Made by a program: the position numbers and the translations under genes. A DNA stretch of 64,000 nucleotides, from positions 50,887 to 114,886 of the forward strand of contig JAPHSS010000020.1 in the NCBI GenBank assembly GCA_026195255.1, read 5' to 3'. Below, piece by piece: positions 1 through 64,000 of this stretch (position 1 is the stretch's first letter; each line of letters begins with the position of its first letter). The DNA comes from Gammaproteobacteria bacterium. Lineage in GTDB: Bacteria > Pseudomonadota > Gammaproteobacteria > SZUA-229. A model generated the notes under the pieces. That model saw only the letters and a program-made list of their open reading frames with translations. It made no database searches and was not told where the DNA came from.

Positions 1-931
1 GACCACGTTCTTCACGAACTTTTTGCATTAACCTTGAGCCAAAACCACTGCCTCCAAACGCATGATTACCCAGATATAACGCATAATAATCCGCATCACC
101 CCTGGCCAGCCCTACCTGCCCCATAAGTACACTACTTTGCCTGGATGGAAAATCAATATGTATAGTTTTAGATTCTGTTAATGCTTTAACCGCAGGTAAT
201 TTTTTTGCCTGCTGACCTGAGGGCAAATCAGCAACCAGATCTGAGGCAATTTTCTCTGCTTCTTCTTTTGTTAATTGCCCAACAATACTAATCACTGCAT
301 TTTTTGCTACATAATACTTTTTATAAAAATCTTTAAGGTGTTCCAGTTTTAACTTTTTCAGACTCTCTTCAGTACCTTCACTTGGTAACGCATAAGGATG
401 ATCACCATAAAGCTCCGCATAAAACCGCAGCGCTCCAATTGTAGATGGTGACTGCTTACCTGCTTTTACAGCAATTTTTAAGCGCTCTAATTCACGACTG
501 AAGGACGCCTTTGAGAATTCAGGTAAGGTTAAAATATTTTTCAAATTAATTAATGCGGGCTGCAGATATCTATCGTTTCGTAAGCTACGCACACTTAACC
601 ACGCCATATCCTTTAAAGAGCCATTGCCAAATGAAGCACCAACCGCTTCAAACTTTTCGGCCAGCACCTGTGCATCATCTCCTGCTGCTCCTTCAGATAA
701 CAGACCATTAGTCATTACGGCTGTACCCGACAAACCTTTACCCATTTCCGCATCACGTGCACTACCCGCATCAAAAACAATGCGCACATCAACCATTGGG
801 ATATCATTAGATGCGACAAAATAAACATCAGCACCATTTTTAGTTTGCCAGTGCTGAATATCCGGAGACGCAACTACCTTCCCCATTACCAGTAAACAAC
901 CTGCAATAATTATACTTTTATTAATGACCAT
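1..931 (-). CDS. M16-family zinc peptidase, second (non-catalytic-type) subunit. The 3' end is truncated by the window edge; the N-terminus is at 931.
   Basis: My own reverse-complement translation from the ATG at 931 is open to position 1. It reads MVINKSIIIAGCLLVMGKVVA (signal peptide) ... SRLMQKVREERG, an M16 C-terminal-type signature, and sits directly downstream of the HxxEH peptidase. The ORF track does not list it because it runs off the window. Confidence 0.7.
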   Translation of the reverse strand, partial: MVINKSIIIAGCLLVMGKVVASPDIQHWQTKNGADVYFVASNDIPMVDVRIVFDAGSARDAEMGKGLSGTAVMTNGLLSEGAAGDDAQVLAEKFEAVGASFGNGSLKDMAWLSVRSLRNDRYLQPALINLKNILTLPEFSKASFSRELERLKIAVKAGKQSPSTIGALRFYAELYGDHPYALPSEGTEESLKKLKLEHLKDFYKKYYVAKNAVISIVGQLTKEEAEKIASDLVADLPSGQQAKKLPAVKALTESKTIHIDFPSRQSSVLMGQVGLARGDADYYALYLGNHAFGGSGFGSRLMQKVREERG

Positions 932-2408
932 GACGACCTCCTGTAAGACGACTGCCTTTGCTTTGTTTATCAGTCTTTGTTGATTGCGGATCCAACACAG
1001 CAACGGTCAGACTATCGTCATTTAAATATTTTTTTGCTACCTGTGTAACTTGTTCAGCAGTGACTTGCTGAATTTTTTCCAGGTATTCATCTTTTTTCTG
1101 CCAGCCCACACCAACTGTTTCTAATGTCCCTAACTGCATAGCCTGATAAAAAACAGAATCTTTTTCATATACAGATGATGCCATCACCTGTGCTTTTACG
1201 CGATCAAGCTCCTGCCGTGATGGCAACTCTTTCTGTATAGTTGTAATTTGTTTTTTAATAGCCGACTCCAGCTCTTTAATTGTATGCCCTTCACGTGGAG
1301 AACCCTCAAACAAAAACAGCGTTTGCTGCCTTGCGTAAGGGTCATAACCTGCGCCAGCTGATGTAGCAATTTCACTCTCACGCACCAGACGCCGGCTTAA
1401 ACGGCTACTATCACCACCGTCAAGCACCCCGGCAAGAACTTCTAATGCATATATATCTTTTTCATCCTGCGCTGTATTCATTACAGGCACTTTATACCCC
1501 ATCAATAAATAGGGCACTTTTGCCGGCACCTTAACGGTGATTCGTCGCTCACCCTTTTGCTCAACTTCACGACGTGGTTTAGGTGGCACAATCTGTGAAG
1601 GCTTTAAAACGCCAAAATATTTTTCTGCCCAGACTCTAATTTCCTCAGGGTCAACATCACCCGCCACCACCAGCGTCGCATTATTCGGTGCATACCAGGT
1701 TTTATACCACTGACTTAAATCTTCAAGGCGCATACTATCCAGGTCTTCCATCCAGCCAATAATGGGCTGCTGGTAACTTGAATTAATAAATGCCGCTGCA
1801 TTAAAACGCTCATAGGTTAATGAAGTAGGTTTATCATCGGTGCGGGAGCGCCTTTCCTCTTTAATCACTTCAATCTCTTTTTTAAACTCATCATCATTTA
1901 ATTGTAAGTGTCGCATGCGGTCTGCTTCGTGCTGCAGGCATAACTCTAAACGGTCACTCGATATGCGCTGAAAATAAGCTGTGTAATCTTTACCGGTAAA
2001 AGCATTTTCACTACCACCATTAGCAGCAATAATTTCTGAAAACTCACCCGCTTTTAAATTTTTCGTACCCTTAAACATCATATGTTCAAGCGCATGCGAA
2101 ACACCGGTTATACCATTGTATTCATAAGAGCCGCCCACTTTGTACCACACCTGGGAGACCGCCACCGGTGAACGGTGATCAGGTTTGACTAACACTTTCA
2201 TACCATTATCTAACATGAAACTGACAACACCCGAGTCACTTAAATTACTAACTTGTTTGGTGTTATCAGGCTGCCCTGAATCTTTTTCAGTTACATGCTG
2301 CGGGTTTGTCTGACAGGCCGATAATCCAAACAAGACGCCAGACAGCACATAAATCACTCTATATTTCTTTAATATCATCCAATTTATCCGATTAATTATG
2401 ATTTTCAC
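921..2408 (-). CDS. M16 (pitrilysin/insulinase) family zinc protease, probably a lipoprotein
   Basis: It carries the HALEHMMFKGT inverted zinc-binding motif (HxxEH) with the EN...E region downstream. A lipobox-like LSAC follows the internal Met (MILKKYRVIYVLSGVLFGLSAC), so the true start may be near 2378. Confidence 0.85.
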   Translation of the reverse strand: MKIIINRINWMILKKYRVIYVLSGVLFGLSACQTNPQHVTEKDSGQPDNTKQVSNLSDSGVVSFMLDNGMKVLVKPDHRSPVAVSQVWYKVGGSYEYNGITGVSHALEHMMFKGTKNLKAGEFSEIIAANGGSENAFTGKDYTAYFQRISSDRLELCLQHEADRMRHLQLNDDEFKKEIEVIKEERRSRTDDKPTSLTYERFNAAAFINSSYQQPIIGWMEDLDSMRLEDLSQWYKTWYAPNNATLVVAGDVDPEEIRVWAEKYFGVLKPSQIVPPKPRREVEQKGERRITVKVPAKVPYLLMGYKVPVMNTAQDEKDIYALEVLAGVLDGGDSSRLSRRLVRESEIATSAGAGYDPYARQQTLFLFEGSPREGHTIKELESAIKKQITTIQKELPSRQELDRVKAQVMASSVYEKDSVFYQAMQLGTLETVGVGWQKKDEYLEKIQQVTAEQVTQVAKKYLNDDSLTVAVLDPQSTKTDKQSKGSRLTGGRHGH

Positions 2409-2493
2409 CTCTTAGAATGACTATGAAGCTTAACCTTAGTTCCACGCGATGATAGGATAAGCCCCTCCTGATATACAAGTTATTTAATAAATT

Positions 2494-3792
2494 ATGTTTG
2501 GTTTTTTACGCCGCACTAAAGAAACAACTGAAAACACTTCCGAGTCTGACAATGAGTCTTCAAACGAACTCATTGATAAACTCAGCGAACCTGTAAGCCA
2601 GCCTTCACAGGCAACTATAAAGTCCGGCGCATCATTTACACCGGGCGGACGGGCCGCTTCGGCCACGCCCCCGGCTGAAACAGCTCAGGCAGATACACAA
2701 GTTACAGATGCTATCGATGAGAACAAAGATGCCCCCTCATCAATAACTAACGCACCTTCAGCTGAGCCGACAATAGATACACCGCAAGCTGCAGAACCAA
2801 CAGCAGTTAAATCCGGGGCTTCCTTCAGCCCGCCGACAGCTGAAGAATGGGCAAAAGCAAAAGAAGAAAGCTCATTCACTTATCTAAAAGACAGTCTTGG
2901 AAAAACCCGTGCTGGTTTAACTGATGGTATGGCTGACCTGTTGCTGGGCAAAAAAACCATTGATGATGAATTACTCGAAGAACTGGAAACACGTTTGCTT
3001 TCCGCCGATGTCGGCATCGAGGCGACCTCACGCATCATCACCGACCTCACAAAACGTGTTTCACGTAATGAACTTAATGATCCAACTGCACTGTTTAATG
3101 CGCTTTGCGATGACATGGTTGAAATTTTACAACCCGTAAGCAAACCACTGCTAATCGAAAATAAAAAATCACCTTTCGTAATTTTAGTTATCGGCATAAA
3201 TGGTGCCGGAAAGACCACCACCATCGGCAAACTGGCTAAACGTTTTCAAAATCAGGGCAAATCCGTAATGCTTGCAGCGGGTGACACCTTCCGCGCAGCC
3301 GCGGTAGAGCAATTACAAACCTGGGGTGAGCGTAATGAAATTGCGGTTGTAGCCCAGGGCACGGGTGCAGATTCAGCTTCCGTTATTTATGATGCAATTG
3401 AATCGGCAAAATCAAAAAATATAGATGTGGTCATTGCTGACACGGCTGGACGTTTACATACTCAAAACAACTTAATGGATGAGTTAATAAAAATTAAAAG
3501 GGTAATGGGTAAACTTGACGACACAGCCCCCCATGAAACCTTACTGGTTATGGATGCGGGTTTTGGACAGAACGGTTTAATTCAGGCCCAACAATTTAAT
3601 GAAGCAATGAATGTAAGCGGATTAGTACTCACCAAACTCGATGGCACAGCTAAAGGTGGGATTTTATTTGCCATTGCCGAGAAACTGTCCATACCTATCC
3701 GTTTTATTGGTGTCGGCGAAGGCATTGAAGACTTACGTGAATTTCATGCAACTGAATTTGTTGACGCATTATTAGATAAAATACCTGATTAA
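2494..3792 (+). CDS. ftsY: Signal recognition particle receptor FtsY
   Basis: Acidic low-complexity N-domain followed by an SRP54-type GTPase with GINGAGKTTTIGKLA, DTAGR and TKLDGTAKGG motifs. It precedes ftsE-ftsX. Confidence 0.9.
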   Translation: MFGFLRRTKETTENTSESDNESSNELIDKLSEPVSQPSQATIKSGASFTPGGRAASATPPAETAQADTQVTDAIDENKDAPSSITNAPSAEPTIDTPQAAEPTAVKSGASFSPPTAEEWAKAKEESSFTYLKDSLGKTRAGLTDGMADLLLGKKTIDDELLEELETRLLSADVGIEATSRIITDLTKRVSRNELNDPTALFNALCDDMVEILQPVSKPLLIENKKSPFVILVIGINGAGKTTTIGKLAKRFQNQGKSVMLAAGDTFRAAAVEQLQTWGERNEIAVVAQGTGADSASVIYDAIESAKSKNIDVVIADTAGRLHTQNNLMDELIKIKRVMGKLDDTAPHETLLVMDAGFGQNGLIQAQQFNEAMNVSGLVLTKLDGTAKGGILFAIAEKLSIPIRFIGVGEGIEDLREFHATEFVDALLDKIPD

Positions 3793-3881
3793 TAACTGGT
3801 ATATAAAACATTCCTTAACAAATACGATTAATAATGAATAACATTCGTAACTAACTGTATATACTTACGATGTAATTTAAA

Positions 3882-4385
3882 ATGCGCAAGGAAACAAAAT
3901 TGAAAGCACTATTGATTATCGCTACATCTCTAATCGTTAGCTCATGCCAGACATTACATACTAATGACCCCACTTCAATTGCTTTTGATATACCTGATGG
4001 TTCCACTTTAAGCTTAAATAAAAACCTCTTCATAGGTGAGGGCAATACTCATACTATTATTCAGTGGGGCAAAATCACCACCGATAAGGAGAAGGACCTT
4101 TACAACATTAGTTGCAGCCTTAAAATGAAAGCCTTTGGTCCGCGCACAGTTCAACCAGACACATTTAAAATTCGCCGCACAGAAGACGGCCAGGAACAGG
4201 CTTCAGGCCCGAACATTATTAATTATTTTACTGAAATTTATTTACACTCAGACCATAACTCAGACATTATAAAACTGGTTTGCTCCGCCTGGGCAGACAA
4301 ACTTGACGGCAATTTTCCTGTTTCAGCGATGCAAAAAACATTAGGTGATTACTTTACCTTTAACTTTGCAGAGCCAAGGCAATAA
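3882..4385 (+). CDS. Hypothetical lipoprotein (167 aa) inserted between ftsY and ftsE
   Basis: Signal peptide with lipobox (LIVSSC). I recognise no similarity to any family. AT-rich flanks. Confidence 0.5.
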   Translation: MRKETKLKALLIIATSLIVSSCQTLHTNDPTSIAFDIPDGSTLSLNKNLFIGEGNTHTIIQWGKITTDKEKDLYNISCSLKMKAFGPRTVQPDTFKIRRTEDGQEQASGPNIINYFTEIYLHSDHNSDIIKLVCSAWADKLDGNFPVSAMQKTLGDYFTFNFAEPRQ

Positions 4386-4455
4386 CAAGCACATTTGCCG
4401 ACTGATTTTGAGCTACTTCTTTTCACCATCAATAACTTAGTGCAAAATAGCTCGC

Positions 4456-5136
4456 ATGATTCGTTTTGATAATGTCAGCAAGCGCTACCCCGGTGGTCAT
4501 GAAGCTTTAAGCAATGTGAGTTTTCACCTGCCGCGTGGAGAAATGGCCTATTTAACCGGGCATTCCGGTGCTGGTAAAAGCACCTTACTCAAACTTATTG
4601 CTTTAATTGAACGCCCGAGTCGTGGAAACCTGGTATTAGATGGGGTCAATTTAAGTAGCGTCAGCAACCGAAAAATCCCTTATATTCGGCGAAATATCGG
4701 TATTATTTTTCAAAACCATCACCTTTTATATGATCGTACCGTTTTTGATAATGTTGCCCTGCCACTTATTATCGCGGGTTACCAGCATAAAGAAATTGGC
4801 AAACGTGTTCGCGCCTCGCTCGATCAGGTTGGCTTACTAAATAAAGAAAAATCTGCACCCATCACATTATCTGGCGGTGAACAACAAAGGGTAGGTATTG
4901 CTCGAGCTATTGTTCACAAACCCGGCTTACTTCTAGCTGATGAGCCTACAGGCAACCTTGATCCTGAGTTATCAAAAGAAATAATGCAGCTTTTTGCACG
5001 TTTTAATGATGTCGGGGTTACCGTGCTTATCGCAAGTCACGATCTAAAACTTATTAAGGAAATGGGCAGCCCGGTAGTGAGCCTGAATAAAGGCCTGCTT
5101 TCTCACAATGACCTGGATCTAACAAACCATGGCTAA
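4456..5136 (+). CDS. ftsE: Cell division ABC transporter ATP-binding protein FtsE
   Basis: Walker A GHSGAGKST, ABC signature LSGGEQQR, Walker B LLLADEPTGNLD. It overlaps the start of ftsX. Confidence 0.9.
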   Translation: MIRFDNVSKRYPGGHEALSNVSFHLPRGEMAYLTGHSGAGKSTLLKLIALIERPSRGNLVLDGVNLSSVSNRKIPYIRRNIGIIFQNHHLLYDRTVFDNVALPLIIAGYQHKEIGKRVRASLDQVGLLNKEKSAPITLSGGEQQRVGIARAIVHKPGLLLADEPTGNLDPELSKEIMQLFARFNDVGVTVLIASHDLKLIKEMGSPVVSLNKGLLSHNDLDLTNHG

Positions 5137-6085
5137 AGCAGATAGCAATCAGTTAGCCAAAAGCAGTCCGTTTAAAGCCTGGGGCATTAATCATCTGCGC
5201 ACCCTCATTGCTAGCCTTGGCGTAATGACTCGCCAACCCGCCTCCTCGTTTATGACCATTGCTGTTATTGCAATCGCCCTGGCTTTACCCGCAGGCATGT
5301 TTGTATTATTAAATAATGCCAGTAACGTTAGTGTTGGCTGGGATAATAGCGCCCAGATATCGGTTTTTCTTAAACATGATGTAACAGAAAACCAGGCAAA
5401 TAAATTAATGGACAAATTACGCCTGTATGAAGATGTTAATAAAATATCCATGATTAACAAGCAACAGGCACTAAAAGAGTTTAAAAAAATATCCGGTTTT
5501 GGTAATGCCATTGAATCACTTGGCGACAACCCCTTGCCTCACGTACTGACTATTCAACCTGTTGTGGATGCAAAACGACCCGATAAAATTCGCCATCTTT
5601 TAAAGCAGCTAAATAAACAGAAACAGGTGGAGCTGGCGCAATTAGATTTACAATGGGTGAAACGTTTATTCGCCATGTTAGAAATCGCTCAACGTGCAAT
5701 CTGGGTGATCGCAAGCTTGCTAGGCATTGCTGTACTACTGGTTGTAGGCAACACAATTCGACTCGATATTCAAAATCGCCGCGAAGAAATTGAGGTAACA
5801 AAACTAATTGGCGGCACAGATGCCTTTATTCGACGCCCCTTTCTCTATACTGGATTATGGTACGGCATAGGCGGTGGTTTATTCGCCTGGCTCCTCACCT
5901 CATTATCAATCGGACTGCTAGATAACTCAGTAGAACACCTGGCCAGTTTATATAACAGCGGCTTCCAGCTTAAAGGTTTAAGTTTTACCGAAGGCCTGAA
6001 TCTGATTGCTTTTAGCTGTTTTCTTGGTCTGTTCGGATCATGGATTGCGGTCGGTCGGCACCTAAGTGAAATAGAGCCAAGCTAA
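5129..6085 (+). CDS. ftsX: Cell division permease-like protein FtsX
   Basis: One TM helix, a large periplasmic loop, then three C-terminal TM helices. Translationally coupled to ftsE. Confidence 0.85.
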   Translation: MAKADSNQLAKSSPFKAWGINHLRTLIASLGVMTRQPASSFMTIAVIAIALALPAGMFVLLNNASNVSVGWDNSAQISVFLKHDVTENQANKLMDKLRLYEDVNKISMINKQQALKEFKKISGFGNAIESLGDNPLPHVLTIQPVVDAKRPDKIRHLLKQLNKQKQVELAQLDLQWVKRLFAMLEIAQRAIWVIASLLGIAVLLVVGNTIRLDIQNRREEIEVTKLIGGTDAFIRRPFLYTGLWYGIGGGLFAWLLTSLSIGLLDNSVEHLASLYNSGFQLKGLSFTEGLNLIAFSCFLGLFGSWIAVGRHLSEIEPS

Positions 6086-6382
6086 ACCCGCACAGGTAAA
6101 TGTTACGGGCTTGCGGGGCTTATTACCCGCCCCAGAATTTAATAAACCTCAATTATTTATAAAACTTTCTTCTCCCTGAAAACCACGCTTACCCCGTTCA
6201 TGTCATAACAAAATTTATTACAACTGCTATATTTAGGACAAGCAGACTTAAACTATCGACTAGATGCCTTACCTGAATAACTAAGTTATGGCACTTTTAG
6301 ACTATCCATTTAAGTATAAAAATTAAAAACATACATACTTCAAGCTCTCAGGCATACAGGGCAGGTAGAGAGTCATAAAATT

Positions 6383-7243
6383 ATGTCATCAGCAGCACAG
6401 CGGGTTCTACTTATCGACCATTCAGGCACCAGTCTGGCTATTATTAGCAAACTGATTGCCAAAAACATTCCCAATGTTATTGTGGATGCAGCCATGAATG
6501 TGGATGAAGCATTTCGCCTGCTAGTTGAACACAAATACGCCTTAATCACCTCTTCCAGAAACCTGCCTGATATCGACTGTCATGAGATGATAAACAAAAT
6601 TCGTACTGACCTGGGTGTAAGAAATACCCCTCTGATTGTTATATCCGGTGAGAAAATGGGTATATATGAAGAAAAAATGGCCTGTAACCTGGTAAATGGT
6701 TACTTTGACAAGAAACTCGGGCAACAAAAGCTGGTCGACTATATTAATTCATTTTTGAATACTGAACCGCCCAGCGCCATGATTACCGGTAATATTTTAT
6801 ATGTTGAAGATAGCGCCACAGTAGCCCTTGCCACAAAAAACCTGCTTAGCAAACATGACTATAACTATCTGCATGCCATAAATGCTGAACAGGCTCTTCA
6901 ACATATTCAACATTCGTTCAGTAAAGACAATATTCAACCCTTTGATCTACTCCTGACAGACATACAACTTGAAGGGCATATGAGCGGAAGAGATCTTATT
7001 CGCGAAATTCGCCATGGTCTCGGACTGGGTTATGAGCAGCTTCCTATACTCGTAACCACTTCGAGTAATTTCGATGCGGACCCTGACGGATTGAACCGAA
7101 TCTTCTCATCCGGGTCTAACGATATTCTTGAGAAACCTGTTGGAGAAGCCATGTTAATCGCCAGGCTTAACAACTTGTTAATGCTGCGAAAACAGTATCT
7201 GGAGATCCATCATCCTGATAATTCTCTGACTATGATCCAGTAA
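6383..7243 (+). CDS. Orphan tandem receiver-domain protein (an N-terminal pseudo-receiver plus a canonical REC domain, with no output domain)
   Basis: Second domain: YVEDS ... LLLTD ... LVTTS ... EKP, i.e. the acid pocket, the phospho-acceptor Asp, the conserved Thr and the conserved Lys. First domain: LIDHS and ALITSS, with the acceptor Asp replaced. Confidence 0.7.
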   Translation: MSSAAQRVLLIDHSGTSLAIISKLIAKNIPNVIVDAAMNVDEAFRLLVEHKYALITSSRNLPDIDCHEMINKIRTDLGVRNTPLIVISGEKMGIYEEKMACNLVNGYFDKKLGQQKLVDYINSFLNTEPPSAMITGNILYVEDSATVALATKNLLSKHDYNYLHAINAEQALQHIQHSFSKDNIQPFDLLLTDIQLEGHMSGRDLIREIRHGLGLGYEQLPILVTTSSNFDADPDGLNRIFSSGSNDILEKPVGEAMLIARLNNLLMLRKQYLEIHHPDNSLTMIQ

Positions 7244-7309
7244 ACCCTTCCCTGGCAACCTCTCAGGCCAGCTTCTCCTTTATAATAAACATCATTCCAT
7301 ACATTAGCT

Positions 7310-7338
7310 GGAACTTATACAGGTATTAGCACTCTAAA
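7310..7338 (+). promoter_or_regulatory. Putative sigma-E (RpoE/AlgU)-type promoter of rpoH: GGAACTT, a 16-nt spacer, then TCTAAA
   Basis: GGAACTT at 7310-7316, a 16-nt spacer, and TCTAAA at 7333-7338, about 40 nt upstream of the rpoH ATG. It resembles E. coli rpoH P3. Confidence 0.4.
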
Positions 7339-7378
7339 CAAAAGAGTGCTAATATAAACACAGAAATTTGGAGTTAAT

Positions 7379-8239
7379 ATGTCAAACGAACTGGTACTTG
7401 CAAATAACCACCTGCCTATTTCGAGCGGCAGTCTGGATCAATATATTCAAAATGCACAAGCTTTTCCTATGCTTACAGCAGAGGAAGAACGTGAGTATGG
7501 CTATCGCCTGTCTAAACATGGCGATCTTGAAGCCGCACAAAAAATGATTATGTCTCATCTTCGATTTGTTATTCGCATCGCCCGTGGTTATCAGGGTTAT
7601 GGTCTACCAATGGCTGACCTGGTCCAGGAAGGTAATGTTGGCCTGATGAAGGCAGTTAAGCGTTTTAGCCCTGATCATAATGTACGACTGGTTTCTTTTG
7701 CAGTTCACTGGATTCGTGCAGAAATTCATGAATATGTACTGAAAAACTGGAGAATCGTTAAAGTAGCCACTACCAAAGCACAACGTAAACTATTTTTTAA
7801 CTTGCGTAGCTCTAAAAAGCGTCTTGGCTGGTTTACACCTGAAGAAGTTGAAGGTGTTGCAAAAGATCTTGGCGTTAAACCAGAAACCGTACTGGAAATG
7901 GAGTCACGTCTAAGTAACTATGATATGGCTTTTGATGCCACTTCAGATGATGACGATGACGCAATGCTTGCTCCATCTACCTATCTTGCAAGCCCGGTTC
8001 ATGATCCAGCCCAACAGTTAGAATCAAATGACTGGCAGGATCAACGAAGTGATGCACTAACTGAATCACTACAGACGTTAGATGAAAGAAGTCGTGATAT
8101 TTTAATGTCTCGCTGGATGAATGATGGCAAAAAAGCAACCCTTCATGAACTGGCTGCAAAATACAATGTTTCTGCTGAACGTATTCGTCAGTTAGAAAAA
8201 AACGCAATGAAAAAACTGCGGAATTGTCTTGAAGCTTAA
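7379..8239 (+). CDS. rpoH: RNA polymerase sigma-32 heat-shock factor RpoH
   Basis: Sigma-70 regions 2 and 4, with the RpoH-box-like QRKLFFNLR and the ftsYEX-rpoH synteny. Confidence 0.9.
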
Positions 8240-8265
8240 AACAAGGCAGGTAAGGTATTAACTTA

Positions 8266-8297
8266 AAAAAAAGGCGCTGTATAAGCGCCTTTTTTTA
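8266..8297 (+). terminator. Rho-independent terminator of rpoH
   Basis: GGCGCTGTATAAGCGCC hairpin followed by a T8 run. Confidence 0.7.
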
Positions 8298-8323
8298 TAT
8301 AAAATAATTATCAGATTAGCTTT

Positions 8324-8896
8324 ATGGAAAAAAACATTTACCAGACACCGCAAGCGGACCTATCAACTGAAAGTAAAACCGCTGCCACTTATTACGTTGT
8401 TTCTATAAGAAAATTCATAACTTTATTTATATCAACACTGGGCATTTATGGCATCTACTGGTTTTATAAAAACTGGTCTTTGCACAAAGCCACAACCAAC
8501 TCAAACGCCTGGCCTGTTATGCGAGGAATATTTTCAATATTTTTCACTCATTCTCTTTTTAGAAATATTAACGAGACTCTGCAGCAAAAAAACATTCTAT
8601 ACAAATGGAATCACAGTCTTATCGCTACCACTTATGTAGTTAGTGCTATCTTTTCAAACGTTAGCGACCAGTTATCTGTCAAAGACATTGGCACGCCCAT
8701 AACAGATTTTGCCGGTTTCATATTTCTGGGACTAATGGCACGGGCTTTATACAAAGCTCAATACGCAATTAATGCCGCCTGTGATGACCCACAAGGTCTA
8801 ACAAATAATTACTTTAGCCCCGCCAATATTGCATGGATTATTTTAGGCATTGCCATATGGGGTTTAATTTTTGCTGGTATGGTCTCATATCTTTAA
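8324..8896 (+). CDS. Hypothetical membrane protein, possibly of the DUF4234 type (GIYGIYWF motif)
   Basis: Several TM segments and a GIY..YWF motif. The family assignment is tentative. Confidence 0.45.
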   Translation: MEKNIYQTPQADLSTESKTAATYYVVSIRKFITLFISTLGIYGIYWFYKNWSLHKATTNSNAWPVMRGIFSIFFTHSLFRNINETLQQKNILYKWNHSLIATTYVVSAIFSNVSDQLSVKDIGTPITDFAGFIFLGLMARALYKAQYAINAACDDPQGLTNNYFSPANIAWIILGIAIWGLIFAGMVSYL

Positions 8897-9000
8897 ATTA
8901 AGCCTGTGGATTCGCTCAAGCAATATTTTTTTGCCCGATAATGTACAAACTTTACAAGTTTTATTAATTACTTAGTAAACTAAAAAATATACCCTCTTTT

Positions 9001-9897
9001 TCAGTTTGATTGTTTTTTTATCTGTTCAATGGCAATGGCAAACTCTCCACTAACACGCCCTTGCTGAGGTTTTTTAGCGTCTCTTTGTTTTGTTTTCCAC
9101 GCATGCCCATAAACCACTTCATAACTTGCCGGTATAACCCCGTTTTTTCTATATTTTTCATAATGGTTTATTACTCTTTTCAACTTACCTGGCGTAACCA
9201 GACCTTTTTCAACAACTTTATTCTGGTTTTTTAAAATAGTATTGGCACCAATAGATTTCAGGTCGAGCATAACCGCTTTCACGTCCTGGTAAGTTAAGGT
9301 AAGCAAATCCATATCCATGACTGGCTCAGCCAGACCGGCCTGAATTAGCTCGTCACCTAAATCATGCATATCAGTGAAATCATTGACATGCGTATTTGAG
9401 TCAACCTGTTGCCAGCTTTTTTTCAACTCTTTTAACGTATCAGGACCAAACGTTGAAAACATTAACAGCCCATCAGGTTTTAAGAGTCGTTTAAATTCTG
9501 CAAATACTTTTTTATAATCGCACCATTGCAACATAAGGCTCGAAAAAATTAAATCAACAGATTCATCTTGCAGGGGTATATCTTCCGCATCAGCACAAAT
9601 TAAGGCTGGCTTTCTCAGCCAGCCTCCCTTGCTTTTAGTTTGCTTTAACATCTCGGGAGACAAGTCTAATGAAAGCACTTTTGCTTTTTTATATTTTTTT
9701 AATAAGTCCTGTGTTCCCCAACCGGTACCACAGCCTACATCCAGAATCACTGATGGTTTTATGTTAGTTAAATCCAGGCGCTGTAATAACTCTTTACATA
9801 CATTACGCTGCAATACGGCCGAAGACTCATAACAAATTGCTTTTGCATCAAAATGTTTCTGAATACGATGTTTCTCTGTTTGACTCATAAGTACCAA
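9001..9897 (-). CDS. bioC: Malonyl-ACP O-methyltransferase BioC, with a roughly 40-aa C-terminal extension
   Basis: SAM-binding motif ILDVGCGTGW, then LQWC and YEVVYGHAWK resembling the E. coli BioC C-region. It sits immediately downstream of bioH. Confidence 0.8.
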   Translation of the reverse strand: MVLMSQTEKHRIQKHFDAKAICYESSAVLQRNVCKELLQRLDLTNIKPSVILDVGCGTGWGTQDLLKKYKKAKVLSLDLSPEMLKQTKSKGGWLRKPALICADAEDIPLQDESVDLIFSSLMLQWCDYKKVFAEFKRLLKPDGLLMFSTFGPDTLKELKKSWQQVDSNTHVNDFTDMHDLGDELIQAGLAEPVMDMDLLTLTYQDVKAVMLDLKSIGANTILKNQNKVVEKGLVTPGKLKRVINHYEKYRKNGVIPASYEVVYGHAWKTKQRDAKKPQQGRVSGEFAIAIEQIKKQSN

Positions 9898-9901
9898 TAG
9901 T

Positions 9902-10672
9902 TTATTTATAAATACATGACAGTGATTTTATCAGCTGTTCAATAAATTCATCTGTATGTGATAAAAAGGCGGCATGCCCTGCATTATTAAATACCATGAC
10001 ATTATCCAGCTCTTCAGCTAACTGTTTTTTCACCAGCCCATCCTGTCCGCCGAGTATCCAGTTAACAGGCAACTTTATTTTTTTTAACTGACTACGTAAA
10101 TCAACCTGTTTTAATATTTCCAGACCCGCATCAAGATTAACCTCATGAGGTCTGGATTGCTGTAATATTTTTTCCCTTAAACCACGTAAAACAAGTCTGC
10201 CTGACTCTGAACCTTTAACCTGCAAAGAAAGAAAGCGCCGAATTGTACCTGAAAAATCCTTTTTTAGTGACTGTGAAAACTGCTCAAAAATACCCGCATC
10301 AATTCCATACTTCCAGTTCGCTTTGTCAACAAAACAGGGGTTGCTACTAACCAGCATTAAGCCATTGATTTCCTGTGGGTGATCCATCGCCAACTGTATA
10401 CACGGTAAACCACCTAATGACCAGCCGATTAAATATAACGGCTGGCCATGGGGGTATTGTGCTTTTGTGTGCCGGCATTGCTCCAGCAAATCCTCAGTCA
10501 GATTTTGCAAATTTGATAAAGACTCATTAACTCTTTGCCCATGCCCGGGCAAATCAATAAGCTGTGCATCAATCCACTCAGGTAATTTATCCACCACGGG
10601 TTCCCAAACACTACTATTCATTGCCCACCCATGAACAAACAGGCAGGTCACTTTAGAATCAGGCCTTTGCAT
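9902..10672 (-). CDS. bioH: Pimeloyl-ACP methyl ester esterase BioH
   Basis: Alpha/beta hydrolase with HGWAMNSSVW, the nucleophile elbow GWSLGG, and LEILKQVDLR matching the BioH pattern. Confidence 0.8.
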   Translation of the reverse strand: MQRPDSKVTCLFVHGWAMNSSVWEPVVDKLPEWIDAQLIDLPGHGQRVNESLSNLQNLTEDLLEQCRHTKAQYPHGQPLYLIGWSLGGLPCIQLAMDHPQEINGLMLVSSNPCFVDKANWKYGIDAGIFEQFSQSLKKDFSGTIRRFLSLQVKGSESGRLVLRGLREKILQQSRPHEVNLDAGLEILKQVDLRSQLKKIKLPVNWILGGQDGLVKKQLAEELDNVMVFNNAGHAAFLSHTDEFIEQLIKSLSCIYK

Positions 10673-10742
10673 AGCATTTCACCGATGTTTCATTTCGTGC
10701 TAAATTGCGCGCTGTATTCATTATTACCTACTGGACTGCTTT

Positions 10743-11360
10743 GTGGATCTATTACAACAACCCATTATACTTATATTTGGCTTTGCGCTGTTCGGCTATT
10801 TACTCGGCTCAGTATCCACTGCCATTGTAACTTGTAAAATAATGGGATTGTCCGATCCTAGAACGGTTGGTTCAAACAACCCCGGCGCTACCAACGTACT
10901 GCGAGAAGGCGGCAAAAAAGCCGCCATCATCACACTTCTTGGGGATATGTTAAAAGGCCTGATTCCCGTTTCGATAGCCGTTGCGCTGGATATGCAGGAT
11001 GAAGTTATTGCTGCAACCGCTGTAGCGGCATTTTTAGGACACCTATATCCTCTTTATTATGGATTTAAAGGTGGTAAAGGCGTAGCAACAATACTAGGTA
11101 CATTACTTGGTATTCACTGGATGTTAGGGCTAGGCACTATCGGTATCTGGTTATTTATGGCGCTATCCTTACGTTATTCTTCACTATCGGCTCTGGTTGC
11201 CGCCGCAGGTTCACCTGTTTTAGCCTGGTTTATTATGCAGTCTACGGTTATAACGGTTTGCGTGGCTTTTATGGCAGCAATGTTGATCTGGCGGCATAAA
11301 AGTAATATCAAAAAGTTACTCGCGGGCGAAGAAGATAAAATCGGCGCAAAGAAAAAATAA
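10743..11360 (+). CDS. plsY: Glycerol-3-phosphate acyltransferase PlsY
   Basis: GSNNPGATNVLR motif and multiple TM helices over about 200 aa. Confidence 0.85.
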   Translation: MDLLQQPIILIFGFALFGYLLGSVSTAIVTCKIMGLSDPRTVGSNNPGATNVLREGGKKAAIITLLGDMLKGLIPVSIAVALDMQDEVIAATAVAAFLGHLYPLYYGFKGGKGVATILGTLLGIHWMLGLGTIGIWLFMALSLRYSSLSALVAAAGSPVLAWFIMQSTVITVCVAFMAAMLIWRHKSNIKKLLAGEEDKIGAKKK

Positions 11361-11383
11361 ACAGCTTGCCCTGCCCTGCCCTG

Positions 11384-11566
11384 GCACATCTCCATCGGGG
11401 AAAGGTCTCGTTTTTTGAGCCCTGTCCCCTAAACCCATACCACCAGAAGCTGACAGTGTAGGGTGTCGACTCCGTAAAACTCTTAGTGGTATGGGTTTAG
11501 GGGACAGAGCGCCAAACAGCGGCGGTCTTTCCCCGATGGAGATGTGCCTGAGCAGTGCAATGAATA
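11384..11566. repeat. Roughly 180-bp structured palindromic intergenic repeat, copy 1 (nested inverted repeats, MITE/REP-like)
   Basis: The outer 22-bp perfect inverted repeat GGCACATCTCCATCGGGGAAAG / CTTTCCCCGATGGAGATGTGCC encloses an inner 21-bp inverted repeat CCTGTCCCCTAAACCCATACC / GGTATGGGTTTAGGGGACAG. A second copy lies at 30100-30280. Confidence 0.8.
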
Positions 11567-11573
11567 GCTCCAC

Positions 11574-12611
11574 TCAATTAATCGCTGCCAACTCACTCAT
11601 CGGCCATCTTGCTCTCACATTAACGGCCAACGGCTCCACTTCTCCTGCCTGAAGTCGCAAAGCGCCTGCATAGGCAATCATCGCACCATTGTCAGTGCAA
11701 AATTCAATTCGCGGATAAAACAGCTCTCCACCTTCTTTTTCCATCATTGCCCGTAATGATGCCCGTAATCGCAGGTTAGCTCCAACCCCGCCAGCTATCA
11801 CCAGTGTTTTGGCGCCTACCTGCTGAATAGCTCTACGACACTTAATCATTAACGTATCAACTACAGCCTCTTCAAAAGCCCGACAAATATTGGCCTGTGT
11901 CTGCTCATTGTCATTACCCAGCTCAACTTCTTTTTGCCATGTATTCAGGCTGAAGGTTTTCAAACCACTAAAACTAAAGTCCAGGCCCGGTCGATCACAC
12001 ATTGGACGTGGAAACTTATAAATGCCCGTCTCGCCCTGCTCAGCTAATTTAGCCAGAACTGGCCCGCCGGGATAACCCAGCCCCAACATTTTTGCAGTTT
12101 TATCAAAAGCCTCTCCCGCGGCATCATCCAGACTCTCACCTAACAGTTCATATTGACCAACGCCTTTAACTTCCGCCAGCAATGTATGCCCTCCAGAAAC
12201 CAGCAGGGCCACAAAAGGAAACGCAGGTGCCTCATTTTCTAACATAGGCGCCAACAAATGCCCTTCCATATGATGCACCGCTACAGCAGGCACTCCTAAC
12301 GCCATTGCCATTGCCCTTCCAGTACAGGCTCCCACCATTAATGCGCCCATCAAACCAGGGCCTGCGGTATATGCAATACCATCCAGTTCTGTTTTTGCTA
12401 TCCCTGCTTTCTGTAAAACCTGCCTGGCTAAAGGCAATAAATATCGCACATGGTCACGCGATGCCAGCTCCGGAACGACACCACCATACTCACCGTGCAA
12501 AGCAATTTGTGAATGTAAAACGTGAGCCAATAGCCCTCGCTCTGTGTCATACACCGCCAATCCTGTTTCATCACAGGAGGATTCAATACCTAAAACGATC
12601 ATTCTTAACAA
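11574..12611 (-). CDS. tsaD: tRNA N6-adenosine threonylcarbamoyltransferase TsaD
   Basis: [23 protein letters not shown]-terminus with the Kae1/YgjD signature. Divergent from rpsU. Confidence 0.9.
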
Positions 12612-12748
12612 TATCCTGCATTTTATTCATATTTAATTTGGAAATTATCGCTCAAGGGGCTATAATCCCGCGGTTCCACGATACCGGATTGGACAAGCAA
12701 TCTGTATCTGTTAATAAATTAAGTTCTATTTTAGAGTGAGAGTTCTGA

Positions 12749-12976
12749 ATGCCACAAGTAAAAGTTAAAGACAACGAGCCGTTTGACGTCGCTCTACGTC
12801 GATTTAAACGTTCATGCGAAAAAGCTGGAATCTTAACCGAGATTCGTCGTCGTGAGTGCTATGAAAAGCCCACTACAGAACGTAAGCGTAAAGCAGCTGC
12901 AGCTGTAAAACGTAACCTGAAGAAATTATCGAAAGAGCGCGAGCGTTTAACTCGTAACCCTCATCGTCGTCGCTAA
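12749..12976 (+). CDS. rpsU: 30S ribosomal protein S21
   Basis: [48 protein letters not shown] is near-identical to the bacterial S21 consensus. Confidence 0.9.
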
Positions 12977-12987
12977 AAAGCTTCGTA

Positions 12988-13440
12988 ATGAGTGACAGTC
13001 TCAAGCAAACTCTGACAGCAGACATGAAAGCCTCCATGAAAGGTGGCGATAAAAAACGTCTGGGTGTCATTCGTCTAGTACTCGCCGCTATCAAACAGAT
13101 AGAAGTTGATGAGCGAATTGAGCTTGATGACGATCGCGTACTTGCTGTGCTCGACAAAATGGTTAAGCAGCGTCGTGAATCCATTAGCCAGTATAAAGAC
13201 GCTGGCAGAGATGATTTGCGGGAACAGGAAGAATACGAAGTTTCAATTTTACAGGACTTTCTGCCTGAAGCACTAAGCGATGAAGAAATAAGCCAGATGA
13301 TCGCCAAAGCCATTGGTGATACCGGTGCCGAGTCAATAAAAGACATGGGCAAGGTAATGGGCATTCTTAAACCCCAGATGCAAGGCCGTGCCGATATGGG
13401 CGCGGTGAGCGGAAAAATAAAAGCTCAATTAAACGCCTAA
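12988..13440 (+). CDS. yqeY: GatB/YqeY-domain protein
   Basis: A 150-aa protein immediately after rpsU, the conserved position, with a GatB_Yqey-like sequence. Confidence 0.75.
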   Translation: MSDSLKQTLTADMKASMKGGDKKRLGVIRLVLAAIKQIEVDERIELDDDRVLAVLDKMVKQRRESISQYKDAGRDDLREQEEYEVSILQDFLPEALSDEEISQMIAKAIGDTGAESIKDMGKVMGILKPQMQGRADMGAVSGKIKAQLNA

Positions 13441-13567
13441 CTTATTCTAAAGTTACATGCATTTATCCTGTCATCCCTGAATGCCTTTGTTGGGGATCCA
13501 GTGTCTATAAGGTCGCTAGATTTCCGACATACGCCATTCGGAAATGACAAAAACAGAAGACTTGAAC

Positions 13568-14635
13568 ATGACAGAACTAAAAAACGATCGTTTTCTTCGC
13601 GCCCTACTAAAACAACCAGTAGACAAAACACCTGTCTGGATAATGCGTCAGGCAGGCAGATACTTACCTGAATATCGCGCAACCCGTGAACAGGCGGGCG
13701 ACTTTATGAGCCTGTGCATGAATCCAGATCTGGCTTGTGAAGTAACCATGCAGCCTTTAAGGCGCTTCGATCTTGATGCGGCTATCTTATTTTCAGATAT
13801 TCTAACCATTCCTGATGCGATGGGCCTGGGTTTATACTTTGAAACCGGTGAAGGCCCCAAGTTTTCGAACCCAATTCGCTCTGCGGCCGACGTTAAAAAT
13901 TTACCCATTCCTGACCCGGAAGGCGAACTTAAATATGTTATGGATGCAGTTCGCACCATACGTCGAGAATTAAACGGCGACGTACCTTTAATTGGTTTTT
14001 CTGGAAGCCCATGGACGCTGGCGACTTATATGATAGAGGGTGGCAGCAGCAAAACCTTTAGCAAATCCAAAACCATGTTATTTGATGACCCTGCTCTGGC
14101 CCACCAACTATTAGGCAAAATTGCAGAGTCAGTAACCAGTTACCTGAATGCACAAATTGCGGCGGGTGCACAGGCCGTGATGATTTTTGATACCTGGGGC
14201 GGCAACCTGAACCCTGAAATGTATCGTTTATTTTCATTAGATTACATGCAAAAAATTGTATCAAACCTGACCCGCGAAGCAGACGGCAGAGAAGTACCCA
14301 TTATTTTATATACCAAGGGCGGCGGCCAATGGTTAAACATCATGGCCGATACTGGATGTAACGCCCTGGGCATAGACTGGAGCACCAGTATTGCTGATGC
14401 AAAAGCTGCCGTCGGTGATCGTGTTGCCATACAGGGCAATATGGACCCTACTACTTTATATGCATCCCCTGAAATTATTCGCGAAGAAGCTGGAAAAATC
14501 CTTAAAGATTTTGGCACCGGCGAAGGCCATGTGTTTAATTTAGGTCACGGCATAACACCTGACATCAATCCAGAGCACGTTAAAGTTCTGGTCGACTCAG
14601 TTCATGAATTAAGTGAGCAGTATCATAAAACATAG
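13568..14635 (+). CDS. hemE: Uroporphyrinogen decarboxylase HemE
   Basis: [35 protein letters not shown] is the HemE signature. The ORF track opens at 13544, but the ATG at 13568 fits the family N-terminus. Confidence 0.9.
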
Positions 14636-14747
14636 TCGTAAGTCATAAGTCATAAGTCAAAGCAGGCCCCCTAAGGTGAGCCTGCTTTTTTTTGTCTTTG
14701 ACTTTGTTTTTTGACTTACGACTTATGACTTACGACTTATTTTTTAG
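14636..14747. terminator. Rho-independent terminator (GCAGGCCCCCTAAGGTGAGCCTGC followed by T8) embedded in a roughly 110-bp palindrome built from TAAGTCA-type heptamer repeats
   Basis: Left arm GTCGTAAGTCATAAGTCATAAGTCAAAG; right arm CTTTGACTT..TTGACTTACGACTTATGACTTACGAC; central GC hairpin plus a poly-T run. Confidence 0.7.
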
Positions 14748-14792
14748 TATGATGCTAAAAAATTAAATATATTATTGTTAAGGATTTCAACC

Positions 14793-15626
14793 ATGATAAC
14801 CAAGTGTCTCTACCCGGTAGCCGGTTACGGTACCCGCTTTCTACCTGCAACAAAATCCATCCCAAAAGAAATGTTACCCGTAGTAGACAAACCTTTAATT
14901 CATTACGCAGTAGAAGAAGCCTTAAATGCTGGTATGGTTCACAACGCCTTTGTTACCGGTAGAGGCAAACATGCTATTGCCGATCACTTTGATATCAGTT
15001 ATGAAGTAGAAAATGAAATATCCGGCACCGGCAAAGAAGAAAAATTAACTGATATTCGTAATCTGTTAGACAACTGCACATTTACCTATACACCTCAAAA
15101 AGAAATGAAAGGTCTTGGTCACGCTGTTCTTGCGGGTAAAAATATGATTGGCGAACAGGCGTTCGGGGTAATCCTCGCAGACGATTTATGCATAACCGAG
15201 CCAGGCGAAGACAGTGTTATGAAACAGATGGTTGCTTTATACAATCAGTTCCGTTGCTCTATTATTGCTATTGAAGAAGTACCAAAAGAAAATATCAGTA
15301 GTTATGGTGTCATCGATGGAGAAATGATTAGCGATAACATCTTTCGTGTAAATGACATGGTTGAAAAGCCAGCTGCTGATAAAGCCCCTAGCAACCTGGC
15401 CGTTATCGGCCGTTATATCTTAACACCGGATATTTTTGATCTATTAAGTAATACAAAACCCGGTGCTGGTGGTGAAATTCAGTTAACCGATGCCATTAAA
15501 GAACAGGCTAAAAACGGCTGCGTTATGGCATACAAATTTAAAGGCCGCCGTTTTGACTGTGGTAGCGTAGAAGGCTTTGTTGAAGCCACCAATTACTGCT
15601 ACGAAAATATATTTAAAAAAAGATGA
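14793..15626 (+). CDS. galU: UTP--glucose-1-phosphate uridylyltransferase GalU
   Basis: PVAGYGTRFLPATKSIPKEMLPVVDKPLI is the GalU N-terminal signature. Start chosen at the ATG at 14793. Confidence 0.85.
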   Translation: MITKCLYPVAGYGTRFLPATKSIPKEMLPVVDKPLIHYAVEEALNAGMVHNAFVTGRGKHAIADHFDISYEVENEISGTGKEEKLTDIRNLLDNCTFTYTPQKEMKGLGHAVLAGKNMIGEQAFGVILADDLCITEPGEDSVMKQMVALYNQFRCSIIAIEEVPKENISSYGVIDGEMISDNIFRVNDMVEKPAADKAPSNLAVIGRYILTPDIFDLLSNTKPGAGGEIQLTDAIKEQAKNGCVMAYKFKGRRFDCGSVEGFVEATNYCYENIFKKR

Positions 15627-15644
15627 GTTAACCAGGCTGCTAAC

Positions 15645-15679
15645 CACTGATAAGGCCTAACTTATCAGTGCGTTTTTTG
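15645..15679 (+). terminator. Rho-independent terminator after galU
   Basis: CACTGATAAG-GCCTAA-CTTATCAGTG hairpin followed by a T6 run. Confidence 0.7.
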
Positions 15680-15867
15680 TGGCTTTTACTCACACTTAAT
15701 CCATTATCATAACCGCTCTACAATTTCTTTGTTTTAGCACTATTTTCCTGTAAAATACCCGACCCCTTGTCCGCGACTCACTCTAGTAACAGTTCCACCC
15801 TGAGTCAAATCCGGACGGCGAAATTCATAAAATACTTGAATAAAATCAAGCATTTAAGAGGCAAGCG

Positions 15868-18800
15868 ATGAGTAACAACGAGATCTTTAACCAATACACC
15901 CGACCAAACAAGCATGGCTTATATGACCCTGCCAATGAAACGGAAAACTGTGGTGTAGGTTTTGTGGCGCATATTAAAGGCCAGGCCAGTCATCAGATCA
16001 TTTTAGATGCTGACCAAATGGCGCGCCGCATGAAACATCGCGGTGCTTGTGGCTGTGAAACCAATACCGGTGACGGTGCGGGCATAATGACAGGTCTGCC
16101 TTATGCTTTTTTAACTCGTGTAGCGAAAGAAAGTTTCGATATCGAACTACCCAAAAAAGGCCAATACGCAGCAGGCAATGTCTTTTTACCCGTGGATGAT
16201 AAAGAACGCGCTCAATGTAAAAAACTGGTTAACGAGTTAATTGAAGCGTCTGGTCAGAAACTGATTGGCTGGCGTGAACTGCCGATTGACCCAATCAAAG
16301 CGGACATAGGCTCTACTGCCCGTCAGGCCATGCCCCACATGGAGCAATTATTTGTTGCCGCCGCTGATGGCGTAACAAACGATGATTTCGAGCGTAAGTT
16401 ATACATCTTACGTAAAGATGCAACTCACACTATTCGTGCTAATCAGAACATCAAACAAGCAGATTTATTCTACTTTTGCTCACTTTCTACCAAAGTTATT
16501 GTATACAAAGGCATGCTGAACCCAAATCAGGTAATGCCATTTTACACCGACCTGAACGCTGAAGATTTCACCTCACATCTGGCAATGGTACATTCACGTT
16601 TTTCTACCAATACTTTCCCTTCATGGGATCGCGCTCAGCCTAAGCGTTTTATGAGTCACAATGGTGAGATCAATACTCGTCTCGGCAATGCGAGCTGGAT
16701 GGCTGCCCGTGAAGGTACCGCAAAAAGTGAATTGTTCGGTGATGATATCAAACGCATATTACCGGTAATTGAACCAGAAGTTTCTGACTCGGGTAGTTTT
16801 GATAACGTTTTAGAGTTTCTGTTAATGGGTGGCCGTAGCCTGCAGGAAGCTGTAATGATGATGGTACCTGAAGCATGGCAAAACGACAGCAGCATGTCGG
16901 AAGAAAAGCGTGCATTCTATGAATATCAATCTGCTTTAATGGAACCATGGGATGGCCCGGCATCTATCGTATTTACCGATGGCCGTTATATTGGTGCAAC
17001 CCTGGATAGAAATGGTTTACGCCCAAGCCGTTATTACCTGACTCACGATGACCGCGTCATTATGGCATCAGAAGTAGGCGTAATACCCGTTGATTCAGAC
17101 AACGTTAAACTAAAAGGCCGTTTACAACCAGGCAAAATGTTCCTGATTGATTTCGACCAGGGTCGTATGATTCCTGATGAAGAGCTCAAGCATGAGTTTG
17201 CATCCAAGCAACCATACCACCAGTGGTTATCAAACCAGCGAATTTCTTTATCTCAGTTAGAGCCGAAGCAGGAGCCACACGGCTTTAGTCAGGACGATTT
17301 ACTACCACGAATGCGCGCATTTGGTTACACCTCTGAAACTATGCAGTTCATGTTATTGCCATTAGTTAAAGAAGGTCGTGATCCGGTTGGTTCAATGGGC
17401 AACGATGCGGCACTGGCCTGCATGTCAGATAAGTCTCGAATGATTTATGACTACTTCAAACAGTTATTTGCCCAGGTAACTAACCCTGCAATTGACTCGA
17501 TTCGTGAAGAAGTCGTTATGTCTTTACAGTGCTACATCGGCCCTGAAAAGAACCTGCTGGAATCTAGCGAAGAGCACGCGCATCGCTTATTAATTCCACA
17601 TCCAATTATCACCAATGAAGAACTGGCCGCATTAAAACATATGAATTTTCGCGGCTGGACTACGCAAACCATTGATATGACTTATGATAAGTCTGAAGGA
17701 GAAGCGGGGCTTGCAAACACACTTAACCGTATTTGTGATGAAGCCACACAAGCGATTGAAGACGGACATAGTTTAGTTATTCTATCTGACCGTAATATCA
17801 GCAAAGATCGCATACCCGTTAGTGCTCTTTTAGTAACTGGTTCAGTTCATCAACATCTGGTTAAAAAACATCTACGTACTCGCATTGGTTTAGTTCTAGA
17901 GTCCGGTGAAGCACGTGAAGTTCATCATCACTGCTTATTAACCGGTTATGGTATTGATGCGATTAACCCATACCTGGCTTTCGAAGCATTATGGGATGCA
18001 CAACGTAAAGGTCTGTTAGATCAGAATATTTACGACACTGACGAAAAAATTGTTGAAAGCTACCGTAAGTCGGTTGGCAAAGGCATGTTTAAAGTGTTTG
18101 CGAAAATGGGTATCTCTACTCTGCAATCTTACAAGGCTGCACAAATTTTCGAAGCGGTTGGTTTAGCAGAGGATGTTATAACACGTTGCTTTGAAGGCAC
18201 TGCAAGTCGTATCCAGGGTGTTAACTTAAATGTACTTGCTGAAGAAGCAATGCGTCGTCACGCATTAGGTTATGACGCGCGTGAGTCTAAAGTAACAGTA
18301 CTGCCAAACCAGGGTGATATGCACTGGCGCGCCAATGGCGACAAACATATGTGGAACCCACAAAGCATCGCATCATTACAGCAAGCAGCACGCAGTGGTG
18401 ACAAGAGCGCATTCGATCGTTTTGTTAAACTCGCAAACGAAGATACTAAAAAATGCACGCTTCGCGGCATGTTAAATTTTAAAACCGATGTAAACCCGGC
18501 GATTGATATTAGTGAAGTTGAAGAAGCCAAAGACATTGTAAAACGCTTTGCAACTGGCGCTATGAGTTTTGGCTCTATTTCACCTGAGTCACATGAATCT
18601 TTAGCCATTGCAATGAATCGCATGGGCGGAAAATCAAACACAGGTGAAGGCGGTGAGGATGATGCTCGTTGGACACCAGAGCCAAACGGTGACTCACGTC
18701 GCTCGGCAATAAAGCAGGTTGCATCAGGTCGTTTTGGTGTAACAATTAATTACCTGACCAACGCTGACGAATTACAAATTAAAGTATCACAGGGTGCAAA

Positions 18801-20430
18801 ACCTGGTGAAGGCGGAGAGTTGCCGGGCACAAAGGTCGATGACCTGATTGCTCGGTTACGTCATTCAACACCAGGTGTCGGTTTAATCAGCCCACCACCT
18901 CATCACGATATTTATTCTATCGAAGATTTAGCACAGCTAATTCACGATTTGAAAAACGCCAATCGTACTGCTCGCATTTCGGTTAAGTTAGTGGCAGAAA
19001 ATGGAGTTGGAACAATTGCATCCGGGGTAACTAAAGCACATGCAGATCACATTGTTATCGCAGGTCATGATGGTGGCACCGGCGCCTCACCCATCACATC
19101 AATCAAACACGCAGGACTACCATGGGAACTAGGTGTAGCTGAAACGCACCAAACCCTGGTTATGAATGATCTACGGTCACGCGTTGTTATTCAAACCGAC
19201 GGTCAGATGAAAACCGGTCGTGATGTTGCCATGGCCGCATTACTGGGCGCCGAAGAATATGGTTTTGCAACTGCGCCATTAATTACCATGGGTTGCATTA
19301 TGATGCGTAAGTGTCATTTAAATACCTGCCCTGTTGGTATTGCGACTCAAGATAAAGAATTGCGTAAGAAATTTAAAGGCAAACCAGAACATGTTGTGAA
19401 TTATCTGTTTATGGTGGCTGAAGACTTACGAAAAATCATGGCCCAATTAGGTTTCCGCACTATCAATGAAATGATTGGTCGTGTTGATTGTTTAGAGCAG
19501 GTTACTGATTCTGAGCACTGGAAACAAACGGGCATTGATTTAAGCATGTTATTAACACCGGCGGAAAAACCACATGCGAATGTTGAAGTCCACCAGACCA
19601 TTAAACAGGATCACGGTTTAGATAAAGCATTAGATAACCAGTTAATCGAACTATCTAAAGACGCTTTAGGCAACGGCACAATCGTTAACATCGACTTACC
19701 GATTATTAATACAAATCGTGTTATAGGAACCATGTTATCGAATGAAGTCGCCAAGAAATATGGTTCAGCCTTATTACCTGACGGCACCATCAATATTAAA
19801 TTGAGCGGTTCTGCGGGCCAGTCATTAGGTGCATTTCTGGCCAGCGGCATCACCATTGAAGTTGAAGGTGATGCTAATGATTATGTAGGCAAAGGCTTAA
19901 GTGGCGGTCGGGTGATTGTGACACCAGCTAAAAATGCAACTTTTGTGGCAGAAGAAAATATTATTGTAGGCAATGTATGTTTGTACGGTGCAACATCTGG
20001 TGAGGCCTATTTCCGCGGTATCGCAGCTGAACGTTTCTGCGTCAGAAACTCTGGTGCAACCGCTGTTGTTGAAGGCATTGGCGACCACGGTTGTGAATAT
20101 ATGACGGGTGGTCGAATTGCAGTCCTCGGCACTATAGGGCGTAACTTTGCTGCAGGCATGAGTGGTGGCATCGCTTATATCTGGGATCATGCAGGCGACC
20201 TGTCAACCAAGTGTAATATGGGCATGGTTGAACTAGAAACTGTTTCTGCAGCTGAAGATATAAACGAACTTAAAACAATGATTGAAAACCATCTTAAATA
20301 TACTGGTTCTGCAGTAGCAGAACGATTATTAAAAGATTGGGACGGAGCGTTAAGTCAGTTTGTTAAAGTAATGCCAACAGATTACAAACGCGTACTTGAA
20401 GAACAGAAAAAGAAAGCGAATGCAGCTTAA
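15868..20430 (+). CDS. gltB: Glutamate synthase (NADPH) large subunit GltB
   Basis: A 1520-aa protein. The N-terminal amidotransferase domain starts with the Cys in CGVGFVAHIKG, followed by the FMN-binding domain and the C-terminal GXGXG domain. Confidence 0.95.
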   Translation: MSNNEIFNQYTRPNKHGLYDPANETENCGVGFVAHIKGQASHQIILDADQMARRMKHRGACGCETNTGDGAGIMTGLPYAFLTRVAKESFDIELPKKGQYAAGNVFLPVDDKERAQCKKLVNELIEASGQKLIGWRELPIDPIKADIGSTARQAMPHMEQLFVAAADGVTNDDFERKLYILRKDATHTIRANQNIKQADLFYFCSLSTKVIVYKGMLNPNQVMPFYTDLNAEDFTSHLAMVHSRFSTNTFPSWDRAQPKRFMSHNGEINTRLGNASWMAAREGTAKSELFGDDIKRILPVIEPEVSDSGSFDNVLEFLLMGGRSLQEAVMMMVPEAWQNDSSMSEEKRAFYEYQSALMEPWDGPASIVFTDGRYIGATLDRNGLRPSRYYLTHDDRVIMASEVGVIPVDSDNVKLKGRLQPGKMFLIDFDQGRMIPDEELKHEFASKQPYHQWLSNQRISLSQLEPKQEPHGFSQDDLLPRMRAFGYTSETMQFMLLPLVKEGRDPVGSMGNDAALACMSDKSRMIYDYFKQLFAQVTNPAIDSIREEVVMSLQCYIGPEKNLLESSEEHAHRLLIPHPIITNEELAALKHMNFRGWTTQTIDMTYDKSEGEAGLANTLNRICDEATQAIEDGHSLVILSDRNISKDRIPVSALLVTGSVHQHLVKKHLRTRIGLVLESGEAREVHHHCLLTGYGIDAINPYLAFEALWDAQRKGLLDQNIYDTDEKIVESYRKSVGKGMFKVFAKMGISTLQSYKAAQIFEAVGLAEDVITRCFEGTASRIQGVNLNVLAEEAMRRHALGYDARESKVTVLPNQGDMHWRANGDKHMWNPQSIASLQQAARSGDKSAFDRFVKLANEDTKKCTLRGMLNFKTDVNPAIDISEVEEAKDIVKRFATGAMSFGSISPESHESLAIAMNRMGGKSNTGEGGEDDARWTPEPNGDSRRSAIKQVASGRFGVTINYLTNADELQIKVSQGAKPGEGGELPGTKVDDLIARLRHSTPGVGLISPPPHHDIYSIEDLAQLIHDLKNANRTARISVKLVAENGVGTIASGVTKAHADHIVIAGHDGGTGASPITSIKHAGLPWELGVAETHQTLVMNDLRSRVVIQTDGQMKTGRDVAMAALLGAEEYGFATAPLITMGCIMMRKCHLNTCPVGIATQDKELRKKFKGKPEHVVNYLFMVAEDLRKIMAQLGFRTINEMIGRVDCLEQVTDSEHWKQTGIDLSMLLTPAEKPHANVEVHQTIKQDHGLDKALDNQLIELSKDALGNGTIVNIDLPIINTNRVIGTMLSNEVAKKYGSALLPDGTINIKLSGSAGQSLGAFLASGITIEVEGDANDYVGKGLSGGRVIVTPAKNATFVAEENIIVGNVCLYGATSGEAYFRGIAAERFCVRNSGATAVVEGIGDHGCEYMTGGRIAVLGTIGRNFAAGMSGGIAYIWDHAGDLSTKCNMGMVELETVSAAEDINELKTMIENHLKYTGSAVAERLLKDWDGALSQFVKVMPTDYKRVLEEQKKKANAA

Positions 20431-20456
20431 TTTATTTTTAAAAATAAAAGAGAAAG

Positions 20457-20652
20457 AAAACGCGAATGAACGCTAATAAACGCAAATGCACGCTAAATTA
20501 ATTTTACGTACATAATAGTGTTGCCATTTCTGGATAATTGCTTCGGAAATCTAACGCCACTTAAAAGAATAAGTCCCCGACGCATTCGGGGAGAACAACA
20601 CGATATATATTGATTTGCGTTTATTTACGGTTATTTGCGTTCATTTGCGTTA
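20457..20652. repeat. Structured gltB-gltD intergenic element: two inverted arrays of four 10-bp direct repeats (consensus yATTTGCGTT) flanking a roughly 115-bp core that contains a GC hairpin
   Basis: Left array, read on the minus strand: ATTTAGCGTG CATTTGCGTT TATTAGCGTT CATTCGCGTT. Right array: GATTTGCGTT TATTTACGGT TATTTGCGTT CATTTGCGTT. Core hairpin GTCCCCGACGCATTCGGGGAG at about 20573-20593. Confidence 0.6.
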
Positions 20653-20685
20653 AATCTTTTATTACAAAAGGTTATAAATAATAGT

Positions 20686-22134
20686 ATGGGTAAGATTACA
20701 GGTTTTAAAGAATTCGAACGCAAGACTGCACCTTATCGTGACGTAACTGAACGTCTGAAAGATTTTGGTGAAATCTATACCGAACATGATAACCAGCACC
20801 TGATTACACAGGGCGCACGTTGCATGGATTGTGGCATTCCTTTCTGTCAGTCAGATGATGGCTGCCCGGTTGATAATCTAATTCCTGAATGGAACGATCT
20901 GGTTTACAACAATCGCTGGCAAGATGCTAACGAACGTTTACATCACACTAATAACTTTCCTGAATTCACTGGCCGTGTCTGTCCCGCGCCCTGTGAAGGC
21001 TCATGTGTATTAGGTATAAACAGTCCTGCCGTAACTATTAAAAACATTGAATGTGCAATTGTAGACCGTGCATTTGATGAAGGATGGATTACCGCTCAAG
21101 CGCCAGCAACTCGTAGCAGTAAAAAAGTAGCCGTTGTAGGCTCTGGCCCTGCAGGTATGGCGGCAGCACAGGAATTAAACCGGGCAGGTCATACGGTTAC
21201 TGTTTATGAACGCGCTGACCGCATTGGCGGCCTGTTAATGTACGGCATACCCAACATGAAACTCGACAAAAGTATTATTGATCGCCGGGTTCAGTTAATG
21301 AAAGACGAAGGCATTGAATTTAAAACAAATGCTGATGTTGGTAACAATATTGATATAAAAGAATTAAAACAAAACACTGATGCCATTTTATTTGCAACGG
21401 GCGCAACCACACCCCGAGATTTACCCGTAGATGGTCGTGATTTAAATGGCGTTCACTTCGCAATGGATTTTCTGACTGCAAACACAAAAAGCCTGTTAGA
21501 TTCAAATCTTCAAGACGATAACTATATTAGCGCTAAAGACAAACATGTTGTTGTTATTGGTGGTGGAGATACCGGTACTGACTGTATCGGCACCTCATTA
21601 CGCCACGGCTGCAAATCTGTTGTTAACTTCGAGTTAATGCCAGTACCGCCTGAGGCTCGTGCTGAAAACAATCCGTGGCCCGCCTGGCCTCACATCTACC
21701 GTGTAGACTATGGCCACGAAGAAGCAAAAAAAGTACAGGGAGAAGACCCTCGCACTTACTGTGTACTGAGCAAAGGTTTTACAGGCACTGACGGAAACGT
21801 TTCTAGCGTTAAAACTATTGAAGTTGAGTGGCATAGCGATGAAGAGACCGGCCAATGGAAAATGCAGGAAGTTGCTGGCTCTGAAAAAGAATGGCCAGCT
21901 GATTTAGTATTACTGGCAATGGGTTTTCTGGGTCCAGAACACTATGTAAGTGATGCGCTAGAAATTGAATATGATGAGCGTTCAAACTACAAAGCTGAAT
22001 ATGGAAAGTACGCCACCAGTATAGAGGGTGTTTATGCAGCAGGTGATTGCCGTCGCGGACAGTCTTTAGTTGTTTGGGGAATCAATGAAGGTCGCCAGGC
22101 AGCTGCCGAAATAGATCAGTTTCTGATCAGCTAA
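20686..22134 (+). CDS. gltD: Glutamate synthase small subunit GltD
   Basis: Fe-S cysteine clusters ([18 protein letters not shown]) and the FAD/NAD(P) dinucleotide fold [14 protein letters not shown]. Start chosen at the ATG at 20686, after an RBS. Confidence 0.9.
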
Positions 22135-22140
22135 ACCTTA

Positions 22141-22186
22141 AAAATAACTGTAGGGTGATCCCGGAATACGCCCTACAGTTATTTTC
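22141..22186. terminator. Bidirectional terminator hairpin between the convergent gltD and substrate-binding-protein genes
   Basis: AACTGTAGGG, a 15-nt loop, then CCCTACAGTT, with A/T runs on both sides. Confidence 0.6.
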
Positions 22187-22210
22187 GATTACTTTAAAGC
22201 TTTAGTTTAC

Positions 22211-23167
22211 CTAAAAGCTTTTAATTTCTAGCTCACTCTCTGTCGCAGGAACGAACGCATAGGATGCATATATTTTTTGCGCATCAGGCGTTGCCAGGTA
22301 TTTTAAAAAAACTTTTGCATTCTCTTTATTTCTAGCTTTATTCATTATACCAATAGCGTATGCAACCTTATCTTGCTTGTTGTAAGGCGCCTTAATTGCC
22401 ACACCATCAATTTTACGTCCCTCAGCTTTTGCATGCGCAACTTCTGAGGTCCAGACTATACCCACATCTGCCTGGTTGTTTTCTATACGATATGGCGTTT
22501 CACGGTGATGACGCTCAGTAAACCAGGTTTTCTGTGGCACCGCCCAGCATTTTTTGCATTTCTTATCTGCCGTTACCTTTTCATAAATACCCAGGTCTTT
22601 TAACATTTCACTACCATAAAATTTAAAAATACCTTCTGTTAAAGGATTTGGGTGTGACTGCACAAGATCATCTCTACCTAAATCTTCGGCGCCCTTTATG
22701 TTTTTGGGGTTACCCTCCGCCACCATTAACTCAAGTTTATTATGTGTATAAATTATATAGTTATTAAGCAAGCCTTTTTTATTTAACTTTTTAAGATGAT
22801 TTATATTTACACTTGCATATAAGTCAGGTGTCATAGATGTTTTTGCTCCATTTATTTTACCCTGCTTTAATAATTGCTTTTTTAAAATCTGTCCCGGCGG
22901 AATTGTTTCAACATAAACTGTTTTAATATTCTGGTTCTTTGATTGGAAGTCCTTTATCAACTCTTCCATAACCATGAACTGATTACCTGCCAGATACATA
23001 ACCAGATCTGAGTCGTATGAATCTTTTATATTGCCATAACCTATATCACCATTAACATTAAAGGTTCTATAGTCATGACCATGACCAGCGTCTTTTGCAC
23101 TAACCATTGACGAAAGCATTAACAACAATAATGTAGTAAACATATTTAATACGGGTTTTTTAATCAT
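22211..23167 (-). CDS. Periplasmic oxyanion-binding protein of the ModA/Sbp (molybdate, tungstate, sulfate/thiosulfate) fold. Orphan: no permease or ATPase gene nearby.
   Basis: Signal peptide. The C-terminal region ADVGIVWTSEV...AKVFLKYLATPDAQKIYASYAFVP resembles the ModA/Sbp/CysP C-lobe. I cannot resolve the subfamily from sequence alone. Confidence 0.55.
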   Translation of the reverse strand: MIKKPVLNMFTTLLLLMLSSMVSAKDAGHGHDYRTFNVNGDIGYGNIKDSYDSDLVMYLAGNQFMVMEELIKDFQSKNQNIKTVYVETIPPGQILKKQLLKQGKINGAKTSMTPDLYASVNINHLKKLNKKGLLNNYIIYTHNKLELMVAEGNPKNIKGAEDLGRDDLVQSHPNPLTEGIFKFYGSEMLKDLGIYEKVTADKKCKKCWAVPQKTWFTERHHRETPYRIENNQADVGIVWTSEVAHAKAEGRKIDGVAIKAPYNKQDKVAYAIGIMNKARNKENAKVFLKYLATPDAQKIYASYAFVPATESELEIKSF

Positions 23168-23327
23168 ATTTAATCTCCAGCTATATTATTTTTAATTTTT
23201 ATTTTCCATATATAGACGTTACAGAATAATTTTTTATTCCATATATTTTTATGCAACTTCATGTTGATATATTTCACGTATGCATATATTTTATATTACG
23301 TGTTTAACCTTAAAAAATGAGAATCTT

Positions 23328-23798
23328 ATGAAAAAACCATTGTCATCTGTTATTACACTTCTAAGTTTATTAACTATTTATACATTTAGTCACGCCGGGC
23401 CTGCAGGCTTGATAAATAAAGCCAGCAATTTTAATACTAATGAGACTATCAACCGACTAGAAGCCGTATTAAAAAAGAAAGGCATTACTGTTGTCACACG
23501 GTGGAACCATAGCGAGCGCGCTAAAGACATAGGCATTACACTCAGACCAACCGAGCTTATTATATTTGGAAATCCTGAATTAGGTAGTCAGTTTTTTACA
23601 TCTCAACAAACTTCAGGTATAGACTTACCTATGAAAGCACTAGCATGGGAAGATGAAACTGGTCAGGTATGGCTAAGTTACAATGATCCTTCATTTATAA
23701 CTTCCCGTCACAACATAAAAGATAGAGAGAATGTTTCAAAAAAAATGAAAAATGCTTTAAACAAACTCACCAATATTGCAACAGGAAGTAAAAATTAA
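23328..23798 (+). CDS. Secreted DUF302-family protein
   Basis: Signal peptide, then a DUF302-like core (…IFGNPELGSQFF…IDLPMKALAWEDETGQVWLSYNDP). It overlaps the stop of the convergent anti-sigma gene by 4 bp. Confidence 0.55.
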   Translation: MKKPLSSVITLLSLLTIYTFSHAGPAGLINKASNFNTNETINRLEAVLKKKGITVVTRWNHSERAKDIGITLRPTELIIFGNPELGSQFFTSQQTSGIDLPMKALAWEDETGQVWLSYNDPSFITSRHNIKDRENVSKKMKNALNKLTNIATGSKN

Positions 23799-24496
23799 AT
23801 TTTAATATATGACCAGCCTTCATGTACACGTTTAACAACCTGCTCAATTGCAGTTACACCATGATGTACTGAGTTGATCATTTTAGGCTCAATGCCTTCT
23901 TTACGTAGACGCTCTACCGCATTACTACAAGCTATGAATTTTATATTTGGATATTCATTGCTCAAGGCTTTTACTCGTTGCGAATAGGGAGATGCGTTTT
24001 CACGAAACAAATCAAGCCCACCTGCATTAGCAATAATTTCTAATTGTATACCCTGATCAATATTTTGATAATTAGCTAATAACATTTCAGCCTGATCAAG
24101 GGTTTGTTTAAATTTTTTATTATCATTTACGCTAATGTGTAAAATATACTTGCCGGGATTTTCAGCAAGCACCTGCATTGCCGGATTAACTGAACTTTCA
24201 TCTGACGTGCCCATGCGATTGCTCAGCATATCACTAGTAAACCAGCCGCCTGTAAATGTAATAATTAAAAGAGCCACTGAAGCCAGCATACGATAGCTAC
24301 TATTTGAAGCCTGTTGTTTAACAGGTGGTTTCACATTCTGGTATGCATGCTGTAACTGTGCTTTTAACGCGTATAAATCATCAAGAGTTTGCTGCAGACT
24401 TGTATCAGTCAATAAGGCTTTTTCAAACTCTGTTTTTTCACCGCCTTGCAGCTCACCATCTGCATAGGCATGTATAATTTCTGTAGAGAATTCCAT
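23795..24496 (-). CDS. Membrane anti-sigma factor whose periplasmic C-terminal domain has a DsrE/YchN-like (sulfur-relay fold) sequence
   Basis: N-terminal anti-sigma domain (IHAYADGEL..EKAL…LDDL) lacking a zinc motif, one TM helix (MLASVALLIITFTGGWF), and a C-terminal roughly 130 aa that is paralogous to the CDS at 25309-25745 and keeps a conserved Cys (ACSN). It is 3 bp downstream of the ECF sigma gene. Confidence 0.65.
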   Translation of the reverse strand: MEFSTEIIHAYADGELQGGEKTEFEKALLTDTSLQQTLDDLYALKAQLQHAYQNVKPPVKQQASNSSYRMLASVALLIITFTGGWFTSDMLSNRMGTSDESSVNPAMQVLAENPGKYILHISVNDNKKFKQTLDQAEMLLANYQNIDQGIQLEIIANAGGLDLFRENASPYSQRVKALSNEYPNIKFIACSNAVERLRKEGIEPKMINSVHHGVTAIEQVVKRVHEGWSYIKI

Positions 24497-24498
24497 TA

Positions 24499-25086
24499 TT
24501 ATTTTACCACTCTCAAAATGTTGTCTGCATTGCTTTCCTGTGCTTTACATGCCACATGTGTTTTATTTTGTTGTTCCAAACGCTTTTTTTTAATGCTCTT
24601 ACCTAAGGCACTTCTTGCCCTGTTTAAGCGACTCATCACTGTACCAATAGGCACCTGTAATACACTTGCCACTTCACTATAACTAAGACCCTCCAGATCA
24701 ACCAGACTAACAACCTGACGCTGGGCATTAGGCAGGCCGGTCATGGCGCTACGCACCATCAGGTCAACCTGATTTACCAGCATTTCATGCTCTGGTGTAT
24801 TATTGTCTGCAATTACAATTCGTTCAATATCTTCACTGGGCCTGCTTTTTCTTAAATAACCCAACCAGACGTTATTTAAAATCGTATAAACCCAGCCATC
24901 AAAAGCCGCCTCGTCTTTCAATTGCTCAATTTTTTGAAGCGCCAACATCTGGGTTTCCTGCACCAGGTCATCAGCCAGCATGGCATCATGCGACCAGGCA
25001 TATGCCATTCGATAAAGCTTTGGACGACTTGACTCTATGCGTCTAACAAGCCCCACCTTACGACAGGCTAGTTTAAATATATTCAC
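24499..25086 (-). CDS. ECF (group 4) sigma-70 family RNA polymerase sigma factor
   Basis: Region 2 (LVQETQMLALQKIEQLKDEAAFDGWVYTILNNVWLGYLRK) and region 4 (SYSEVASVLQVPIGTVMSRLNRAR). Confidence 0.85.
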   Translation of the reverse strand: MNIFKLACRKVGLVRRIESSRPKLYRMAYAWSHDAMLADDLVQETQMLALQKIEQLKDEAAFDGWVYTILNNVWLGYLRKSRPSEDIERIVIADNNTPEHEMLVNQVDLMVRSAMTGLPNAQRQVVSLVDLEGLSYSEVASVLQVPIGTVMSRLNRARSALGKSIKKKRLEQQNKTHVACKAQESNADNILRVVK

Positions 25087-25106
25087 TACACACTCTTAAT
25101 TATCCC

Positions 25107-25240
25107 TTAAACAAATTGGATTACTAAATTAAAGATACATTTGTCCTGGTTTTTATTCCATTTAATTTAAATTAAATCATTAATTAGAAAACAACTAAAT
25201 TAGCACTATCTAATTCATTGATTTAATTAAACAAATTGGA
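25107..25240. promoter_or_regulatory. Divergent promoter region holding two direct copies of TTAAACAAATTGGA exactly 120 bp apart
   Basis: The repeat copies are at 25107-25120 and 25227-25240, in the AT-rich spacer between the ECF sigma gene (minus strand) and the DsrE-like gene (plus strand). Each TTGGA(A/T)TA could serve as an ECF-type -35 element (GGAAT). Confidence 0.35.
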
Positions 25241-25308
25241 ATATTTTTTCCATACGTTTCATCTATTACCTGAATCACAATTAAACCTGAGGAGGTTAAT
25301 AAAAAAAA

Positions 25309-25745
25309 TGAAATCAATAATTCTAATTTTCACGCTACTGCTGTGCATGGCATCAATGACTGCTAATGCAGATAGCACTAGCAAGCCATTCGCTGAAAAG
25401 CGTGTAGTTCTTCAGATAAGCGACCCAAATCCATTTAAACAAACACTGGTTTTAAATGTTGCCGGCAATCTGATCAAGCACTATGGTCAGGATAAGGTTG
25501 ATATTGAAATAGTTGCATTTGGCCCTGGCCTTAGACTATTAATGGCAGGTAATAGTAATCAGTCACGTATTAGCGGCTTGAGCGATTCGGGCATCCAGTT
25601 TTCTGCATGTGAAAATACCATTGCAGCTTTTACTAAAAAATTAGGCCATAAACCCGAACTGGTTTCACAGGCAACACCTGTTAGTGCAGGTATTGTACGA
25701 ATTTTAGATCTAACAGCTCAGGGTTACACTCTGATTAAGCCTTAA
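25309..25745 (+). CDS. Secreted DsrE/YchN-like fold protein, paralogous to the anti-sigma C-domain
   Basis: GAGGAGG RBS and a signal peptide (MKSIILIFTLLLCMASMTANA). VLQISDPNPFKQTL / IEIVAFGPGLRLL / FSACENT align with the anti-sigma motifs ILHISVNDNKKFKQTL / LEIIANAGGLDLF / FIACSNA. Confidence 0.5.
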
Positions 25746-25767
25746 TATGCATCATGAGGAAATATTA

Positions 25768-27078
25768 ATGAATATAAAAAAAATAGCATTATTGACTGGT
25801 TTGTCATTAATTAGCACAGGCACATATGCTGCCAACTGGCTGTCGTTACAGGGAACAGAGAAACCGGGCTCATCAGCACGAGCAAAGGTATGGGGATTTA
25901 TACAACCTGAATACCAGAAAACTGATGGTACAAAATTACCTGCAGGTACCCCTTTTGGCGGACAGAACATGTCTCCAAATATGATCAAACCAGATAACAC
26001 ATCTAATGAATCGTTTAATATTCGTCGTGCACGTGTTGGTGTACGAGGTACAGGCTTCCCTCTTGATGACAATGTTAACTACTTCTTCCTGGCAGAATTT
26101 GGCCACAACGGAATAACCAAGCTGGGTAAAACAGGTGTTTCACTTACTGACGCCAGCATAACTTTAAACCATATCTCTGGCGCACGTATTCGAGTTGGGC
26201 AATTTAAAACACCGACATCTGAAGAAGGTTTACAGGCCATTCACGTATTTAACTATGTGAACTTTACCAGTATGACTGACCAGATGATGCTTGAACGCTT
26301 TACTGATGGTGATGGCATTGCCGCCCCAACTACAAATGCTAATGGACCCAATGGGTCAGTGGGTGCTTTTCGTGATCAGGGTATCCAGGTATTTGATACA
26401 TTCAAGGTAAACGACTGGGAACACAGTTATGCGGTAATGTATGGCAATGGAAATGGCATTAACCGCTCTGATAGTGACAATAACAAAGACACATACCTAT
26501 ACTGGTCGTCTGAACTTGTTTATGGCGGTAAAGGCGCACGTCGTGAAGGCCTTAAAATGTTCGCATGGAACCAGGATGGTACTCGCACCTTAACGACCTC
26601 AGGTGCCGGTGAATATGACCGTACCCGTAATGGTTTGGGCATCACTTTTCTTAAAGGCAAGTATCGCGCAGCAGCCGAATACATGACTGCAGATGGTATG
26701 ATCTTTAATGGTTCTGACGGCGGAGCAGTTCCTGGCTCTAGAAACAATGCTGATACAACCACCGCCACCCTAAATGTGCTCACTGACGATAAATCTGATG
26801 GTTATTACCTGGATTTCGGCTACAAGGTATTACCAAAACTTGAGCTGGATATTCGTTATGACGTATTAAACAGAGCAACTGAAACTGTAAACGGTGAACG
26901 TGTTTTCGATACAGTCACTCTGGGTGCACAATACTTCTTTAACAAGAAGACCCGCGTCACTTTCAACTATGAAATACGCAATCAGGATGCCCCCGGGTTT
27001 ACTGATACTCAGGGTCCAAACCTGATTGCCGATAATCTTGACGACAGATTGTCATTACAGTTATTAGCAATATTCTGA
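25768..27078 (+). CDS. Outer-membrane beta-barrel porin, possibly an OprO/OprP-like anion-selective porin
   Basis: GAGGA RBS, a signal peptide (…TGTYA-ANW), amphipathic beta-strand periodicity over about 440 aa, and a C-terminal aromatic residue (…LAIF). The subfamily is a guess. Confidence 0.5.
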   Translation: MNIKKIALLTGLSLISTGTYAANWLSLQGTEKPGSSARAKVWGFIQPEYQKTDGTKLPAGTPFGGQNMSPNMIKPDNTSNESFNIRRARVGVRGTGFPLDDNVNYFFLAEFGHNGITKLGKTGVSLTDASITLNHISGARIRVGQFKTPTSEEGLQAIHVFNYVNFTSMTDQMMLERFTDGDGIAAPTTNANGPNGSVGAFRDQGIQVFDTFKVNDWEHSYAVMYGNGNGINRSDSDNNKDTYLYWSSELVYGGKGARREGLKMFAWNQDGTRTLTTSGAGEYDRTRNGLGITFLKGKYRAAAEYMTADGMIFNGSDGGAVPGSRNNADTTTATLNVLTDDKSDGYYLDFGYKVLPKLELDIRYDVLNRATETVNGERVFDTVTLGAQYFFNKKTRVTFNYEIRNQDAPGFTDTQGPNLIADNLDDRLSLQLLAIF

Positions 27079-27103
27079 TAGTTATAAATAAACTGGAAAC
27101 GTT

Positions 27104-27131
27104 AACCTCCCTTGCTCTGGGGAGGTTTTAT
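27104..27131 (+). terminator. Rho-independent terminator after the porin gene
   Basis: CCTCCC-TTGCTCTG-GGGAGG hairpin followed by a TTTTA run. Confidence 0.6.
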
Positions 27132-27301
27132 ATTAAAAAAGGAACATTTTAATCTAATTAAGTAACGACTAATACTGACTTTGAATTGCCCATATTGATT
27201 GATTTACTGTATTTATGTGCTATCTTTTATATTCGGAGCTTAATATAAGCGGCGTTGTTGTCTTGCTATTATTAACCTTCACAGTATATCAGGAGTATCC
27301 T

Positions 27302-28198
27302 TTGCGTCATTTCTTTTTACAATTTTCTAGCTGCATCTTCATATTTTATTCAAGCTCACTTTACTCTCAGGAAAATATTCTTAACTGGGTAGGTTGCGGC
27401 ATAAGTAAAAAATCTTATATGACACGCCTTGCCAAAGCATACACCGACTCTAAAAAAATAGATGTAAACTTACAAGGTGGCGGAGCAACACGTGGCATAC
27501 GTGATGTTTCAAAATTAACGGCAGACTTTGGAGGGGCTTGCAGATATTATTTACCAGGAAACCTTCAGGAAGAAAAAGTCGGTTTTGAACCCGTTGCCTG
27601 GGATGCATTAGCCGTTATTACACACCCTGACAACCCCGTCAATAACTTATCTCTTAAGCAGGTTAGGAAAATATATACCGGTGAAATCACAAACTGGAAA
27701 TCCGTTGGCGGTAATGATGCCCCAATAAAATTATTAACCCGAAAAGGTAAAATTTCTGGCGTAGGTTACTCAATACGTTCTTTAATATTTTCTGATACAA
27801 ATATGGAATTCCCACATTCAAAAAAGTTTAAATCGAGTGGCCCAATTGAAAAAGCCGTTGAGTCAGATATTAATGCTCTTGCCATTACAGGTGTGAGTAG
27901 CGCGAGATTAAGACAGGTTAAAATATTGAGCCTGAACAATAAACAACCAAATTATGACACTATCAAAAGTGGTCATTATGTTTTATATAGACCTCTTTAT
28001 ATAACCTTCAATCCACTAGGCCCCCAGGCAAAACAGGTTAAGGATTTTATTCGTTTTGCACACAGCAAAACAGGTAGAAGCATTATGATTAAAAATGGTG
28101 TAGTACCCTACATTGATGCCCTCAGGCTGGTGATGATCCAGTCTAGACAAACTTTAGCATCCCAGTCGAATAGTAAATCTAACTTAACTTACGATTAA
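27302..28198 (+). CDS. PstS-family (phosphate-type) periplasmic oxyanion-binding protein. Orphan: no pstCAB nearby.
   Basis: AKAYTDSKKIDVNLQGGGATRGIRDV...ADFGGACR resembles the PstS N-lobe (…GGGSG.G…SR). The likely start is the TTG at 27302, after an AGGAG; the ORF track gives 27215. Confidence 0.5.
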   Translation: MRHFFLQFSSCIFIFYSSSLYSQENILNWVGCGISKKSYMTRLAKAYTDSKKIDVNLQGGGATRGIRDVSKLTADFGGACRYYLPGNLQEEKVGFEPVAWDALAVITHPDNPVNNLSLKQVRKIYTGEITNWKSVGGNDAPIKLLTRKGKISGVGYSIRSLIFSDTNMEFPHSKKFKSSGPIEKAVESDINALAITGVSSARLRQVKILSLNNKQPNYDTIKSGHYVLYRPLYITFNPLGPQAKQVKDFIRFAHSKTGRSIMIKNGVVPYIDALRLVMIQSRQTLASQSNSKSNLTYD

Positions 28199-28332
28199 CA
28201 GCTCAGCCAGTAATAAATATTATTCGTTAGAAAGCCATAATACAGACACATAATTAAAACATATCAGCTTATTAACCTCCCCTGGTTAACAAAAACTCTG
28301 TGTTATGTTCGCCTCTGTGGCAAAATAGCCAC

Positions 28333-30078
28333 ATGGCTGGCCGTATACCTCAACAATTCATTGACGACCTTATCAATCGTGCTGACATAGTCGACGTTGT
28401 AGACTCACGTGTCGCCTTAAAAAAGCGCGGCAAAGAACATATTGCCTGCTGCCCTTTCCATAATGAAAAAAGCCCTTCTTTTACTGTTAGTCAAAGTAAG
28501 CAGTTTTATCATTGTTTTGGCTGTGGAGCCCATGGCACTGCACTTGGCTTCATAATGGAGTACGAGCGTCTTGACTTTGTAGATGCCATTGAAGTACTTG
28601 CCGCTGAGTACCATATCGACGTACCTCGTGAACAGGGCAGTTTTAACCCCCAGCAAGATGACAAAAAACCACTCTATGAAATTTTAGAAAAAGCCTCTCT
28701 TAATTTCGCAAATGAATTAAAAAAAACACCTCGTGCGGTAGAATATTTAAAACAGCGCGGCTTAAGTGGTGAAATTGCAAAAGACTTTCAAATGGGTTAC
28801 GCACCTGATAGCTGGGATTTCACACTAGGGCAACCAGGCCTGAGTAAAGAAGATAAAACTGCCTGCCTAAAGTCAGGTTTGAGCATCGAAAAAAGCCCTC
28901 AGAAACATTACGACCGTTTTCGTGACCGTATAATGTTTCCTATACGAGACCGACGCGGTCGTACAATTGGCTTTGGTGGCCGCATACTGGATAAGGGAGA
29001 GCCCAAATATTTAAACTCCCCTGAAACCCCGGTATTTCATAAAGGCGAAGAGTTATATGGCTTATATGAAGCAAGGCAATCAGTAAAAGACTTAAAACGG
29101 ATTGTCATTGTTGAAGGTTATATGGACGTTGTTGCACTTGCACAACATGGAATCAAATATGCGGTAGCCACCCTGGGAACGGCTACTTCAGAAACACAGA
29201 TATCCAAACTGTCTCGCATCGTTCCTGAATTAATTTTTTGTTATGATGGTGATGCGGCAGGAAAAAAAGCAGCCTGGCGAGCATTAGAAAATTCACTCTC
29301 TGTATTACGAGATGGTATACAGGCAAGATTTTTATTCTTACCAGATGGAGAAGACCCTGACACCCTGGTCAGGCAAGAAGGGCAACAGGCTTTCGAACAA
29401 CGTTTAAGTAATGCGACACCTCTCTCAGATTTTATGTTGCAACATTTATCAGAAGATCTGGATTTATCTTCTGCCGATGGTTGTGGTCGACTTTCAGAAA
29501 AGGCCAAACCCTTAATTAGTAAAATTGAAGATGGTGTATTTAAAGACCTGTTAGTTAATCAACTTTCAAAAATGATTGGTTTATCCAGTTCCAGCCTGCA
29601 ACAACACATCCCCGAGTCGAAAAACAAAACACAAACTCCGCACTACAATAACAGAGCAGTGTCTGCAAAACACCAGATCAGCATGACCCCTACCCGTCTT
29701 GCCATTGCGCTATTATTACAACACCCGTCACTTGCAAAAGAGTGTGAAATTCCCGAACAACTTTTATCCTCTGATATGCCGGGTTTAAAACTGCTAATAC
29801 AAATACACAAAACAATATTACAAACAGATGCAATCTCACCTTCGGTTTTAGTTGAACGCTGGCGAGACACTATTGACGCACCTGTTATTAATAAACTTAT
29901 GCAACTAGATATACCTGAAGCGAAGAAAGATACGCAACTCGCATCTTTAAAAGATGCTTTTAAGAATCTGCTGCAAAAACACAAAGACGAACGCCTACAG
30001 GAATTACTAAACAAAAGCCGCACATCTGAATTAAGCTCAGATGAAAAAAGTGAATTAAGCCAGCTTTATCAGAGCTAA
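28333..30078 (+). CDS. dnaG: DNA primase DnaG
   Basis: MAGRIPQQFIDDLINRADIVDVV N-terminus, a CHC2 zinc finger (CCPFHNEKSPSF…CFGCGAHG), the TOPRIM domain, and a C-terminal DnaB-interaction domain. Confidence 0.9.
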   Translation: MAGRIPQQFIDDLINRADIVDVVDSRVALKKRGKEHIACCPFHNEKSPSFTVSQSKQFYHCFGCGAHGTALGFIMEYERLDFVDAIEVLAAEYHIDVPREQGSFNPQQDDKKPLYEILEKASLNFANELKKTPRAVEYLKQRGLSGEIAKDFQMGYAPDSWDFTLGQPGLSKEDKTACLKSGLSIEKSPQKHYDRFRDRIMFPIRDRRGRTIGFGGRILDKGEPKYLNSPETPVFHKGEELYGLYEARQSVKDLKRIVIVEGYMDVVALAQHGIKYAVATLGTATSETQISKLSRIVPELIFCYDGDAAGKKAAWRALENSLSVLRDGIQARFLFLPDGEDPDTLVRQEGQQAFEQRLSNATPLSDFMLQHLSEDLDLSSADGCGRLSEKAKPLISKIEDGVFKDLLVNQLSKMIGLSSSSLQQHIPESKNKTQTPHYNNRAVSAKHQISMTPTRLAIALLLQHPSLAKECEIPEQLLSSDMPGLKLLIQIHKTILQTDAISPSVLVERWRDTIDAPVINKLMQLDIPEAKKDTQLASLKDAFKNLLQKHKDERLQELLNKSRTSELSSDEKSELSQLYQS

Positions 30079-30099
30079 TTTAATACTCGCTAACCAATG

Positions 30100-30280
30100 A
30101 ACATCTCCCTCGGGGAAAGGTCGACGTTTTTTTTGCGCCCTGTCCCCTTATTGATGCCATCAAGAGTTTTACGGAGTCGAATCGCTATCCTGTCAGCTCT
30201 TGATGGTATGGGCTTAGGGGACAGGGCTTAAAAAACAAGACCTTTCCCCGAGGGCTGTGCACCTGAACAGTGCAATCTCT
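30100..30280. repeat. Roughly 180-bp structured palindromic intergenic repeat, copy 2, with the central core inverted relative to copy 1
   Basis: ACATCTCCCTCGGGGAAAGGTC … CCCTGTCCCCTT … GGTATGGGCTTAGGGGACAG … GACCTTTCCCCGAGGG … CCTGAACAGTGCAAT. The core AAGAGTTTTACGGAGTCGA…TGTCAGC is the reverse complement of the copy-1 core. Confidence 0.8.
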
Positions 30281-30356
30281 TTCAGCTCATAACAATCTGT
30301 TGTTCGTCTCGTTTACACGGTTCTGCGTGGGAACAAGATGCGGTTAGATAATATAT

Positions 30357-31253
30357 TTATCTGCCTCTCGCCAGAACAGTTACGCCACTAATAACCAGAA
30401 CAATGCCAACTGCATGAAATAATGTAAAAGGCTCATTCAAAAACCATATCGCCAACACAATTGTTACCATGGGGCCTAATGTCCCGATAACTCCCGTTTG
30501 TGCCGGCCCAATTTTTGCTATTGACTCGGCTATCATAAAACTTGGAATAACCGTGCTGAAAACAGCTAGTAATAAAATCCATAACCAGGCTAACCAGCTC
30601 ACGGTTAATGCACTGTAATCTAAAAACAGCGCGTAATAAATTAATACAAATACACTGGAAACAATCATTGCAATACTTGTGAACCACAAACTGCCCACCT
30701 TATGAATCACTTTTTTACCCACTAATACATATATAGAAAAGCTAAGTGCCGCAAAAAAAACAAGTAACGTACCTAATACAACATTTTCACCTGATAAGGA
30801 CGACTCTTGATAAAACACAATCCACACACCGGCATAAGTTATAAGAAGTGCTGTAATAATATTTTTTGTTAACGGTGTTTTAAAAAATATTGCACCGAGT
30901 AAAGCGACTAAAATGGGATAACTGAAAAGCGTTAACCTTTCAAGCTGTGCTGATATGTACTCCAGACCCTTTAAATCTAACCATGAAGACAAGAAGTAAC
31001 CGATAAACCCTAGAAATATAATTTTACCTATATTTTCACCAAGGCACACTGGAAGAGAATCAGATCGTCGAATTAACCATATCAGTATTAATAGATATAT
31101 CGGCAAGGAAATAGCCATGCGTAACATCAATACACTATCTGCATTCAGGCCTTCCAGATAGGCTAGCTTTATGAATATCGATTTGAGAGAAAACAGGGCT
31201 GTTCCCAGAATAGCTAAAAGGAAGCCAGTGGCCCTGGGGGATAGTGATAACAT
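30357..31253 (-). CDS. EamA/DMT-family transporter with 10 TM helices
   Basis: Two EamA-like repeats with multiple hydrophobic helices over 298 aa. Confidence 0.65.
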   Translation of the reverse strand: MLSLSPRATGFLLAILGTALFSLKSIFIKLAYLEGLNADSVLMLRMAISLPIYLLILIWLIRRSDSLPVCLGENIGKIIFLGFIGYFLSSWLDLKGLEYISAQLERLTLFSYPILVALLGAIFFKTPLTKNIITALLITYAGVWIVFYQESSLSGENVVLGTLLVFFAALSFSIYVLVGKKVIHKVGSLWFTSIAMIVSSVFVLIYYALFLDYSALTVSWLAWLWILLLAVFSTVIPSFMIAESIAKIGPAQTGVIGTLGPMVTIVLAIWFLNEPFTLFHAVGIVLVISGVTVLARGR

Positions 31254-31398
31254 ATTTCAGTAATACTTCTATTATTATGCGATGTGCAGACAATCTACAT
31301 ATCAAATCTAAATTTATCAGGCTGAATATCTTACCCTTAACGAGACCTTCATATACCTTAAATTAGCCATTTCTTATTTTTTGCATTATAATCACACT

Positions 31399-31466
31399 CC
31401 GCACTGAGGAGCGCTGCAGCAGATCTCTCTGTCAGGCTTAGTGCATCTTTTTTAAACGGCGCTCAT
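31399..31466 (+). ncRNA. Probable S-adenosylhomocysteine (SAH) riboswitch in the metK leader
   Basis: GCACUGAGGAGCGCUGCAGC … GUCAGGCUUAGUGC … AACGGCGCUCA. A P1 helix (GCACU/AGUGC), the GAGGAGCGCUGC and CAGGCU cores, and a 3' ACGGCGCUC element that could pair with GAGCGC in a pseudoknot all match the SAH-element consensus as I recall it. A TATAAT -10 lies at 31386-31391. Confidence 0.55.
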
Positions 31467-31588
31467 TTATTAGTTTCTAGTTTGGCTAAAAATGAGCACG
31501 GATCTAAAATCGGCATAATCTGCCACTACAAGATTCACTCATATGGCTTTATTAGCGCTGCTAGTATTTGTATCGAGGAATTGTAAAC

Positions 31589-32749
31589 ATGTCAAAAAGT
31601 CACCTATTTACATCTGAATCCGTATCAGAAGGACATCCTGATAAGGTTGCTGATCAGATATCGGACGCTATCCTGGATGGTATTTTTCAACAGGATCCGA
31701 AAGCACGTGTAGCTTGTGAAACACTTATTAACACCGGTATGGTTGTTTTATCAGGCGAGATAACCACTGAAGCATGGGTCGATATGCAGCAAATTGTGCG
31801 CGATACTGTGCGAAATATTGGTTATACCAGCTCCGAAATGGGCTTTGATGCTGATTCCTGTGCAGTTATCACCTCTATCGACAAACAGTCTCCTGATATT
31901 GCTATGGGCGTTAATGAGGGAGAAGACCACGAGCAAGGTGCTGGTGATCAGGGTCTTATGTTTGGTTATGCCTGTAATGAAACAGACGTACTTATGCCTG
32001 CACCGATTACTTATGCGCATAAACTCGTTAGACGTCAGGCAGAAGTGCGTAAAAATGGCACATTAAACTGGTTACGCCCGGATGCTAAAAGTCAGGTTAC
32101 TTTCCGTTATGAAGATGGCGTTCCTGCAGGCATTGAGGCGGTTGTTTTATCAACACAACATTCTCCTGATATCAGCCTGAGCGCACTGCGTGAAGCCGTT
32201 ATGGATGAAATTATTAAGCCAGTATTGCCGGCTGAGCTAATCAGTAAAGACACTAAATATCATATCAACCCAACGGGTAACTTCGTTATTGGTGGCCCTG
32301 TTGGTGACTGTGGTTTAACTGGCCGTAAAATCATTGTTGATACTTACGGCGGTATGGCGCGTCACGGTGGTGGTGCCTTCTCTGGTAAAGACCCCTCAAA
32401 AGTCGATCGCTCTGCTGCTTATGCTGGTCGTTATGTTGCAAAGAATATTGTTGCCGCTGGTCTGGCTGACAAATGTGAAATTCAGGTTTCGTACGCAATC
32501 GGTGTTGCCGAGCCTACCTCTATTTCTATTGAAACATTCGGCACAGGCAAAATTGATGATAGCCGCATTGAAGAACTGGTACGCGAACATTTCAACCTCA
32601 AACCAAAAGGCCTTATTCAAATGCTTGATCTATTGCGCCCAATCTACGCAAATACAGCAGCTTATGGTCATTTTGGCAGAACTGAAGATAACTTTACCTG
32701 GGAACGTACAGATAAAGCAGCAGCACTAAAAGACGCAGCTGGTATTTAA
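31589..32749 (+). CDS. metK: S-adenosylmethionine synthetase MetK
   Basis: [30 protein letters not shown], plus the GAGDQG and GGGAFSGKD motifs. Start chosen at the ATG at 31589. Confidence 0.95.
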
Positions 32750-32839
32750 GTTTTTGTAGTCGCGAACTTTTCGCAAATTAATTACATAACATTCGAAACC
32801 AGTCGACTGGTTAACACAGAATTATTTAGGAATTATACA

Positions 32840-34246
32840 ATGAGTGAATTTACAGATTATAAAGTAGCAGATATGTCTCTGGCTGAATGGGGCCGTAAAG
32901 AGATTTCAATTGCAGAAATTGAAATGCCAGGCCTGATGGCGTTACGTGAAGAATATGCAGGCAAAAAACCATTAGATGGTTGCCGCATTATGGGCAGCAT
33001 TCACATGACAATACAGACGGCTGTGCTAATCGAAACCTTAGTTGATCTGGGTGCCAGTGTACGCTGGGTTTCTTGCAATATTTTCTCTACACAGGATCAT
33101 GCGGCGGCGGCTATCGCTGCGCAGGACATTCCTGTTTTTGCCTGGAAAGGTGAAACTATCGAGGAATACTGGTGGTGTACTGAACAGGCACTATTATGGC
33201 CAAACGGTGAATTACCAAACATGATTCTTGATGATGGTGGTGATGCTACTCTTTTAGTTCACAAAGGTGTTGAGTTTGAAAAAGCAGGCGCTATTCCAGC
33301 AACTAAAGATGATGACAATGAAGAATACAAAGCTATTCTTGATGTACTACGCCGTACCATTGAGCCTGGCTCAAGCACATGGCAAGATATTGCAGCTAGC
33401 GTTAAAGGTGTAACTGAAGAAACAACCACAGGTGTTCACCGTTTATATGAAATGGAGAAAAAAGGTGAGTTACTTTTCCCTGCTATGAACGTGAATGATT
33501 CAGCAACAAAATCTAAATTCGATAATTTATACGGTTGCCGTGAATCACTAATCGACAGTATTAAACGTGCAACTGATGTAATGATTGCCGGTAAGATTTG
33601 TGTTGTTCTAGGATATGGCGATGTTGGCAAGGGTTGCGCTCAGGCTTTCAAAGGCATGGGAGCAACTGTGTGGGTTACAGAGATTGATCCTATATGTGCT
33701 TTACAGGCGGCAATGGAAGGTCACCGTGTTGTAGACATGAATGAAATTGTAGGCCAGGGCGATATCTTTGTTACGACTACTGGTAATGTAAATGTTATAG
33801 ACCATCACCATATGGAAGCAATGAAAAATGAAGCTATCGTATGTAATATTGGTCACTTCGATTCTGAAATTAATATTGCATCACTTGAAAAATACGAGTG
33901 GGAAGAAATCAAACCACAGGTTGATCACGTAATATTCCCGGACGGCAAAAAGATCATCATTCTTGCGAAGGGCCGTTTAGTTAATTTAGGTTGCGCAACT
34001 GGTCACCCAAGCTTTGTTATGTCAGCCTCATTTACTAATCAGGTAATGGCTCAAATTGAGTTCTTTACCAATGCACAGGCATACGAAAATAAGGTTTATA
34101 TTTTGCCTAAGAAACTTGATGAGAAGGTAGCACGTCTGCATTTAACTAAAATCGGTGCACATCTAACTCAACTTAGTGAAACTCAGGCCGAGTACATTAA
34201 TGTGCCTATCGATGGCCCATATAAAGCTGACCATTACCGCTACTAG
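32840..34246 (+). CDS. ahcY: Adenosylhomocysteinase AhcY
   Basis: A 468-aa protein with the NAD-binding motif [10 protein letters not shown] and the [18 protein letters not shown]-terminus. Confidence 0.95.
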
Positions 34247-34325
34247 AAAAAATATCAGTTTGGTAAACACCATAAGCTGATATTTTTTATTACTGCGCTT
34301 GCATAATCATGCGTGCAAGCGCAGT
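34247..34325 (+). terminator. Tandem hairpins (terminators) after ahcY
   Basis: AAAAAATATCAG…CTGATATTTTTT, then GCGCTTGCA…TGCAAGCGC. Confidence 0.55.
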
Positions 34326-34350
34326 GAACTTATACTATTTTGGCTGAACA

Positions 34351-35202
34351 ATGAAAACACAACAAAAACTAGACAAGCAATTTAGCTGTGAATTTTTTCC
34401 TCCTAAAACAGATATAGGAATGGAAAATCTTTTCAATACGGCTGAAACACTAAAAAAAGAAATTAATCCTGAATTTTTTTCTGTTACGTTTGGTGCCGGT
34501 GGCTCAACGCGTGAAACAACATTTAATGCGGTCACTAAAATACAAAAACAAACGGGTTGCAATGTAGCCCCTCATCTATCATGTATAGGTTCTAGCAAGC
34601 AACAGTTACAAAGCATTCTCGATGAATACAGGGCACAGGGAATAAAGCGGATTGTTGCCTTGCGCGGTGACATGCCTTCAGGCACCGTTTCACAAAGCGA
34701 CTTCAACCATGCCAATGAATTAGTTGCTTTTATTCGAGAAAATTTTGGTGATCAATTTCACCTTGAAGTAGCAGCATATCCTGAAGTTCATCCTCAAGCT
34801 GAAAACGCCATTCAAGATATGAAAAACTTCAAAACCAAAGTACTTGCTGGTGCAAATTCAGCTATAACTCAATATTTTTACAATATAGACAGTTATTTTT
34901 ACTTTATCGATAATTGTGAAAAATCGGGGCTCGACCTGCCCATTGTACCTGGCATAATGCCCATCACTAACTACAGCAACCTTGCGCGTTTTTCTGATAT
35001 GTGTGGTGCGGAAATACCTCGCTGGTTAAGACGAAAGCTTGAAGCTTACGCTGATGACACAGATTCAATTAAAGACTTTGGCGCTGATTTTGTTAGCTCA
35101 ATGAGCCAGAAACTATTAGACATGGGCGCGCCCGGCTTACACTTTTATTCCATGAATCAGAGCGAAGCAACACTACGCATATGGAATAACCTCAAATCTT
35201 AG
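34351..35202 (+). CDS. metF: 5,10-methylenetetrahydrofolate reductase MetF
   Basis: FEFFPPKT…FVSVTYGA-like start (SCEFFPPKTD…FFSVTFGAGGS), then APHLSCIG and IVALRGD motifs. Confidence 0.85.
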   Translation: MKTQQKLDKQFSCEFFPPKTDIGMENLFNTAETLKKEINPEFFSVTFGAGGSTRETTFNAVTKIQKQTGCNVAPHLSCIGSSKQQLQSILDEYRAQGIKRIVALRGDMPSGTVSQSDFNHANELVAFIRENFGDQFHLEVAAYPEVHPQAENAIQDMKNFKTKVLAGANSAITQYFYNIDSYFYFIDNCEKSGLDLPIVPGIMPITNYSNLARFSDMCGAEIPRWLRRKLEAYADDTDSIKDFGADFVSSMSQKLLDMGAPGLHFYSMNQSEATLRIWNNLKS

Positions 35203-35225
35203 CTTGAGTTGTTTTATTTATTCTT

Positions 35226-35951
35226 ATGAAATCAGTCAGAATTTACCAGCCCGGACAATTCGAAGCGGGCAAATCTTTTCATCTAGACAAAACTTCTAGC
35301 AATCACCTTATAAAAGTTCTTCGCTTAAAAAACAATTATATTTTTAATTTATTTAATGGTGAAGGAGACGAGTACTCAGCTAAACTCGAGATTTCAGGAA
35401 AGAGCGCAATTGCTCATATAGACACTAGACTTACATCTGATAACGAATCCAGCCTTAAAATACATCTCCTACAGGGAATTTCAAAAGGCGACCGCATGGA
35501 TTTTGCAATTCAAAAATCCATAGAGCTTGGTGTTACCACTATCACGCCTGTTATTACCGAACGAACAGTCGTTAACTTAAAAGATAACCGCGCAGAAAAA
35601 AAACAACAACACTGGCGTTCTGTAGCAATCAGCGCTTGCGAACAATCGGGCCGAAACAAACTTCCCACACTAAATCCAATATGTAATTTATCTGATGTTT
35701 TTATTAAGCAAACTAAAGATTTGAAAATTTTGTTAGACCCATTATCAACAAATAGCTTTCAATCATTATCGCCCTCTAAAAACATACAGATTTTAATTGG
35801 TCCAGAAGGTGGATTATCAGACAGTGAAATCACTGTCGCCAATGAAAACGGATTCGAAGGCATTAAACTCGGACCTAGAATACTACGAACCGAAACCGCT
35901 GCTCTAGCTGCGATCACTTCAGCTCAACTACTGTGGGGAGACCTGACTTAG
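35226..35951 (+). CDS. rsmE: 16S rRNA (uracil1498-N3)-methyltransferase RsmE
   Basis: PUA-like N-domain, then the SPOUT C-domain with ILIGPEGGLSDSE. Confidence 0.8.
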   Translation: MKSVRIYQPGQFEAGKSFHLDKTSSNHLIKVLRLKNNYIFNLFNGEGDEYSAKLEISGKSAIAHIDTRLTSDNESSLKIHLLQGISKGDRMDFAIQKSIELGVTTITPVITERTVVNLKDNRAEKKQQHWRSVAISACEQSGRNKLPTLNPICNLSDVFIKQTKDLKILLDPLSTNSFQSLSPSKNIQILIGPEGGLSDSEITVANENGFEGIKLGPRILRTETAALAAITSAQLLWGDLT

Positions 35952-35994
35952 AGATAACCAGTCACGAAGGATATGTATGCACTCTACATACTTA

Positions 35995-36447
35995 TTACAT
36001 CATTACCTGTTTTACAATTGATTCAAGTTTTTCAATATTAACAATACTATAAGTACCATCAGCCATCATCACTTTGTCTTCAATGGCAGGGTGTGTTATT
36101 TCTTCTTTATTTGAAATAATATCTTCTTCTTTAACATTAACTACTGTCGGTGCATCCTGCATTAAAATTGACATGAACGGTAAGTTACTATCTTCACCAA
36201 TAGAAAACAAAATAGCCGCTTTAACTGAACCAGTAGCAAGACTCGGCATGCGAACATTACCCATTGCTTCAAATGAAATAAGTGGAACTGAATGTCCACG
36301 CCAATCTAAATAACCTAACATCCAGCCAGGTTTATTTGCCACATTAATAATATTTTTAATAGGCACTATTTCAGCTACCGCTGCATTAGGCATTAACAGC
36401 TCATCACCATTAATCTTTAATATTACACATTTAATTTCTTCAGACAT
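35995..36447 (-). CDS. chpC: CheW-like coupling protein ChpC
   Basis: A 150-aa CheW domain immediately downstream of chpA, with a 1-bp overlap. Confidence 0.7.
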   Translation of the reverse strand: MSEEIKCVILKINGDELLMPNAAVAEIVPIKNIINVANKPGWMLGYLDWRGHSVPLISFEAMGNVRMPSLATGSVKAAILFSIGEDSNLPFMSILMQDAPTVVNVKEEDIISNKEEITHPAIEDKVMMADGTYSIVNIEKLESIVKQVMM

Positions 36448-39400
36448 CAGTCAAGTAACTCATGTATATTTTCAAGTAATTCATCTTCCTGGAATGGTTT
36501 ACCCATATATTTGTTTACACCAATTTCCATTGCTTTGTCTTTATGCTTGGCGCCACTACGAGATGTAATCATTATTATAGGCAAATCAACCAGTCGAGGA
36601 TCATTCCTTACGTGCGTAGCTACTTCGTAGCCGTCCATTCTCGGCATCTCAATATCTAACAACATCACATCAGGTTTAATCTCCTGCAACTGTGATACAG
36701 CATCCACACCATCTTTCGCGGTGACAACTTTCATATCATGCCTGGTTAACATACGCTCTGTAACTTTACGAATGGTAATAGAATCATCAACTACCATAAC
36801 GATAGTTTCTCGTTTTTCTTCTGCTACAGGTAATACTTCACCCGCTGGGCTTTCAGTTTCATCTTCAGATTCTGTAATGTGGAATAAAGAATCTCCGAGA
36901 ACCAGGGAGTTCATTTCGAGAATAATGACTACACGGCCATCACCCAATATTGTAGCTCCAGAAATACCACGTACTGTGCTTATTTGTGAGCCAACTGGTT
37001 TAACAACCACTTCACGTCGACCAATTAACTCATCGACATGCAAGGCAACACTCTGCTCGCCAGTTCTGGCTAACAATACAGGGAACAACTGACCTGAACG
37101 TGAATAGTCAGGCTGCTCGCCTGTCAACATCTGTCCTAAATGTTTTAACTCATACGAACTGCCGGCAAACTCATACGTACTCTCGCCACTGTTATAGAAT
37201 TGTTGCAATTCCGGACCAGACAGTCGAACAACACCTTCAATACTATTCAATGGCACTGCGTAAATTTCATCACCCACATTAACAAGTAGTGCATGATTAA
37301 TAGCAAGTGTAAGCGGTAAACGAATTTTGAATGTTGTGCCCTTACCTTGAACAGTATCTATTTCTAAAACACCGCCAAGTTGTTTTATCTCGCTGTCAAC
37401 AACATCCATTCCAACACCACGGCCGGAAATTTGAGTAACTTTTTCAGCTGTACTAAAACCAGCTTCCATAATATATTGCAATACGTCATGATCGCTGATC
37501 TTACTATTGGCATCTAACAGGCCTTTTTCAGTTGCTTTCTTTCGTATTGCATTAACATCTATGCCGCGCCCGTCATCTTTAACAATAATGACAACATCAG
37601 CGCCTTCACGATCAACGACTATTTTAAGCGTACCTGAATCTGGCTTACCTGCAGCCTGACGTTCAGCCACCTTTTCTATGCCATGCGATACCGCATTACG
37701 TAACATATGTTCAAGAGGTGCAACGATTCGGTCTAATACCGTTCGATCAACCTCAGACGTTTCACCAACAATTTCAAGCTCTACTTCTTTATCTAAATCT
37801 CGTGCAGTTTGGCGAACAATTCTTCGTAACCTTGACGCAAGCCCACCAAAGTGAACCATACGCGTACGCATCAAACCTTCCTGTAACTCAGTACTTACTC
37901 GAGATTCCTGTAACAGTAATGTTTCAGAGTCACGAACCTCTTCAGATAAAAGCTCTTTAATACTCTCTATATCACTTACAGTTTCCTGCAAGCTTCGTGA
38001 AATCTGTTGCATAGTTGAGAATCGGTCCATTTCTAATGGATCGAAATCTTCATCATACTGATCTGATTCCTTTTCATAACGTGAAAGAATCTGTGCTTCA
38101 GTCTCAATAGAAAGCTGGCGCAGCTGATCGCGCAAACGAATAACTGTTTGATTCATTTCTGAAAGGTTGAATGAAAAGTTTGATATCTGCTGGCCCATAC
38201 GTGCATGATATACACTAACTTCACCAGCATGATTTACCAGCTCATTTAATAGGTCAGATCGTACACGCACCTGTTCAGTGGCAATACTCTCTTTTTGCTG
38301 AGGGACTATTTTTTCGTGAGATTCATCTGATTTATCAAGAACCAGATCTGATGCGTCATTATTTTTAACGGATAGAGCTTCTACTGGCTCTTCTGAAGTA
38401 AGCTCATCTGTAGCCGGTTCATCTGAAGTTAACTCATCTGTAGTTGTCTCTAATTCTGCCTCTAGCTCGGCATCATCAATTACACTCACAGAAACATTAT
38501 CGACAGATTCAGCTGTTTCTTCGAGCAGTGATTCTGTACTTAATTCAACTTCATAAGTTGCATTTTCATCGAATACGAGCTCTTCTGTGTTAGCGGATTC
38601 GACATTATCTGCATCGTCGGGAATTTCAAAACCAAAGTCATCATCTGACTCTATGACAAGCTCTTCTGATAAAACATCTTCTTCTGACAGCTCAATTGAA
38701 AATGCTTCTGATTCATCAGTGTCTTCTTTTGTTATGCTTTTATCAGCCCCCCGGGGGGGCTCAGGCTCATCAACCTCTTCATTTAATGAAGCTGCCTGGC
38801 CATTATTTAAAGTTTTTTTTCCCTCTCTAATCGCATCAATATGCGAAATCAATGCAACAGCAGATGATAATGGTTTTCTATCTTTTACCTTAGATAACAT
38901 ATCAGACAACTTATCCAGAGCGTCATGGAATGCATTTGATATATCTTTACTGAATGGTAATTTTTTATCGTTTACAGCTATAACTAAAGATTCAAGAGCA
39001 TGTGTCAAGTCTCCTACAGGGCTTAGATCCGCCATCCTTGCACCACCCTTCAGTGTATGCAAATGACGCTGTAAATCTAAAACACTTTCTTCATCTTCAT
39101 TATTCGAATTCCAGCGCTGCAAACTATTTTCACAGTTATCTAGTAACTCTTCCGCCTCTTCCAGGAATATCTCTACTAACTCATCATCAACATCAGAGTA
39201 ACTAACTAACGACTCTTCACTATTTGTTTCATTACTAATTTCATTTACTGCGTCTATATCTTCAGTTTTTATTGATTGACTACGTTTCTCATCAACTAAC
39301 TCTTTGATGCGATTTAACAATGATGTATCGGATGACAGCTGATGATTTTTCTGTTCCAGCGCTTCCAGCATAGCAGAAACTTTATCAGTTACATCCCTAA

Positions 39401-42400
39401 TCAAACTAACGCCTGAGCTTGATATACTTAAGTCATTTCCATCAAGATACAAACGAACATATTTTTCAAGCTCGCCACATAATTCTGCAATCTCATCAAC
39501 TTCGGCAGTTCTGGCACTTCCAAATAATGTATGCAGCGCTCTTAAAAGTTCAGCATTGGCAGTTAACGGCTCAATTGACTGATTATGTAAATCAAGTAAA
39601 CTGTTTATTTTTTTCAGATGGTTTTCGGACTCACCCTTGAATATGTCAAATAATACAGGATCAATGTATATCTGTAACTTGTCTTCTGAAATCGGCTCAA
39701 TTTCTTCAGGTTCTGCTTCTTCTAACTGAATTTCATCTTCTAAAACGAGTTCATCAAAAGAAAAATCGTCTACTTCAACTACTTCTTCGTCAGATGAAGC
39801 AATCTGTAATGCTTCTAACTCTTCAGTTAAATCTATATCAAACTCATCATCAAAATCATTACCCGCTTCTTCTAATTCCAGGTTTGAATTTACTTCGGGA
39901 GCTTCTTCTATAACATCTTCTAAAACCAGCTCATCTTCCGAAATTTCATCCATCAATTCGTCTTCTGAAATTTCAATTACTGCAGACTCATCAACAGTCA
40001 GGGCGGGTTCGTCAGGCTGATTTTCTGACTGCCCTTCTTCTAGCGACTCTGCTTCAGTTGTTTCTATATTTAATTGATCAGCTTCTTCAACAGGGTTCTC
40101 TACTTTAGATTTTTTTATAGCCGAAGCAGGCTTATCAGCTGTCGGCTTTTCCCACTTTCCCAGCGCATCTGTCCTGTCAATTAGCTGGTATATATTGGGA
40201 ATAGGCTCTTTATTGCCTTTTAACTGCTCTATTAACTGAGGTAAGACACCTAATGACTCATGTAATATATCAAACACATCCTGTGTAAGAGGGCGTGATT
40301 TATCAATCACGCGATTAAGCATATTTTCAAAATTCCAGGAAAACTCACCTATAAGTTCCGCACCAATTAAACGCCCACTGCCCTTTAATGTATGAAATGA
40401 ACGACGAATAGTACTTAATGCTTCCTGGTTACCATGATCACGCTCCCAAAGAGGAATTTGCTCATTCAGTGAAGCGAGCTCTTCCATTGCTTCTTCAATA
40501 AAAATTTCTAATATTTCTTCATCTGCATCATCGCCAAGAATGATATAACGCTCTTCTTCTACTGCGGATTTACTTACAACCTCTGGCGCAGCTTCTTCAG
40601 TCTCTACGTCAGGCGGCGCTTCAGCTACAACATTCTGTTCAGGTTCTTCAGGCGATTTTTCCTGAGTGCTGTCTGGCTGAACATCGGCATCACTAACACC
40701 GCTTTCAGCTGCTATAGCTAATAACCTGTCTGCTGCCTCATTACCTGAGGTCATCGACAATTCAAGATCTGGACGACCTTCCAATACCGCCTCAAGATAA
40801 TACTCAATACTGGTAACGACATCCGCAAGATCATTTTGCACCGAGGCTTCTGGTATCTGCCCGGCATTTAACATAACTTTTGAAACATACTCACGAACAG
40901 AAACTGTCTGGTGTTTTAGTTTTTGAATAGGCAACATAAACATTGCACCATCAACTTCATCCAGGCGCTGAATGATTAAATCTAGCAAACTTTTATCAAC
41001 TGGATTTTCAAGATAACTCAGAATAGCCAGTCTTGCGTCATTGAAGTCCTGTAATGCCTCGCGTATTACCGCTGCCAGCACTTCCAGGTATTCGCCTTCA
41101 GGCATATCTGCCAAATCACCAACGCGACGTGCTGGCTCATCTTCACCCGTAGATCGATTAGCAATAAAGCTATTTAACTGAGACTCAACTGCAAGCAGAA
41201 CACCCGCCACATTCATGATAAGTTCATCAGTTGGTTCTTTAGATTTAGAAATCACCTGATTAATTACTTCTTGCTGCTCAATAACCTGCTCTCGAGGCAT
41301 ACCCAGCCCAAGCATTGATAAAGTATCAGCAATTTTTGCAAGTAAGGCCGGTAAGTTATTCAAACGGCCTAAATCCTGTGCCTCACTATGAACAAATATT
41401 TCCAGAGTATCTTTAACTTCTAGTAAATCTTCGCGTATGCCCGCTGAAACAGTTTCTAACAACTCGGAATTCAGGCCACCCATTCCAGAGCGAGCTTCTT
41501 CCAGCTCAGTATCACCAGGTAATAATTCTTCCAGACGGTAAGTGGTTTTTATTTTTTTAACACGGGGTGAATCAGTTGTAATTCGCGCGACATAATAAAG
41601 CAGGTTTTTTAATAAATCAGATGGCGCATTAGCGGCAAAACTTTCTTCATCTGTATCAATCAGTTGCTTTATGCTTCTATCAACCTGACCTAATAACATT
41701 TTGATACTGACGTTACTGTCTATGCCGTCTTTAGTCAGGCCTTCAATTAATGCAGAACTTATAGACCAGATGCGGCGTGTTGAAGGGTTAGCCGACTTTT
41801 TCTCCAACTCACCTAATACCGCAAGGATACGCTTTAAACTGGCAGCAATTTTCTGCCCTTTAAACCAGCCAACCAAACCAATTTGATAATGCGGACGTAG
41901 TTTTTTTGCAGTAGCCACCAGTTGACCTGATTCAATATCAGTCTCAGCTTGCTCTGCATCAGTTTCAACATCAGGGAAAAATAAAACATTTTCAGATAAT
42001 AAACTTGCGTTACGAGAAGCACGCAAATCGTTTAACAACGGTAGCAATACCATGGGCACATCTTTCCTGCCCGACTGCAAGCTTTCCAGATAATCAGGTA
42101 ATTGCAGCATTGATCGCATCAAGACATCATAGGCATCGTCAACTTTTTCGATTTTGCCATTAAGTAACGCTTCGGAAACTTTTTCCATCTCCTCAGCTAA
42201 TTGCGCAGCACCATATAACTCGACCATTTGCAAAGTGCCCTGCACCATATGCAAATGCTCTACCGATTCGCGCAAGCGATCAGTGTCTTCTGTGTCTTCT
42301 ATATAAGCTGACAGTGAAGCCTGAGCTTCCTGTAATATCAGATCAAGTTCTTTTTTGACCCAACGCAGCGAATTATATTCAACAGTATCCTCTGTTTTCA

Positions 42401-42410
42401 TCTCTGACAA
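36447..42410 (-). CDS. chpA: ChpA: giant hybrid CheA-type histidine kinase with several Hpt domains, a kinase core, a CheW-like domain and a C-terminal receiver
   Basis: A 1987-aa protein with repeated HTLKG-type Hpt motifs (FHTLKGSGR, LHTLKGGARM and others), HATPase_c motifs (DDGRGID, GRGVGMDVV), and a C-terminal REC (MVVDDS…LLDIEMPRMDG…KP). It also has long acidic low-complexity linkers. Confidence 0.9.
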   Translation of the reverse strand: MSEMKTEDTVEYNSLRWVKKELDLILQEAQASLSAYIEDTEDTDRLRESVEHLHMVQGTLQMVELYGAAQLAEEMEKVSEALLNGKIEKVDDAYDVLMRSMLQLPDYLESLQSGRKDVPMVLLPLLNDLRASRNASLLSENVLFFPDVETDAEQAETDIESGQLVATAKKLRPHYQIGLVGWFKGQKIAASLKRILAVLGELEKKSANPSTRRIWSISSALIEGLTKDGIDSNVSIKMLLGQVDRSIKQLIDTDEESFAANAPSDLLKNLLYYVARITTDSPRVKKIKTTYRLEELLPGDTELEEARSGMGGLNSELLETVSAGIREDLLEVKDTLEIFVHSEAQDLGRLNNLPALLAKIADTLSMLGLGMPREQVIEQQEVINQVISKSKEPTDELIMNVAGVLLAVESQLNSFIANRSTGEDEPARRVGDLADMPEGEYLEVLAAVIREALQDFNDARLAILSYLENPVDKSLLDLIIQRLDEVDGAMFMLPIQKLKHQTVSVREYVSKVMLNAGQIPEASVQNDLADVVTSIEYYLEAVLEGRPDLELSMTSGNEAADRLLAIAAESGVSDADVQPDSTQEKSPEEPEQNVVAEAPPDVETEEAAPEVVSKSAVEEERYIILGDDADEEILEIFIEEAMEELASLNEQIPLWERDHGNQEALSTIRRSFHTLKGSGRLIGAELIGEFSWNFENMLNRVIDKSRPLTQDVFDILHESLGVLPQLIEQLKGNKEPIPNIYQLIDRTDALGKWEKPTADKPASAIKKSKVENPVEEADQLNIETTEAESLEEGQSENQPDEPALTVDESAVIEISEDELMDEISEDELVLEDVIEEAPEVNSNLELEEAGNDFDDEFDIDLTEELEALQIASSDEEVVEVDDFSFDELVLEDEIQLEEAEPEEIEPISEDKLQIYIDPVLFDIFKGESENHLKKINSLLDLHNQSIEPLTANAELLRALHTLFGSARTAEVDEIAELCGELEKYVRLYLDGNDLSISSSGVSLIRDVTDKVSAMLEALEQKNHQLSSDTSLLNRIKELVDEKRSQSIKTEDIDAVNEISNETNSEESLVSYSDVDDELVEIFLEEAEELLDNCENSLQRWNSNNEDEESVLDLQRHLHTLKGGARMADLSPVGDLTHALESLVIAVNDKKLPFSKDISNAFHDALDKLSDMLSKVKDRKPLSSAVALISHIDAIREGKKTLNNGQAASLNEEVDEPEPPRGADKSITKEDTDESEAFSIELSEEDVLSEELVIESDDDFGFEIPDDADNVESANTEELVFDENATYEVELSTESLLEETAESVDNVSVSVIDDAELEAELETTTDELTSDEPATDELTSEEPVEALSVKNNDASDLVLDKSDESHEKIVPQQKESIATEQVRVRSDLLNELVNHAGEVSVYHARMGQQISNFSFNLSEMNQTVIRLRDQLRQLSIETEAQILSRYEKESDQYDEDFDPLEMDRFSTMQQISRSLQETVSDIESIKELLSEEVRDSETLLLQESRVSTELQEGLMRTRMVHFGGLASRLRRIVRQTARDLDKEVELEIVGETSEVDRTVLDRIVAPLEHMLRNAVSHGIEKVAERQAAGKPDSGTLKIVVDREGADVVIIVKDDGRGIDVNAIRKKATEKGLLDANSKISDHDVLQYIMEAGFSTAEKVTQISGRGVGMDVVDSEIKQLGGVLEIDTVQGKGTTFKIRLPLTLAINHALLVNVGDEIYAVPLNSIEGVVRLSGPELQQFYNSGESTYEFAGSSYELKHLGQMLTGEQPDYSRSGQLFPVLLARTGEQSVALHVDELIGRREVVVKPVGSQISTVRGISGATILGDGRVVIILEMNSLVLGDSLFHITESEDETESPAGEVLPVAEEKRETIVMVVDDSITIRKVTERMLTRHDMKVVTAKDGVDAVSQLQEIKPDVMLLDIEMPRMDGYEVATHVRNDPRLVDLPIIMITSRSGAKHKDKAMEIGVNKYMGKPFQEDELLENIHELLD

Positions 42411-42419
42411 ACTCTAGCC

Positions 42420-44546
42420 TTAACCGTTTAATATTACTGTTTCTACCTGCTCATCGCTGTCTGGCAGCTTAAAGCCGGCAACTGACTTACGTAACTCGTT
42501 CGCCAGAACACTTAGATTACCGATAGAGGCGGATGTTTCTTCTGTACCTTCTGACGTTTGCAGGGTAATTTCCTGAATAACGTTCATGGTATTAGATACA
42601 TCCATCGCAACCGATGCCTGTTTATTTGCAGAGGTTGAAATGCCGGTAATCAATTCCGCCAGCTCATCCGATACATTTTCAATTTCGATCAATGCGTCAC
42701 CCGCATCCTCGGCCATTTTTGCACCGCTTACCACGTTGGTTGTGCTCGCTTCCATTGAGCTAACCGCTTCGTTGGTATCGGACTGGATGGTTTTAACCAG
42801 TGCTTCAATCTGTTTTGTCGCGTTACCGGATCTTTCCGCCAGTCGCTGTACTTCGTCCGCAACAACCGCGAAACCACGACCCGCCTCACCCGCGGTCGAT
42901 GCCTGTATCGCAGCATTCAATGCAAGAATATTCGTCTGATCTGCGATTTCAGTGATCAGCCCAACGATGTCTCCGATTTCCTGTGATGATTCACCCAGTC
43001 GTTTGATACGTTTTGATGTTTCCTGAATCTGCTCACGGATCGTATCCATGCCGGTAATGCTCTTACGTACTATTACCGCACCTTTCTGAGCTATTTCTAG
43101 TGATTTATGTGCTACATCCACCGAGCCTTCCGCGTCTTTGGATACCGCTTTCATCGAATCAGCCATATCTGTTATCGCTGCTGAAGCAGATGCGATTTCA
43201 CGTGCCTGGTGAGCCGAAGCATCGGTTAATCGCGTCGCAGTTGCCTGCGTTTTCTCTGCCGCCGAAGAGACTTCCACCGCGGTTGTATTGATGGTAGCAA
43301 CAAGCGACCTGAGTGCATCAATCGCATAGTTAACCGAATCTGCGATGGCCCCGGTAATTTCTTCTGTTACCGTAGCGTGTACCGTTAAATCACCTTCCGC
43401 GAGGTTTGCCATCTCATCCAGTAATCGCAAAATAGCTCGTTGATTTCGTCTGTTTTGTTCAAGTGCTGCATCCTCACGTTCACTGGAGTCGCGAACCATA
43501 AGAACACCCGCCAGGATAATAACGATTACCGCTAAACCACCAGCACCGATACCAACCCAACGAAAGATATCAAGAAACTTACCGTGCTCAACAATTTCTT
43601 TTTCCAGGCCTTCAGTTTCTTTCAGTAACTGTACACCTAGCCCCTCAATCTCACCGGCTGAGTTTTTAACATCAAATAAATCTGGTGATAATTCTAAAAT
43701 TGCTTCAACATGGTCTGATACTGAACTGAATAACATCGCAACTTCACGTAGTTTTATTCTTACCACTTCATCATTGACTTTTTGAATTCGTAAAGCTTTT
43801 GAGCCTTTTAACATCGCCTCTAATACAGCACCAAATCGTGCCGCATCTCTACCAAAACGGTCAGCAGCCGCCGCCGCACCATCACCGCCTGATAAAACAC
43901 GGTTCATGTTATTTTCTATACGCTGTGTAAGCATCAACTGCCGAGACGCCATAAATACCTGGTGAGGTGTGGCATCGCGTGCCACCAACAAATCCACAAC
44001 TTCTTCAGAGAAAGATAACAGCTGCGGTATGAATTCCTGAATAACCAGTACAAACTCACTAACTTCCGAGATAGCTAATTTACCATCAAGGATATTTCCA
44101 ATATTTGCTCGGTAGGTATTTCCGCTTGTTCCAGACTCATCACCGTACCACACCTCAGTTACAACCTGATATTGTGCGCGTGCCGATTTAGGAAGTGGAG
44201 GCAGCCCCGTAGAAGGATTACCGTTTTTAAAGATATTCAGGGTTTCATCATAACGGTCTCGAAACTGCTCTAACTGAGTAAATGCTGTTTCTCTACCGGT
44301 TGCTGACTCTAAGGATAAAGTAGCTAATCGCTGTGATAATAATTTTTGCTCTGATACTATTTCGATATATTGCTGTTGATAACCTTGCTCACGTGCCGCA
44401 AAAATTAAACTGATCGCCATAGCGATAACAGAAAGAAATAAGAGCACACCCAGAATCAAAATGGGTTTACTAATTTTACCAATAGCAAACGGGTTTCGTT
44501 TTGCTGCACTCATATTATTCTTATCTCCCATGCAATCAAAATGCAC
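42420..44546 (-). CDS. pilJ: PilJ: methyl-accepting chemotaxis protein of the Pil-Chp system
   Basis: N-terminal TM, a periplasmic domain, a second TM, a HAMP domain, and the MCP signalling domain (…[33 protein letters not shown]). Confidence 0.85.
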
Positions 44547-44579
44547 AAACCATTTTGATCTTTATATTCGTTCTGTTTC

Positions 44580-45110
44580 TTACAGCGATGCGTGTAAGAA
44601 ACGTTCATCTTCAACTAGCGCATGCATACTAAACACGGGCCAAAATTCATTGTCTTTCTCAAATGCCTGTTTAATATAAGGTTTTAACTTATTGTTAACA
44701 TCAGGTAATTCAAATGCCTGATCCTCTAATGAAAAGTGCCTCATACCCTGCACTTCTTCAACTATTAAACCGGTATGTAAGCCGTTATGATTCACAACCA
44801 TGACACGGGCGGAGTTCAAGTTACTTATTGACTCCCCGGTTACAAATCGCTTCAAATCCATAAGCGGTAATAAACCACCCCGCACATTTGCAATTCCGAC
44901 TACCCAGGGTTTAACGCCAGGCACTCGAGTAAAAGATGGCGCATCAAGAATCTCAGCTACTTCACCCATATTTGAAAGCAGGTTTATACCGGCAATTTTA
45001 AACCCAATGCCTGTCCAGTCATCTGTAGCACGCTCGACAGACGGCATATCTTTTGCTCTTTCAAGACATTTTTGCTCAATTTCTTTTAGTCTTTGAAAAG
45101 CGTCATACAT
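44580..45110 (-). CDS. pilI: PilI: CheW-like coupling protein
   Basis: A 176-aa CheW domain between pilJ and pilH. Confidence 0.8.
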   Translation of the reverse strand: MYDAFQRLKEIEQKCLERAKDMPSVERATDDWTGIGFKIAGINLLSNMGEVAEILDAPSFTRVPGVKPWVVGIANVRGGLLPLMDLKRFVTGESISNLNSARVMVVNHNGLHTGLIVEEVQGMRHFSLEDQAFELPDVNNKLKPYIKQAFEKDNEFWPVFSMHALVEDERFLHASL

Positions 45111-45119
45111 TTTTTATTA

Positions 45120-45491
45120 TCAGCCCTTACCAGCCAGTGCGGAATTAACACGGGCCATTAAATCGTTTTCTTTTACAGGCTTAACAATATAATCTTTAGC
45201 CCCCTGACGTATTCCCCACACCTTGTCAGTCTCCTGATCTTTGGTGGTTACAATAATCACAGGTATATGGGACGTCTCTTCAATTGTTGCCAGCTGTCTT
45301 GTCGCCTGAAAACCATTAATGCCTGGCATAACTATATCCATTAGCACCAGGTCAGGAATGATCTCTTTGGCTTTGACAATCCCTTCTTCACCTGTTTCAG
45401 AAACATGTACTGTATGACCATTTTTTTCCAGCATGGTCTTAAACACGTGCACCTCAGTAGGCGAGTCATCAATGATCAGGATATTAGCCAT
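45120..45491 (-). CDS. pilH: PilH: single-domain response regulator
   Basis: A 123-aa CheY-like REC (IIDDS…LMDIVMPGINGF…KP). Confidence 0.8.
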   Translation of the reverse strand: MANILIIDDSPTEVHVFKTMLEKNGHTVHVSETGEEGIVKAKEIIPDLVLMDIVMPGINGFQATRQLATIEETSHIPVIIVTTKDQETDKVWGIRQGAKDYIVKPVKENDLMARVNSALAGKG

Positions 45492-45541
45492 TCAATTATT
45501 AAAACCTCTTAAATATTTATTTAATACGGCCTAACGACCAC

Positions 45542-45955
45542 TTAATTTGTCGCATACTCTTTAATCGCACCAAGCAAATCATCTTTTGTGAAAGGTTTGG
45601 TTAAATACTGATCTGAACCGACAATACGCCCACGCGCACGGTCGAAAATGCTGTCTTTACTTGACAACATAATTACAGGCGTGGATTTAAACATACGATT
45701 ATGTTTAATCAGCGCGCACGTTTGATATCCATCAAGGCGTGGCATCATAATATCGACAAAAATTATATCCGGTTTATGTTCAGCAATCTTTGACAAGGCT
45801 TCAAAGCCATCGACAGCGGTCACTACATCACAACCTTCTTTTTTTAGTAAATTTTCTGCAGTGCGACGAATTGTCTTACTATCATCAATCACCATTACTT
45901 TCAGGTTACTAATACCTGCGGAATCTTCTGCCATAGCCGTCCCGTTCTTCCCCAA
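45542..45955 (-). CDS. pilG: PilG: single-domain response regulator
   Basis: CheY-like REC (VIDDSKTIR…FVDIMMPRLDGY…TKP). Divergent from gshB, as in Pseudomonas. Confidence 0.8.
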   Translation of the reverse strand: MGKNGTAMAEDSAGISNLKVMVIDDSKTIRRTAENLLKKEGCDVVTAVDGFEALSKIAEHKPDIIFVDIMMPRLDGYQTCALIKHNRMFKSTPVIMLSSKDSIFDRARGRIVGSDQYLTKPFTKDDLLGAIKEYATN

Positions 45956-46193
45956 TAAAGGTCCACCTGAATCATATATCAGGCTATATTTAGTTCACTC
46001 AATATTTGTGAATGTAGCTCATGTTATTCAGTTTCGCAAATAAAAAATATCCCCCAAATAAACTAGTTACGCCAAAATCTTACATAAAGCCCTAAGGAAT
46101 TACAACTAACACCATGATTTTTAAGCATTTATCAAAATAATGATGTAATATAGATTTATTCACGGTTAAAAAAACATACAGGGGCCACCCAGG

Positions 46194-47141
46194 ATGACAA
46201 TAAACATTGGTATTGTTATGGATCCTATCGAATCCATCACACCCTACAAAGACAGCAGCCTTGCAATGATGCTCGCCGCGCAAAAAAAAGGCTGGCGATT
46301 ACACTACATACAACAAAGCGGCCTGTACCTTGAGGACAATAAAGTCAAAGCAGACTACAGATCCATCAAAGTGTTTGATAATAACGAAAAATGGTTTGAA
46401 GCTGACGCCATTGAAACCATGGACGCGGCAAAATTAGATGTCATTCTGATGCGCATTGATCCACCGTTTGATATGGAATATATCTACACTACCTATTTAC
46501 TGGAAATGGCAGAGCAACTAGGCAGTCTCATCGTTAACAAACCTGCCAGCCTCAGAGATGCAAATGAGAAACTTTTTGCTACTCAGTTTCCTCAATGTTG
46601 CACAGACGTAATGGTAAGTCGAGACCCACAAAAGTTACGCGATTTTGTCATTAAATTTAAAGATGTTATTTTAAAACCTCTGGATGGTATGGGCGGTCAA
46701 TCCATTTTCAGGGTAACTCCAGATGATGTTAATCTTTCAGTAATTCTTGAGACTATGCTCAATTTTGGTCAAAATACGGTAATGGCGCAAAAATTTATTC
46801 CTGAAATTACCGCAGGCGACAAAAGAATATTAATGGTAAACGGAAACGCCATTCCTTACACGCTTGCTCGCATACCCGCCGCGGGAGAGACACGGGGCAA
46901 TATTGCCGCTGGTGGTACTGGCAAAGCTATACCTATCACAGAACGGGAACAATGGATTGCTGATCAGGTAGGCCCCAGCCTTAAAAAAATGGGAATATTA
47001 TTTGCCGGGCTTGATGTTATAGGTGACTATTTAACCGAAATAAATATCACAAGTCCCACCTGTATTCGTGAAATTGATAAACAGTTTAATCTTGATATTG
47101 CAGGACAACTTATGGATTGCATTGAAGAAATTAAATGTTAA
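46194..47141 (+). CDS. gshB: Glutathione synthetase GshB
   Basis: A 315-aa ATP-grasp protein with a prokaryotic GshB-like N-terminus (MDPIESITPYKDSSLAMMLAAQKKGW). Confidence 0.85.
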   Translation: MTINIGIVMDPIESITPYKDSSLAMMLAAQKKGWRLHYIQQSGLYLEDNKVKADYRSIKVFDNNEKWFEADAIETMDAAKLDVILMRIDPPFDMEYIYTTYLLEMAEQLGSLIVNKPASLRDANEKLFATQFPQCCTDVMVSRDPQKLRDFVIKFKDVILKPLDGMGGQSIFRVTPDDVNLSVILETMLNFGQNTVMAQKFIPEITAGDKRILMVNGNAIPYTLARIPAAGETRGNIAAGGTGKAIPITEREQWIADQVGPSLKKMGILFAGLDVIGDYLTEINITSPTCIREIDKQFNLDIAGQLMDCIEEIKC

Positions 47142-48178
47142 AAAAACTTACATTACTTTTATTTTTAAGCCTTACAGTAAGTCTTGCGGCCTGTGAAAAA
47201 ACAGCCGAAGAACATCATCATAGCAGCCTGCACTTTGGTACATTAATAGACATCACATTATATGACGTCAGTGCAGAAGAGGCAGACGCTGCATTTAAAC
47301 AATTAGACGAAGATTTTACCTATATGCATGCAGCCTGGTCTCCCTGGGAATCAGGGTCAATTGCACGCACTAATCTACTTTTAAAAACAGGCGCTGCTTT
47401 TTCATCTGGCCCCGGCGTTTTAGATTTAATAAAAAAATCCAGCATTATTAGCGACAAAACAGAACAATTATTCAACCCCGCTATAGGTGAACTTATTAAT
47501 TTATGGCAAATCCACAAACATAAAGATCCCGACATAAAACCACCTGAAAAACACCTCATTAAAGCATTTCTAAAAAACAAACCTCAGTTAAGCGATATAA
47601 ATATTGATGGCGTTAAAATACAAACAGATAATAGTACTGTTTCTCTGAACTTTGGTGCCTTTGCAAAAGGCCATGCCATAGACATTGAAATGGAAATGCT
47701 AAAAAACAGAGGCATTAAAAACGCCATAATTAACACCGGCGGCGACCTCAAAGCAATTGGCAGCCATGGTACACGCCCCTGGTATATTGCTATAAAACAC
47801 CCCAGGTTAGATACCTGGCTAGCAAAAATAGAAACCCAAAGTGAAGAAAGCGTCTTCACTTCTGGCGACTACGAGCGCTTCTATTTCTATAAGGGAAAAC
47901 GTTATCACCATATATTAGACCCGCGCACAGGTTACCCCGCAGAGGGTGTTCAATCAGTTACCGTATTGCACACAGACTCAGGCCTGGCGGATGCAGCAGC
48001 TACAGCCCTGTTTGTTGCAGGGCCGGAAAAATGGCTTAAAATAGCTAGAAACCTGCAATTAAAACAAGTTATGTTAATTGACGATAAGGGTATAATTCAT
48101 GTTAGCCCGGCAATGAAAAAACGCCTGAAATTTAATTCTCAAATTGAGACTACACTATTGACTACAGCACCTCTATAA
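47135..48178 (+). CDS. apbE: FAD:protein FMN transferase (ApbE family) lipoprotein
   Basis: Lipobox LAAC; ApbE motifs …YHHILDPRTGYP… and DAAATALFV. Confidence 0.8.
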   Translation: MLKKLTLLLFLSLTVSLAACEKTAEEHHHSSLHFGTLIDITLYDVSAEEADAAFKQLDEDFTYMHAAWSPWESGSIARTNLLLKTGAAFSSGPGVLDLIKKSSIISDKTEQLFNPAIGELINLWQIHKHKDPDIKPPEKHLIKAFLKNKPQLSDINIDGVKIQTDNSTVSLNFGAFAKGHAIDIEMEMLKNRGIKNAIINTGGDLKAIGSHGTRPWYIAIKHPRLDTWLAKIETQSEESVFTSGDYERFYFYKGKRYHHILDPRTGYPAEGVQSVTVLHTDSGLADAAATALFVAGPEKWLKIARNLQLKQVMLIDDKGIIHVSPAMKKRLKFNSQIETTLLTTAPL

Positions 48179-48185
48179 TACAAAT

Positions 48186-49064
48186 ATGACAAGCAGACCC
48201 ATAGCTCCGCCTAAGGTCACTTCAAGCGACCGCCTTAGCATGACAATTTTCTTTGCCCTGTTATTTCATGGCATTGTGATTTTAGGTGTAACTTTTGTCT
48301 CAGCGCCATCAGCGAAGCAAAAAATTCCACCATCATTAGACGTCATACTGGTCAATACATCCAACTCAGAAACACCAGATAAAGCCGACTTTCTTGCACA
48401 AACATCTCAGGATGGTGGTGGCAATAGCGAAGAAAAAGTCAGGCGCACTGATTTATTTTCAGCACCCACATTATCACAGCAACCAGGCATGGCTCAGCAA
48501 CAGGCCAGTCAACAACAAAACCCCATAAAAAAACAAAGTGCACAGAAAGCATTTATCACTCAAAACAAATCTACACATAAAAGAGAATCACACAAAAAAC
48601 AAACCAGTAAAGAAGTTCTTGAACAAATAATAAAACCACAACAACAAAACGAACGCGCTGCTCGCATGGCTGAAGAGCTCAGTTTAACGTTGCAGGAATT
48701 TTCTCAAAAACCAAAAGAAAAATTCTTAAACTCTCGCACTAAAGAATACATTGCAGCCAGTTATATGCGGGGCTGGATTGATAAAGTTGAACGCCTTGGC
48801 AATGCCGATTACCCCGATGCAGCGATACGCGAAAAATTAAGTGGCACACTTATACTTGATGTTGTTATTAATTCTGACGGAACTTTAAAAGAAATAAATT
48901 TACGCCGTTCTTCTGGCCATCAAATCTTAGATGATGCAGCAAAAAGAATTGTAAAAATGTCTTCACCATTTGCACCATTTTCAGCCAAATTACAGAAACA
49001 GGCAGACATAATTCACATCACAAGAAGCTGGGAGTTTCAGAGCAACCAACTAAGAAGCTATTAA
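48186..49064 (+). CDS. tonB: TonB-family energy transducer, in the same position as TonB3 of the Pseudomonas pil-chp neighbourhood
   Basis: N-terminal TM, a Q/P/K-rich linker, and a C-terminal TonB domain (…GTLILDVVINSDGTLKEINLRRSSGHQILDDAAKRIV…). Confidence 0.7.
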   Translation: MTSRPIAPPKVTSSDRLSMTIFFALLFHGIVILGVTFVSAPSAKQKIPPSLDVILVNTSNSETPDKADFLAQTSQDGGGNSEEKVRRTDLFSAPTLSQQPGMAQQQASQQQNPIKKQSAQKAFITQNKSTHKRESHKKQTSKEVLEQIIKPQQQNERAARMAEELSLTLQEFSQKPKEKFLNSRTKEYIAASYMRGWIDKVERLGNADYPDAAIREKLSGTLILDVVINSDGTLKEINLRRSSGHQILDDAAKRIVKMSSPFAPFSAKLQKQADIIHITRSWEFQSNQLRSY

Positions 49065-49627
49065 TGACTGAAGAAACTAACTTAACCAACCATTTTTTAA
49101 TTGCCATGCCAAGCCTCGATGATGGCAATTTTTCTCAATCTGTCACCTATATTTGTGAACATGATGACAATGGTGCTCTGGGTATAACAATTAATCGCCC
49201 ATCTGAAATCAGCCTTATTGAAATACTTTCACAATTACATATCACCAGTCATAACAAAGAAATTAATAATCAGATAATCCTAAGTGGCGGCCCGGTGCAA
49301 ATAGACCGTGGTTTTATTCTACACCGCCCTCACGGAAACTGGGATTCAAGTTTAAAAGTCACCCCAAATATTGCCGTCACCACTTCACAGGATATCATCC
49401 AGGCTATCGCTAACAATGAAGGACCTGAACAATCGCTAATCTCTCTAGGTTATGCGGGCTGGGGGCCAGGGCAACTGGAATATGAGATTTCACAAAACAC
49501 ATGGTTAAGCTGCCCGGCAACCGAAGATATCATATTTAATATTCCCATTGAAAAACGCTGGACTGCGGCTGCAATGTTATTAGGAATCGACCTACAGCTA
49601 CTCAGCAACCAGACAGGGCATGCATGA
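49064..49627 (+). CDS. algH: UPF0301 (AlgH/YqgE) family protein
   Basis: NHFLIAMPSLDDGNFSQSVTYICEHDDNGALGITINRP is the DUF179 signature. Confidence 0.75.
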   Translation: MTEETNLTNHFLIAMPSLDDGNFSQSVTYICEHDDNGALGITINRPSEISLIEILSQLHITSHNKEINNQIILSGGPVQIDRGFILHRPHGNWDSSLKVTPNIAVTTSQDIIQAIANNEGPEQSLISLGYAGWGPGQLEYEISQNTWLSCPATEDIIFNIPIEKRWTAAAMLLGIDLQLLSNQTGHA

Positions 49628-50037
49628 GCATTCAACAGGTTCTGGGTTTTGACTACGGAGAAAAGCGCATTGGCATAGCCTCCGGCCAATCTATAACCTG
49701 CAGCTCAAACCCGCTTGCCACTCTCACATCAAAAAACAACAAGCCCGACTGGGCTGCGATAGAAGCACTTATTGATGAATGGAAACCAGACGCACTCATT
49801 GTCGGTTTACCCTATTATCTAGACGGTACAAAAAGCCAGATGACAGAGCGTGCGGAGAAATTTTCAAGGCAACTTGAGGGGCGTTTTCAGCTTCCTGTAC
49901 ACACTCATAATGAAGCTCTCAGCTCATTCGAAGCTGAACAATTTTTACATGATAAAAAAAAGCAGCACAATAAACAGGACATTGATAAGATAGCCGCCGC
50001 AATCATTGTTCAAAGCTGGCTGGAGCAAAATACATGA
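49624..50037 (+). CDS. ruvX: Putative pre-16S rRNA nuclease / Holliday-junction resolvase-like RuvX (YqgF)
   Basis: A 137-aa RNase H-like fold with the LGFDYGEKRIGIA start. Confidence 0.85.
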   Translation: MSIQQVLGFDYGEKRIGIASGQSITCSSNPLATLTSKNNKPDWAAIEALIDEWKPDALIVGLPYYLDGTKSQMTERAEKFSRQLEGRFQLPVHTHNEALSSFEAEQFLHDKKKQHNKQDIDKIAAAIIVQSWLEQNT

Positions 50038-50540
50038 CCCACATTGCCGAACCTGAAAAACTTCTGGAAAAACTGGCGACCGATCTGAAAAATCTCCTGG
50101 AGTTACGCGCCATAGACAAACCGCTTATGGTCGGCATTCACACTGGTGGCGCATGGTTAGCCGAAAAGTTACATAAACAACTCAAACTCGAAGATGATCT
50201 GTCGACTCTTGATATCAGCTTCTATCGGGATGACTTTTCCCGCATTGGCATGAATCCACAGGTCAAAACATCAAACCTTCCACCTCAGGTTGAAGACAGG
50301 CACATTATTTTAGTAGACGATGTTTTGCAAACCGGACGCACTATTCGCGCGGCCATGAATGAAATTTTTGACTATGGTCGTCCAGCATCAATTACCCTGG
50401 CTTGCCTGATTGAAAGAACCGGGCGTGAACTCCCAATACAGGCAGATGTAGTAGGCCAGGTACTAGAACTAGCCGAGAAAGAACAAGTTAAACTAACAGG
50501 GCCTGAACCATTAGCATGGGAAATTAAACGCTCTGACTAA
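50034..50540 (+). CDS. pyrR: Bifunctional pyrimidine operon regulator / uracil phosphoribosyltransferase PyrR
   Basis: PRT-type motif ILVDDVLQTGRTIRAA over 168 aa. Confidence 0.85.
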   Translation: MTHIAEPEKLLEKLATDLKNLLELRAIDKPLMVGIHTGGAWLAEKLHKQLKLEDDLSTLDISFYRDDFSRIGMNPQVKTSNLPPQVEDRHIILVDDVLQTGRTIRAAMNEIFDYGRPASITLACLIERTGRELPIQADVVGQVLELAEKEQVKLTGPEPLAWEIKRSD

Positions 50541-50562
50541 AAACACAGCAAAGAAAACAATA

Positions 50563-50590
50563 ATGAACGCGAACCAACGCAAATTTTATT
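50563..50590. promoter_or_regulatory. Two tandem copies of the AACGCRAAY / yATTTGCGTT motif upstream of pyrB
   Basis: TGAACGCGAACCAACGCAAAT is the same 10-bp unit seen in the gltB-gltD arrays. Confidence 0.4.
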
Positions 50591-50707
50591 TATTTGAAAC
50601 CTTTAACAAACTTATGCTAATGCTGACATATATATCAATATTAAATAGTGTTTTTATTCGCGAGTATTCGCCTTCATTGATGTTTTCTTTTAAAAGGGGT
50701 TTACATA

Positions 50708-51736
50708 ATGGTCAATAAACCCACACGCCGTACTGATGAAATAATCGGCAAAGACCTCTGGAACATTCAGCTTGATGAGCAGGGTCGGTTAAAACATTTC
50801 TTAACCATTGAAGGTCTGGGCACCAATATTCTTAACCAGATACTCGACACAGCAGAAAGTTTTGCCGGCGTTAATGAATCCGTAAAAAAAGTACCTTTAT
50901 TACGCGGAAAAACTATTGTTAATTTATTTTTCGAAGCAAGCACCCGAACGCGCACCACATTTGAATTAGCCGCTAAACGATTATCTGCCGATGTACTCAA
51001 TATGAACATCAGCGCATCTGCAACCAGTAAAGGCGAAACACTACTCGATACCCTGCGCAACCTTGAAGCCATGCAAACCGATATGTTTGTAGTACGTCAT
51101 GCTGACTCCGGCACCGCGCACTTTATTGCTAATCACGTTGCACCCCATATTCGGGTTTTAAATGCTGGTGATGGTCGACACGCGCACCCTACTCAGGCCA
51201 TGTTAGATATGTTTACTATTCGCCGTAACAAAGGCGCTGATTTTGGAAAACTACGCGTGGCTATTGTTGGTGATATTATGCACTCTCGAGTAGCTCGCTC
51301 ACAAATACACGCATTAAATACCTTGAATACTGGTGAAGTTAGAGTAGTCGGCCCTAAAACATTAATACCAAAAGACATTGAATCCATGGGCGTGAGCGTA
51401 TTTCATGACCTGCAAAACGGCATTAAAGATGCGGATGTCGTCATTATGTTACGCCTGCAAAAAGAACGTATGACAGGCGCATCGCTACCTAGTGAACAGG
51501 AATATTATGAACTCTATGGTTTAACCGAAGAACGATTTAAACTTGCCAAACCTGACGCTATTGTTATGCACCCGGGTCCCATTAACCGGGGTGTGGAAAT
51601 CGAGTCCAGTGTGGCCGATGGTGATCGCTCGGTTATTTTAGATCAGGTAACATACGGCATTGCTGTGCGCATGGCCGTCATGTCAATGACGCTAGGCGGT
51701 AATATCAAAAGGCAGGATCAGGAGATAAAATTATGA
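50708..51736 (+). CDS. pyrB: Aspartate carbamoyltransferase catalytic subunit PyrB
   Basis: STRTR carbamoyl-phosphate binding motif, then HPTQ and HPGP motifs. Confidence 0.9.
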
Positions 51737-53010
51737 AAAATATCCTGATAAAAAATGCTCGCATCATTGATCCGAAAAATAATTTTGATGAAACAACCGA
51801 CCTCTACATACGCGACCAGAAAGTCGCCGCTGTTGGCAACGCACCCGAAAAATTTACAGCCGATGAAGTCATCGATGCAAGTAATCTCTGGTTAATTCCC
51901 GGCATCGTTGATATTAGCGCACGTTTGCGTGAACCAGGGCTTGAACAAAAAGCCAATATAGAAACTGAAACATCGGCTGCGGCAAGTGCGGGCATAACGA
52001 CTTTATGCGTACCACCCGATACCGATCCGGTTATTGATGAACCCGCCGTTGTAGAATTAATTTTACGAAAAGCCAAACTCGCCAAAAAAACACATGTGTA
52101 CACCATGGGCGCATTAACTGCCGGTTTAAAAGGAGAACACCTAAGTGAAATGGCCAGCTTGAAACGCGCAGGCTGTGTCGGCGTTAGCAATGCACGTAAT
52201 GCCATCAATAACCCTTTAATTCTACGCCGTGCATTTGAATATGCATCAACACATAACATTACGGTTTTTATTGAAGCTCAGGATAAACATCTAAGTGAAA
52301 ATGGTTGTGCACATGAAGGCGCCATTGCCAGCAGACTGGGTTTAAACGCAATACCCTACGCTGCTGAAACAGCACCTATTGCACAAATTTTAGAGTTGAT
52401 ACGCGACACAGATATTCGCATTCACTTTGGCCGTTTATCCTGCGCAAGAAGCATTGAATTAATTAATGATGCCAAGGCAAATGGTTTAAAGGTAACAGCC
52501 GATGTAGCGGCACATCAGTTACATCTCACTGACATGGATATCAGTAGTTTTAACAGCCTTTACCATGTTATCCCTCCTCTTCGTTCACAACGAGACATGA
52601 ATGCACTACGCCACGGTTTAGCAGAAGGCATTATCAATTGCATTTGCTCTGACCATCAGCCACATGAACCCGATGCAAAACTGGCACCCTTTCCTGCAAC
52701 GGAACCCGGCATTTCAAGCATTGAAACATTATTACCCCTGACCTTAAAACTGGTTGAGAATGGTAGTCTGGAACTAAGTACAGCGATAGCCAGCATTACC
52801 TGTAATCCTGCAAAAATATTAGGACTAAACGCCGGACATCTTTCAGTAGGTCAATTTGCAAATTTATGCTTAATTGATCCGCAAAAAGAATGGGTATTTA
52901 GTATTGACGAAATGTTAAGTCACGGCAAAAACACACCCTTTTCAGGCTGGAACTTCAAAGGAAAAGTAATACAGACTATTATTAAAGGTAATACTGTTTT
53001 TAAACAATAA
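51733..53010 (+). CDS. Dihydroorotase-like protein, aspartate carbamoyltransferase-associated (the PyrC' type)
   Basis: A 425-aa amidohydrolase fold overlapping pyrB, as in the Pseudomonas pyrR-pyrB-pyrC' arrangement. Confidence 0.75.
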
Positions 53011-53064
53011 AAGTATTATTTATAAATCTAAACAGGGTAGCTCCATCACTCACCTAAATATTAA

Positions 53065-55860
53065 TTACAATCTGGACCACTCATTATTATTTTTTTCAAT
53101 GACTACAGTAGGCCAATAATACGTATTCTGTTTAAGGCTGATAACTGATTCCCGATTAATTAAATCCAGCACTTTTAACTGGATAAACTTTTCATCTTTA
53201 TATTTTTCAGTTAACAGCTTAAAACCATCCAGGCTCTCAACCACCTCACCGTTCAACTCAACAATGCGTAACATTGTGCTTAAGCTGCTTCTGTTTGCCG
53301 GGCTACCATGATAAAGATAACTTACATAAACGCCTTCAGGTTTAATACCCCTTTGTAATGAAATCTCTCTATATGGCTCCTGTATTAAGGCACCTGCCCA
53401 TTGAATTACTTTTTTAACACCTGAACCATCAAGTGATCTGGTTTTAACTTGCACCTTAATTTCTTCTCCTAAACGACTTATTGTTAAATCAACATCATCT
53501 TTAATTGAGTACTTTTCAACATCCCTGTAGTTTCGAACAACCTTTCCATCTATAGCCAAAATCAAATCACCCTCTAATAATTTCAATTCAGCATCAGAGC
53601 CAGCAACTCGCCTGGACACAACAATGACCTGCCGCCGTGCATCGCCTGTTTGCAATCGACCTGTCCATTCATCGGAAAGCCCTAATTTTCTGGCCTGAGC
53701 AATTGATAACGTTGAAAGTTCGACCTCCAGTGACTTTATTTCAAACTGCTTACAACATTTCCATTGCTCTAATAGCTCGATTACTATCTCAGCTGGTACG
53801 CCCCATTCATATTGTTTTATTTTATTACCGTTTCCATAAGCAAAACTCAACCAGACGGCAAGCGCCTCACCGTCCTCATTACTAAGCACACCACCTCTGC
53901 TCGTCGGCGGGTTATTCAGGCTAATCGCATCCATATTTGATTCTCTAAACATGGGTATTTTTGGAGGTGGAAAATCCAGTGTATCAATGGCGGATATTTT
54001 TGTTTCTTCCACTAATAATTCCTGGCCATTTTTTAGCGCAACCAACCAGACCTTGTCTCCGGCTTCCAGGTTTTCATTTACAAACTCTACCTCTTTTATT
54101 TCGGTATCACCCAACAACATTGGATCGTATTGAACTATTGATAAATTATGCAGAGGATGCACAAAAACTACTTTTGCAGGTATATCCAGTGCCCCGGCAA
54201 AAACCACCCTGACATCACCTAAACCCATGGGCACTGTATTCCTGTCTACCAGTATTAAACCATCTTTTTTGTTAACAACCAGACCTGCACCGGTATAATG
54301 AGAATCTTCAATACCATTTATGTTATAAGGAATATCAAACTGTACTGACACTATAGAGGATGATAATTTATTTGCTCGTTCATCCTTATATTCAATAAAT
54401 TTAACGTCTGCTTTATCTATTTTTTCAGTCGCATTATTTTTCGCCAGAGTTTCGCAAGGCCATATCCCCTGCTTATCATCCCTATAACATTTTTTCAGAG
54501 CAAACCACCTTCTATCCATGCGCATTATTGATACATGCATACGCTGACTTTCTTTAAATGTAATATATTTTAAGGTTGCCTGCTGACGGTCAGCTAATGA
54601 ATTAAGTATTGTTTCTACATCGTCTATGTTTCTAACTTCGCTATTATTGATTGATAAGATAACTGCACCAGTAGGCACTCCCGCTGTTGCCAGAGCATAT
54701 CCTGGCTGAGAAACATATACCCCTTCAACCGGACGATTTAAGTGACGCGCCTGCTGGTAGGACAAGTTATGAACTATCGACTGCCCAAATGTTAAATATT
54801 TATCTGGTGTTAAAGAGTGTAAGTTATCAACCCTTATTTTTAAATCAACCGCATGCCCATTGCGCTCAACACGTAAATTAATTTCCTTATTCACATTTTC
54901 ATCAAGAAGCGACTCCAACTCATCAAATCGCCTTATCCATTTTAATTTGTCATTAACAGCAGAACCTTTAATTAAAATATCACCTGGGCGTAATAGTGCA
55001 TGCGCGTCTGTTCCCGGCAAACTCCGTCTCACCACCATCAACCCTACCCCGTGATTTACTTTACGTAATCTGGCTTCTATTTTTGGCCTTAAGCCTAAAC
55101 GCCTAACTTCATCATATGGTTTATAATCAAATGTTGTCTGTAAGGTGCCACGACTTACAGGCTCGTTTTGCTGAATTAATTTCAATGCTCTTTTTACGCG
55201 CTGTAATGGCAAAAAATAACTTGAAGATGCTTTAACTGAACCACCTGCATTCAATGCTATAACATTGCCCCTGATATCAATAACTGGAGAACCGGATGAA
55301 CCTCCGGAAACCCCCGATGCAGATTGATAATAAAATGTATTAAAATCATTATATTTACCACGACCATAATAAGGAGCCTGACGATCAGTTCTGGCAAGCG
55401 TGCCCGCAAGAATGGATAGCTGTTCCCCCGCGTCATTTCCCACCACTCTTATTTCACGACCTACAATGGCTTCTTTGGGTCTAATGGGTAAACTTTTGGG
55501 TTTGATAAATTTTAATGCAGACGGCTCATACTGAAAAAAGCCAAAATCATGAACAGGGTCTCGATAAATTGGTTTTAATTCAATTTCTTCACGATTTGCA
55601 AATAATGCTTCTGCAACCACTGGACCCGGCTGAACCACATGGCGATTGGTAAGCACAATACCTCGTTTTGCATCCACTACAAAACCTGTAGCCTGTGCCG
55701 AGCTGCTTCTGGCCGTATCAAAAGAGCGGACCGCATCAACCCTTATTGTTACAATCGAATCGGTTACACTATTAACCACTTTGGACCAGTTTCGATCCTT
55801 GTCGGCAAAAGCATTATTAATTAACAATAAACCACTTAATATCCATACTAGTTTGTACAT
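53065..55860 (-). CDS. Large secreted trypsin-like (S1C/HtrA-type) serine protease with two protease-like modules and PDZ-like domains (931 aa)
   Basis: Signal peptide. Module 1: GFVVDAKRGIVLTNRHVV…GGSSGSPV. Module 2: GAGLVVNKKDGLILVDRNTV…. There are PDZ-like stretches between and after the two modules. Confidence 0.65.
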   Translation of the reverse strand: MYKLVWILSGLLLINNAFADKDRNWSKVVNSVTDSIVTIRVDAVRSFDTARSSSAQATGFVVDAKRGIVLTNRHVVQPGPVVAEALFANREEIELKPIYRDPVHDFGFFQYEPSALKFIKPKSLPIRPKEAIVGREIRVVGNDAGEQLSILAGTLARTDRQAPYYGRGKYNDFNTFYYQSASGVSGGSSGSPVIDIRGNVIALNAGGSVKASSSYFLPLQRVKRALKLIQQNEPVSRGTLQTTFDYKPYDEVRRLGLRPKIEARLRKVNHGVGLMVVRRSLPGTDAHALLRPGDILIKGSAVNDKLKWIRRFDELESLLDENVNKEINLRVERNGHAVDLKIRVDNLHSLTPDKYLTFGQSIVHNLSYQQARHLNRPVEGVYVSQPGYALATAGVPTGAVILSINNSEVRNIDDVETILNSLADRQQATLKYITFKESQRMHVSIMRMDRRWFALKKCYRDDKQGIWPCETLAKNNATEKIDKADVKFIEYKDERANKLSSSIVSVQFDIPYNINGIEDSHYTGAGLVVNKKDGLILVDRNTVPMGLGDVRVVFAGALDIPAKVVFVHPLHNLSIVQYDPMLLGDTEIKEVEFVNENLEAGDKVWLVALKNGQELLVEETKISAIDTLDFPPPKIPMFRESNMDAISLNNPPTSRGGVLSNEDGEALAVWLSFAYGNGNKIKQYEWGVPAEIVIELLEQWKCCKQFEIKSLEVELSTLSIAQARKLGLSDEWTGRLQTGDARRQVIVVSRRVAGSDAELKLLEGDLILAIDGKVVRNYRDVEKYSIKDDVDLTISRLGEEIKVQVKTRSLDGSGVKKVIQWAGALIQEPYREISLQRGIKPEGVYVSYLYHGSPANRSSLSTMLRIVELNGEVVESLDGFKLLTEKYKDEKFIQLKVLDLINRESVISLKQNTYYWPTVVIEKNNNEWSRL

Positions 55861-55908
55861 TTTTTTTAATTACCTTAATATTCATGGCTCATTCGGGATG
55901 ATTTATTA

Positions 55909-56787
55909 ATGCTTAATAAAATCTGGGCAGGCCTAATTATTATAGGACTCCTGTTCGCAGTAGGACAGGATATTCAAGATGAAATTTCTAATACCTATAA
56001 AAATGGTGTTATTCACCAGATACCTTATTCAAATATCGAGAACTCGTCTAATCAACTAAGCCTGACATTTAATAACGCGACGTTAATTGCAACTATTAAA
56101 TCTGACCAGAAAATTCATATCCATCTCGATACAGATAGCCCTGCCTATTTACAGAATATCGCCGATGCAAATGGCAATAAAAATAGACTTATTGGACATA
56201 TTAACTCTAAAAATAACACTCAATTAAATCTTTTACTACCCGAGTTACATTGGAATAAATTACGCAAGGTGACTCAGGCGGCTTTTGATATGGCGAAGTT
56301 TGCCGTAAAACTAGCCATTGGCCTGATAGGTATTATGGCTCTTTGGCTTGGCTTAATGCAGATAGCCGAAAAAAGCGGCTTAATAAAACATGTGGTAAAA
56401 ATTGTACAACCACTACTTTTCTGGCTGTTCCCAAAAATCCCTAAAGACCACCCCGTATTTGGCAGCATCAGCATGAATATGGCCGCTAACATACTGGGGC
56501 TTGGAAATGCAGCAACACCACTCGGTATAAAAGCCATGCAACAACTTCAGTCACTAAACACAAATAAAGATAAAGCCAGCGATGAAATGTGTATGTTTCT
56601 TGCTCTGAATACATCTAGCGTTCAATTACTACCTCCTGTCACTCTAATCGCGCTTATGGGCACACAGGTCTCCGAGTTAATCGTACCCATAATATTAGCC
56701 ACTAGCTGCTCCACTATCACCGCTATTCTGGTTGCAAAGTTATACTCGCGCCACAACGCCAGACAGGATAAAACATGCAGCAATTAA
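55909..56787 (+). CDS. Nucleoside-recognition (Gate) domain membrane protein, SpmA-like
   Basis: Polytopic membrane protein; part of a SpmA/SpmB-like gene pair that overlaps by 13 bp. Confidence 0.5.
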   Translation: MLNKIWAGLIIIGLLFAVGQDIQDEISNTYKNGVIHQIPYSNIENSSNQLSLTFNNATLIATIKSDQKIHIHLDTDSPAYLQNIADANGNKNRLIGHINSKNNTQLNLLLPELHWNKLRKVTQAAFDMAKFAVKLAIGLIGIMALWLGLMQIAEKSGLIKHVVKIVQPLLFWLFPKIPKDHPVFGSISMNMAANILGLGNAATPLGIKAMQQLQSLNTNKDKASDEMCMFLALNTSSVQLLPPVTLIALMGTQVSELIVPIILATSCSTITAILVAKLYSRHNARQDKTCSN

Positions 56788-57296
56788 GCAGCTTAATCAT
56801 ACCTTTACTTATATTATTCATTGTTAGTTATGGACTAATAAAACACATTGCCGTTTATGAAGAATTTGTAGATGGTGCGAAAGAAGGTTTTAATATTGCC
56901 GTTAATATTATTCCCTACCTGGTCGCCATGTTATTTGCTATCGCTATATTTCGAGCTAGCGGGGCGCTGGATTTTATTCTGATTTTATTTTCTCCGCTTG
57001 CTGACTTCTTACACTTTCCCGCTGAAGTAATCTCAATGGGTATTATTCGACCTTTAACGGGCAGTGGCTCTGTTGGCGTATTAGCAGAGCTTATCAATAC
57101 TCACGGTGAAGACTCAATTATTGTAAAAATTGCAGCTGTCATGTTCGGATCAACCGAGACAACGCTTTATGTATTGGCCGTATATTTTGGCGCGGTGAAA
57201 ATCAAAAACACATCATATGCAGTACAGGCCGGTTTAATGGCTGATTTTGCCGGTTTTGTAGCGGCGATTGCTGTCTGCCTGTGGTACTTTTCGTAA
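56775..57296 (+). CDS. Nucleoside-recognition domain membrane protein, SpmB-like
   Basis: A 173-aa protein with 4-5 TM helices, paired with the upstream SpmA-like gene. Confidence 0.5.
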   Translation: MQQLSSLIIPLLILFIVSYGLIKHIAVYEEFVDGAKEGFNIAVNIIPYLVAMLFAIAIFRASGALDFILILFSPLADFLHFPAEVISMGIIRPLTGSGSVGVLAELINTHGEDSIIVKIAAVMFGSTETTLYVLAVYFGAVKIKNTSYAVQAGLMADFAGFVAAIAVCLWYFS

Positions 57297-57551
57297 ATAT
57301 GTACATAGTTACCCTATAATTACGAATATATTATGATTTTAGCTATTTAACAAATACACACATTTAAATTAATAATCGTGGACTTACGCATTGTCTTTCT
57401 ACTTTGCGCAGGTGATATTGAAATCAACAATACTGACCAGGCGTCTTTTCAACTATACCTGGATAAGCAGAAGCAACTTGACATATTTAATGAAAAAACG
57501 CGGACAGGGTGTTTAATGTGAGTTATACAGGTTTCAGTATTGGACTGGCTT

Positions 57552-58394
57552 ATGCTTTCTAAAACTCATATTAAAAATGCATATATATCTTGCCTGTTTG
57601 GTCTGTGTTTCAGCAGCAATGTTTTATCTGATATAGATGAGACATTCAGCATTTCAGTTGGCGCTAATTTAGCAAACTACAATTCCAGGTTAAGTATTAA
57701 TTCACAGGATAAATCTATCAACAAAGGTTTTAGCTTTGAAGATGATCTGGGTTATAACAGTCATGTCAATGCCGGCTGGATTAGTGGCTGGTATAGAGTC
57801 GGCGAATCACATCGACTGCAACTTGCTTACACCCCCATCAATAGATCATCATCAGTACAAAACACAAAAGACATTATTGTAGACAACACAACAATTAAGG
57901 CCAGTGCATCAATTCAATCACAGGCCAGTACCGACATATTCGACTTCAGTTATATATACAGCGTGCATAAAACAAAAACATTAGAAGTTGGCTTTTCTGC
58001 TGGTATTTACTGGTTATCAAATGACACAAATATTTTTGCTGCCGGTGAAATACAGGCCGAAGGAGATGATCGAAGCGATTTTAAATCTGATTATTTTACT
58101 CAAGAAAAAATTATCGCCCCTATGCCTTTATTTGGTTTATCTGCAAGTTATGAATTCTCCAGATCCTGGCGAAGTCATGTTTCATTACGTTACTTAAACG
58201 TTCAAATTGATGAAACTAATGGCAGTATATTTAGTGCTGAAGCCGGCTCCGAATACTATTTTAATGACAACTGGGGTATAGGCACGTCTTTAGCCTATTT
58301 TGATCTGGATATAGAAGTAAAAGACATAACCAGTAAGACTGCGCTAAACTGGAATCATAGTAGCATTCAGCTATATACCGTATTCAAATATTAG
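57552..58394 (+). CDS. Putative outer-membrane beta-barrel protein
   Basis: Signal peptide (MLSKTHIKNAYISCLFGLCFSSNVLS), [11 protein letters not shown] beta-strand pattern, and a C-terminal …YTVFKY. Confidence 0.45.
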   Translation: MLSKTHIKNAYISCLFGLCFSSNVLSDIDETFSISVGANLANYNSRLSINSQDKSINKGFSFEDDLGYNSHVNAGWISGWYRVGESHRLQLAYTPINRSSSVQNTKDIIVDNTTIKASASIQSQASTDIFDFSYIYSVHKTKTLEVGFSAGIYWLSNDTNIFAAGEIQAEGDDRSDFKSDYFTQEKIIAPMPLFGLSASYEFSRSWRSHVSLRYLNVQIDETNGSIFSAEAGSEYYFNDNWGIGTSLAYFDLDIEVKDITSKTALNWNHSSIQLYTVFKY

Positions 58395-58737
58395 AGTTTC
58401 ATCAGAAAACAATATTTTTCAGCGGTTATAGAGTTGACGGCGATCTTGAAAACGCCAATACCAGCTTAAATGCAAGCCTCGACGAATCGGCCAGTTACGG
58501 AATTATTATCGGCCAGGACTCTGCCACTGAACTCATAATGGAATTTTTATATTCCCATCAAAATAGTGGTTTAATCGATAACAACTATTTTTCGAAAACA
58601 AAATTGCCTGAAGTTGATATAGAGTATTTTCAAAATTGTGTGTTAATTTCAGTTTATTTATTTCGATGATTAAAAGCTAAGCATCGTGAGGTATCTCTCA
58701 GTTAAGCACATCCGCCTACCTGGCTCACAAAAGCAGC

Positions 58738-59877
58738 TCACTTAACTTCAGGCAATTCGTCAAGATCCGTTGAGAAATCCAGCTTATCATCCTCTCTTTC
58801 TTTAGCCATTTCTTTCACACCACCACCGAAATTAATTTTCCATTCCAGATTACTTCGTGAGTCAGCATAAGATAATGCCGTTTTAATATCAATTTTGCCG
58901 TCAGAAAACAGCGTATATAATGACTGATCAAATGTTTGCATGCCATCAGCTTCACCTTTTTCCATGATTTCTTTAATTTCATGAAAATCTCCACGCCGAA
59001 TTAACTCGGAGATATAAGGTGAGTTGACTAATATTTCGATAGCCGCAACACGTTTTCCTTTTAACCCTTCAACCAGTCTTTGAGAGACAATGGCCTGTAA
59101 GTTTAAAGAGAGGTCCATGAGAATTTGATTGCGCGCATCGGGCGGGAAAAAACTTAAAATTCGATCTAATGTCTGATTCGCATTTACCGAGTGTAAGGTG
59201 GTTAAACAAAGGTGACCCGTATCTGCATACTGAATAGCTGCCTCCATTGTTTCACGATCACGCACCTCACCAATCATAATAACATCAGGCGCTTCACGCA
59301 TTGCCTCTCTGAGTGCATTTTCATATGAAAGCGTATCAAGCCCTACTTCGCGTTGGCCCACTATCGATTTTTGATGATCAAACATATACTCAATAGGGTC
59401 TTCTATGGTTAATATGTGACCAGGCATATTTAAACTTCGATGATTAATCATTGAAGCCAGAGTGGTGGACTTACCAGAACCCGTAGCACCCACAACTAAC
59501 ACTAGCCCTTTACGATTAAATACAAGGTCTTTTAATTTTGCAGGTAAATTTAATTGATCAAGCGTTGGCACATCCGATTTGATATAGCGAATAACCAGAG
59601 AAACTTCACCACGCTGGGTATAAACATTAATACGAAAACGCCCAATATCTTTTAAAGAAAAGCCTAAGTTCATTTCCATAGTGGCTTCAAAACCCATTTT
59701 CTGGTTTTCATCCATGACGCTGTAAGCAATTTCTTTAGTCATGCCAGGCTCTAATGGCGTTTTACCAATCGAGTGCATTTTGCCTTCAATATTCATACTT
59801 ACCGGCGCGCCGGTTGTAAAGAAAATATCAGAGCCGCCGCGCTCAGCCATTAGTTTTAAGTAGGGTTGCAGATTCAA
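58738..59877 (-). CDS. PilT/PilU-family type IV pilus retraction ATPase, a divergent PilU paralogue
   Basis: Walker A GATGSGKSTT and the His box, with ILTIEDPIEY and GEVRDRETM motifs, and a C-terminal extension as in PilU. Confidence 0.8.
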   Translation of the reverse strand: MNLQPYLKLMAERGGSDIFFTTGAPVSMNIEGKMHSIGKTPLEPGMTKEIAYSVMDENQKMGFEATMEMNLGFSLKDIGRFRINVYTQRGEVSLVIRYIKSDVPTLDQLNLPAKLKDLVFNRKGLVLVVGATGSGKSTTLASMINHRSLNMPGHILTIEDPIEYMFDHQKSIVGQREVGLDTLSYENALREAMREAPDVIMIGEVRDRETMEAAIQYADTGHLCLTTLHSVNANQTLDRILSFFPPDARNQILMDLSLNLQAIVSQRLVEGLKGKRVAAIEILVNSPYISELIRRGDFHEIKEIMEKGEADGMQTFDQSLYTLFSDGKIDIKTALSYADSRSNLEWKINFGGGVKEMAKEREDDKLDFSTDLDELPEVK

Positions 59878-59902
59878 TTTAATTCAACTTTAATTTTATT
59901 GT

Positions 59903-61072
59903 TTAACGTAAACGATGTTTGTTATCTGAGGCATCTTCTTCCATCTTAAGGCCCGAGACTTCTTGCATCAAATCAGTGTTCTTAGCATCCTTTCCTTTTA
60001 GTTTTATACGTAATCTCAGATCATTAATTGAATCAGCATTACGCAAAGCATCTTCATAAGTAACGTAGCCATCTTCATACAGTTCAAATAAAGCCTGGTC
60101 GAAAGTAACCATGCCATATTCGTTTGATTTAGCCATGAGCTCTTTCATTTCATGGACATTACCTTTAAATATTAAATCTGACATTAACGGCGTATTAAGC
60201 ATAATTTCAACCGCCGGCACACGCCCTTCTCCACCTTTTAATGGAATCAAACGTTGTGATATTAGTGATTTTAGATTTAATGATAAATCCATTAATAACT
60301 GTGGGCGTCGCTCTTCAGGGAAAAAGTTAATAATACGGTCAAGTGCCTGATTGGTGCTATTTGCATGCAAGGTGGTTAAACATAAGTGACCTGTTTCAGC
60401 AAATGCTATCGCATATTCCATAGTGTCACGATCACGAACCTCACCAATAAGAATAACATCAGGCGCCTGCCTTAAAGTGTTTTTCAAAGCCACGTCATAA
60501 TTTTCAGTATCTACCCCAACTTCGCGCTGAGTTACAATACAATTTTTATGCTGATGAACAAATTCTATTGGGTCTTCAATGGTTATAATATGCCCAAATG
60601 AATTTTCATTTCGATAACCGATCATCGAAGCAAGCGAACTGGATTTACCAGAGCCGGTAGCACCAACAAATATAACCAGGCCTCTTTTTGTCATTGCAAT
60701 ATCTTGTAAGACAAGCGGTAAACCTAGCTCTTCAAAACTGGGAATTTCAGATCGAATAACACGTAACACCATTCCCATCGAGCCACGTTGTGTAAATGCA
60801 TTAACACGAAAACGAGAGACACCGGGCAAACTGATTGCGAAGTTAACTTCCTGCTCCGCTTCAAATGTCCCTAATTGTTTATCGTTCATTATTGAACGCA
60901 CCAAAGTTTGGGTGTGCGCGGGTGAAAGTGCCTGATTTGATAGCGGTGTCATTTTTCCATCAACTTTCATTGACGGTGCTGCGCCTACTGTTATAAACAA
61001 ATCAGAACCATCTTTTTGCACTAACATGCGCAATAAATCGTGCATGTATCGGATGGCCTTATCTCTATCCAT
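59903..61072 (-). CDS. pilU: Type IV pilus ATPase PilU
   Basis: High similarity to the PilU pattern as I recall it (GSDLFITVGAAPSMKVDG…RGLVIFVGATGSGKSSSLASMIGYRN…IITIEDPIEF…). Confidence 0.85.
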   Translation of the reverse strand: MDRDKAIRYMHDLLRMLVQKDGSDLFITVGAAPSMKVDGKMTPLSNQALSPAHTQTLVRSIMNDKQLGTFEAEQEVNFAISLPGVSRFRVNAFTQRGSMGMVLRVIRSEIPSFEELGLPLVLQDIAMTKRGLVIFVGATGSGKSSSLASMIGYRNENSFGHIITIEDPIEFVHQHKNCIVTQREVGVDTENYDVALKNTLRQAPDVILIGEVRDRDTMEYAIAFAETGHLCLTTLHANSTNQALDRIINFFPEERRPQLLMDLSLNLKSLISQRLIPLKGGEGRVPAVEIMLNTPLMSDLIFKGNVHEMKELMAKSNEYGMVTFDQALFELYEDGYVTYEDALRNADSINDLRLRIKLKGKDAKNTDLMQEVSGLKMEEDASDNKHRLR

Positions 61073-61141
61073 TCCAAACTCCAGTTATTATAATTATATG
61101 ATTTTAACGATCTCTAAAGCCTATCGATTACTTTAAAAATA

Positions 61142-62176
61142 TTACATCGCTTCTTTATTTACTGCTTTATTTTTAGCATCGTCTTTAGTGATAATACCAC
61201 GATCCACCAGTTCCTTTAGATTTTGATCTAAAGTTTGCATTCCGACTGACTGGCCCGTCTGTATAGCTGAGTACATTTGTGCAATTTTATTCTCACGTAT
61301 CAGATTTCTAATTGCCGGTGTGCCTATCATAATTTCGTGCGCCGCGACTCGCCCACCACCAATCTTCTTAAGCAGAGTCTGCGCAATAACTGCGCGTAAT
61401 GATTCTGACATCATGGCTCGCACCATATCTTTTTCAGCCGCAGGAAACACATCAACTATACGATCGACTGTTTTTGCTGCGGAGCTTGTGTGCAATGTAC
61501 CAAATACCAGGTGCCCTGTTTCCGCTGCAGATAGTGCAAGACGAATCGTTTCCAGGTCTCGCATTTCACCTACCAGGATGACATCAGGATCTTCACGTAA
61601 CGCCGAGCGCAATGCTTCGGAGAAGCCCATCGTATCCCTGTGAACCTCACGCTGGTTCATCAGGCATTTTTTACTTTCATGTACAAACTCAATGGGGTCT
61701 TCAATGGTAAGAATATGTCCGTAATCATTTTCATTTACGTGATTAACCATCGCCGCGAGAGTGGTTGATTTACCTGAACCTGTAGGCCCTGTTACCAGAA
61801 CGATGCCACGCGGTGTATTGGATATTTCTTCAAATATCTTCGGCGCACCCAATTCTTCAAGGGTTAATATTTTAGAGGGTATGGTACGAAATACCGCACC
61901 AGCCCCTCTATTATGATTAAAAGCATTTACACGAAAACGTGCCAAACCGGGAATTTCAAACGAAAAATCCACTTCCCAGTACTCTTCAAAGGTTTTACGC
62001 TGTTTATCATTCATGATGTCATACACCATGGCATGTATTTCTTCATGGGGCATAGCATCAATATTGATACGTCGCACATCCCCATCTACACGGATCATAG
62101 GTGGCAATGCTGCCGAAAGGTGTAAATCAGATGCGCCGTTTTTCACACCAAACGCCAATAATTGTGCAATATCCAT
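61142..62176 (-). CDS. pilT: Type IV pilus retraction ATPase PilT
   Basis: A 344-aa protein nearly collinear with the PilT consensus (GASDLHLSAALPPMIRVDGDVRRIN…GPTGSGKSTTLAAM…AHEIMIGTPAIRNLIRE). Confidence 0.9.
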   Translation of the reverse strand: MDIAQLLAFGVKNGASDLHLSAALPPMIRVDGDVRRINIDAMPHEEIHAMVYDIMNDKQRKTFEEYWEVDFSFEIPGLARFRVNAFNHNRGAGAVFRTIPSKILTLEELGAPKIFEEISNTPRGIVLVTGPTGSGKSTTLAAMVNHVNENDYGHILTIEDPIEFVHESKKCLMNQREVHRDTMGFSEALRSALREDPDVILVGEMRDLETIRLALSAAETGHLVFGTLHTSSAAKTVDRIVDVFPAAEKDMVRAMMSESLRAVIAQTLLKKIGGGRVAAHEIMIGTPAIRNLIRENKIAQMYSAIQTGQSVGMQTLDQNLKELVDRGIITKDDAKNKAVNKEAM

Positions 62177-62319
62177 TAAATCTCCCCTTAAATTCCGTAA
62201 TTTTTAAATTCCGGAAATCTCAACCCATGTTTTTAGGTTAAGTATTGTTAATCTGGCTTGTATAAGAAAACTACAATAGTATTCTATTTATAGTCAATAA
62301 ATTAGCAGGCTTCAATCAA

Positions 62320-63036
62320 ATGCCCAAAACCTCTTCCAGGCAGACCAATATTGCAAAGAATTTAATGCAAATCCAGCATAATATTTCTCAATACTGTGAA
62401 AAGTATCATCGTAACCCACAGGATGTGCATTTACTTGCCGTAAGTAAAACAAAACCCACCGAAGATATCAGAACTGCCTTTAAAGCGGGACAGGTCAGTT
62501 TTGGTGAAAACTATCTGCAGGAATCAATCGATAAAATTAATGATTTAGCTGATTTACCGATTGAATGGCATTTTATTGGTGCAATCCAGTCGAATAAAAC
62601 CCGGGAAATTGCTGAAAACTTCGCCTGGGTCCACAGTGTTGACCGACTTAAAATAGCTAAGCGTTTGAGCCAGCAACGAGCAGACTCATTACCGCCTTTG
62701 AATATTTGCTTACAGATCAATATCAGCCATGAAAGCTCTAAGTCTGGCTTTAACATTGATGACACTGAAGCCGCCGTTAATGAAATCATTAAACTACCCA
62801 ATTTAAAACTACGCGGTCTGATGGCTATACCAGCAAAAGCGGATAATTTTCTCGAGCAACGGGCTATTTTTTCACAAATGAAAACATTACTAACAAAGCT
62901 GCAGACTCAGCATACACAATTAGACACCTTATCTATGGGCATGAGCGGAGATATGGAAGCCGCTATTGCAGAAGGTAGTACATTACTGCGTATTGGCACG
63001 GCGATTTTTGGTGAACGAAACGTTGCTGGGTTATAA
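62320..63036 (+). CDS. yggS: PLP-homeostasis protein YggS (alanine racemase N-terminal fold)
   Basis: A 238-aa protein with the VSKTKP motif carrying the PLP lysine. Divergent from pilT, as in Pseudomonas. Confidence 0.85.
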   Translation: MPKTSSRQTNIAKNLMQIQHNISQYCEKYHRNPQDVHLLAVSKTKPTEDIRTAFKAGQVSFGENYLQESIDKINDLADLPIEWHFIGAIQSNKTREIAENFAWVHSVDRLKIAKRLSQQRADSLPPLNICLQINISHESSKSGFNIDDTEAAVNEIIKLPNLKLRGLMAIPAKADNFLEQRAIFSQMKTLLTKLQTQHTQLDTLSMGMSGDMEAAIAEGSTLLRIGTAIFGERNVAGL

Positions 63037-63144
63037 TTAAACGACTCTTAACAGCAGAAGCAGAATTCACGTAAACATGCTGCTGACTTAAAGCAACCTA
63101 TTAACAAATTAAAACTATAACAATTACTAACAGAACCAATATAT

Positions 63145-63969
63145 ATGACAAATCACATCTGTTTTATCGGTGGCGGCAATATGGCAGGCAGCTTAATCAG
63201 CGGCCTGGTTAGTAATCAATATCCGGCCAGTAAAATCACCGTTACCGACCCTGACCAGCAAAAACTGGATCACCTTAAAAATTTACTTTCTATTAACACC
63301 GAAATAGATAACCTTAAAGCTGTAAAAGACTCAGATGTAATCGTACTGGCAGTAAAGCCACAGGTGCTTAAAACCGTTTGTGAGAATATCAGGCAAGTCA
63401 CACTCAAAACTAGACCTCTAATCATCTCTATTGCTGCAGGCATTCGCTCAAAAGACATTGATCGCTGGTTAGGGGGTAACAATGCACTGGTTCGATGCAT
63501 GCCAAACACACCCGCTTTAATTCAGGCAGGTGCCACCGGTTTATTTGCTAATAACTGCACCAGTTCTGAGCAAAAGAATATTGCTGATCAAATTTTAAGC
63601 TCTGCCGGCATTACACTCTGGGTAGATAAAGAAGAACAACTTGATGCTGTAACGGCTGTTTCAGGTTCCGGCCCCGCTTATTTCTTTTTATTCATGGAAG
63701 CCATGCAAAAAGCAGGAAAAGAGCTTGGCCTGGATGAAAATACTGCCGGCCTACTTGCCAGGCAAACTGCTCTAGGCGCTGCTCGCATGGCACTTGAAGG
63801 TGAGGACGATGCTGTTACACTACGCTCTAAAGTAACCTCCAAAGGCGGCACAACAGCTGCTGCAATTGAATCATTTGAAAGCAACAATTTTAGCGGCATT
63901 ATAAGCCAGGCATTAACAGCAGCCCATGATCGTGCGGTTGAACTAGCTGACGAATTAGGAAAAAATTAA
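63145..63969 (+). CDS. proC: Pyrroline-5-carboxylate reductase ProC
   Basis: NADP-binding motif FIGGGNMAG, and the C-terminal dimerisation domain with SKGGTTAAAIE. Confidence 0.9.
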   Translation: MTNHICFIGGGNMAGSLISGLVSNQYPASKITVTDPDQQKLDHLKNLLSINTEIDNLKAVKDSDVIVLAVKPQVLKTVCENIRQVTLKTRPLIISIAAGIRSKDIDRWLGGNNALVRCMPNTPALIQAGATGLFANNCTSSEQKNIADQILSSAGITLWVDKEEQLDAVTAVSGSGPAYFFLFMEAMQKAGKELGLDENTAGLLARQTALGAARMALEGEDDAVTLRSKVTSKGGTTAAAIESFESNNFSGIISQALTAAHDRAVELADELGKN

Positions 63970-64000
63970 CCATGAATCCATTTGTTTTTTTAATAGATAT

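Follow-up and report, generated by a model that had tools for sequence, protein, structure and literature searches.

A dispersed family of palindromic intergenic repeats in uncultured Gammaproteobacteria, with copies beside plsY/tsaD and dnaG

Relation to described palindromic repeats

ERIC (IRU) sequences of Enterobacteriaceae and Vibrio are 127-bp imperfect palindromes for which we know of no transposase. The ~190-bp element analysed here, present in two copies in a 64-kb stretch of gammaproteobacterial DNA (hereafter the window), shares with ERIC the form of a 100–200-bp imperfect palindrome, a location in transcribed intergenic DNA in either orientation, internal insertion and deletion variants, and conservation at orthologous sites. 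It differs in being longer, in carrying a side hairpin in each arm and in its host clade, and whereas ERIC reportedly inserts at TA, no duplication is detectable around the new element, which to our knowledge does not resemble the ERIC consensus. Correia elements, also called NEMIS, of Neisseria are marked by a TA duplication, by an IHF site at the centre and by promoters facing outward. The new element is similar to them in its terminal inverted repeats, in its size (100–155 bp for Correia/NEMIS) and in the long hairpin formed upon co-transcription with neighbouring genes, but the IHF consensus WATCARNNNNTTR occurs in it only at chance level (2 of 131 copies versus 1.5 in shuffled sequences), no sigma-70-like promoter sites were found in or beside either window copy, and duplications are again not detectable.

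REP palindromes are described as ending on one side in a tag, GTAG or CGTC, that stays unpaired (PMC3733652). REP/REPIN-RAYT systems (PMC3733652; PMC3116915; bioRxiv 10.1101/2021.07.10.451892) resemble the new element in forming inverted hairpin doublets, in having free singlets, in leaving no target-site duplication, in lying at gene 3′ ends and in persisting vertically. The units of the new element are, in contrast, ~95 nt rather than 20–40 nt long, and RAYT was not found in 1.5 Mb of copy-rich DNA. Neither GTAG nor CGTC stands as a tag at the hairpin foot or the element end; the sole conserved GTAG is in the apical loop (CAGTGTAG), 40 nt from a side hairpin. The MITEs of Ca. Thiomargarita nelsonii show clear direct repeats, either of 10 bp or of the sequence TATAG, and lie inserted within genes and introns (PMC4853749); they nevertheless share with the new element the ability to form hairpins, a mostly intergenic location, the absence of an identified parent IS and a home in sulfur-oxidising Gammaproteobacteria (PMC4853749). 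The diagnostic G4 motifs of the new family were not found in the supplementary sequences of that study, and a 13-nt match to one of its dsrA PCR primers was treated as coincidence. Bidirectional intrinsic terminators, finally, also occupy convergent gene gaps, and at three orthologous sites one relative has a terminator where another has the element, but the stem of the new element is ~10 times longer and has no adjoining U-tract.

Overall, the behaviour of the element comes closest to that of ERIC and REP/REPIN, and in outline it looks like Correia elements and MITEs. A first-pass annotation of this DNA, made from sequence alone, had likened it to small MITE/REP/ERIC/Correia-type elements; the likeness holds for the intergenic position at gene 3′ ends, the occurrence in either orientation and the hairpin, but membership in any named family is not supported. 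Because the element fails the tested defining features of MITEs, REPINs and Correia elements, it is a previously undescribed family within the general kind of bacterial interspersed palindromic intergenic repeats. Among its less common traits are side hairpins that covary, a core that can be inverted and evident purifying constraint.

Copies in the window and the wider family

Copy 1 occupies positions 11366–11560 (nhmmer match 11373–11559, E = 1e-58), with the asymmetric core of the family reading on the plus strand. Its ends, TTGC...GCAA, agree with the family termini TTRCMCTG...CAGKGYAA, and the family-defined boundaries replace the limits of 11384–11566 given in the first-pass annotation. 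The perfect 22-bp outer inverted repeat described there was recovered with 0 mismatches (GGCACATCTCCATCGGGGAAAG at 11383–11404 on the plus strand and 11527–11548 on the minus strand), and no such match arose in 100 shuffles; with mismatches allowed, the outer repeat extends to 33 nt at 91% identity (11372–11404 / 11527–11559). A perfect inner repeat is also present, but it measures 20 bp (11422–11441 / 11488–11507) rather than the 21 bp claimed, the 21st base being mismatched (1 mismatch on the minus strand), and the spacer that it encloses is 46 nt and not 45. The GCCCT pentamer is locally triplicated within the left terminal repeat (11368–11382); this triplication is missing from the orthologue of copy 1 in the MAG N1D-Bin_4, where CAGCTTGC is duplicated just outside the element.

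Copy 1 indeed fills the convergent gap between plsY (glycerol-3-phosphate acyltransferase; 10743–11360, plus strand; Pfam PF02660, E = 2e-53) and tsaD (11574–12611, minus strand; PF00814), which measures 213 nt between the two stop codons. The plsY stop (11358–11360) lies 5 nt ahead of the copy, and the tsaD stop (11574–11576) lies 13 nt beyond it. On the tsaD-sense strand, TTTATTTTTTCTTT, the complement of the terminal plsY Lys codons, comes 4 nt after the copy; hairpin-plus-U termination for tsaD is conceivable at this site, without being a property of the family as a whole. In silico folding, which the first-pass annotation had proposed as a check, placed the RNA of copy 1 far beyond chance on both strands (−119.8 kcal/mol with z = −10.8 versus shuffles for one, −128.3 kcal/mol with z = −13.3 for the other), and the corresponding DNA fold reached −65.6 kcal/mol (z = −11.6).

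Copy 2 lies at 30091–30275 with its core on the minus strand (nhmmer 30091–30274, E = 5e-55). Its approximate parts are outer arms at 30098–30119 / 30242–30275, side hairpins at ~30118–30142 and ~30221–30241, and a central hairpin at 30140–30227, and it continues into a 10-nt terminal extension (30276–30285, TCTCTTTCAG) that is common to some other copies. A near-identical second copy had been announced 18.5 kb away, after dnaG; the copy exists, 18.7 kb off, but its identity to copy 1 is 81% over 155 nt (BLAST) and 76.5% over model columns. The two copies are opposite in orientation, which the asymmetric core shows and the near-symmetric arms mask; an inversion of the core alone was considered and dropped, since it is the whole copies that are oppositely oriented. 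A nhmmer search found no third copy within the 64-kb window.

The stop of dnaG (28300–30078, plus strand; Pfam primase domains) stands ~12–20 nt ahead of copy 2, which occupies the gap between dnaG and a convergent EamA-family transporter gene (30357–31253, minus strand; Pfam PF00892, E = 3e-33). The classical operon order is rpsU-dnaG-rpoD. Here, dnaG has no rpoD downstream and is followed instead by the repeat and the convergent transporter gene (28300–31253), while rpsU lies 15 kb from dnaG in the window and adjoins tsaD.

Beyond the window, the arm pattern TCGGGGAAAG N12-26 CTGTCCCCTWA matched 25 stretches in the one-genome-per-species GTDB collection, of which 21 belong to the MAG 'Gammaproteobacteria bacterium N1D-Bin_4', one to the MAG OB6 and one to an 'uncultured Thiotrichaceae' MAG; the remaining two, in Streptomyces and Pontixanthobacter, were not confirmed by profile search and were discarded as chance matches. 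At least 120 stretches of metagenome contigs matched the same pattern, and JGI projects Ga0316204-09 together with WGS sets of hydrothermal vents accounted for nearly all of the matches listed. Using a profile HMM built from 18 aligned copies, nhmmer identified 221 non-overlapping matches across 1.5 Mb of DNA from related genomes and metagenomes; they are all intergenic, and 140 of them are full-length (~190 bp), representing 131 distinct full-length sequences. For N1D-Bin_4, a sister genome of the one analysed here, a sample of 147 kb contains 34 family matches; synteny with the window runs at 91.5–92.3% identity over 8-kb blocks, and both window copies are found at the same sites in this MAG. 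It is near certain that these sequences constitute a dispersed palindromic repeat family: more than 200 copies with consistent boundaries exist elsewhere, which rejects the case of a genome with two copies only that the first-pass annotation had named as the refutation of its proposal.

The host clade consists of uncultured, marine-type Gammaproteobacteria. A related MAG bears the label Thiotrichaceae, and dsrC is present in relatives. Rfam covariance models gave no match to the element at gathering score and only generic miRNA-hairpin matches at a permissive threshold. BLAST against plasmid and phage collections and a pattern scan of viral contigs gave no match either. Free-standing half units occur at L014, L019, L025 and L008. 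Composite copies, in which the core and inner arm are tandemly duplicated or a truncated copy abuts a full one, are found at L003 (141–361), L018 (6829–7042), L020 (4721–5000) and L031 (11042–11354). With the family profile, these repeats can be masked or labelled when MAGs of the clade are annotated; they probably add to contig breaks in the assemblies.

Consensus, fold and covariation

Read 5′ to 3′, the family consensus comprises TTRCMCTGYTMAGGYACATCTCCMTCGGGGAAAG, side hairpin P2 (GGTC nn GTTTTTT nn GCCC), CTGTCCCCTTAACCCATACCACCAAGAG, CTGACAGTGTAGnGAGTCGACTCCGTAAAA, CTCTTGATGGCATCACAACAGGGGACAG, side hairpin P4 (GGCGCC AAAAAGC GGCGAC) and CTTTCCCCGAKGGAGATGTGCCTKARCAGKGYAA, the terminal inverted repeats being ~33 nt long (TTRCMCTGYTMAGGYACATCTCCMTCGGGGAAAG). 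Each arm thus contains one small self-complementary hairpin, with a T-rich loop in P2 and an A-rich loop in P4. Four near-invariant G4/C4 blocks (GGGGAAAG, CTGTCCCC, GGGGACAG and CTTTCCCC), together with parts of the core, make up the columns that are at least 90% conserved in the 131 copies, and the stems between these blocks covary.

In copy 1, the outer stem P1 is formed by a 5′ arm at 11366–11402 (perfect part 11383–11404) and a 3′ arm at 11529–11560 (perfect repeat 11527–11548), which are the terminal inverted repeats. P2 follows at 11403–11423 (stem 11403–11409 / 11417–11423, loop GTTTTTT at 11410–11416), and P4 lies at 11506–11528 (stem 11506–11513 / 11521–11528, loop AAACAGC). Between them stands the central hairpin P3 (11424–11505; stems 11424–11449 / 11480–11505); the conserved asymmetric core CTGACAGTGTAG...GACTCCGTAAAAC sits in its 30-nt apical loop (11450–11479).

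The consensus fold obtained with RNAalifold has the layout of a four-way junction, made up of P1, the side hairpins P2 and P4, and the central hairpin P3. Its covariation score is 0.162 versus 0.120 in shuffles, and none of 500 shuffles reaches it, whereas the extended-hairpin model, in which the linkers pair with one another, scores 0.108 versus 0.116 in shuffles, of which 427 of 500 reach its score. Compensatory pairs in P2 and P4 are present both in the 18-copy set and in the 131-copy set. Across the 131 copies, P2 pair 55/74 is GC in 64 and AT in 49, side-hairpin pair 59/71 is GC in 49 and TA in 46, P4 pair 163/195 is AT in 95 and GC in 30 with 3 breaks, and side-hairpin pair 166/192 takes five pair types; the matching cross-arm pairs between the linkers are broken in about half of these copies. 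Energy models, in contrast, favour the extended hairpin in 95 (RNA) and 81 (DNA) of the 131 copies, with a median penalty for the branched fold of 8.4 (RNA) and 4.9 (DNA) kcal/mol, although the DNA minimum-energy fold of copy 1 is the four-way junction, P2 and P4 included. Quasi-palindromes can gain compensatory changes through template-switch mutation without selection. We take it that the side hairpins really form, most plausibly first, while the strand is being synthesised; the covariation does not amount to proof of a stable cloverleaf.

Age, genomic placement and candidate roles

Comparison of each window copy with its orthologue in another species gave identities of 92.8% and 93.8% (180/194 and 182/194 positions), against 75.4% (599/794) at four-fold degenerate sites of the flanking genes (p ~1e-10); the copies evolve about four times slower than synonymous sites. 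Other orthologue pairs are 81% to 100% identical, a spread that is due in part to inversions. Within N1D-Bin_4, identity between paralogues reaches 85% at most, with a median of 76%. Concerted evolution was ruled out as the cause of the likeness between orthologues, the paralogues (76%) lying far below the orthologues (93–94%). A likeness of only ~76% between copies of one genome marks the family as old and not recently mobile. The family is under constraint and, apparently, essentially immobile today; the comparisons show or strongly imply that it spread long ago and that its copies have been inherited vertically at fixed sites, decaying by internal deletion.

Every relative with a TsaD at least 90% identical carries the element at the plsY/tsaD site, with one and a half copies in L031, and the site is empty in relatives whose TsaD is 87%, 85%, 80% and 77% identical. 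In the first of these empty relatives (87%), the gap contains a textbook bidirectional terminator, and in the relative at 80% it is 18 nt long. Deletion remnants are present at some 'empty' sites, namely 29 nt of the right end in L049 and a core fragment in L123. Among contigs at least 85% identical, no occupied/empty polymorphism was seen.

Most copies have unlike inner arms, of the 'CCCATACC' type on one side and the 'GATGGCATC' type on the other (54 of the classifiable copies), so that an asymmetric internal loop is conserved. Copy 1 is atypical, as is its orthologue in N1D-Bin_4, in having arms of one type on both sides, in copy 1 the 'CCCATACC' type, and it is for this reason that copy 1 has a perfect 20-bp inner repeat. 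Across relatives, the plsY/tsaD site displays each of the four possible pairings of arm type with core orientation. The copy in contig L028, whose TsaD is 95% identical, and the window copy have in common a private, variable core segment, GGGTGTCGAC, but in opposite orientations with respect to the flanking genes, and a genuine in-place inversion was seen only between orthologues at this site. These arrangements point to inversion of cores in place and to homogenisation of one arm by the other, copy 1 representing a homogenised state. The presence of side hairpins that show compensatory change, an invertible core and arm homogenisation at a single orthologous site makes the family a useful system for studying palindrome evolution. 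Elsewhere, two orthologous copies (L049 4061–4219 and L130 1001–1156) are 100% identical over 156 nt, although their flanks are only 86–91% identical, which suggests that this segment was exchanged recently between lineages by recombination.

Gaps between genes, classified with a simple ORF caller, were compared between the 138 distinct occupied gaps and the unoccupied gaps of the same loci. Occupied gaps are convergent in 72 cases, tandem in 61 and divergent in 5, versus 109, 709 and 184 for unoccupied gaps, so that copies are enriched in convergent gaps (odds ratio 8.9, p = 3e-27) and almost missing from divergent, promoter-containing gaps. In tandem gaps, copy orientation is random relative to the genes (23 vs 19), and the genes beside copies are ordinary housekeeping genes. 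The enrichment at 3′ ends could also do no more than mirror the purging of insertions from promoters. At three sites, a relative without the element holds a canonical bidirectional terminator (A-tract/hairpin/T-tract) in the same gap. A crude hairpin-plus-T-tail scan for separate terminators returned 8% of occupied versus 10% of other gaps, which is no difference, and because of this result the idea that the element replaces terminators rests on those three anecdotal sites. L074 has kept a canonical terminator 45 nt from its copy, and in L028 two further copies stand at places that are taken in the window by terminator-like hairpins (14644–14727 and 22126–22212). The flank composition of the family contains no T-tract or U-tract after the element, and terminator scans of the window copies returned one weak internal match only. 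As a separate observation, the gap between hemE and an NTP-transferase gene (14623–14740) has inverted GTAAGTC / GACTTAC heptamer arrays flanking a bidirectional terminator-like hairpin, AAGCAGGCCCCCTAAGGTGAGCCTGCTTTTTTTT; the same gap in L028 contains the 190-bp element instead.

The reading that best accommodates these data, to which we give somewhat more credence than to its negation, is that the element is an ERIC/REPIN/MITE-like palindromic repeat retained at gene 3′ ends and a probable transcript-end hairpin. Copies are found nearly only where transcription ends, have no orientation or strand preference and evolve slowly; a structural role at transcript 3′ ends is therefore the likeliest. 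In transcripts from either flanking gene, the element would act at the 3′ end, folding into a very stable hairpin or branched structure, with the side hairpins forming first during synthesis and the long stems closing last. So folded, it would block 3′-exonucleases and/or pause, terminate or insulate convergent transcription, while a U-tract and a promoter would not be supplied by the element itself. The functional part of this reading, that the repeat is kept for a transcript fold that shields or defines the 3′ ends of mRNAs and insulates the transcription of convergent genes, is a serious possibility that falls short of an even chance; the roles of terminator or mRNA stabiliser listed in the first-pass annotation are plausible. 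Were the functional part to hold, the family would be a natural example of immobile palindromic repeats preserved by selection at transcript ends, and would bear on whether REP/ERIC-type repeats are parasites or host tools.

A stronger version, which we consider doubtful, is that the element is a palindromic module that has been domesticated and that purifying selection maintains at convergent and tandem gene ends, where it would adopt a branched four-way junction, with G4/C4 junction arms invariant in sequence and side hairpins conserved in structure, and serve as an orientation-independent insulator, a 3′-end protector or a docking site for a structure-specific protein, replacing terminators in some gaps.

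It is unlikely that the element is a classical MITE, that is, a purely selfish non-autonomous transposon mobilised by a DDE transposase in trans and located at 3′ ends because insertions are tolerated there. Its small size, lack of coding capacity, ~33-nt terminal inverted repeats and many dispersed copies in both orientations fit such an origin, as do the differences between lineages in the presence of copies and the frequent ends TA/TG...CA/TA, which are compatible with a palindromic TA duplication. A permutation test for direct repeats of 2–9 nt at any offset in 81 full-length copies found no excess, however, although a self-complementary TA duplication would look like part of the inverted repeat in such a test. 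Target-site duplications, which the first-pass annotation had suggested looking for in the flanks, were likewise not detectable by eye alignment of both ends or in comparisons of occupied and empty sites, the junctions of the latter being blurred by intergenic divergence and deletion remnants. In the 1.5 Mb of copy-rich DNA, Pfam searches of 20 ORFs between or beside copies found no transposase, and no IS sharing the ends of the element was found. The ceiling of 85% identity between paralogues and the missing insertion polymorphism also stand against a MITE, and an evolutionary rate of orthologues about four times below that of four-fold sites is not what dead junk DNA would show.

Less probable still is a REPIN-like origin, in which a RAYT/HUH-type enzyme mobilised two inverted ~95-nt units in the form of single-stranded hairpins, after which they were inherited vertically over long times. 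The undetectable target-site duplication, the hairpins maintained by compensatory change without strand bias, the free-standing half units and the co-location with a classical 24-nt REP-like family all agree with this origin, and the long persistence of copies at orthologous sites matches what is reported for REPINs (bioRxiv 10.1101/2021.07.10.451892; PMC3116915). Against it weigh the unit length and the untagged hairpin foot described above, together with the enzyme searches in 1.5 Mb: a YxxxNP/HUH motif scan for RAYT was negative, and tblastn with E. coli RayT found no homologue, its single weak match being TruA.

The element might alternatively act as a DNA-level site, at which a host protein (a nucleoid protein, gyrase or a structure-specific protein) binds the four GGGGAMAG blocks, or a cruciform or four-way structure is extruded. 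The conservation of the G4/C4 blocks alongside covarying stems, the lack of strand bias and the four-way junction of copy 1 with DNA parameters are in line with this proposal, which we nonetheless judge improbable, since the need for strong stem-closing pairs explains G4/C4 conservation equally well, no candidate protein is known and DNA parameters favour the extended form in most copies (81/131). A gene for a discrete structured small RNA is very improbable. The fold is very stable and its conserved loops accompany covarying stems, but G-U and A-C mismatches are equal in number (69 vs 76) and neither strand is therefore favoured, which also disfavours the 'sRNA source' reading of the first-pass annotation; moreover, promoter-like sites are lacking in and beside the window copies, orientation is random relative to genes, and Rfam gave no match. 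A locally duplicated terminator limited to the two copies that the 64-kb window happens to hold can be practically dismissed given the >200 related copies elsewhere, the 34 matches in 147 kb of N1D-Bin_4 and the missing U-tract after the element.

A second repeat family was observed in the same DNA. Its members are REP-like palindromes of 24 nt with the consensus GTTCCCACGCnGGAGCGTGGGAAC; the 1.5 Mb of related DNA contains 65 of them, often as inverted pairs 40–250 nt apart. A degenerate member lies at 30311–30334 of the window, and others are found in L003, L023, L027, L037 and further loci. Forty-four of the 221 copies of the 190-bp element (~20%) have such a palindrome within 120 nt, forming BIME-like mosaics. 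The window also contains inverted decamer arrays (AAACGCwAAT / ATTTGCGTTT) at 20458–20496 and 20613–20651, ~117 nt apart and around a small hairpin, GTCCCCGACGCATTCGGGGAG; similar decamers flank REP-like hairpins in L037 (11030–11430). Lastly, an SAH riboswitch (RF01057, 58 bits) is located at 31400–31471 (plus strand), upstream of an ORF (31568–32749) that we take, from its translation alone, to be metK-like.

Follow-up and report, generated by a model that had tools for sequence, protein, structure and literature searches.

A conserved four-gene cassette with an ECF26-like sigma factor and a DsrE-like anti-sigma factor probably senses sulfur compounds outside the cytoplasm

In Sinorhizobium meliloti, RpoE1 and RpoE4, which are ECF26 sigma factors, respond to sulfite-generating compounds (PMC3511301), and the mapped promoters of rpoE1, rpoE4 and sorT have the sequence of GGAAT(A/T)-N16-(T/C)GTCT (PMC6180224). 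DsrE-family and DUF302 genes are found in the sox clusters of Sulfitobacter (PMC11034169), and the sox operon of Methylovirgula strain HY1 is reported to include a gene for a periplasmic DsrE-like protein (PMC9371685). DsrE3A is reported to carry thiosulfate on a cysteine (PMC4175335).

In the 64-kb stretch of gammaproteobacterial DNA analyzed in this study (the window), gltD (20635-22134) and dnaG (28300-30078) enclose seven open reading frames. A previous sequence-only reading interpreted them as a dedicated envelope module for sensing and handling a small anion or sulfur species, centred on an ECF sigma factor and its anti-sigma factor, whose periplasmic domain is DsrE-like, along with a secreted paralogue of this domain. 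Our analyses support such a module. All seven genes are present, and Pfam searches confirmed the Porin_O_P, DUF302, SBP_bac_11 and PBP_like_2 assignments; the conserved unit, however, consists of four genes rather than seven, and the proposal that all products are envelope proteins does not hold, given that the sigma factor is cytoplasmic. The genes for the ECF sigma factor, the anti-sigma factor, the secreted DsrE-like protein and the Porin_O_P porin were found together in 22 of the 23 different related loci that had sufficient flanking sequence. They occur in at least six genome contexts, which are gltBD/dnaG, xseB-ispA-dxs/radA, glycogen genes, polysaccharide genes, glnE/groES-dsbD and a convergent layout in Thiogranum. 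The only exception (L022) lacks the DsrE-like and porin genes but has the sigma/anti-sigma pair. The named hosts of the cassette are Thiogranum, Thiolapillus, Thiotrichaceae and a siboglinid endosymbiont, all of which we take to be sulfur oxidisers.

The sigma factor gene (24499-25086, minus strand) encodes an ECF26-like protein with the Pfam domains Sigma70_r2 and r4_2 only, and its best annotated plasmid relative is rpoE6 of S. meliloti pSymA (39.5% identity, E 5e-21). The anti-sigma factor gene (23795-24496, minus strand) starts 2 nt past the sigma stop codon. Its product consists of an N-terminal anti-sigma domain (residues ~1-55), a single hydrophobic segment (~70-88), a variable linker and a DsrE-like domain (116-233), and is predicted to be a single-pass protein whose N-terminus would be cytoplasmic and whose DsrE-like domain would be periplasmic. 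Matches to the anti-sigma domain models were all below threshold; the N-terminus shares 36% identity with EcfR6 of S. meliloti (E 1e-7).

The Pfam DsrE model matched neither the anti-sigma factor nor the secreted protein at E<=0.01. Despite this, the DsrE-like assignment of both proteins held. The profile of the anti-sigma family matched MTH1491 (PDB 1l1s) over residues 117-233 with an E of 1.2e-12, while the secreted protein matched the same structure with an E of 3e-7. In a Foldseek comparison, the AlphaFold model of the C-terminal domain of the anti-sigma factor aligned with 1l1s (E 5e-8, TM-score 0.86, rmsd 2.0 A) and also with 2pd2, and the paralogy of this domain and the secreted protein, as proposed earlier, is borne out by 29% identity (E 3e-9). 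We know of no function for MTH1491. In a library of 50%-identity cluster representatives, the anti-sigma factor had 407 matches at E<=1e-30; the best 150 of these were nearly all full-length (227-255 aa). Among 24 distinct anti-sigma sequences with identities down to 29%, C190, R165, G160, G201, G227, W228 and Y230 are invariant, and Cys190, a candidate counterpart of the active-site Cys78 of DsrE, is the sole cysteine in 13 of them.

A single invariant cysteine in the domain would also suit a sensor of thiol or redox stress in the envelope, in which Cys190 is oxidised under peroxide, hypochlorite or disulfide stress and a protective regulon is induced. Redox-sensing cysteines are described for ECF systems, such as SigK, and one ECF26 subgroup adjoins genes for catalase and cytochrome b561 (PMC7826278). 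The regulon predicted here, however, comprises a porin and a sulfur-carrier-like paralogue instead of redox-repair enzymes, and both the family of the secreted paralogue and DUF302 occur in sox clusters. The hosts, too, are sulfur oxidisers, and we consider such a stress sensor quite unlikely.

The secreted DsrE-like protein (145 aa) is encoded at 25308-25745 on the plus strand; the start at 25309 given previously is out of frame. It has an N-terminal hydrophobic, signal-like segment and belongs to a family of 2962 clusters, which their sources label "Blr3520 protein homolog" or "DsrE family protein". The cysteine of the F-x-A-C-x-N motif is kept throughout this family and is common to the anti-sigma sensor domain, the secreted paralogue and the DsrE-like proteins of sox clusters. 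The sox clusters of Methylosinus and Sulfurovum, with the gene orders soxZ-soxB-DsrE-DsrE-DUF302 and soxXYZA...DsrE-DUF302-DsrE, respectively, encode homologues of the secreted protein next to DUF302. The 64-kb window itself has no sox, dsr or sqr gene. In Azospirillum, the gene for a member of the family follows those for an Rrf2 regulator and a site-2 protease, a context that is not related to sulfur. The context of the family in Halorussus was uninformative.

DsrEFH and TusBCD are oligomers. The secreted paralogue could itself be the ligand of the anti-sigma domain, with mixed oligomers reporting the amount or loading of the carrier rather than a free small molecule. The paralogy of the sensor domain and a regulon member, their strict co-inheritance, the conserved surface motifs common to both proteins and the oligomerization of DsrE-family proteins all favor this possibility. 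It is, however, compatible with direct sensing of sulfur species as an additional feedback layer and does not replace it, and the invariance of the cysteine in both proteins would be left unexplained unless sulfur transfer is involved. As a full explanation we regard it as unlikely.

The porin gene (25747-27078, plus strand; Pfam Porin_O_P, 36.1 bits vs. a cutoff of 20.9) begins 1 nt past the stop codon of the DsrE-like gene, although 25768 is possibly the true start, and in the related loci it is always directly downstream of the DsrE-like gene. Its product ends in Phe and shares 52-76% identity with its counterparts in 17 related loci (~42% for the split copy in L017). No solved structure was found for it by sequence at E<=0.1, and it is remote from OprP and OprO; the anion selectivity of the porin is thus assumed from family membership. 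An intrinsic terminator at 27104-27127 (plus strand; -15.1 kcal/mol, z -2.9), whose nine-pair stem precedes a T run, ends the DsrE-like/porin operon.

The two operons of the cassette share one promoter, TGGAATAAA-N15-CATCT/CGTCT, which is found upstream of both in nearly every locus. In the window, the putative promoter of the sigma/anti-sigma operon is at 25133-25159 on the minus strand (GGAATA at 25159-25154, TATCT at 25137-25133) and is predicted to be autoregulatory; its weight-matrix score of 28.3 is the highest in the window. That of the DsrE-like/porin operon is at 25238-25264 on the plus strand (GGAATA at 25238-25243, CATCT at 25260-25264) and scores 28.1. It is also kept where this operon is apart from the sigma gene, as in Thiogranum loci L015, L020 and L021. 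A third candidate (score 26.4) precedes the gene for the SBP_bac_11 binding protein at 23207-23244 on the minus strand, with the -35 element GGAATA at 23240-23235 and the -10 element CGTCT at 23218-23214; TGGAATAAAA, with a spacer of 15-16 nt, is kept upstream of the orthologues of this gene in L001, L006 and L007. The next match in the window, which is antisense and intragenic, scored 22.9, and all others scored <=13. Exact GGAATA-N18-TCT occurs three times in 64 kb, compared to 0.44 expected, and all three matches are in the block. In 306 kb of related loci, scores of >=17 were reached only by the cassette promoters, by the site that precedes the SBP orthologue in L007 and by two L022 sites. 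Both promoter sites were also found in three loci that had been left out of matrix building, while none was found in five loci without the cassette.

The binding protein associated with the third candidate promoter (22211-23167, minus strand) belongs to SBP_bac_11 (Pfam E 2.5e-35) and has a ModA/WtpA-like fold; its top Foldseek matches are ModA/WtpA proteins with 15-20% identity. It scored under every NCBIfam equivalog cutoff, including all those for ModA, Sbp, CysP and WtpA. Its sequence NPLTEG corresponds to the sulfate-binding motif NPKTSG, with Glu replacing the anion-binding Ser of Sbp-type proteins, and H172, E178, C204, C207, H220, H221 and E223 are invariant. A second binding protein, encoded at 27215-28198 on the plus strand, belongs to the PstS family (Pfam PBP_like_2, E 2e-24; PDB 1twy, E 3e-24); its match to TIGR02136 (128.5 bits) is below the cutoff of 206.6. 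As stated in the sequence-only reading, neither protein has an ABC permease or ATPase gene nearby in the window, and none adjoins the genes for ModA-like homologues, which are always orphans elsewhere. The ModA-like protein belongs to a very widespread orphan family, and only in the clade of the window is it linked to the cassette sigma factor. The PstS-like gene is found only in the window, L006 and L001, i.e., the gltD/dnaG clade. It lies behind the terminator, and the weight-matrix scan revealed no sigma-type promoter for it. We therefore treat it as a neighbour with no apparent link to the cassette.

These two proteins, together with a phosphate-type porin, raise the alternative that the block acquires or senses a non-sulfur oxyanion or sulfate (phosphate, phosphite, molybdate, tungstate or sulfate were considered), with the DsrE-like domains as generic scaffolds. 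Membership of the porin in Porin_O_P and the sigma-type promoter of the ModA-fold gene are in line with this. The four-gene core, however, is distributed beyond the single clade to which both binding proteins are limited, and the position of the PstS-like gene and the divergence of the ModA-like protein noted above also argue against it. Moreover, matches to the E. coli-type Pho box were at chance level (7 vs. 5.2 expected), with none in a block promoter, and sulfur is indicated by the invariant cysteine as well as by the sox-cluster and ECF26 links. An oxyanion module is thus very unlikely, and among the signals named in the sequence-only reading, sulfur species are better supported than phosph(on)ate, molybdate or tungstate.

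The secreted DUF302 protein is encoded at 23328-23798 on the plus strand (alternative start 23280; Pfam E 4e-17). Its gene and the anti-sigma gene are convergent and overlap in their final 4 bases, including the DUF302 stop codon. DUF302 is present in L006 and L007 and adjoins the anti-sigma gene in Thiogranum contig L019, but is absent from L001. Of the sigma, anti-sigma and DUF302 genes, whose recurrence as a set the sequence-only reading put forward for testing, the pair recurs, while DUF302 is an accessory, variable gene that recurs beside DsrE-like genes in other lineages; the genes that do recur elsewhere as a set are the four of the core.

Horizontal acquisition of the block was also proposed previously, from AT-rich spacers and from terminator hairpins at both edges. 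The left edge is marked by a bidirectional terminator hairpin (22141-22185, no strand assigned) between the convergent gltD and SBP genes. This is a perfect 15-bp inverted repeat flanked on either side by A/T runs, with folding energies of -23.2 and -22.2 kcal/mol for the two strands (z -5.8 and -5.0). At the right edge, the hairpin is weak (-5.4 kcal/mol), and the real terminator is the one after the porin gene. The two block spacers have a GC of 0.20 and 0.23, compared to a mean of 0.34 (sd 0.07) for 33 intergenic regions, among which they rank lowest and third lowest (~1.5-1.8 sd low), but the AT-richness of the block overall is modest (0.379 vs. 0.411 for the window). A recently acquired genomic island is consistent with these spacers, with the location between housekeeping loci, with the GC of the SBP and DUF302 genes (~2 sd below the background gene mean) and with the different sites of the cassette in different lineages. 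AT-rich spacers are, however, expected in promoter regions, and both the GC and the GC3 of the sigma, DsrE-like and porin genes are native, with a composition <1 sd from that of 42 background genes. No tRNA gene was found in the window, and Pfam scans of the seven genes revealed no integrase or transposase domain. The gltD...dnaG arrangement is the same in L001 and L006, in which the anti-sigma factors are 66 and 96% identical, respectively, to that of the window, and L007 (65-66% identical), which is cut at the anti-sigma gene, retains the gltD-side half. Any insertion is thus old, and recent transfer, which we consider highly improbable, is unsupported.

Given these results, we estimate a probability of about 55% that the cassette is an ECF26-like pair in which Cys190 of the anti-sigma factor senses periplasmic sulfur species and drives the DsrE-like/porin output; that it senses sulfur compounds outside the cytoplasm is probable. 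In the proposed mechanism, the single-pass anti-sigma factor would hold the sigma factor at the inner membrane until its periplasmic DsrE-like domain meets the signal, most likely a reactive species of inorganic sulfur that binds to Cys190 or modifies it; sulfane sulfur/polysulfide, thiosulfate or tetrathionate, and sulfite are candidates. The sigma factor would then be released, by proteolysis or conformational change, and transcribe from the shared promoters its own operon, the operon of the secreted paralogue and the porin and, in the clade of the window, the gene for the orphan ModA-fold protein. The output would be a higher permeability of the outer membrane for an anionic sulfur substrate together with a periplasmic cysteine-based carrier or buffer, and the carrier could feed back on the sensor.

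We found no description of a sigma/anti-sigma pair with such a DsrE-like fusion in the literature, which agrees with the earlier view that this is not a described system. The closest annotated relatives of the pair are RpoE6/EcfR6 of S. meliloti, and the cassette motif matches the promoters mapped for RpoE1 and RpoE4, which are ECF26 sigma factors of the same organism. The cassette is therefore best read as an ECF26-like pair in which the sensor domain has been swapped for a DsrE-like one and, if this reading is true, would represent an undescribed sulfur-sensing variant among the ECF26-like systems of marine sulfur-oxidising bacteria.

Seven ORFs lie between gltD (20635-22134) and dnaG (28300-30078). 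On the reverse strand are the genes for an SBP_bac_11 protein (22211-23167; profile search E 2.5e-35), an anti-sigma factor (23795-24496; weak anti-sigma matches) and an ECF sigma factor (24499-25086; sigma-2 and sigma-4 domains only), with the anti-sigma gene starting 2 nt past the sigma stop codon. On the forward strand are those for a DUF302 protein (23280 or 23328 to 23798; E 4e-17), a secreted DsrE-like protein of about 145 aa with a match to PDB 1l1s (start at 25308), a Porin_O_P porin (25747-27078) and a PBP_like_2/PstS-family protein (27215-28198; E 2e-24). Most of the domain assignments of the sequence-only reading were borne out by profile searches (Pfam, NCBIfam), and its start of the DsrE-like gene at 25309 is corrected to 25308. 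The DUF302 and anti-sigma genes are convergent and overlap by their final four bases (23795-23798), stop codons included; no terminator separates them, and the same layout is found in the related locus L006.

Related loci were gathered by exact-sequence look-ups of homologs, a scan of one genome per species and BLAST/HMMER comparison of ORFs. Flanking DNA was sufficient at 23 distinct loci, and 22 of these encode the sigma factor together with the anti-sigma factor carrying a DsrE-like domain, the secreted DsrE-like protein of about 145 aa and the porin. The earlier proposal that all seven genes form one module is rejected, as only these four are conserved together across loci; recurrence as a set, which it put forward as a check, holds for the sigma, anti-sigma(DsrE), DsrE-like and porin genes, hereafter the cassette. 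The genes are usually arranged as porin <- DsrE-like / sigma -> anti-sigma, and three Thiogranum loci have the DsrE-like/porin operon downstream instead, in convergent orientation. Both binding-protein genes are confined to the gltD/dnaG clade, and the DUF302 gene is missing from L001, a relative with the gltD/dnaG flanks, and adjoins the anti-sigma gene on a Thiogranum contig (L019); these three genes are accessory. The locus L022 carries the sigma/anti-sigma pair only. There, a divergent 534-aa ORF without a Pfam match (5278-6882, reverse strand) occupies the place of the DsrE-like and porin genes, and a promoter-like site (7001-7038, reverse strand; score 19.2) lies ahead of it. A conserved ORF of 97 aa as called (L002, 8789-9082, reverse strand), and of up to 111 aa in our own ORF calls, is found just downstream of and convergent with the anti-sigma gene in six loci (also L004, L008, L009, L010 and L011), most of them in the xseB/radA context. 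This ORF had no Pfam match, its L010 copy looks hydrophobic, and it may be a further accessory component.

The cassette is found in several genomic settings: between gltBD and dnaG in the window, L001 and L006 (and, on the gltD side only, in L007, which is cut at the anti-sigma gene); next to xseB-ispA-dxs/radA in L002-L005 and L009-L011 (dxs side only in L012); next to glycogen genes in L026 and L028; next to polysaccharide genes in L027; and next to glnE/groES-dsbD in L038. The gltD...dnaG arrangement is common to L001 and L006, whose anti-sigma factors are 66 and 96% identical to that of the window, and the truncated L007 (65-66%) keeps its gltD-side half. The GC content of the block is 0.379 vs. 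0.411 for the window; the core cassette genes are within 1 sd of background in GC and GC3, and only the SBP and DUF302 genes fall below it by about 2 sd. The AT-rich spacers and edge hairpins that had suggested horizontal acquisition stand in part: the two divergent spacers rank first and third in AT content among 33 intergenic regions but are within 2 sd of the mean, and the left terminator hairpin is strong and bidirectional but the right one is weak. No tRNA gene was found in the window and no mobility domain in the seven block genes by Pfam scans. With the native composition of the core genes and an arrangement kept in L001 and L006, recent horizontal transfer or a genomic island is rejected. 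The cassette has moved during evolution, and the window copy is not a recent import.

Outside the block, the window contains housekeeping genes only. A SAH riboswitch (RF01057, 58 bits; 31400-31471, forward strand) lies upstream of metK (31568-32749), ahcY (32840-34246) and metF (34351-35202), and the EamA-metK neighborhood likewise follows dnaG in L001. A 1987-aa ChpA-like hybrid kinase (36447-44546, reverse strand) with three matched Hpt stretches and HATPase_c, CheW and receiver domains adjoins an MCP (708 aa) that carries a PilJ N-terminal domain; together they probably belong to a Pil-Chp type IV pilus chemosensory system.

A word-indexed homolog search returned 85 anti-sigma clusters, which understates the family: an exhaustive profile search of 50%-identity cluster representatives found 407 proteins at E<=1e-30, and among the top 150 listed nearly all were full-length matches of 227-255 aa. 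On these numbers, the DsrE-like/anti-sigma fusion is a large and old family. Its named hosts include Thiogranum, Thiolapillus, Thiotrichaceae, a siboglinid (Galathealinum) endosymbiont and vent and sediment Gammaproteobacteria, all of which we take to be sulfur oxidizers, and several of the family proteins come from hydrothermal-vent metagenomes.

The window sigma factor is an ECF (group IV) sigma-70 factor, with only the sigma-2 and sigma-4 domains (Sigma70_r2, E 2e-12; Sigma70_r4_2, E 7e-15; neither r3 nor r1 in Pfam), 76.5 bits against TIGR02937 (cutoff 42.9) and an anti-sigma gene downstream. Its best annotated plasmid match is RpoE6 of Sinorhizobium meliloti (39.5% identity, E 5e-21), identified as such by reading the pSymA sigma gene, which adjoins genes for an S8 peptidase and a VOC protein, against the table of PMC6180224. 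Between the N-terminus of the anti-sigma factor and EcfR6, identity amounts to 36% along 58 residues (2-59; E 1e-7), and the similarity goes no further. The usual extracytoplasmic region of ECF26 anti-sigma factors is of the COG5662 type (PMC3511301); this region is absent from the window anti-sigma factor, whose C-terminal 118 residues are DsrE-like instead. The cassette consensus promoter has the ECF26 target form GGAATA(A)-N16-CGTCT and matches the mapped S. meliloti promoters of the rpoE1 operon, GGGAATAAATCCATAGCCCTCCGTGTCT, of rpoE4, TGGAATAAGCGAGGCAGCTCGCTCGTCT, and of sorT, GGGAATTTTCCGGGGCGTCAGTCGTCT (PMC6180224). On this promoter match and the RpoE6/EcfR6 similarity that stops at about residue 58, the pair is best described as ECF26-like with a replaced extracytoplasmic domain. 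In S. meliloti, sulfite-generating compounds activate RpoE1 and RpoE4, which control the periplasmic sulfite dehydrogenase SorT (PMC3511301).

In the anti-sigma factor, a single hydrophobic segment (about residues 70-88) separates an N-terminal helical domain from the DsrE-like domain. The N-terminal domain has three helices in the AlphaFold model and matches zf-HC2 (E 0.0034) and NF052375 (E 9e-5), both below cutoff. It has no cysteine and none of the H-x3-C-x2-C zinc ligands, and a zinc-binding anti-sigma (ZAS) factor is therefore ruled out. The DsrE-like domain is predicted to be periplasmic, because the N-terminal domain must bind the cytoplasmic sigma factor. At E<=0.01, PF02635 (DsrE/DsrF-like) gave no match to the anti-sigma factor or to the secreted protein, and NCBIfam called neither. 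The DsrE-like assignment was right despite the missing Pfam hit, as the PDB sequence and fold matches and the paralogy of both proteins indicate: the secreted protein matches 1l1s (MTH1491) at E 3e-7, a profile of 30 anti-sigma homologs matches 1l1s over residues 117-233 (E 1.2e-12), and the AlphaFold model of the C-terminal domain (pLDDT 70-86) superimposes on 1l1s with a TM-score of 0.86 and an rmsd of 2.0 A (Foldseek E 5e-8) and resembles 2pd2 (Foldseek E 1.3e-6). The two window proteins are paralogs (29% identity, E 3e-9), and a close homolog, P0175, carries a precomputed PF02635 match. By fold and sequence, both proteins belong to the MTH1491/COG1416 branch of the DsrE/DsrF-like family.

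Cys190 of the anti-sigma factor lies in the motif F-I-A-C-[SA]-N and does not vary among 24 distinct anti-sigma factors, the most divergent at 29% identity; 13 of them have no other cysteine, and R165, G160, G201 and G227-W-x-Y230 are also invariant in this set. The F-x-A-C-x-N cysteine is likewise kept in the secreted paralogs and in more distant DsrE-like proteins.

A motif common to the regions upstream of the sigma and DsrE-like genes was found at nearly all loci: TGGAATAAA, followed by CATCT, TATCT or CGTCT 16 nt after GGAATA (consensus of 31 sites, TGGAATAAA-N15-CATCT). The exact pattern GGAATA-N18-TCT occurs three times in the 64-kb window (0.44 expected), and no shuffle reached three. 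The three best weight-matrix scores are those of the promoters before the sigma gene (25133-25159, reverse strand; 28.3), the DsrE-like gene (25238-25264, forward strand; 28.1) and the SBP_bac_11 gene (23214-23240, reverse strand; 26.4). The fourth, at 22.9 (54388-54425, forward strand), is antisense inside the gene for a 931-aa trypsin-like protease with several PDZ domains (53065-55860, reverse strand), and is probably a chance match that we treated as noise; the remainder score 13 or less. In 306 kb of related loci, matches of at least 17 were the cassette promoters, the site before the L007 SBP ortholog and two L022 sites. Three loci outside the matrix training carry both sites (15.5-27.7), and five loci without the cassette have no site scoring 15 or above. 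The -35 element of the SBP gene is kept in L001, L006 and L007 with a spacer of 15-16 nt, and is absent upstream of SBP orthologs in genomes where that gene stands alone. The promoter shared by the sigma, DsrE-like and SBP genes thus suggests a regulon of two operons (sigma and DsrE-like/porin) and, in the clade of the window, the orphan ModA-like binding protein encoded by the SBP_bac_11 gene. It should be noted that a 35-nt imperfect inverted repeat (74% complementary; 25154-25243) spans the divergent promoter region; it largely consists of the back-to-back TGGAATA -35 elements and could also be an operator of another regulator.

The DsrE-like/porin operon ends at a terminator (27104-27127), behind which the PstS-like gene has no promoter of the sigma type, and a Pho-box scan gave matches at chance level. 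The PstS-like protein resembles 1twy (E 3e-24) and scores 128.5 vs. a cutoff of 206.6 against TIGR02136, and no pstCAB genes lie beside its gene, the neighbors of which are those of the porin and dnaG. It does not qualify as a PstS, and it shows no tie to the cassette.

The ModA-like protein is strongly conserved in marine Gammaproteobacteria, including Cycloclasticus: among its 2383 matches, the best 120 clusters listed all share at least 70% identity with it, and 24 aligned homologs are 69-87% identical. Its fold class is that of ModA/WtpA (Foldseek). Its scores fall below all NCBIfam cutoffs for ModA, Sbp, CysP and WtpA, for example 53.3 vs. 62.5 for modA (TIGR01256), 38 vs. 308 for CysP and 38 vs. 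155 for Sbp, and no ABC permease or ATPase gene lies beside it in the window, L001, L029 or L030, a Cycloclasticus genome included. It does not qualify as a ModA/Sbp/CysP transporter binding protein, with which it has only the fold class in common. The NPKTSG motif of the sulfate-binding protein 5um2 reads NPLTEG in the ModA-like protein, and its invariant residues (C204-x2-C207, H220-H221-x-E223, H172/E178 and GHGHD-like N-terminal residues) resemble a metal or redox site more than a pocket for an oxyanion. The oxyanion ligand that the sequence-only reading proposed for this protein is therefore a candidate at most; the confidence of its structural model is low exactly in the candidate ligand loops.

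The secreted DsrE-like family comprises 2962 clusters, the source names of which are "Blr3520 protein homolog" or "DsrE family protein." Its members occur in the sox clusters of Methylosinus trichosporium pOB3b1 (soxZ-soxB-DsrE-DsrE-DUF302) and Sulfurovum mangrovi (soxXYZA...DsrE-DUF302-DsrE), which is in line with the DsrE-family and DUF302 genes of Sulfitobacter sox clusters (PMC11034169) and with the sox operon of Methylovirgula strain HY1, which includes a gene for a periplasmic DsrE-like protein (PMC9371685). The similarity between the DUF302 proteins of the window and Methylosinus is at the domain level only. Contexts other than sulfur oxidation also exist, as in Azospirillum, and the Halorussus context is uninformative. 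On the Azospirillum brasilense plasmid ABSP7_p2 (L031, 2560-5402), genes for an Rrf2 regulator, a hypothetical protein and a site-2 protease family protein precede that for a distant DsrE-like homolog, an arrangement that may represent a different signaling context for the DsrE-like domain. The small mobilizable Acidithiobacillus caldus plasmid pLAtc2 (L023, 2981-6363) has porin and DsrE family genes within 3 kb; this parallel was dropped, as its porin has little similarity to that of the window (E 0.001 over 105 aa).

The cassette is a conserved unit with one type of promoter on its two operons, a sensor domain and a paralog that share an invariant cysteine, and an affinity to ECF26. From this, we propose that a periplasmic sulfur species would act on Cys190 and release the sigma factor, and that the output would open an anion channel and supply a periplasmic carrier, which may feed back on the sensor. 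To the full reading, i.e., a first periplasmic sulfur-sensing anti-sigma factor in which the DsrE-like domain is a covalent receptor (persulfide or thiosulfonate on Cys190), the paralog a relay or buffer and the porin a dedicated outer-membrane channel for the substrate, we give a tentative probability of roughly 0.35. If it is true, the cassette, whose family counts hundreds of diverged members in marine thiotrophs and animal symbionts, would be the switch with which these bacteria detect an extracytoplasmic sulfur substrate and open the outer membrane to it.

The architecture was described nowhere in the literature found, in which the apparent matches, such as "DsRed," were all spurious; the main text of the ECF reclassification paper mentions neither DsrE, sulfur nor the cassette architecture. 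As an ECF sigma/anti-sigma pair, the cassette is of a known type, in a form for which no description was found. To our knowledge, most regulators described for sulfur oxidation are repressors in the cytoplasm, and little is understood of how chemolithotrophs perceive extracytoplasmic sulfur compounds. The cassette offers a concrete and testable candidate, whose periplasmic sensor has a single conserved cysteine, whose promoter is defined and whose output comprises two genes. It also opens a first functional route into three uncharacterized groups: the secreted Blr3520-like DsrE proteins, the accompanying DUF302 proteins of sox clusters and a conserved porin. As its hosts include a siboglinid endosymbiont and Thiogranum MAGs, and several of its proteins stem from vent metagenomes, it may be relevant to symbiosis and to the sulfur cycle of sediments. 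In terms of ECF biology, it would represent a known, ECF26-like sigma group retargeted via a swapped anti-sigma sensor domain. Its sigma factor, promoter and anti-sigma factor could also be used together as an orthogonal switch that responds to sulfur.

Among known systems, the window porin, like the anion-specific OprP and OprO of Pseudomonas aeruginosa, belongs to Pfam Porin_O_P, scoring above the curated threshold (36.1 bits vs. 20.9; profile positions 20-343 of 370), and had no sequence match to any solved structure, OprP/OprO included, at E<=0.1. It would be under ECF sigma control, whereas OprP is controlled by PhoB.

The secreted protein shares its family with the periplasmic DsrE-like genes of sox clusters (SEED "Blr3520 protein homolog," MHY1_00068 of strain HY1 and orf2 of Sulfitobacter), none of which has been characterized biochemically. 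They lie within sox operons, often beside DUF302 genes, and neither a sigma/anti-sigma pair nor an adjoining porin has been reported with them. The cassette DsrE-like domains have the fold of DsrEFH, TusBCD, DsrE3A and MTH1491/ST0148 (1l1s, 2pd2) and a conserved cysteine after a beta strand. The cytoplasmic DsrE3A is described as carrying thiosulfate on a cysteine (PMC4175335). In contrast to the characterized DsrE relay proteins, which are cytoplasmic and act in oligomeric relays, one cassette copy forms part of an anti-sigma factor, as a fusion, and the other is secreted. The closest structure, that of MTH1491 (1l1s), has no known function, and the literature search found no functional description of COG1416 or MTH1491.

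As in the RpoE/RseA envelope stress system, a single-pass anti-sigma factor with cytoplasmic sigma-binding and predicted periplasmic sensing domains is joined to an autoregulated sigma factor. Unlike that system, the cassette has no RseB partner, its sensor domain has the fold of small-molecule carriers and a conserved cysteine, and its regulon appears tiny and specific. The nearest counterparts are the ECF26 pairs RpoE1/EcfR1, RpoE4/EcfR4 and RpoE6/EcfR6 of S. meliloti. The window pair resembles them in its autoregulated ECF sigma factor, whose gene is co-transcribed with that of a membrane anti-sigma factor, in the promoter architecture GGAATA(A)-N16-(C/T)GTCT (PMC6180224) and, for RpoE6/EcfR6, in about 40% identity between the sigma factors and 36% between the anti-sigma N-termini. 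The likeness of the anti-sigma factors stops after about 58 residues, where the DsrE-like domain of the cassette follows; the cassette regulon holds a DsrE-like paralog and a porin, whereas those of S. meliloti hold SorT with a cytochrome and azurin, or a serine protease; and the hosts of the cassette, unlike S. meliloti, are marine gammaproteobacterial sulfur oxidizers.

Follow-up and report, generated by a model that had tools for sequence, protein, structure and literature searches.

Organization of the Locus

The window considered here, meaning the whole 64,000-nucleotide stretch of a gammaproteobacterial contig that was analysed, contains a conserved block of periplasmic proteins and a porin, governed by an ECF sigma factor and flanked by housekeeping genes. 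The features of the block and of the gene adjoining it are as follows:

22211..23167, minus strand: SBP1, an orphan periplasmic binding protein of ModA/Sbp fold, 318 aa (PF13531 SBP_bac_11, E 2.5e-35)
23214..23241, minus strand: ECF-type promoter motif TGGAATAAAAAATTATTCTGTAACGTCT, 47 nt upstream of the SBP1 start codon
23328..23798, plus strand: secreted DUF302 protein, 156 aa (PF03625, E 4e-17)
23795..24496, minus strand: anti-sigma factor, 233 aa (weak zf-HC2 and anti-sigma matches)
24499..25086, minus strand: ECF sigma factor, translationally coupled to the anti-sigma gene (Sigma70_r2 and Sigma70_r4_2)
25133..25160, minus strand: ECF-type promoter motif TGGAATAAAAACCAGGACAAATGTATCT, 47 nt upstream of the sigma gene
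25237..25264, plus strand: ECF-type promoter motif TGGAATATTTTTTCCATACGTTTCATCT, 44 nt upstream of the DsrE-like/porin operon
25308..25745, plus strand: secreted DsrE-like protein, 145 aa, of MTH1491/COG1416 type, first gene of the porin operon (family profile A2)
25768 (or 25747)..27078, plus strand: OprO/OprP-family porin of the outer membrane (PF07396 Porin_O_P; score 36.1 bits, cut-off 20.9)
27104..27135, plus strand: Rho-independent terminator-like hairpin (27104-27127) and T-run at the end of the DsrE-like/porin operon
27302..28198, plus strand: orphan binding protein of PstS fold, 298 aa (PF12849 PBP_like_2, E 1.9e-24)

The initial annotation had singled out SBP1, the porin and the PstS-like protein, and their positions and folds are borne out by the Pfam matches; all three carry Sec-type signal peptides on direct reading of the sequence. 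It had also stated that no permease or ATPase is encoded in the window. Taken literally this is incorrect, given that FtsE (an ABC ATPase, 4456-5136) and FtsX (5129-6085), the sole ABC pair of the window, are present together with PilT-type ATPases and further membrane proteins. For ABC importers the statement holds: a six-frame scan of the whole window for Walker-A plus LSGGQ motifs revealed no ABC ATPase besides FtsE, and Pfam annotation of 30 further window ORFs revealed no importer permease. The observation as a whole is thus confirmed in part. What explains the block is the set of genes between the two binding proteins, which encode the ECF sigma factor, the anti-sigma factor, the DUF302 protein and the 145-aa DsrE-like protein. 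Gene content, folds, promoter motifs and their conservation, orphan status and gene neighbourhoods were all established in silico.

SBP1, a Conserved Binding Protein with an Altered Pocket

SBP1 has a signal peptide (residues 1-24) and the invariant motifs YLAGNQFMVM, ETIPPGQI, SHPNPLTEG, CxxCW (C204, C207) and RHHRETP. Its identity is 67-91% in the relatives examined, drawn from about 525 genome loci (several hundred species genomes), a conservation far above that of typical binding proteins. The AF2 model has a pLDDT of 82, falling to its lowest (<50) at the putative ligand loop, residues 173-178, and the best PDB folds are of ModA type. With Sbp/CysP (1SBP, 5UM2) and ModA (1AMF, 4KD5) the protein shares the class II, cluster-D fold and retains the PNP-x-T-x-G anion loop. 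Unlike them, it is at most 21% identical, it scores below the curated cut-offs (modA, 53 bits against 62.5; sbp, 38 against 155; cysP, 38 against 308), and its regulation is of ECF sigma-factor or TtrS type. Aligned to 1SBP, Ser130 becomes Glu178 and the Ala173 loop becomes R219-H220-H221-R222, whereas Trp192 is kept as W239; the invariant CxxC is an addition.

Where is the transporter that such a protein would normally serve? No importer, and neither cysTWA nor modBC, was found in any of 74 SBP1 loci, and SBP1 is never beside one. ABC-ATPase motifs lie within 5 kb in two of the 74, both belonging to fused exporter-type half-transporters, and further members of that exporter-type cluster adjoin SBP1 in two more loci. 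About 13 loci have thioredoxin-fold genes close to SBP1. In the compared loci, ORFs were called and clustered by crude means.

The Sigma/Anti-Sigma Pair and the DsrE-like Proteins

The sigma factor reaches 76.5 bits with TIGR02937 (sigma70-ECF, cut-off 42.9). In its partner, an anti-sigma domain at the N terminus is joined by a single transmembrane helix (residues 70-88) to a DsrE-like domain in the periplasm. This last domain aligns with the 145-aa protein, and the two form one family. On its own the 145-aa protein matches Pfam DsrE at E 0.02 only, whereas a joint profile with the anti-sigma C-terminal domain matches PDB 1L1S (E 8.7e-25) and 2PD2 (1e-13). Invariant residues of the 145-aa family are G74, G139 and C101, its single invariant cysteine. 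For the anti-sigma::DsrE fusion, a threshold of E<=1e-10 gives 555 clusters (50% identity), most of them full length, and among 146 full-length representatives of these clusters the conservation of Cys190 is 100%.

The porin gene follows the DsrE-like gene by 22 nt, and its product has no sequence match to solved structures, the OprP and OprO chains included. This gene pair is kept, divergent from sigma, in distant loci at 44-49% identity. The terminator behind it has a conserved stem and a variable loop in L001 and L004. The DUF302 gene is transcribed away from SBP1 and towards the anti-sigma gene. SBP1 is accompanied by a DUF302 gene in this clade and also in the TtrS-type loci L074 and L077, and DUF302 genes occur within the sox clusters of other sulfur oxidisers (PMC5037610).

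Promoter Motifs and the Extent of the Proposed Regulon

The pattern TGGAATA-N16-YRTCT has three matches in the 64 kb against 0.05 expected; the pattern was derived from the same three sites, so that the independent support is their conservation in other loci. Each of the three lies between genes in the right orientation, 44-47 nt ahead of the start codon of SBP1, sigma or the DsrE-like gene, and the motifs recur across about ten orthologous loci. The SBP1 motif is kept in place in L001, in seven of eight metagenome orthologues and in L118, with unconserved spacers, and it is absent from L004 and L088. The motif upstream of sigma, suggestive of autoregulation, is found in L001, L004, the eight metagenome orthologues and the distant loci L011, L023, L038, L058 and L084; a GGAATAAA-N14-CGTCT motif precedes the sigma gene where sigma identity is only 42-51%. 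The third is kept in L001, L004 and the eight metagenome orthologues, and it also stands 5' of the DsrE-like gene in L058 and L027. There is no such motif on the strand of the DUF302 gene.

The initial annotation had paired both binding proteins with the porin. For SBP1 the pairing stands, since both genes have the same ECF-type motif and are probably co-regulated through it. The PstS-like gene lies directly behind the porin gene, as had been noted, across a gap of 223 nt, but the terminator-like hairpin intervenes. Because it has no ECF motif, follows a conserved terminator and is found in other contexts outside this clade, where it adjoins gyrB, DAHP synthase or a TetR/CMD pair, we exclude it from the regulon. 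Its linkage to the block is confined to this clade. It is a separate, adjacent transcription unit, not demonstrably part of the module.

The PstS-like Neighbour

The PstS-like gene starts with a TTG codon 3' of AGGAG, a start confirmed by a 96%-identical homologue that is also 298 aa long. Its product scores 128.5 bits with TIGR02136 (cut-off 206.6) and 26 with TIGR00975 (cut-off 205). An hhalign alignment with E. coli PstS places Ala62 at Ser38, Cys80 at Asp56 and Val154 at Thr141, while Ser139 and Gly140 of PstS are retained and a basic residue stands at Arg135 or next to it; the invariant cysteines of the PstS-like protein are Cys32 and Cys80. Canonical ModA or PstS sites had been considered for the two proteins, and the comparisons made (1SBP for SBP1, E. 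coli PstS for the PstS-like protein) indicate that neither pocket is canonical, each with invariant cysteines. Among 78 PstS-like loci there are no importer genes beside the gene and no pstCAB, with two non-adjacent ABC ATPase-like ORFs. Both binding proteins are thus genuine orphans, not only in the window, as had been proposed, but family-wide, and the PstS-like protein is a second, independent one outside the sigma regulon.

Could both nevertheless be ordinary ABC-importer components, for molybdate, sulfate/thiosulfate or phosphate, with unlinked permease and ATPase genes and a block that is a chance juxtaposition? Their ModA/Sbp and PstS folds fit this, as do the database names of their relatives (molybdate or phosphate ABC substrate-binding proteins), and the genome was inspected over 64 kb only. 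The idea is rather improbable, however: both proteins fall far under every curated equivalog cut-off, the key ligand residues are replaced in SBP1 (Ser130 and the Ala173 loop) and in the PstS-like protein (Ser38, Asp56 and Thr141), no importer genes accompany them in 74 and 78 loci, respectively, SBP1 has its ECF promoter motif in common with the porin operon, and the neighbours of SBP1 are regulators and Sox genes.

The juxtaposition of porin and PstS-like genes also recalls the phosphate-starvation (Pho) pair OprP/PstS of Pseudomonas. The resemblance is one of family only (Porin_O_P, PBP_like_2), and a Pho pair is hardly credible here. Upstream of either gene no Pho-box-like sequence was found, the matches being at chance level; the porin shares an ECF-promoter operon with a DsrE-like protein, a conserved terminator separates it from the PstS-like gene, three phosphate ligands are replaced in the PstS-like family, and pstCAB is missing from its 78 loci.

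Gene Neighbourhoods in Relatives

In related genomes the neighbours of SBP1 include SoxB, SoxAZY, a SorA-like enzyme, YeeE, DsrE-like proteins, thioredoxins and TtrS/ThsS-type sensors. In L060, L038, L084, L032 and L035 three units meet: YeeE(Sulf_transp)-thioredoxin-porin-DsrE-like, the divergent sigma-antisigma-SBP1-(HbpS), and the convergent DsrE-like-SoxB-(SoxA-SoxZ-SoxY). SoxB of SBP1 loci reaches 830 bits (cut-off 550). Locus L079, from SAR324, has SBP1 3' of genes for a DsrE-like protein, a SorA-like Mo enzyme and cytochrome c. L011 adjoins ORFs resembling AprBA, for which the family search confirmed a ferredoxin-type (4Fe-4S) domain only. Among named carriers of the block, the closest is the Galathealinum symbiont, which oxidises sulfur. 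There are also SBP1 loci, in Cycloclasticus and Methylococcaceae, without sulfur genes within 10 kb.

Nine other loci place SBP1 at a distance of 68-805 nt from a transmembrane regulator whose periplasmic domain is of Phosphonate-bd type, the architecture of the tetrathionate/thiosulfate sensors TtrS and ThsS (PMC5408782). In L053 and L067, as verified with Pfam, this domain is followed by HisKA and HATPase_c, and most kinase-type loci also encode a LuxR-type regulator. Four of the nine regulators are one-component proteins, with the Phosphonate-bd domain, a transmembrane segment and a LuxR HTH but no kinase. The count of histidine-kinase neighbours includes a GlrK/GlrR-TypA synteny, which may be fortuitous.

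None of the genes sox, dsr, sor or yeeE is found in the 64-kb window itself, and therefore the sulfur link rests on relatives. Their neighbourhoods indicate that the module is tied to sulfur-compound oxidation and not to phosphate or molybdate uptake. Assimilation of phosphate, molybdate or sulfate is accordingly not indicated; reduced sulfur is. The proposal that uptake or sensing takes place across the outer membrane only is not general either, as distant porin operons add an inner-membrane YeeE/Sulf_transp protein.

A stress response to metals or metalloids (e.g., Cu, Zn, Mo/W, Se, Te) was also considered, in which SBP1 would bind a metal in the periplasm through His, Cys and Glu, with the DsrE-like cysteine serving as a ligand for metal or selenium. 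Metal sensing is common among ECF systems. Invariant in SBP1 are C204, C207, H172, H220, H221 and E178, and GHGHD is present towards the N terminus; this motif, the cleft residue Glu178 and the pair of histidines would be as fitting for a cation or metal as for an anion. Fold neighbours of SBP1 include iron-binding proteins of FbpA type, and YeeE/YedE relatives also act in selenium metabolism, with a weak NF033796 match. Against this, the N-terminal His29 is not conserved, and the recurrent neighbours are SoxB, SoxAZY, SorA-like and TtrS/ThsS-type genes, with no metal efflux or resistance genes among them, which makes a metal response very improbable.

Comparison with Known Systems

The closest regulatory parallels come from Sinorhizobium meliloti, whose ECF26 sigma factors RpoE1/RpoE4 respond to sulfite (PMC3511301), and from Arcobacter butzleri, where the sox genes are under ECF control (PMC3445524). 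These too are autoregulated sigma/anti-sigma pairs that activate adjacent periplasmic sulfur-oxidation genes. In contrast to the present module, their targets are SorT or the Sox operon, and neither a DsrE-like anti-sigma domain nor orphan-binding-protein or porin targets are reported there. TtrSR and ThsSR (PMC5408782) resemble the regulators that adjoin SBP1 in the nine related loci, but none is present in the window, and their known outputs are respiratory reductases (ttrBCA, phsABC) without a binding protein.

Like DsrE3A/TusA and a periplasmic DsrE-like protein that Methylovirgula thiovorans HY1 encodes in its sox operon (PMC9371685), the DsrE-like proteins of the block have a small alpha/beta fold (1L1S, 2PD2) with one essential cysteine, and a secreted copy is encoded with sulfur-oxidation genes. 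The difference is that one copy here is the periplasmic domain of an anti-sigma factor and another heads a porin operon; neither arrangement was found in the literature searched. The porin itself belongs with the anion-specific OprP/OprO of Pseudomonas (PF07396, above the gathering score), yet it stands under an ECF promoter motif beside a DsrE-like gene and has no Pho box.

Transporter-less binding proteins encoded beside signal-transduction genes are also known from TorT-TorS, LuxP-LuxQ and AioX-AioS. In these pairs the binding protein senses the ligand for a kinase without a ligand-binding domain of its own. SBP1 might likewise be a co-sensor that, loaded with the sulfur anion, docks on the anti-sigma factor (or on a kinase) at its periplasmic domain and switches signalling, as RseB does in rpoE-rseA-rseB or TorT, LuxP and AioX with their kinases; its ECF-dependent expression would then be a feedback loop. 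Such sensor-feeding orphans are well established (TorT is cited in PMC5408782), the sigma-antisigma-SBP1 operon of distant loci puts SBP1 in the position of modulators such as RseB, and in other loci it is directly downstream of HK-RR pairs. On the other hand, in the same distant loci the anti-sigma periplasmic domain is 27-33% identical as against 67-72% for SBP1, which is ill-suited to a conserved docking pair, and the adjacent kinases already have a Phosphonate-bd sensor domain. Moreover, 19 of the 37 SBP1 loci with at least 3 kb on both sides have no regulator at all, and SBP1 of the window forms a transcription unit of its own, divergently placed and headed by an ECF promoter motif, as expected of a target. 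A co-sensor role is therefore an unlikely alternative.

Proposed Role of the Module

The earlier interpretation of the locus is partly supported: the orphans are real and one of them goes with the porin, whereas SBP1 as a sensor is doubtful. Because the anti-sigma factor and the adjacent kinases have periplasmic sensor domains of their own, SBP1 looks more like a regulated output than the primary sensor. Taken together, the core of the block probably (we put it at roughly 0.55) is an ECF sigma/anti-sigma module that responds to reduced or partly oxidised periplasmic sulfur species.

From these data we infer the identity of the signal, the cysteine chemistry, the selectivity of the porin and the use that SBP1 makes of its ligand. 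Cysteines of the DsrE family take up sulfane sulfur or thiosulfonate groups, as established for DsrE3A/TusA (PMC4175335). The anti-sigma factor, spanning the inner membrane, would sense through its periplasmic DsrE-like domain with the single invariant cysteine; modification of that cysteine by polysulfide, thiosulfate or a polythionate would release sigma. The freed sigma factor would then transcribe three units from GGAATA-N17-CRTCT promoters, namely its own operon, the DsrE-like gene with the porin, and SBP1. The OprO/P-type porin may admit an anionic sulfur compound through the outer membrane, and the free DsrE-like protein may carry it as a cysteine adduct. SBP1, with an Sbp/CysP-like anion cleft seemingly remodelled by a Glu, an Arg-His-His-Arg stretch and a CxxC pair, would bind or chemically process the sulfur compound in the periplasm without an ABC transporter.

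Gene content of the block and of the surrounding window

The interval between gltBD (15868-22134) and dnaG (28300-30078) is occupied by an insertion-like block of ~6 kb, which carries seven genes:

22211-23167, minus strand: SBP1, a binding protein of the ModA/Sbp fold (PF13531, 318 aa)
23328-23798, plus strand: secreted DUF302 protein
23795-24496, minus strand: membrane anti-sigma factor
24499-25086, minus strand: ECF sigma factor
25308-25745, plus strand: secreted 145-aa DsrE-like protein
25768-27078, plus strand: porin of the Porin_O_P family
27302-28198, plus strand: PBP_like_2 protein of the PstS fold, here called PstS-like

The initial annotation had seen in SBP1, the porin and the PstS-like protein an orphan set for anion uptake or sensing, and as a whole this observation is essentially right: the three genes exist, and their fold-level classes are correct. 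It had also stated that the window holds no permease or ATPase. This stands for ABC importers, which are absent, and fails for the wider wording, since FtsE/FtsX (4456-6085), PilT-type ATPases and other membrane proteins are encoded. Housekeeping genes make up the remainder of the window (ftsYEX-rpoH, plsY, tsaD, metK-ahcY-metF, a Pil-Chp chemosensory cluster, gshB and pyrBC), and no sox, dsr or yeeE genes occur in the window itself. An Rfam search of the block returned no riboswitch or other RNA element, and so gave no clue to Moco or another ligand.

The housekeeping part has features of its own. An SAH riboswitch (RF01057, 31400-31471, plus strand; 58 bits, gathering score 37) precedes metK (31568-32749) by ~100 nt, and ahcY (32840-34246) and metF (34351-35202) come after metK; the riboswitch apparently stands at the head of a metK-ahcY-metF methyl-cycle operon, a position before ahcY alone being more common. 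The chemosensory cluster of the Pil-Chp type (35995-45110, minus strand) consists of:

35995-36447, minus strand: CheW
36447-42410, minus strand: ORF of 1987 aa, presumably ChpA-like
42420-44546, minus strand: PilJ-type MCP
44580-45110, minus strand: second CheW

Three PilT/PilU-like ATPase ORFs are found at 58738-62176, and an unusually long HtrA-like serine protease (931 aa, a Trypsin_2 domain and several PDZ domains) at 53065-55860 on the minus strand. ORFs of 163-284 aa without a Pfam match at E<=1e-5 occur at 3882-4385 (plus), 12873-13364 (minus) and 57540-58394 (plus); the second of these overlaps an opposite-strand ORF (12988-13440) and may be no gene.

Two binding proteins outside the canonical transporter families

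Is either binding protein a component of a known transporter? SBP1 scores 53.3 bits with the ModA model TIGR01256, below its curated equivalog cut-off of 62.5, and 16-35 bits with other ModA models, whose cut-offs are 246-470. It also stays below the Sbp/CysP models TIGR00971 (37.8 bits, cut-off 155.5) and NF008106 (38.3, cut-off 308). The initial annotation had asked for a comparison of ligand-binding residues with characterized proteins, and against 1SBP this reveals a non-canonical pocket. In a profile alignment, outside which the N-lobe ligands fall, the uncharged anion site of 1SBP (Ser130, Gly131, Gly132, Ala173 NH, Trp192) is not preserved: Ser130 is replaced by an invariant Glu178, Gly132 by Ile180 and Ala173 by His220, the Ala173 loop becoming Arg219-His220-His221-Arg222. 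Gly131, Trp192 (W239) and the PNP-x-T-x-G loop are retained, and an invariant C204-x-x-C207 is located just upstream of the Arg219-Arg222 loop. With its Glu, His and Cys content, the predicted cleft would also suit a cation. An AlphaFold model (pLDDT 82) confirms the fold, its ligand loop being the least confident part; it matches ModA, WtpA, Sbp and FbpA structures at <=21% identity, and the structure search with this model found no closer solved relative.

The same comparison for the PstS-like protein, whose scores also fall below the cut-offs (TIGR02136, 128.5 bits vs 206.6; TIGR00975, 26.4 vs 205), yields an incomplete set of phosphate ligands. When its family alignment is set against E. 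coli PstS by hhalign, Ser38 is replaced by Ala62, Asp56 by Cys80 and Thr141 by Val154; Ser139 and Gly140 remain, and the counterparts of Arg134/Arg135 are Arg147/Lys148. Ligand numbering in the E. coli sequence used is self-consistent, and Thr10 and Phe11 lie outside the alignment. Cys32 and Cys80 are invariant in the PstS-like family.

Gene context agrees with these scores. No modBC permease or ATPase genes occur in the window or in 74 SBP1 family loci, at none of which (0/74) an importer adjoins SBP1, and pstCAB is absent from the window and from 78 PstS-like family loci. Neither protein appears to be a canonical transporter component. A scan for ABC-ATPase motifs within 5 kb of SBP1 was positive at two loci, in both cases for fused exporter-type half-transporters; two further loci have partial or more distant members of the same exporter cluster beside SBP1.

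As a separate observation, a fused ABC half-transporter of 596 aa, MsbA/Atm1-like by NCBIfam, directly follows SBP1 in operons of histidine kinase, response regulator and SBP1 (relatives' loci L074, 2582-4372; L077, 11134-12924; L051; L064). It is an exporter, not an importer, and a DUF302 gene lies ~2 kb beyond it.

A predicted ECF regulon

The sigma factor has Sigma70_r2 and r4_2 domains and scores 76.5 bits with TIGR02937 (cut-off 42.9). Its gene adjoins that of the anti-sigma factor, which has an anti-sigma N-terminal domain and one transmembrane helix, and is preceded by a conserved GGAATA-N17-YRTCT motif. By these features it is an ECF factor with a predicted co-transcribed membrane anti-sigma factor and a predicted autoregulatory promoter of the GGAAC/CGT type. 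The predicted ECF promoter motifs are three:

23214-23241, minus strand: 47 nt before SBP1
25133-25160, minus strand: 47 nt before the sigma gene
25237-25264, plus strand: 44 nt before the 145-aa gene, the porin gene beginning 22 nt after the latter

TGGAATA-N16-YRTCT has 3 matches in the 64-kb window vs 0.05 expected, a count that is circular taken alone because the pattern was derived from these same three sites. Independent support comes from conservation in other loci. At the sigma and DsrE-like sites the motif recurs in two related loci (L001 and L004) and in 8/8 metagenome orthologues, with unconserved spacers; at the SBP1 site it recurs in L001 and in 7/8 of the orthologues. A GGAATAAA-N14-CGTCT motif is present upstream of the sigma gene in loci whose sigma factor is only 42-51% identical. 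No such motif precedes the DUF302 gene or the PstS-like gene. The block thus reads as a putative ECF regulon with the PstS-like gene outside it.

The porin matches PF07396 (Porin_O_P, OprO/OprP) over residues 83-410 with 36.1 bits, above the gathering score of 20.9. It has no sequence match among solved structures, including those of OprP/OprO, in which an arginine ladder and a lysine cluster give selectivity for anions or phosphate. Its exact sequence, with two alternative starts, matched no record; genomic context was drawn from homologues of SBP1 and of the PstS-like protein. Behind the porin stop codon, at 27104-27127, comes a G+C-rich hairpin with a T-run, of which the stem, unlike the remaining spacer, is conserved in L001 and L004. 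By this terminator-like element the PstS-like gene is probably a separate transcription unit. A Pho-box search gave matches at chance level, and neither the porin nor the PstS-like gene has one upstream.

The PstS-like family, too, is well conserved (53-96% identity among the 120 best matches), and its members are orphans throughout. Over 78 metagenome loci and 3 genome loci, the gene closes dnaA-dnaN-recF-gyrB, often with a divergent TetR gene and a CMD/AhpD-like gene ahead of it, or stands before DAHP synthase, or, as in the window, before dnaG; only the window's own clade (>=72% identity) has it in the context of the block. A close relative, L118 (metagenome contig Ga0209345_10000112, 5000-8000), has the order gltD-SBP1-DUF302-PstS-like-dnaG with no sigma, anti-sigma, DsrE-like or porin genes in the gltD-dnaG stretch, and an ECF-type motif (GGAATA...CATCT) still lies upstream of SBP1. 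Either the four genes missing there are mobile together, or that genome has its sigma gene at another place. Given the clade-restricted context and the gene order of L118, the adjacency of porin and PstS-like gene is lineage-specific and has no demonstrated functional meaning. The coupling of the PstS-like protein to SBP1 and the porin was consequently wrong: its gene has no ECF motif, comes after a terminator and keeps this company in one clade. For SBP1 and the porin the initial reading was right in spirit, as these are orphan and co-regulated, with no classical importer.

It was also observed that in 13-14 loci (L087, L098-L113; e.g., L087, 6543-8900) a gene for a cytoplasmic CMD/AhpD-like protein stands ahead of the PstS-like gene in the same orientation, with a divergent TetR regulator also upstream, and that in Cycloclasticus (L003, 11107-11703) an AhpD-like gene comes after SBP1. 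Members of the CMD/AhpD family thus recur next to both of these orphan binding proteins, each of which bears cysteines; in the SBP1-linked member a CxxC was seen.

An anti-sigma factor with a DsrE-like, putative sensor domain

In the anti-sigma factor, a short anti-sigma domain at the N terminus is followed by one transmembrane helix (residues 70-88) and a C-terminal periplasmic domain, which aligns with the free 145-aa protein. The latter alone scores 15.5 bits with PF02635, below 22.7. A family profile of the two together finds solved proteins in the PDB: MTH1491 (1L1S, E 8.7e-25), ST0148 (2PD2, 1e-13) and 8UJA (2e-11). Fold-level homology to solved proteins and a conserved active-site cysteine place both in the DsrE-like group of the COG1416/MTH1491 type. 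The single invariant cysteine corresponds to C101 of the free protein and to C190 of the anti-sigma factor, the latter being 100% conserved in 146 full-length representatives; the anti-sigma::DsrE family comprises 555 clusters (50% identity) at E<=1e-10. DsrE-family cysteines are carriers of sulfane sulfur or thiosulfonate (PMC4175335). The literature search found no description of an anti-sigma factor with a DsrE-like domain, and the ECF re-classification paper makes no mention of DsrE, DUF302, sulfite or solute-binding neighbours. A precedent connecting ECF26 with sulfite exists (PMC3511301).

Sulfur gene neighbourhoods of SBP1

SBP1 is found at ~525 loci in one-genome-per-species data. The best 80 of these ~525 are all >=67% identical to the window protein and come from Thiotrichales, Cycloclasticus, Sedimenticola, Thiohalobacter, Woeseiaceae, Beggiatoa relatives, Methylococcaceae, Hyphomicrobiaceae and SAR324; mean column identity in the family alignment is 72%. 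Where SBP1 is 67-72% identical, the corresponding values are 42-51% for the sigma factor, 44-49% for the porin and 27-33% for the anti-sigma factor. ORFs were called in 82 loci and then clustered, and two contexts emerged.

In the first (11 loci and the window), sigma-antisigma(DsrE)-SBP1, often continued by an HbpS-like gene, is divergent from the DsrE-like/porin operon. This operon continues with thioredoxin and a YeeE/Sulf_transp membrane protein in L038, L060 and L084, and with thioredoxin only in L032. Convergent with this arrangement is DsrE-like-SoxB, followed in L060 by SoxA, SoxZ and SoxY; the SoxB is bona fide (TIGR04486, 830 bits vs a cut-off of 550). The HbpS/GlcG-like gene (PF03928), whose product is secreted, shows translational coupling to the 3' end of SBP1 in loci of the Woeseiaceae type (L031, L032, L038, L060; e.g., L060, 10951-11460) and is absent from the window; HbpS of Streptomyces serves a two-component system as a redox-sensing accessory.

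In the second context (9 loci), the neighbour of SBP1, at a distance of 68-805 nt, is a transmembrane regulator that has a Phosphonate-bd domain in the periplasm. Some of these regulators are GAF-HisKA-HATPase kinases, for the most part with a LuxR-type response regulator close by; the others are one-component proteins with a LuxR HTH at the end. The tetrathionate and thiosulfate sensors TtrS and ThsS are defined by the domain order Phosphonate-bd, HisKA, HATPase_c (PMC5408782). The one-component regulators (immediately upstream of SBP1 in L049, 2606-4465; L021, 7195-9198; L014, 463-2481; L016, 1-1050) lack a kinase domain: in them a periplasmic PhnD-like Phosphonate-bd domain is joined through a transmembrane helix and a cytoplasmic linker to a LuxR-type HTH, and they look like kinase-less versions of TtrS/ThsS-TtrR/ThsR. 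A BLAST cluster of 23 loci labelled "histidine kinase" proved heterogeneous, one part being TtrS/ThsS-like. Another part, made up of PAS-type cytoplasmic kinases or GlrK/GlrR-like pairs with TypA, is possibly housekeeping synteny and was left out of the evidence.

Other loci carry sulfur genes in other arrangements. In the SAR324 locus L079, SBP1 is the last gene of an apparent operon after DsrE-like, a SorA-like molybdoenzyme and cytochrome c. L011 adjoins ORFs that are AprBA-like by sequence; what a family search could confirm there was a 4Fe-4S ferredoxin domain alone, within the first 60 residues of one ORF. Thioredoxin-fold genes are near SBP1 in ~13 loci, sox clusters are known to contain inserted DUF302 genes (PMC5037610), and the closest named genome with the whole block is that of a sulfur-oxidising Galathealinum tubeworm symbiont. 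Some SBP1 loci have no sulfur genes nearby, and half of all SBP1 loci with adequate flanks lack regulator genes. On the likely chemistry the initial annotation was wrong: the neighbourhoods of relatives point to sulfur compounds. That SBP1 supplies molybdate to the neighbouring SorA-like enzyme was considered and rejected, as no permease is present and molybdenum cofactor assembly is cytoplasmic.

A proposed periplasmic response to sulfur compounds

What, then, might the block do? A periplasmic sulfur-compound response is the best-supported model, built as it is on comparative sequence evidence. The DsrE-domain anti-sigma factor would sense sulfur species through Cys190; the sigma factor would then induce itself, the DsrE-like carrier with the anion porin, and SBP1, which would bind or process a sulfur compound without transporting it.

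A serious rival is that SBP1 acts as a co-sensor, analogous to RseB or TorT. In the TorT/LuxP/AioX systems the partner sensor has no ligand-binding domain of its own and depends on the binding protein, whereas the partners of SBP1 carry theirs, a DsrE-like periplasmic domain in the anti-sigma factor and a Phosphonate-bd domain in the kinases. SBP1 as a regulated output is favoured because it carries a target promoter, because its partner regulators have their own sensor domains, because it is near-invariant while the anti-sigma domain diverges, and because half of the adequately flanked loci have no regulator.

A bolder joint reading can be offered, to which we would give about one chance in four. 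SBP1 would be a new periplasmic catalyst or covalent carrier with a binding-protein fold, its invariant CxxC kept reduced by neighbouring thioredoxins, acting on thiosulfate or polythionates; the anti-sigma::DsrE proteins would be the first anti-sigma factors to sense sulfane sulfur or thiosulfonate by cysteine modification. If true, bacterial sulfur oxidation would have in SBP1 a very widespread component that has so far been overlooked.

Meaning for sulfur-oxidising bacteria

ECF signalling, DsrE sulfur carriers and orphan binding proteins are known kinds, and the present system is a variant of them, with two components, the anti-sigma::DsrE and SBP1 families, that are widespread and uncharacterised. 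To our knowledge, the regulation of periplasmic sulfur oxidation is understood only patchily, through the ArsR-type SoxR, a few two-component systems and ECF26 in rhizobia. On how sulfur oxidisers sense and capture sulfur species outside the cytoplasm, the block offers three leads. One is a large uncharacterised anti-sigma family whose sensor domain is of the DsrE, or sulfur-carrier, type, with one invariant cysteine. Another is SBP1 itself, exceptionally conserved and transporter-less in several hundred species genomes of marine and sediment bacteria, and apparently wired to at least two different kinds of sulfur-anion sensor. The third is a porin predicted to be co-expressed with a putative periplasmic sulfur carrier. 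The current labels, "molybdate or phosphate ABC transporter component", are a routine annotation corrected here; left in place, they would mislead metabolic reconstructions of sulfur-oxidising symbionts and sediment bacteria.
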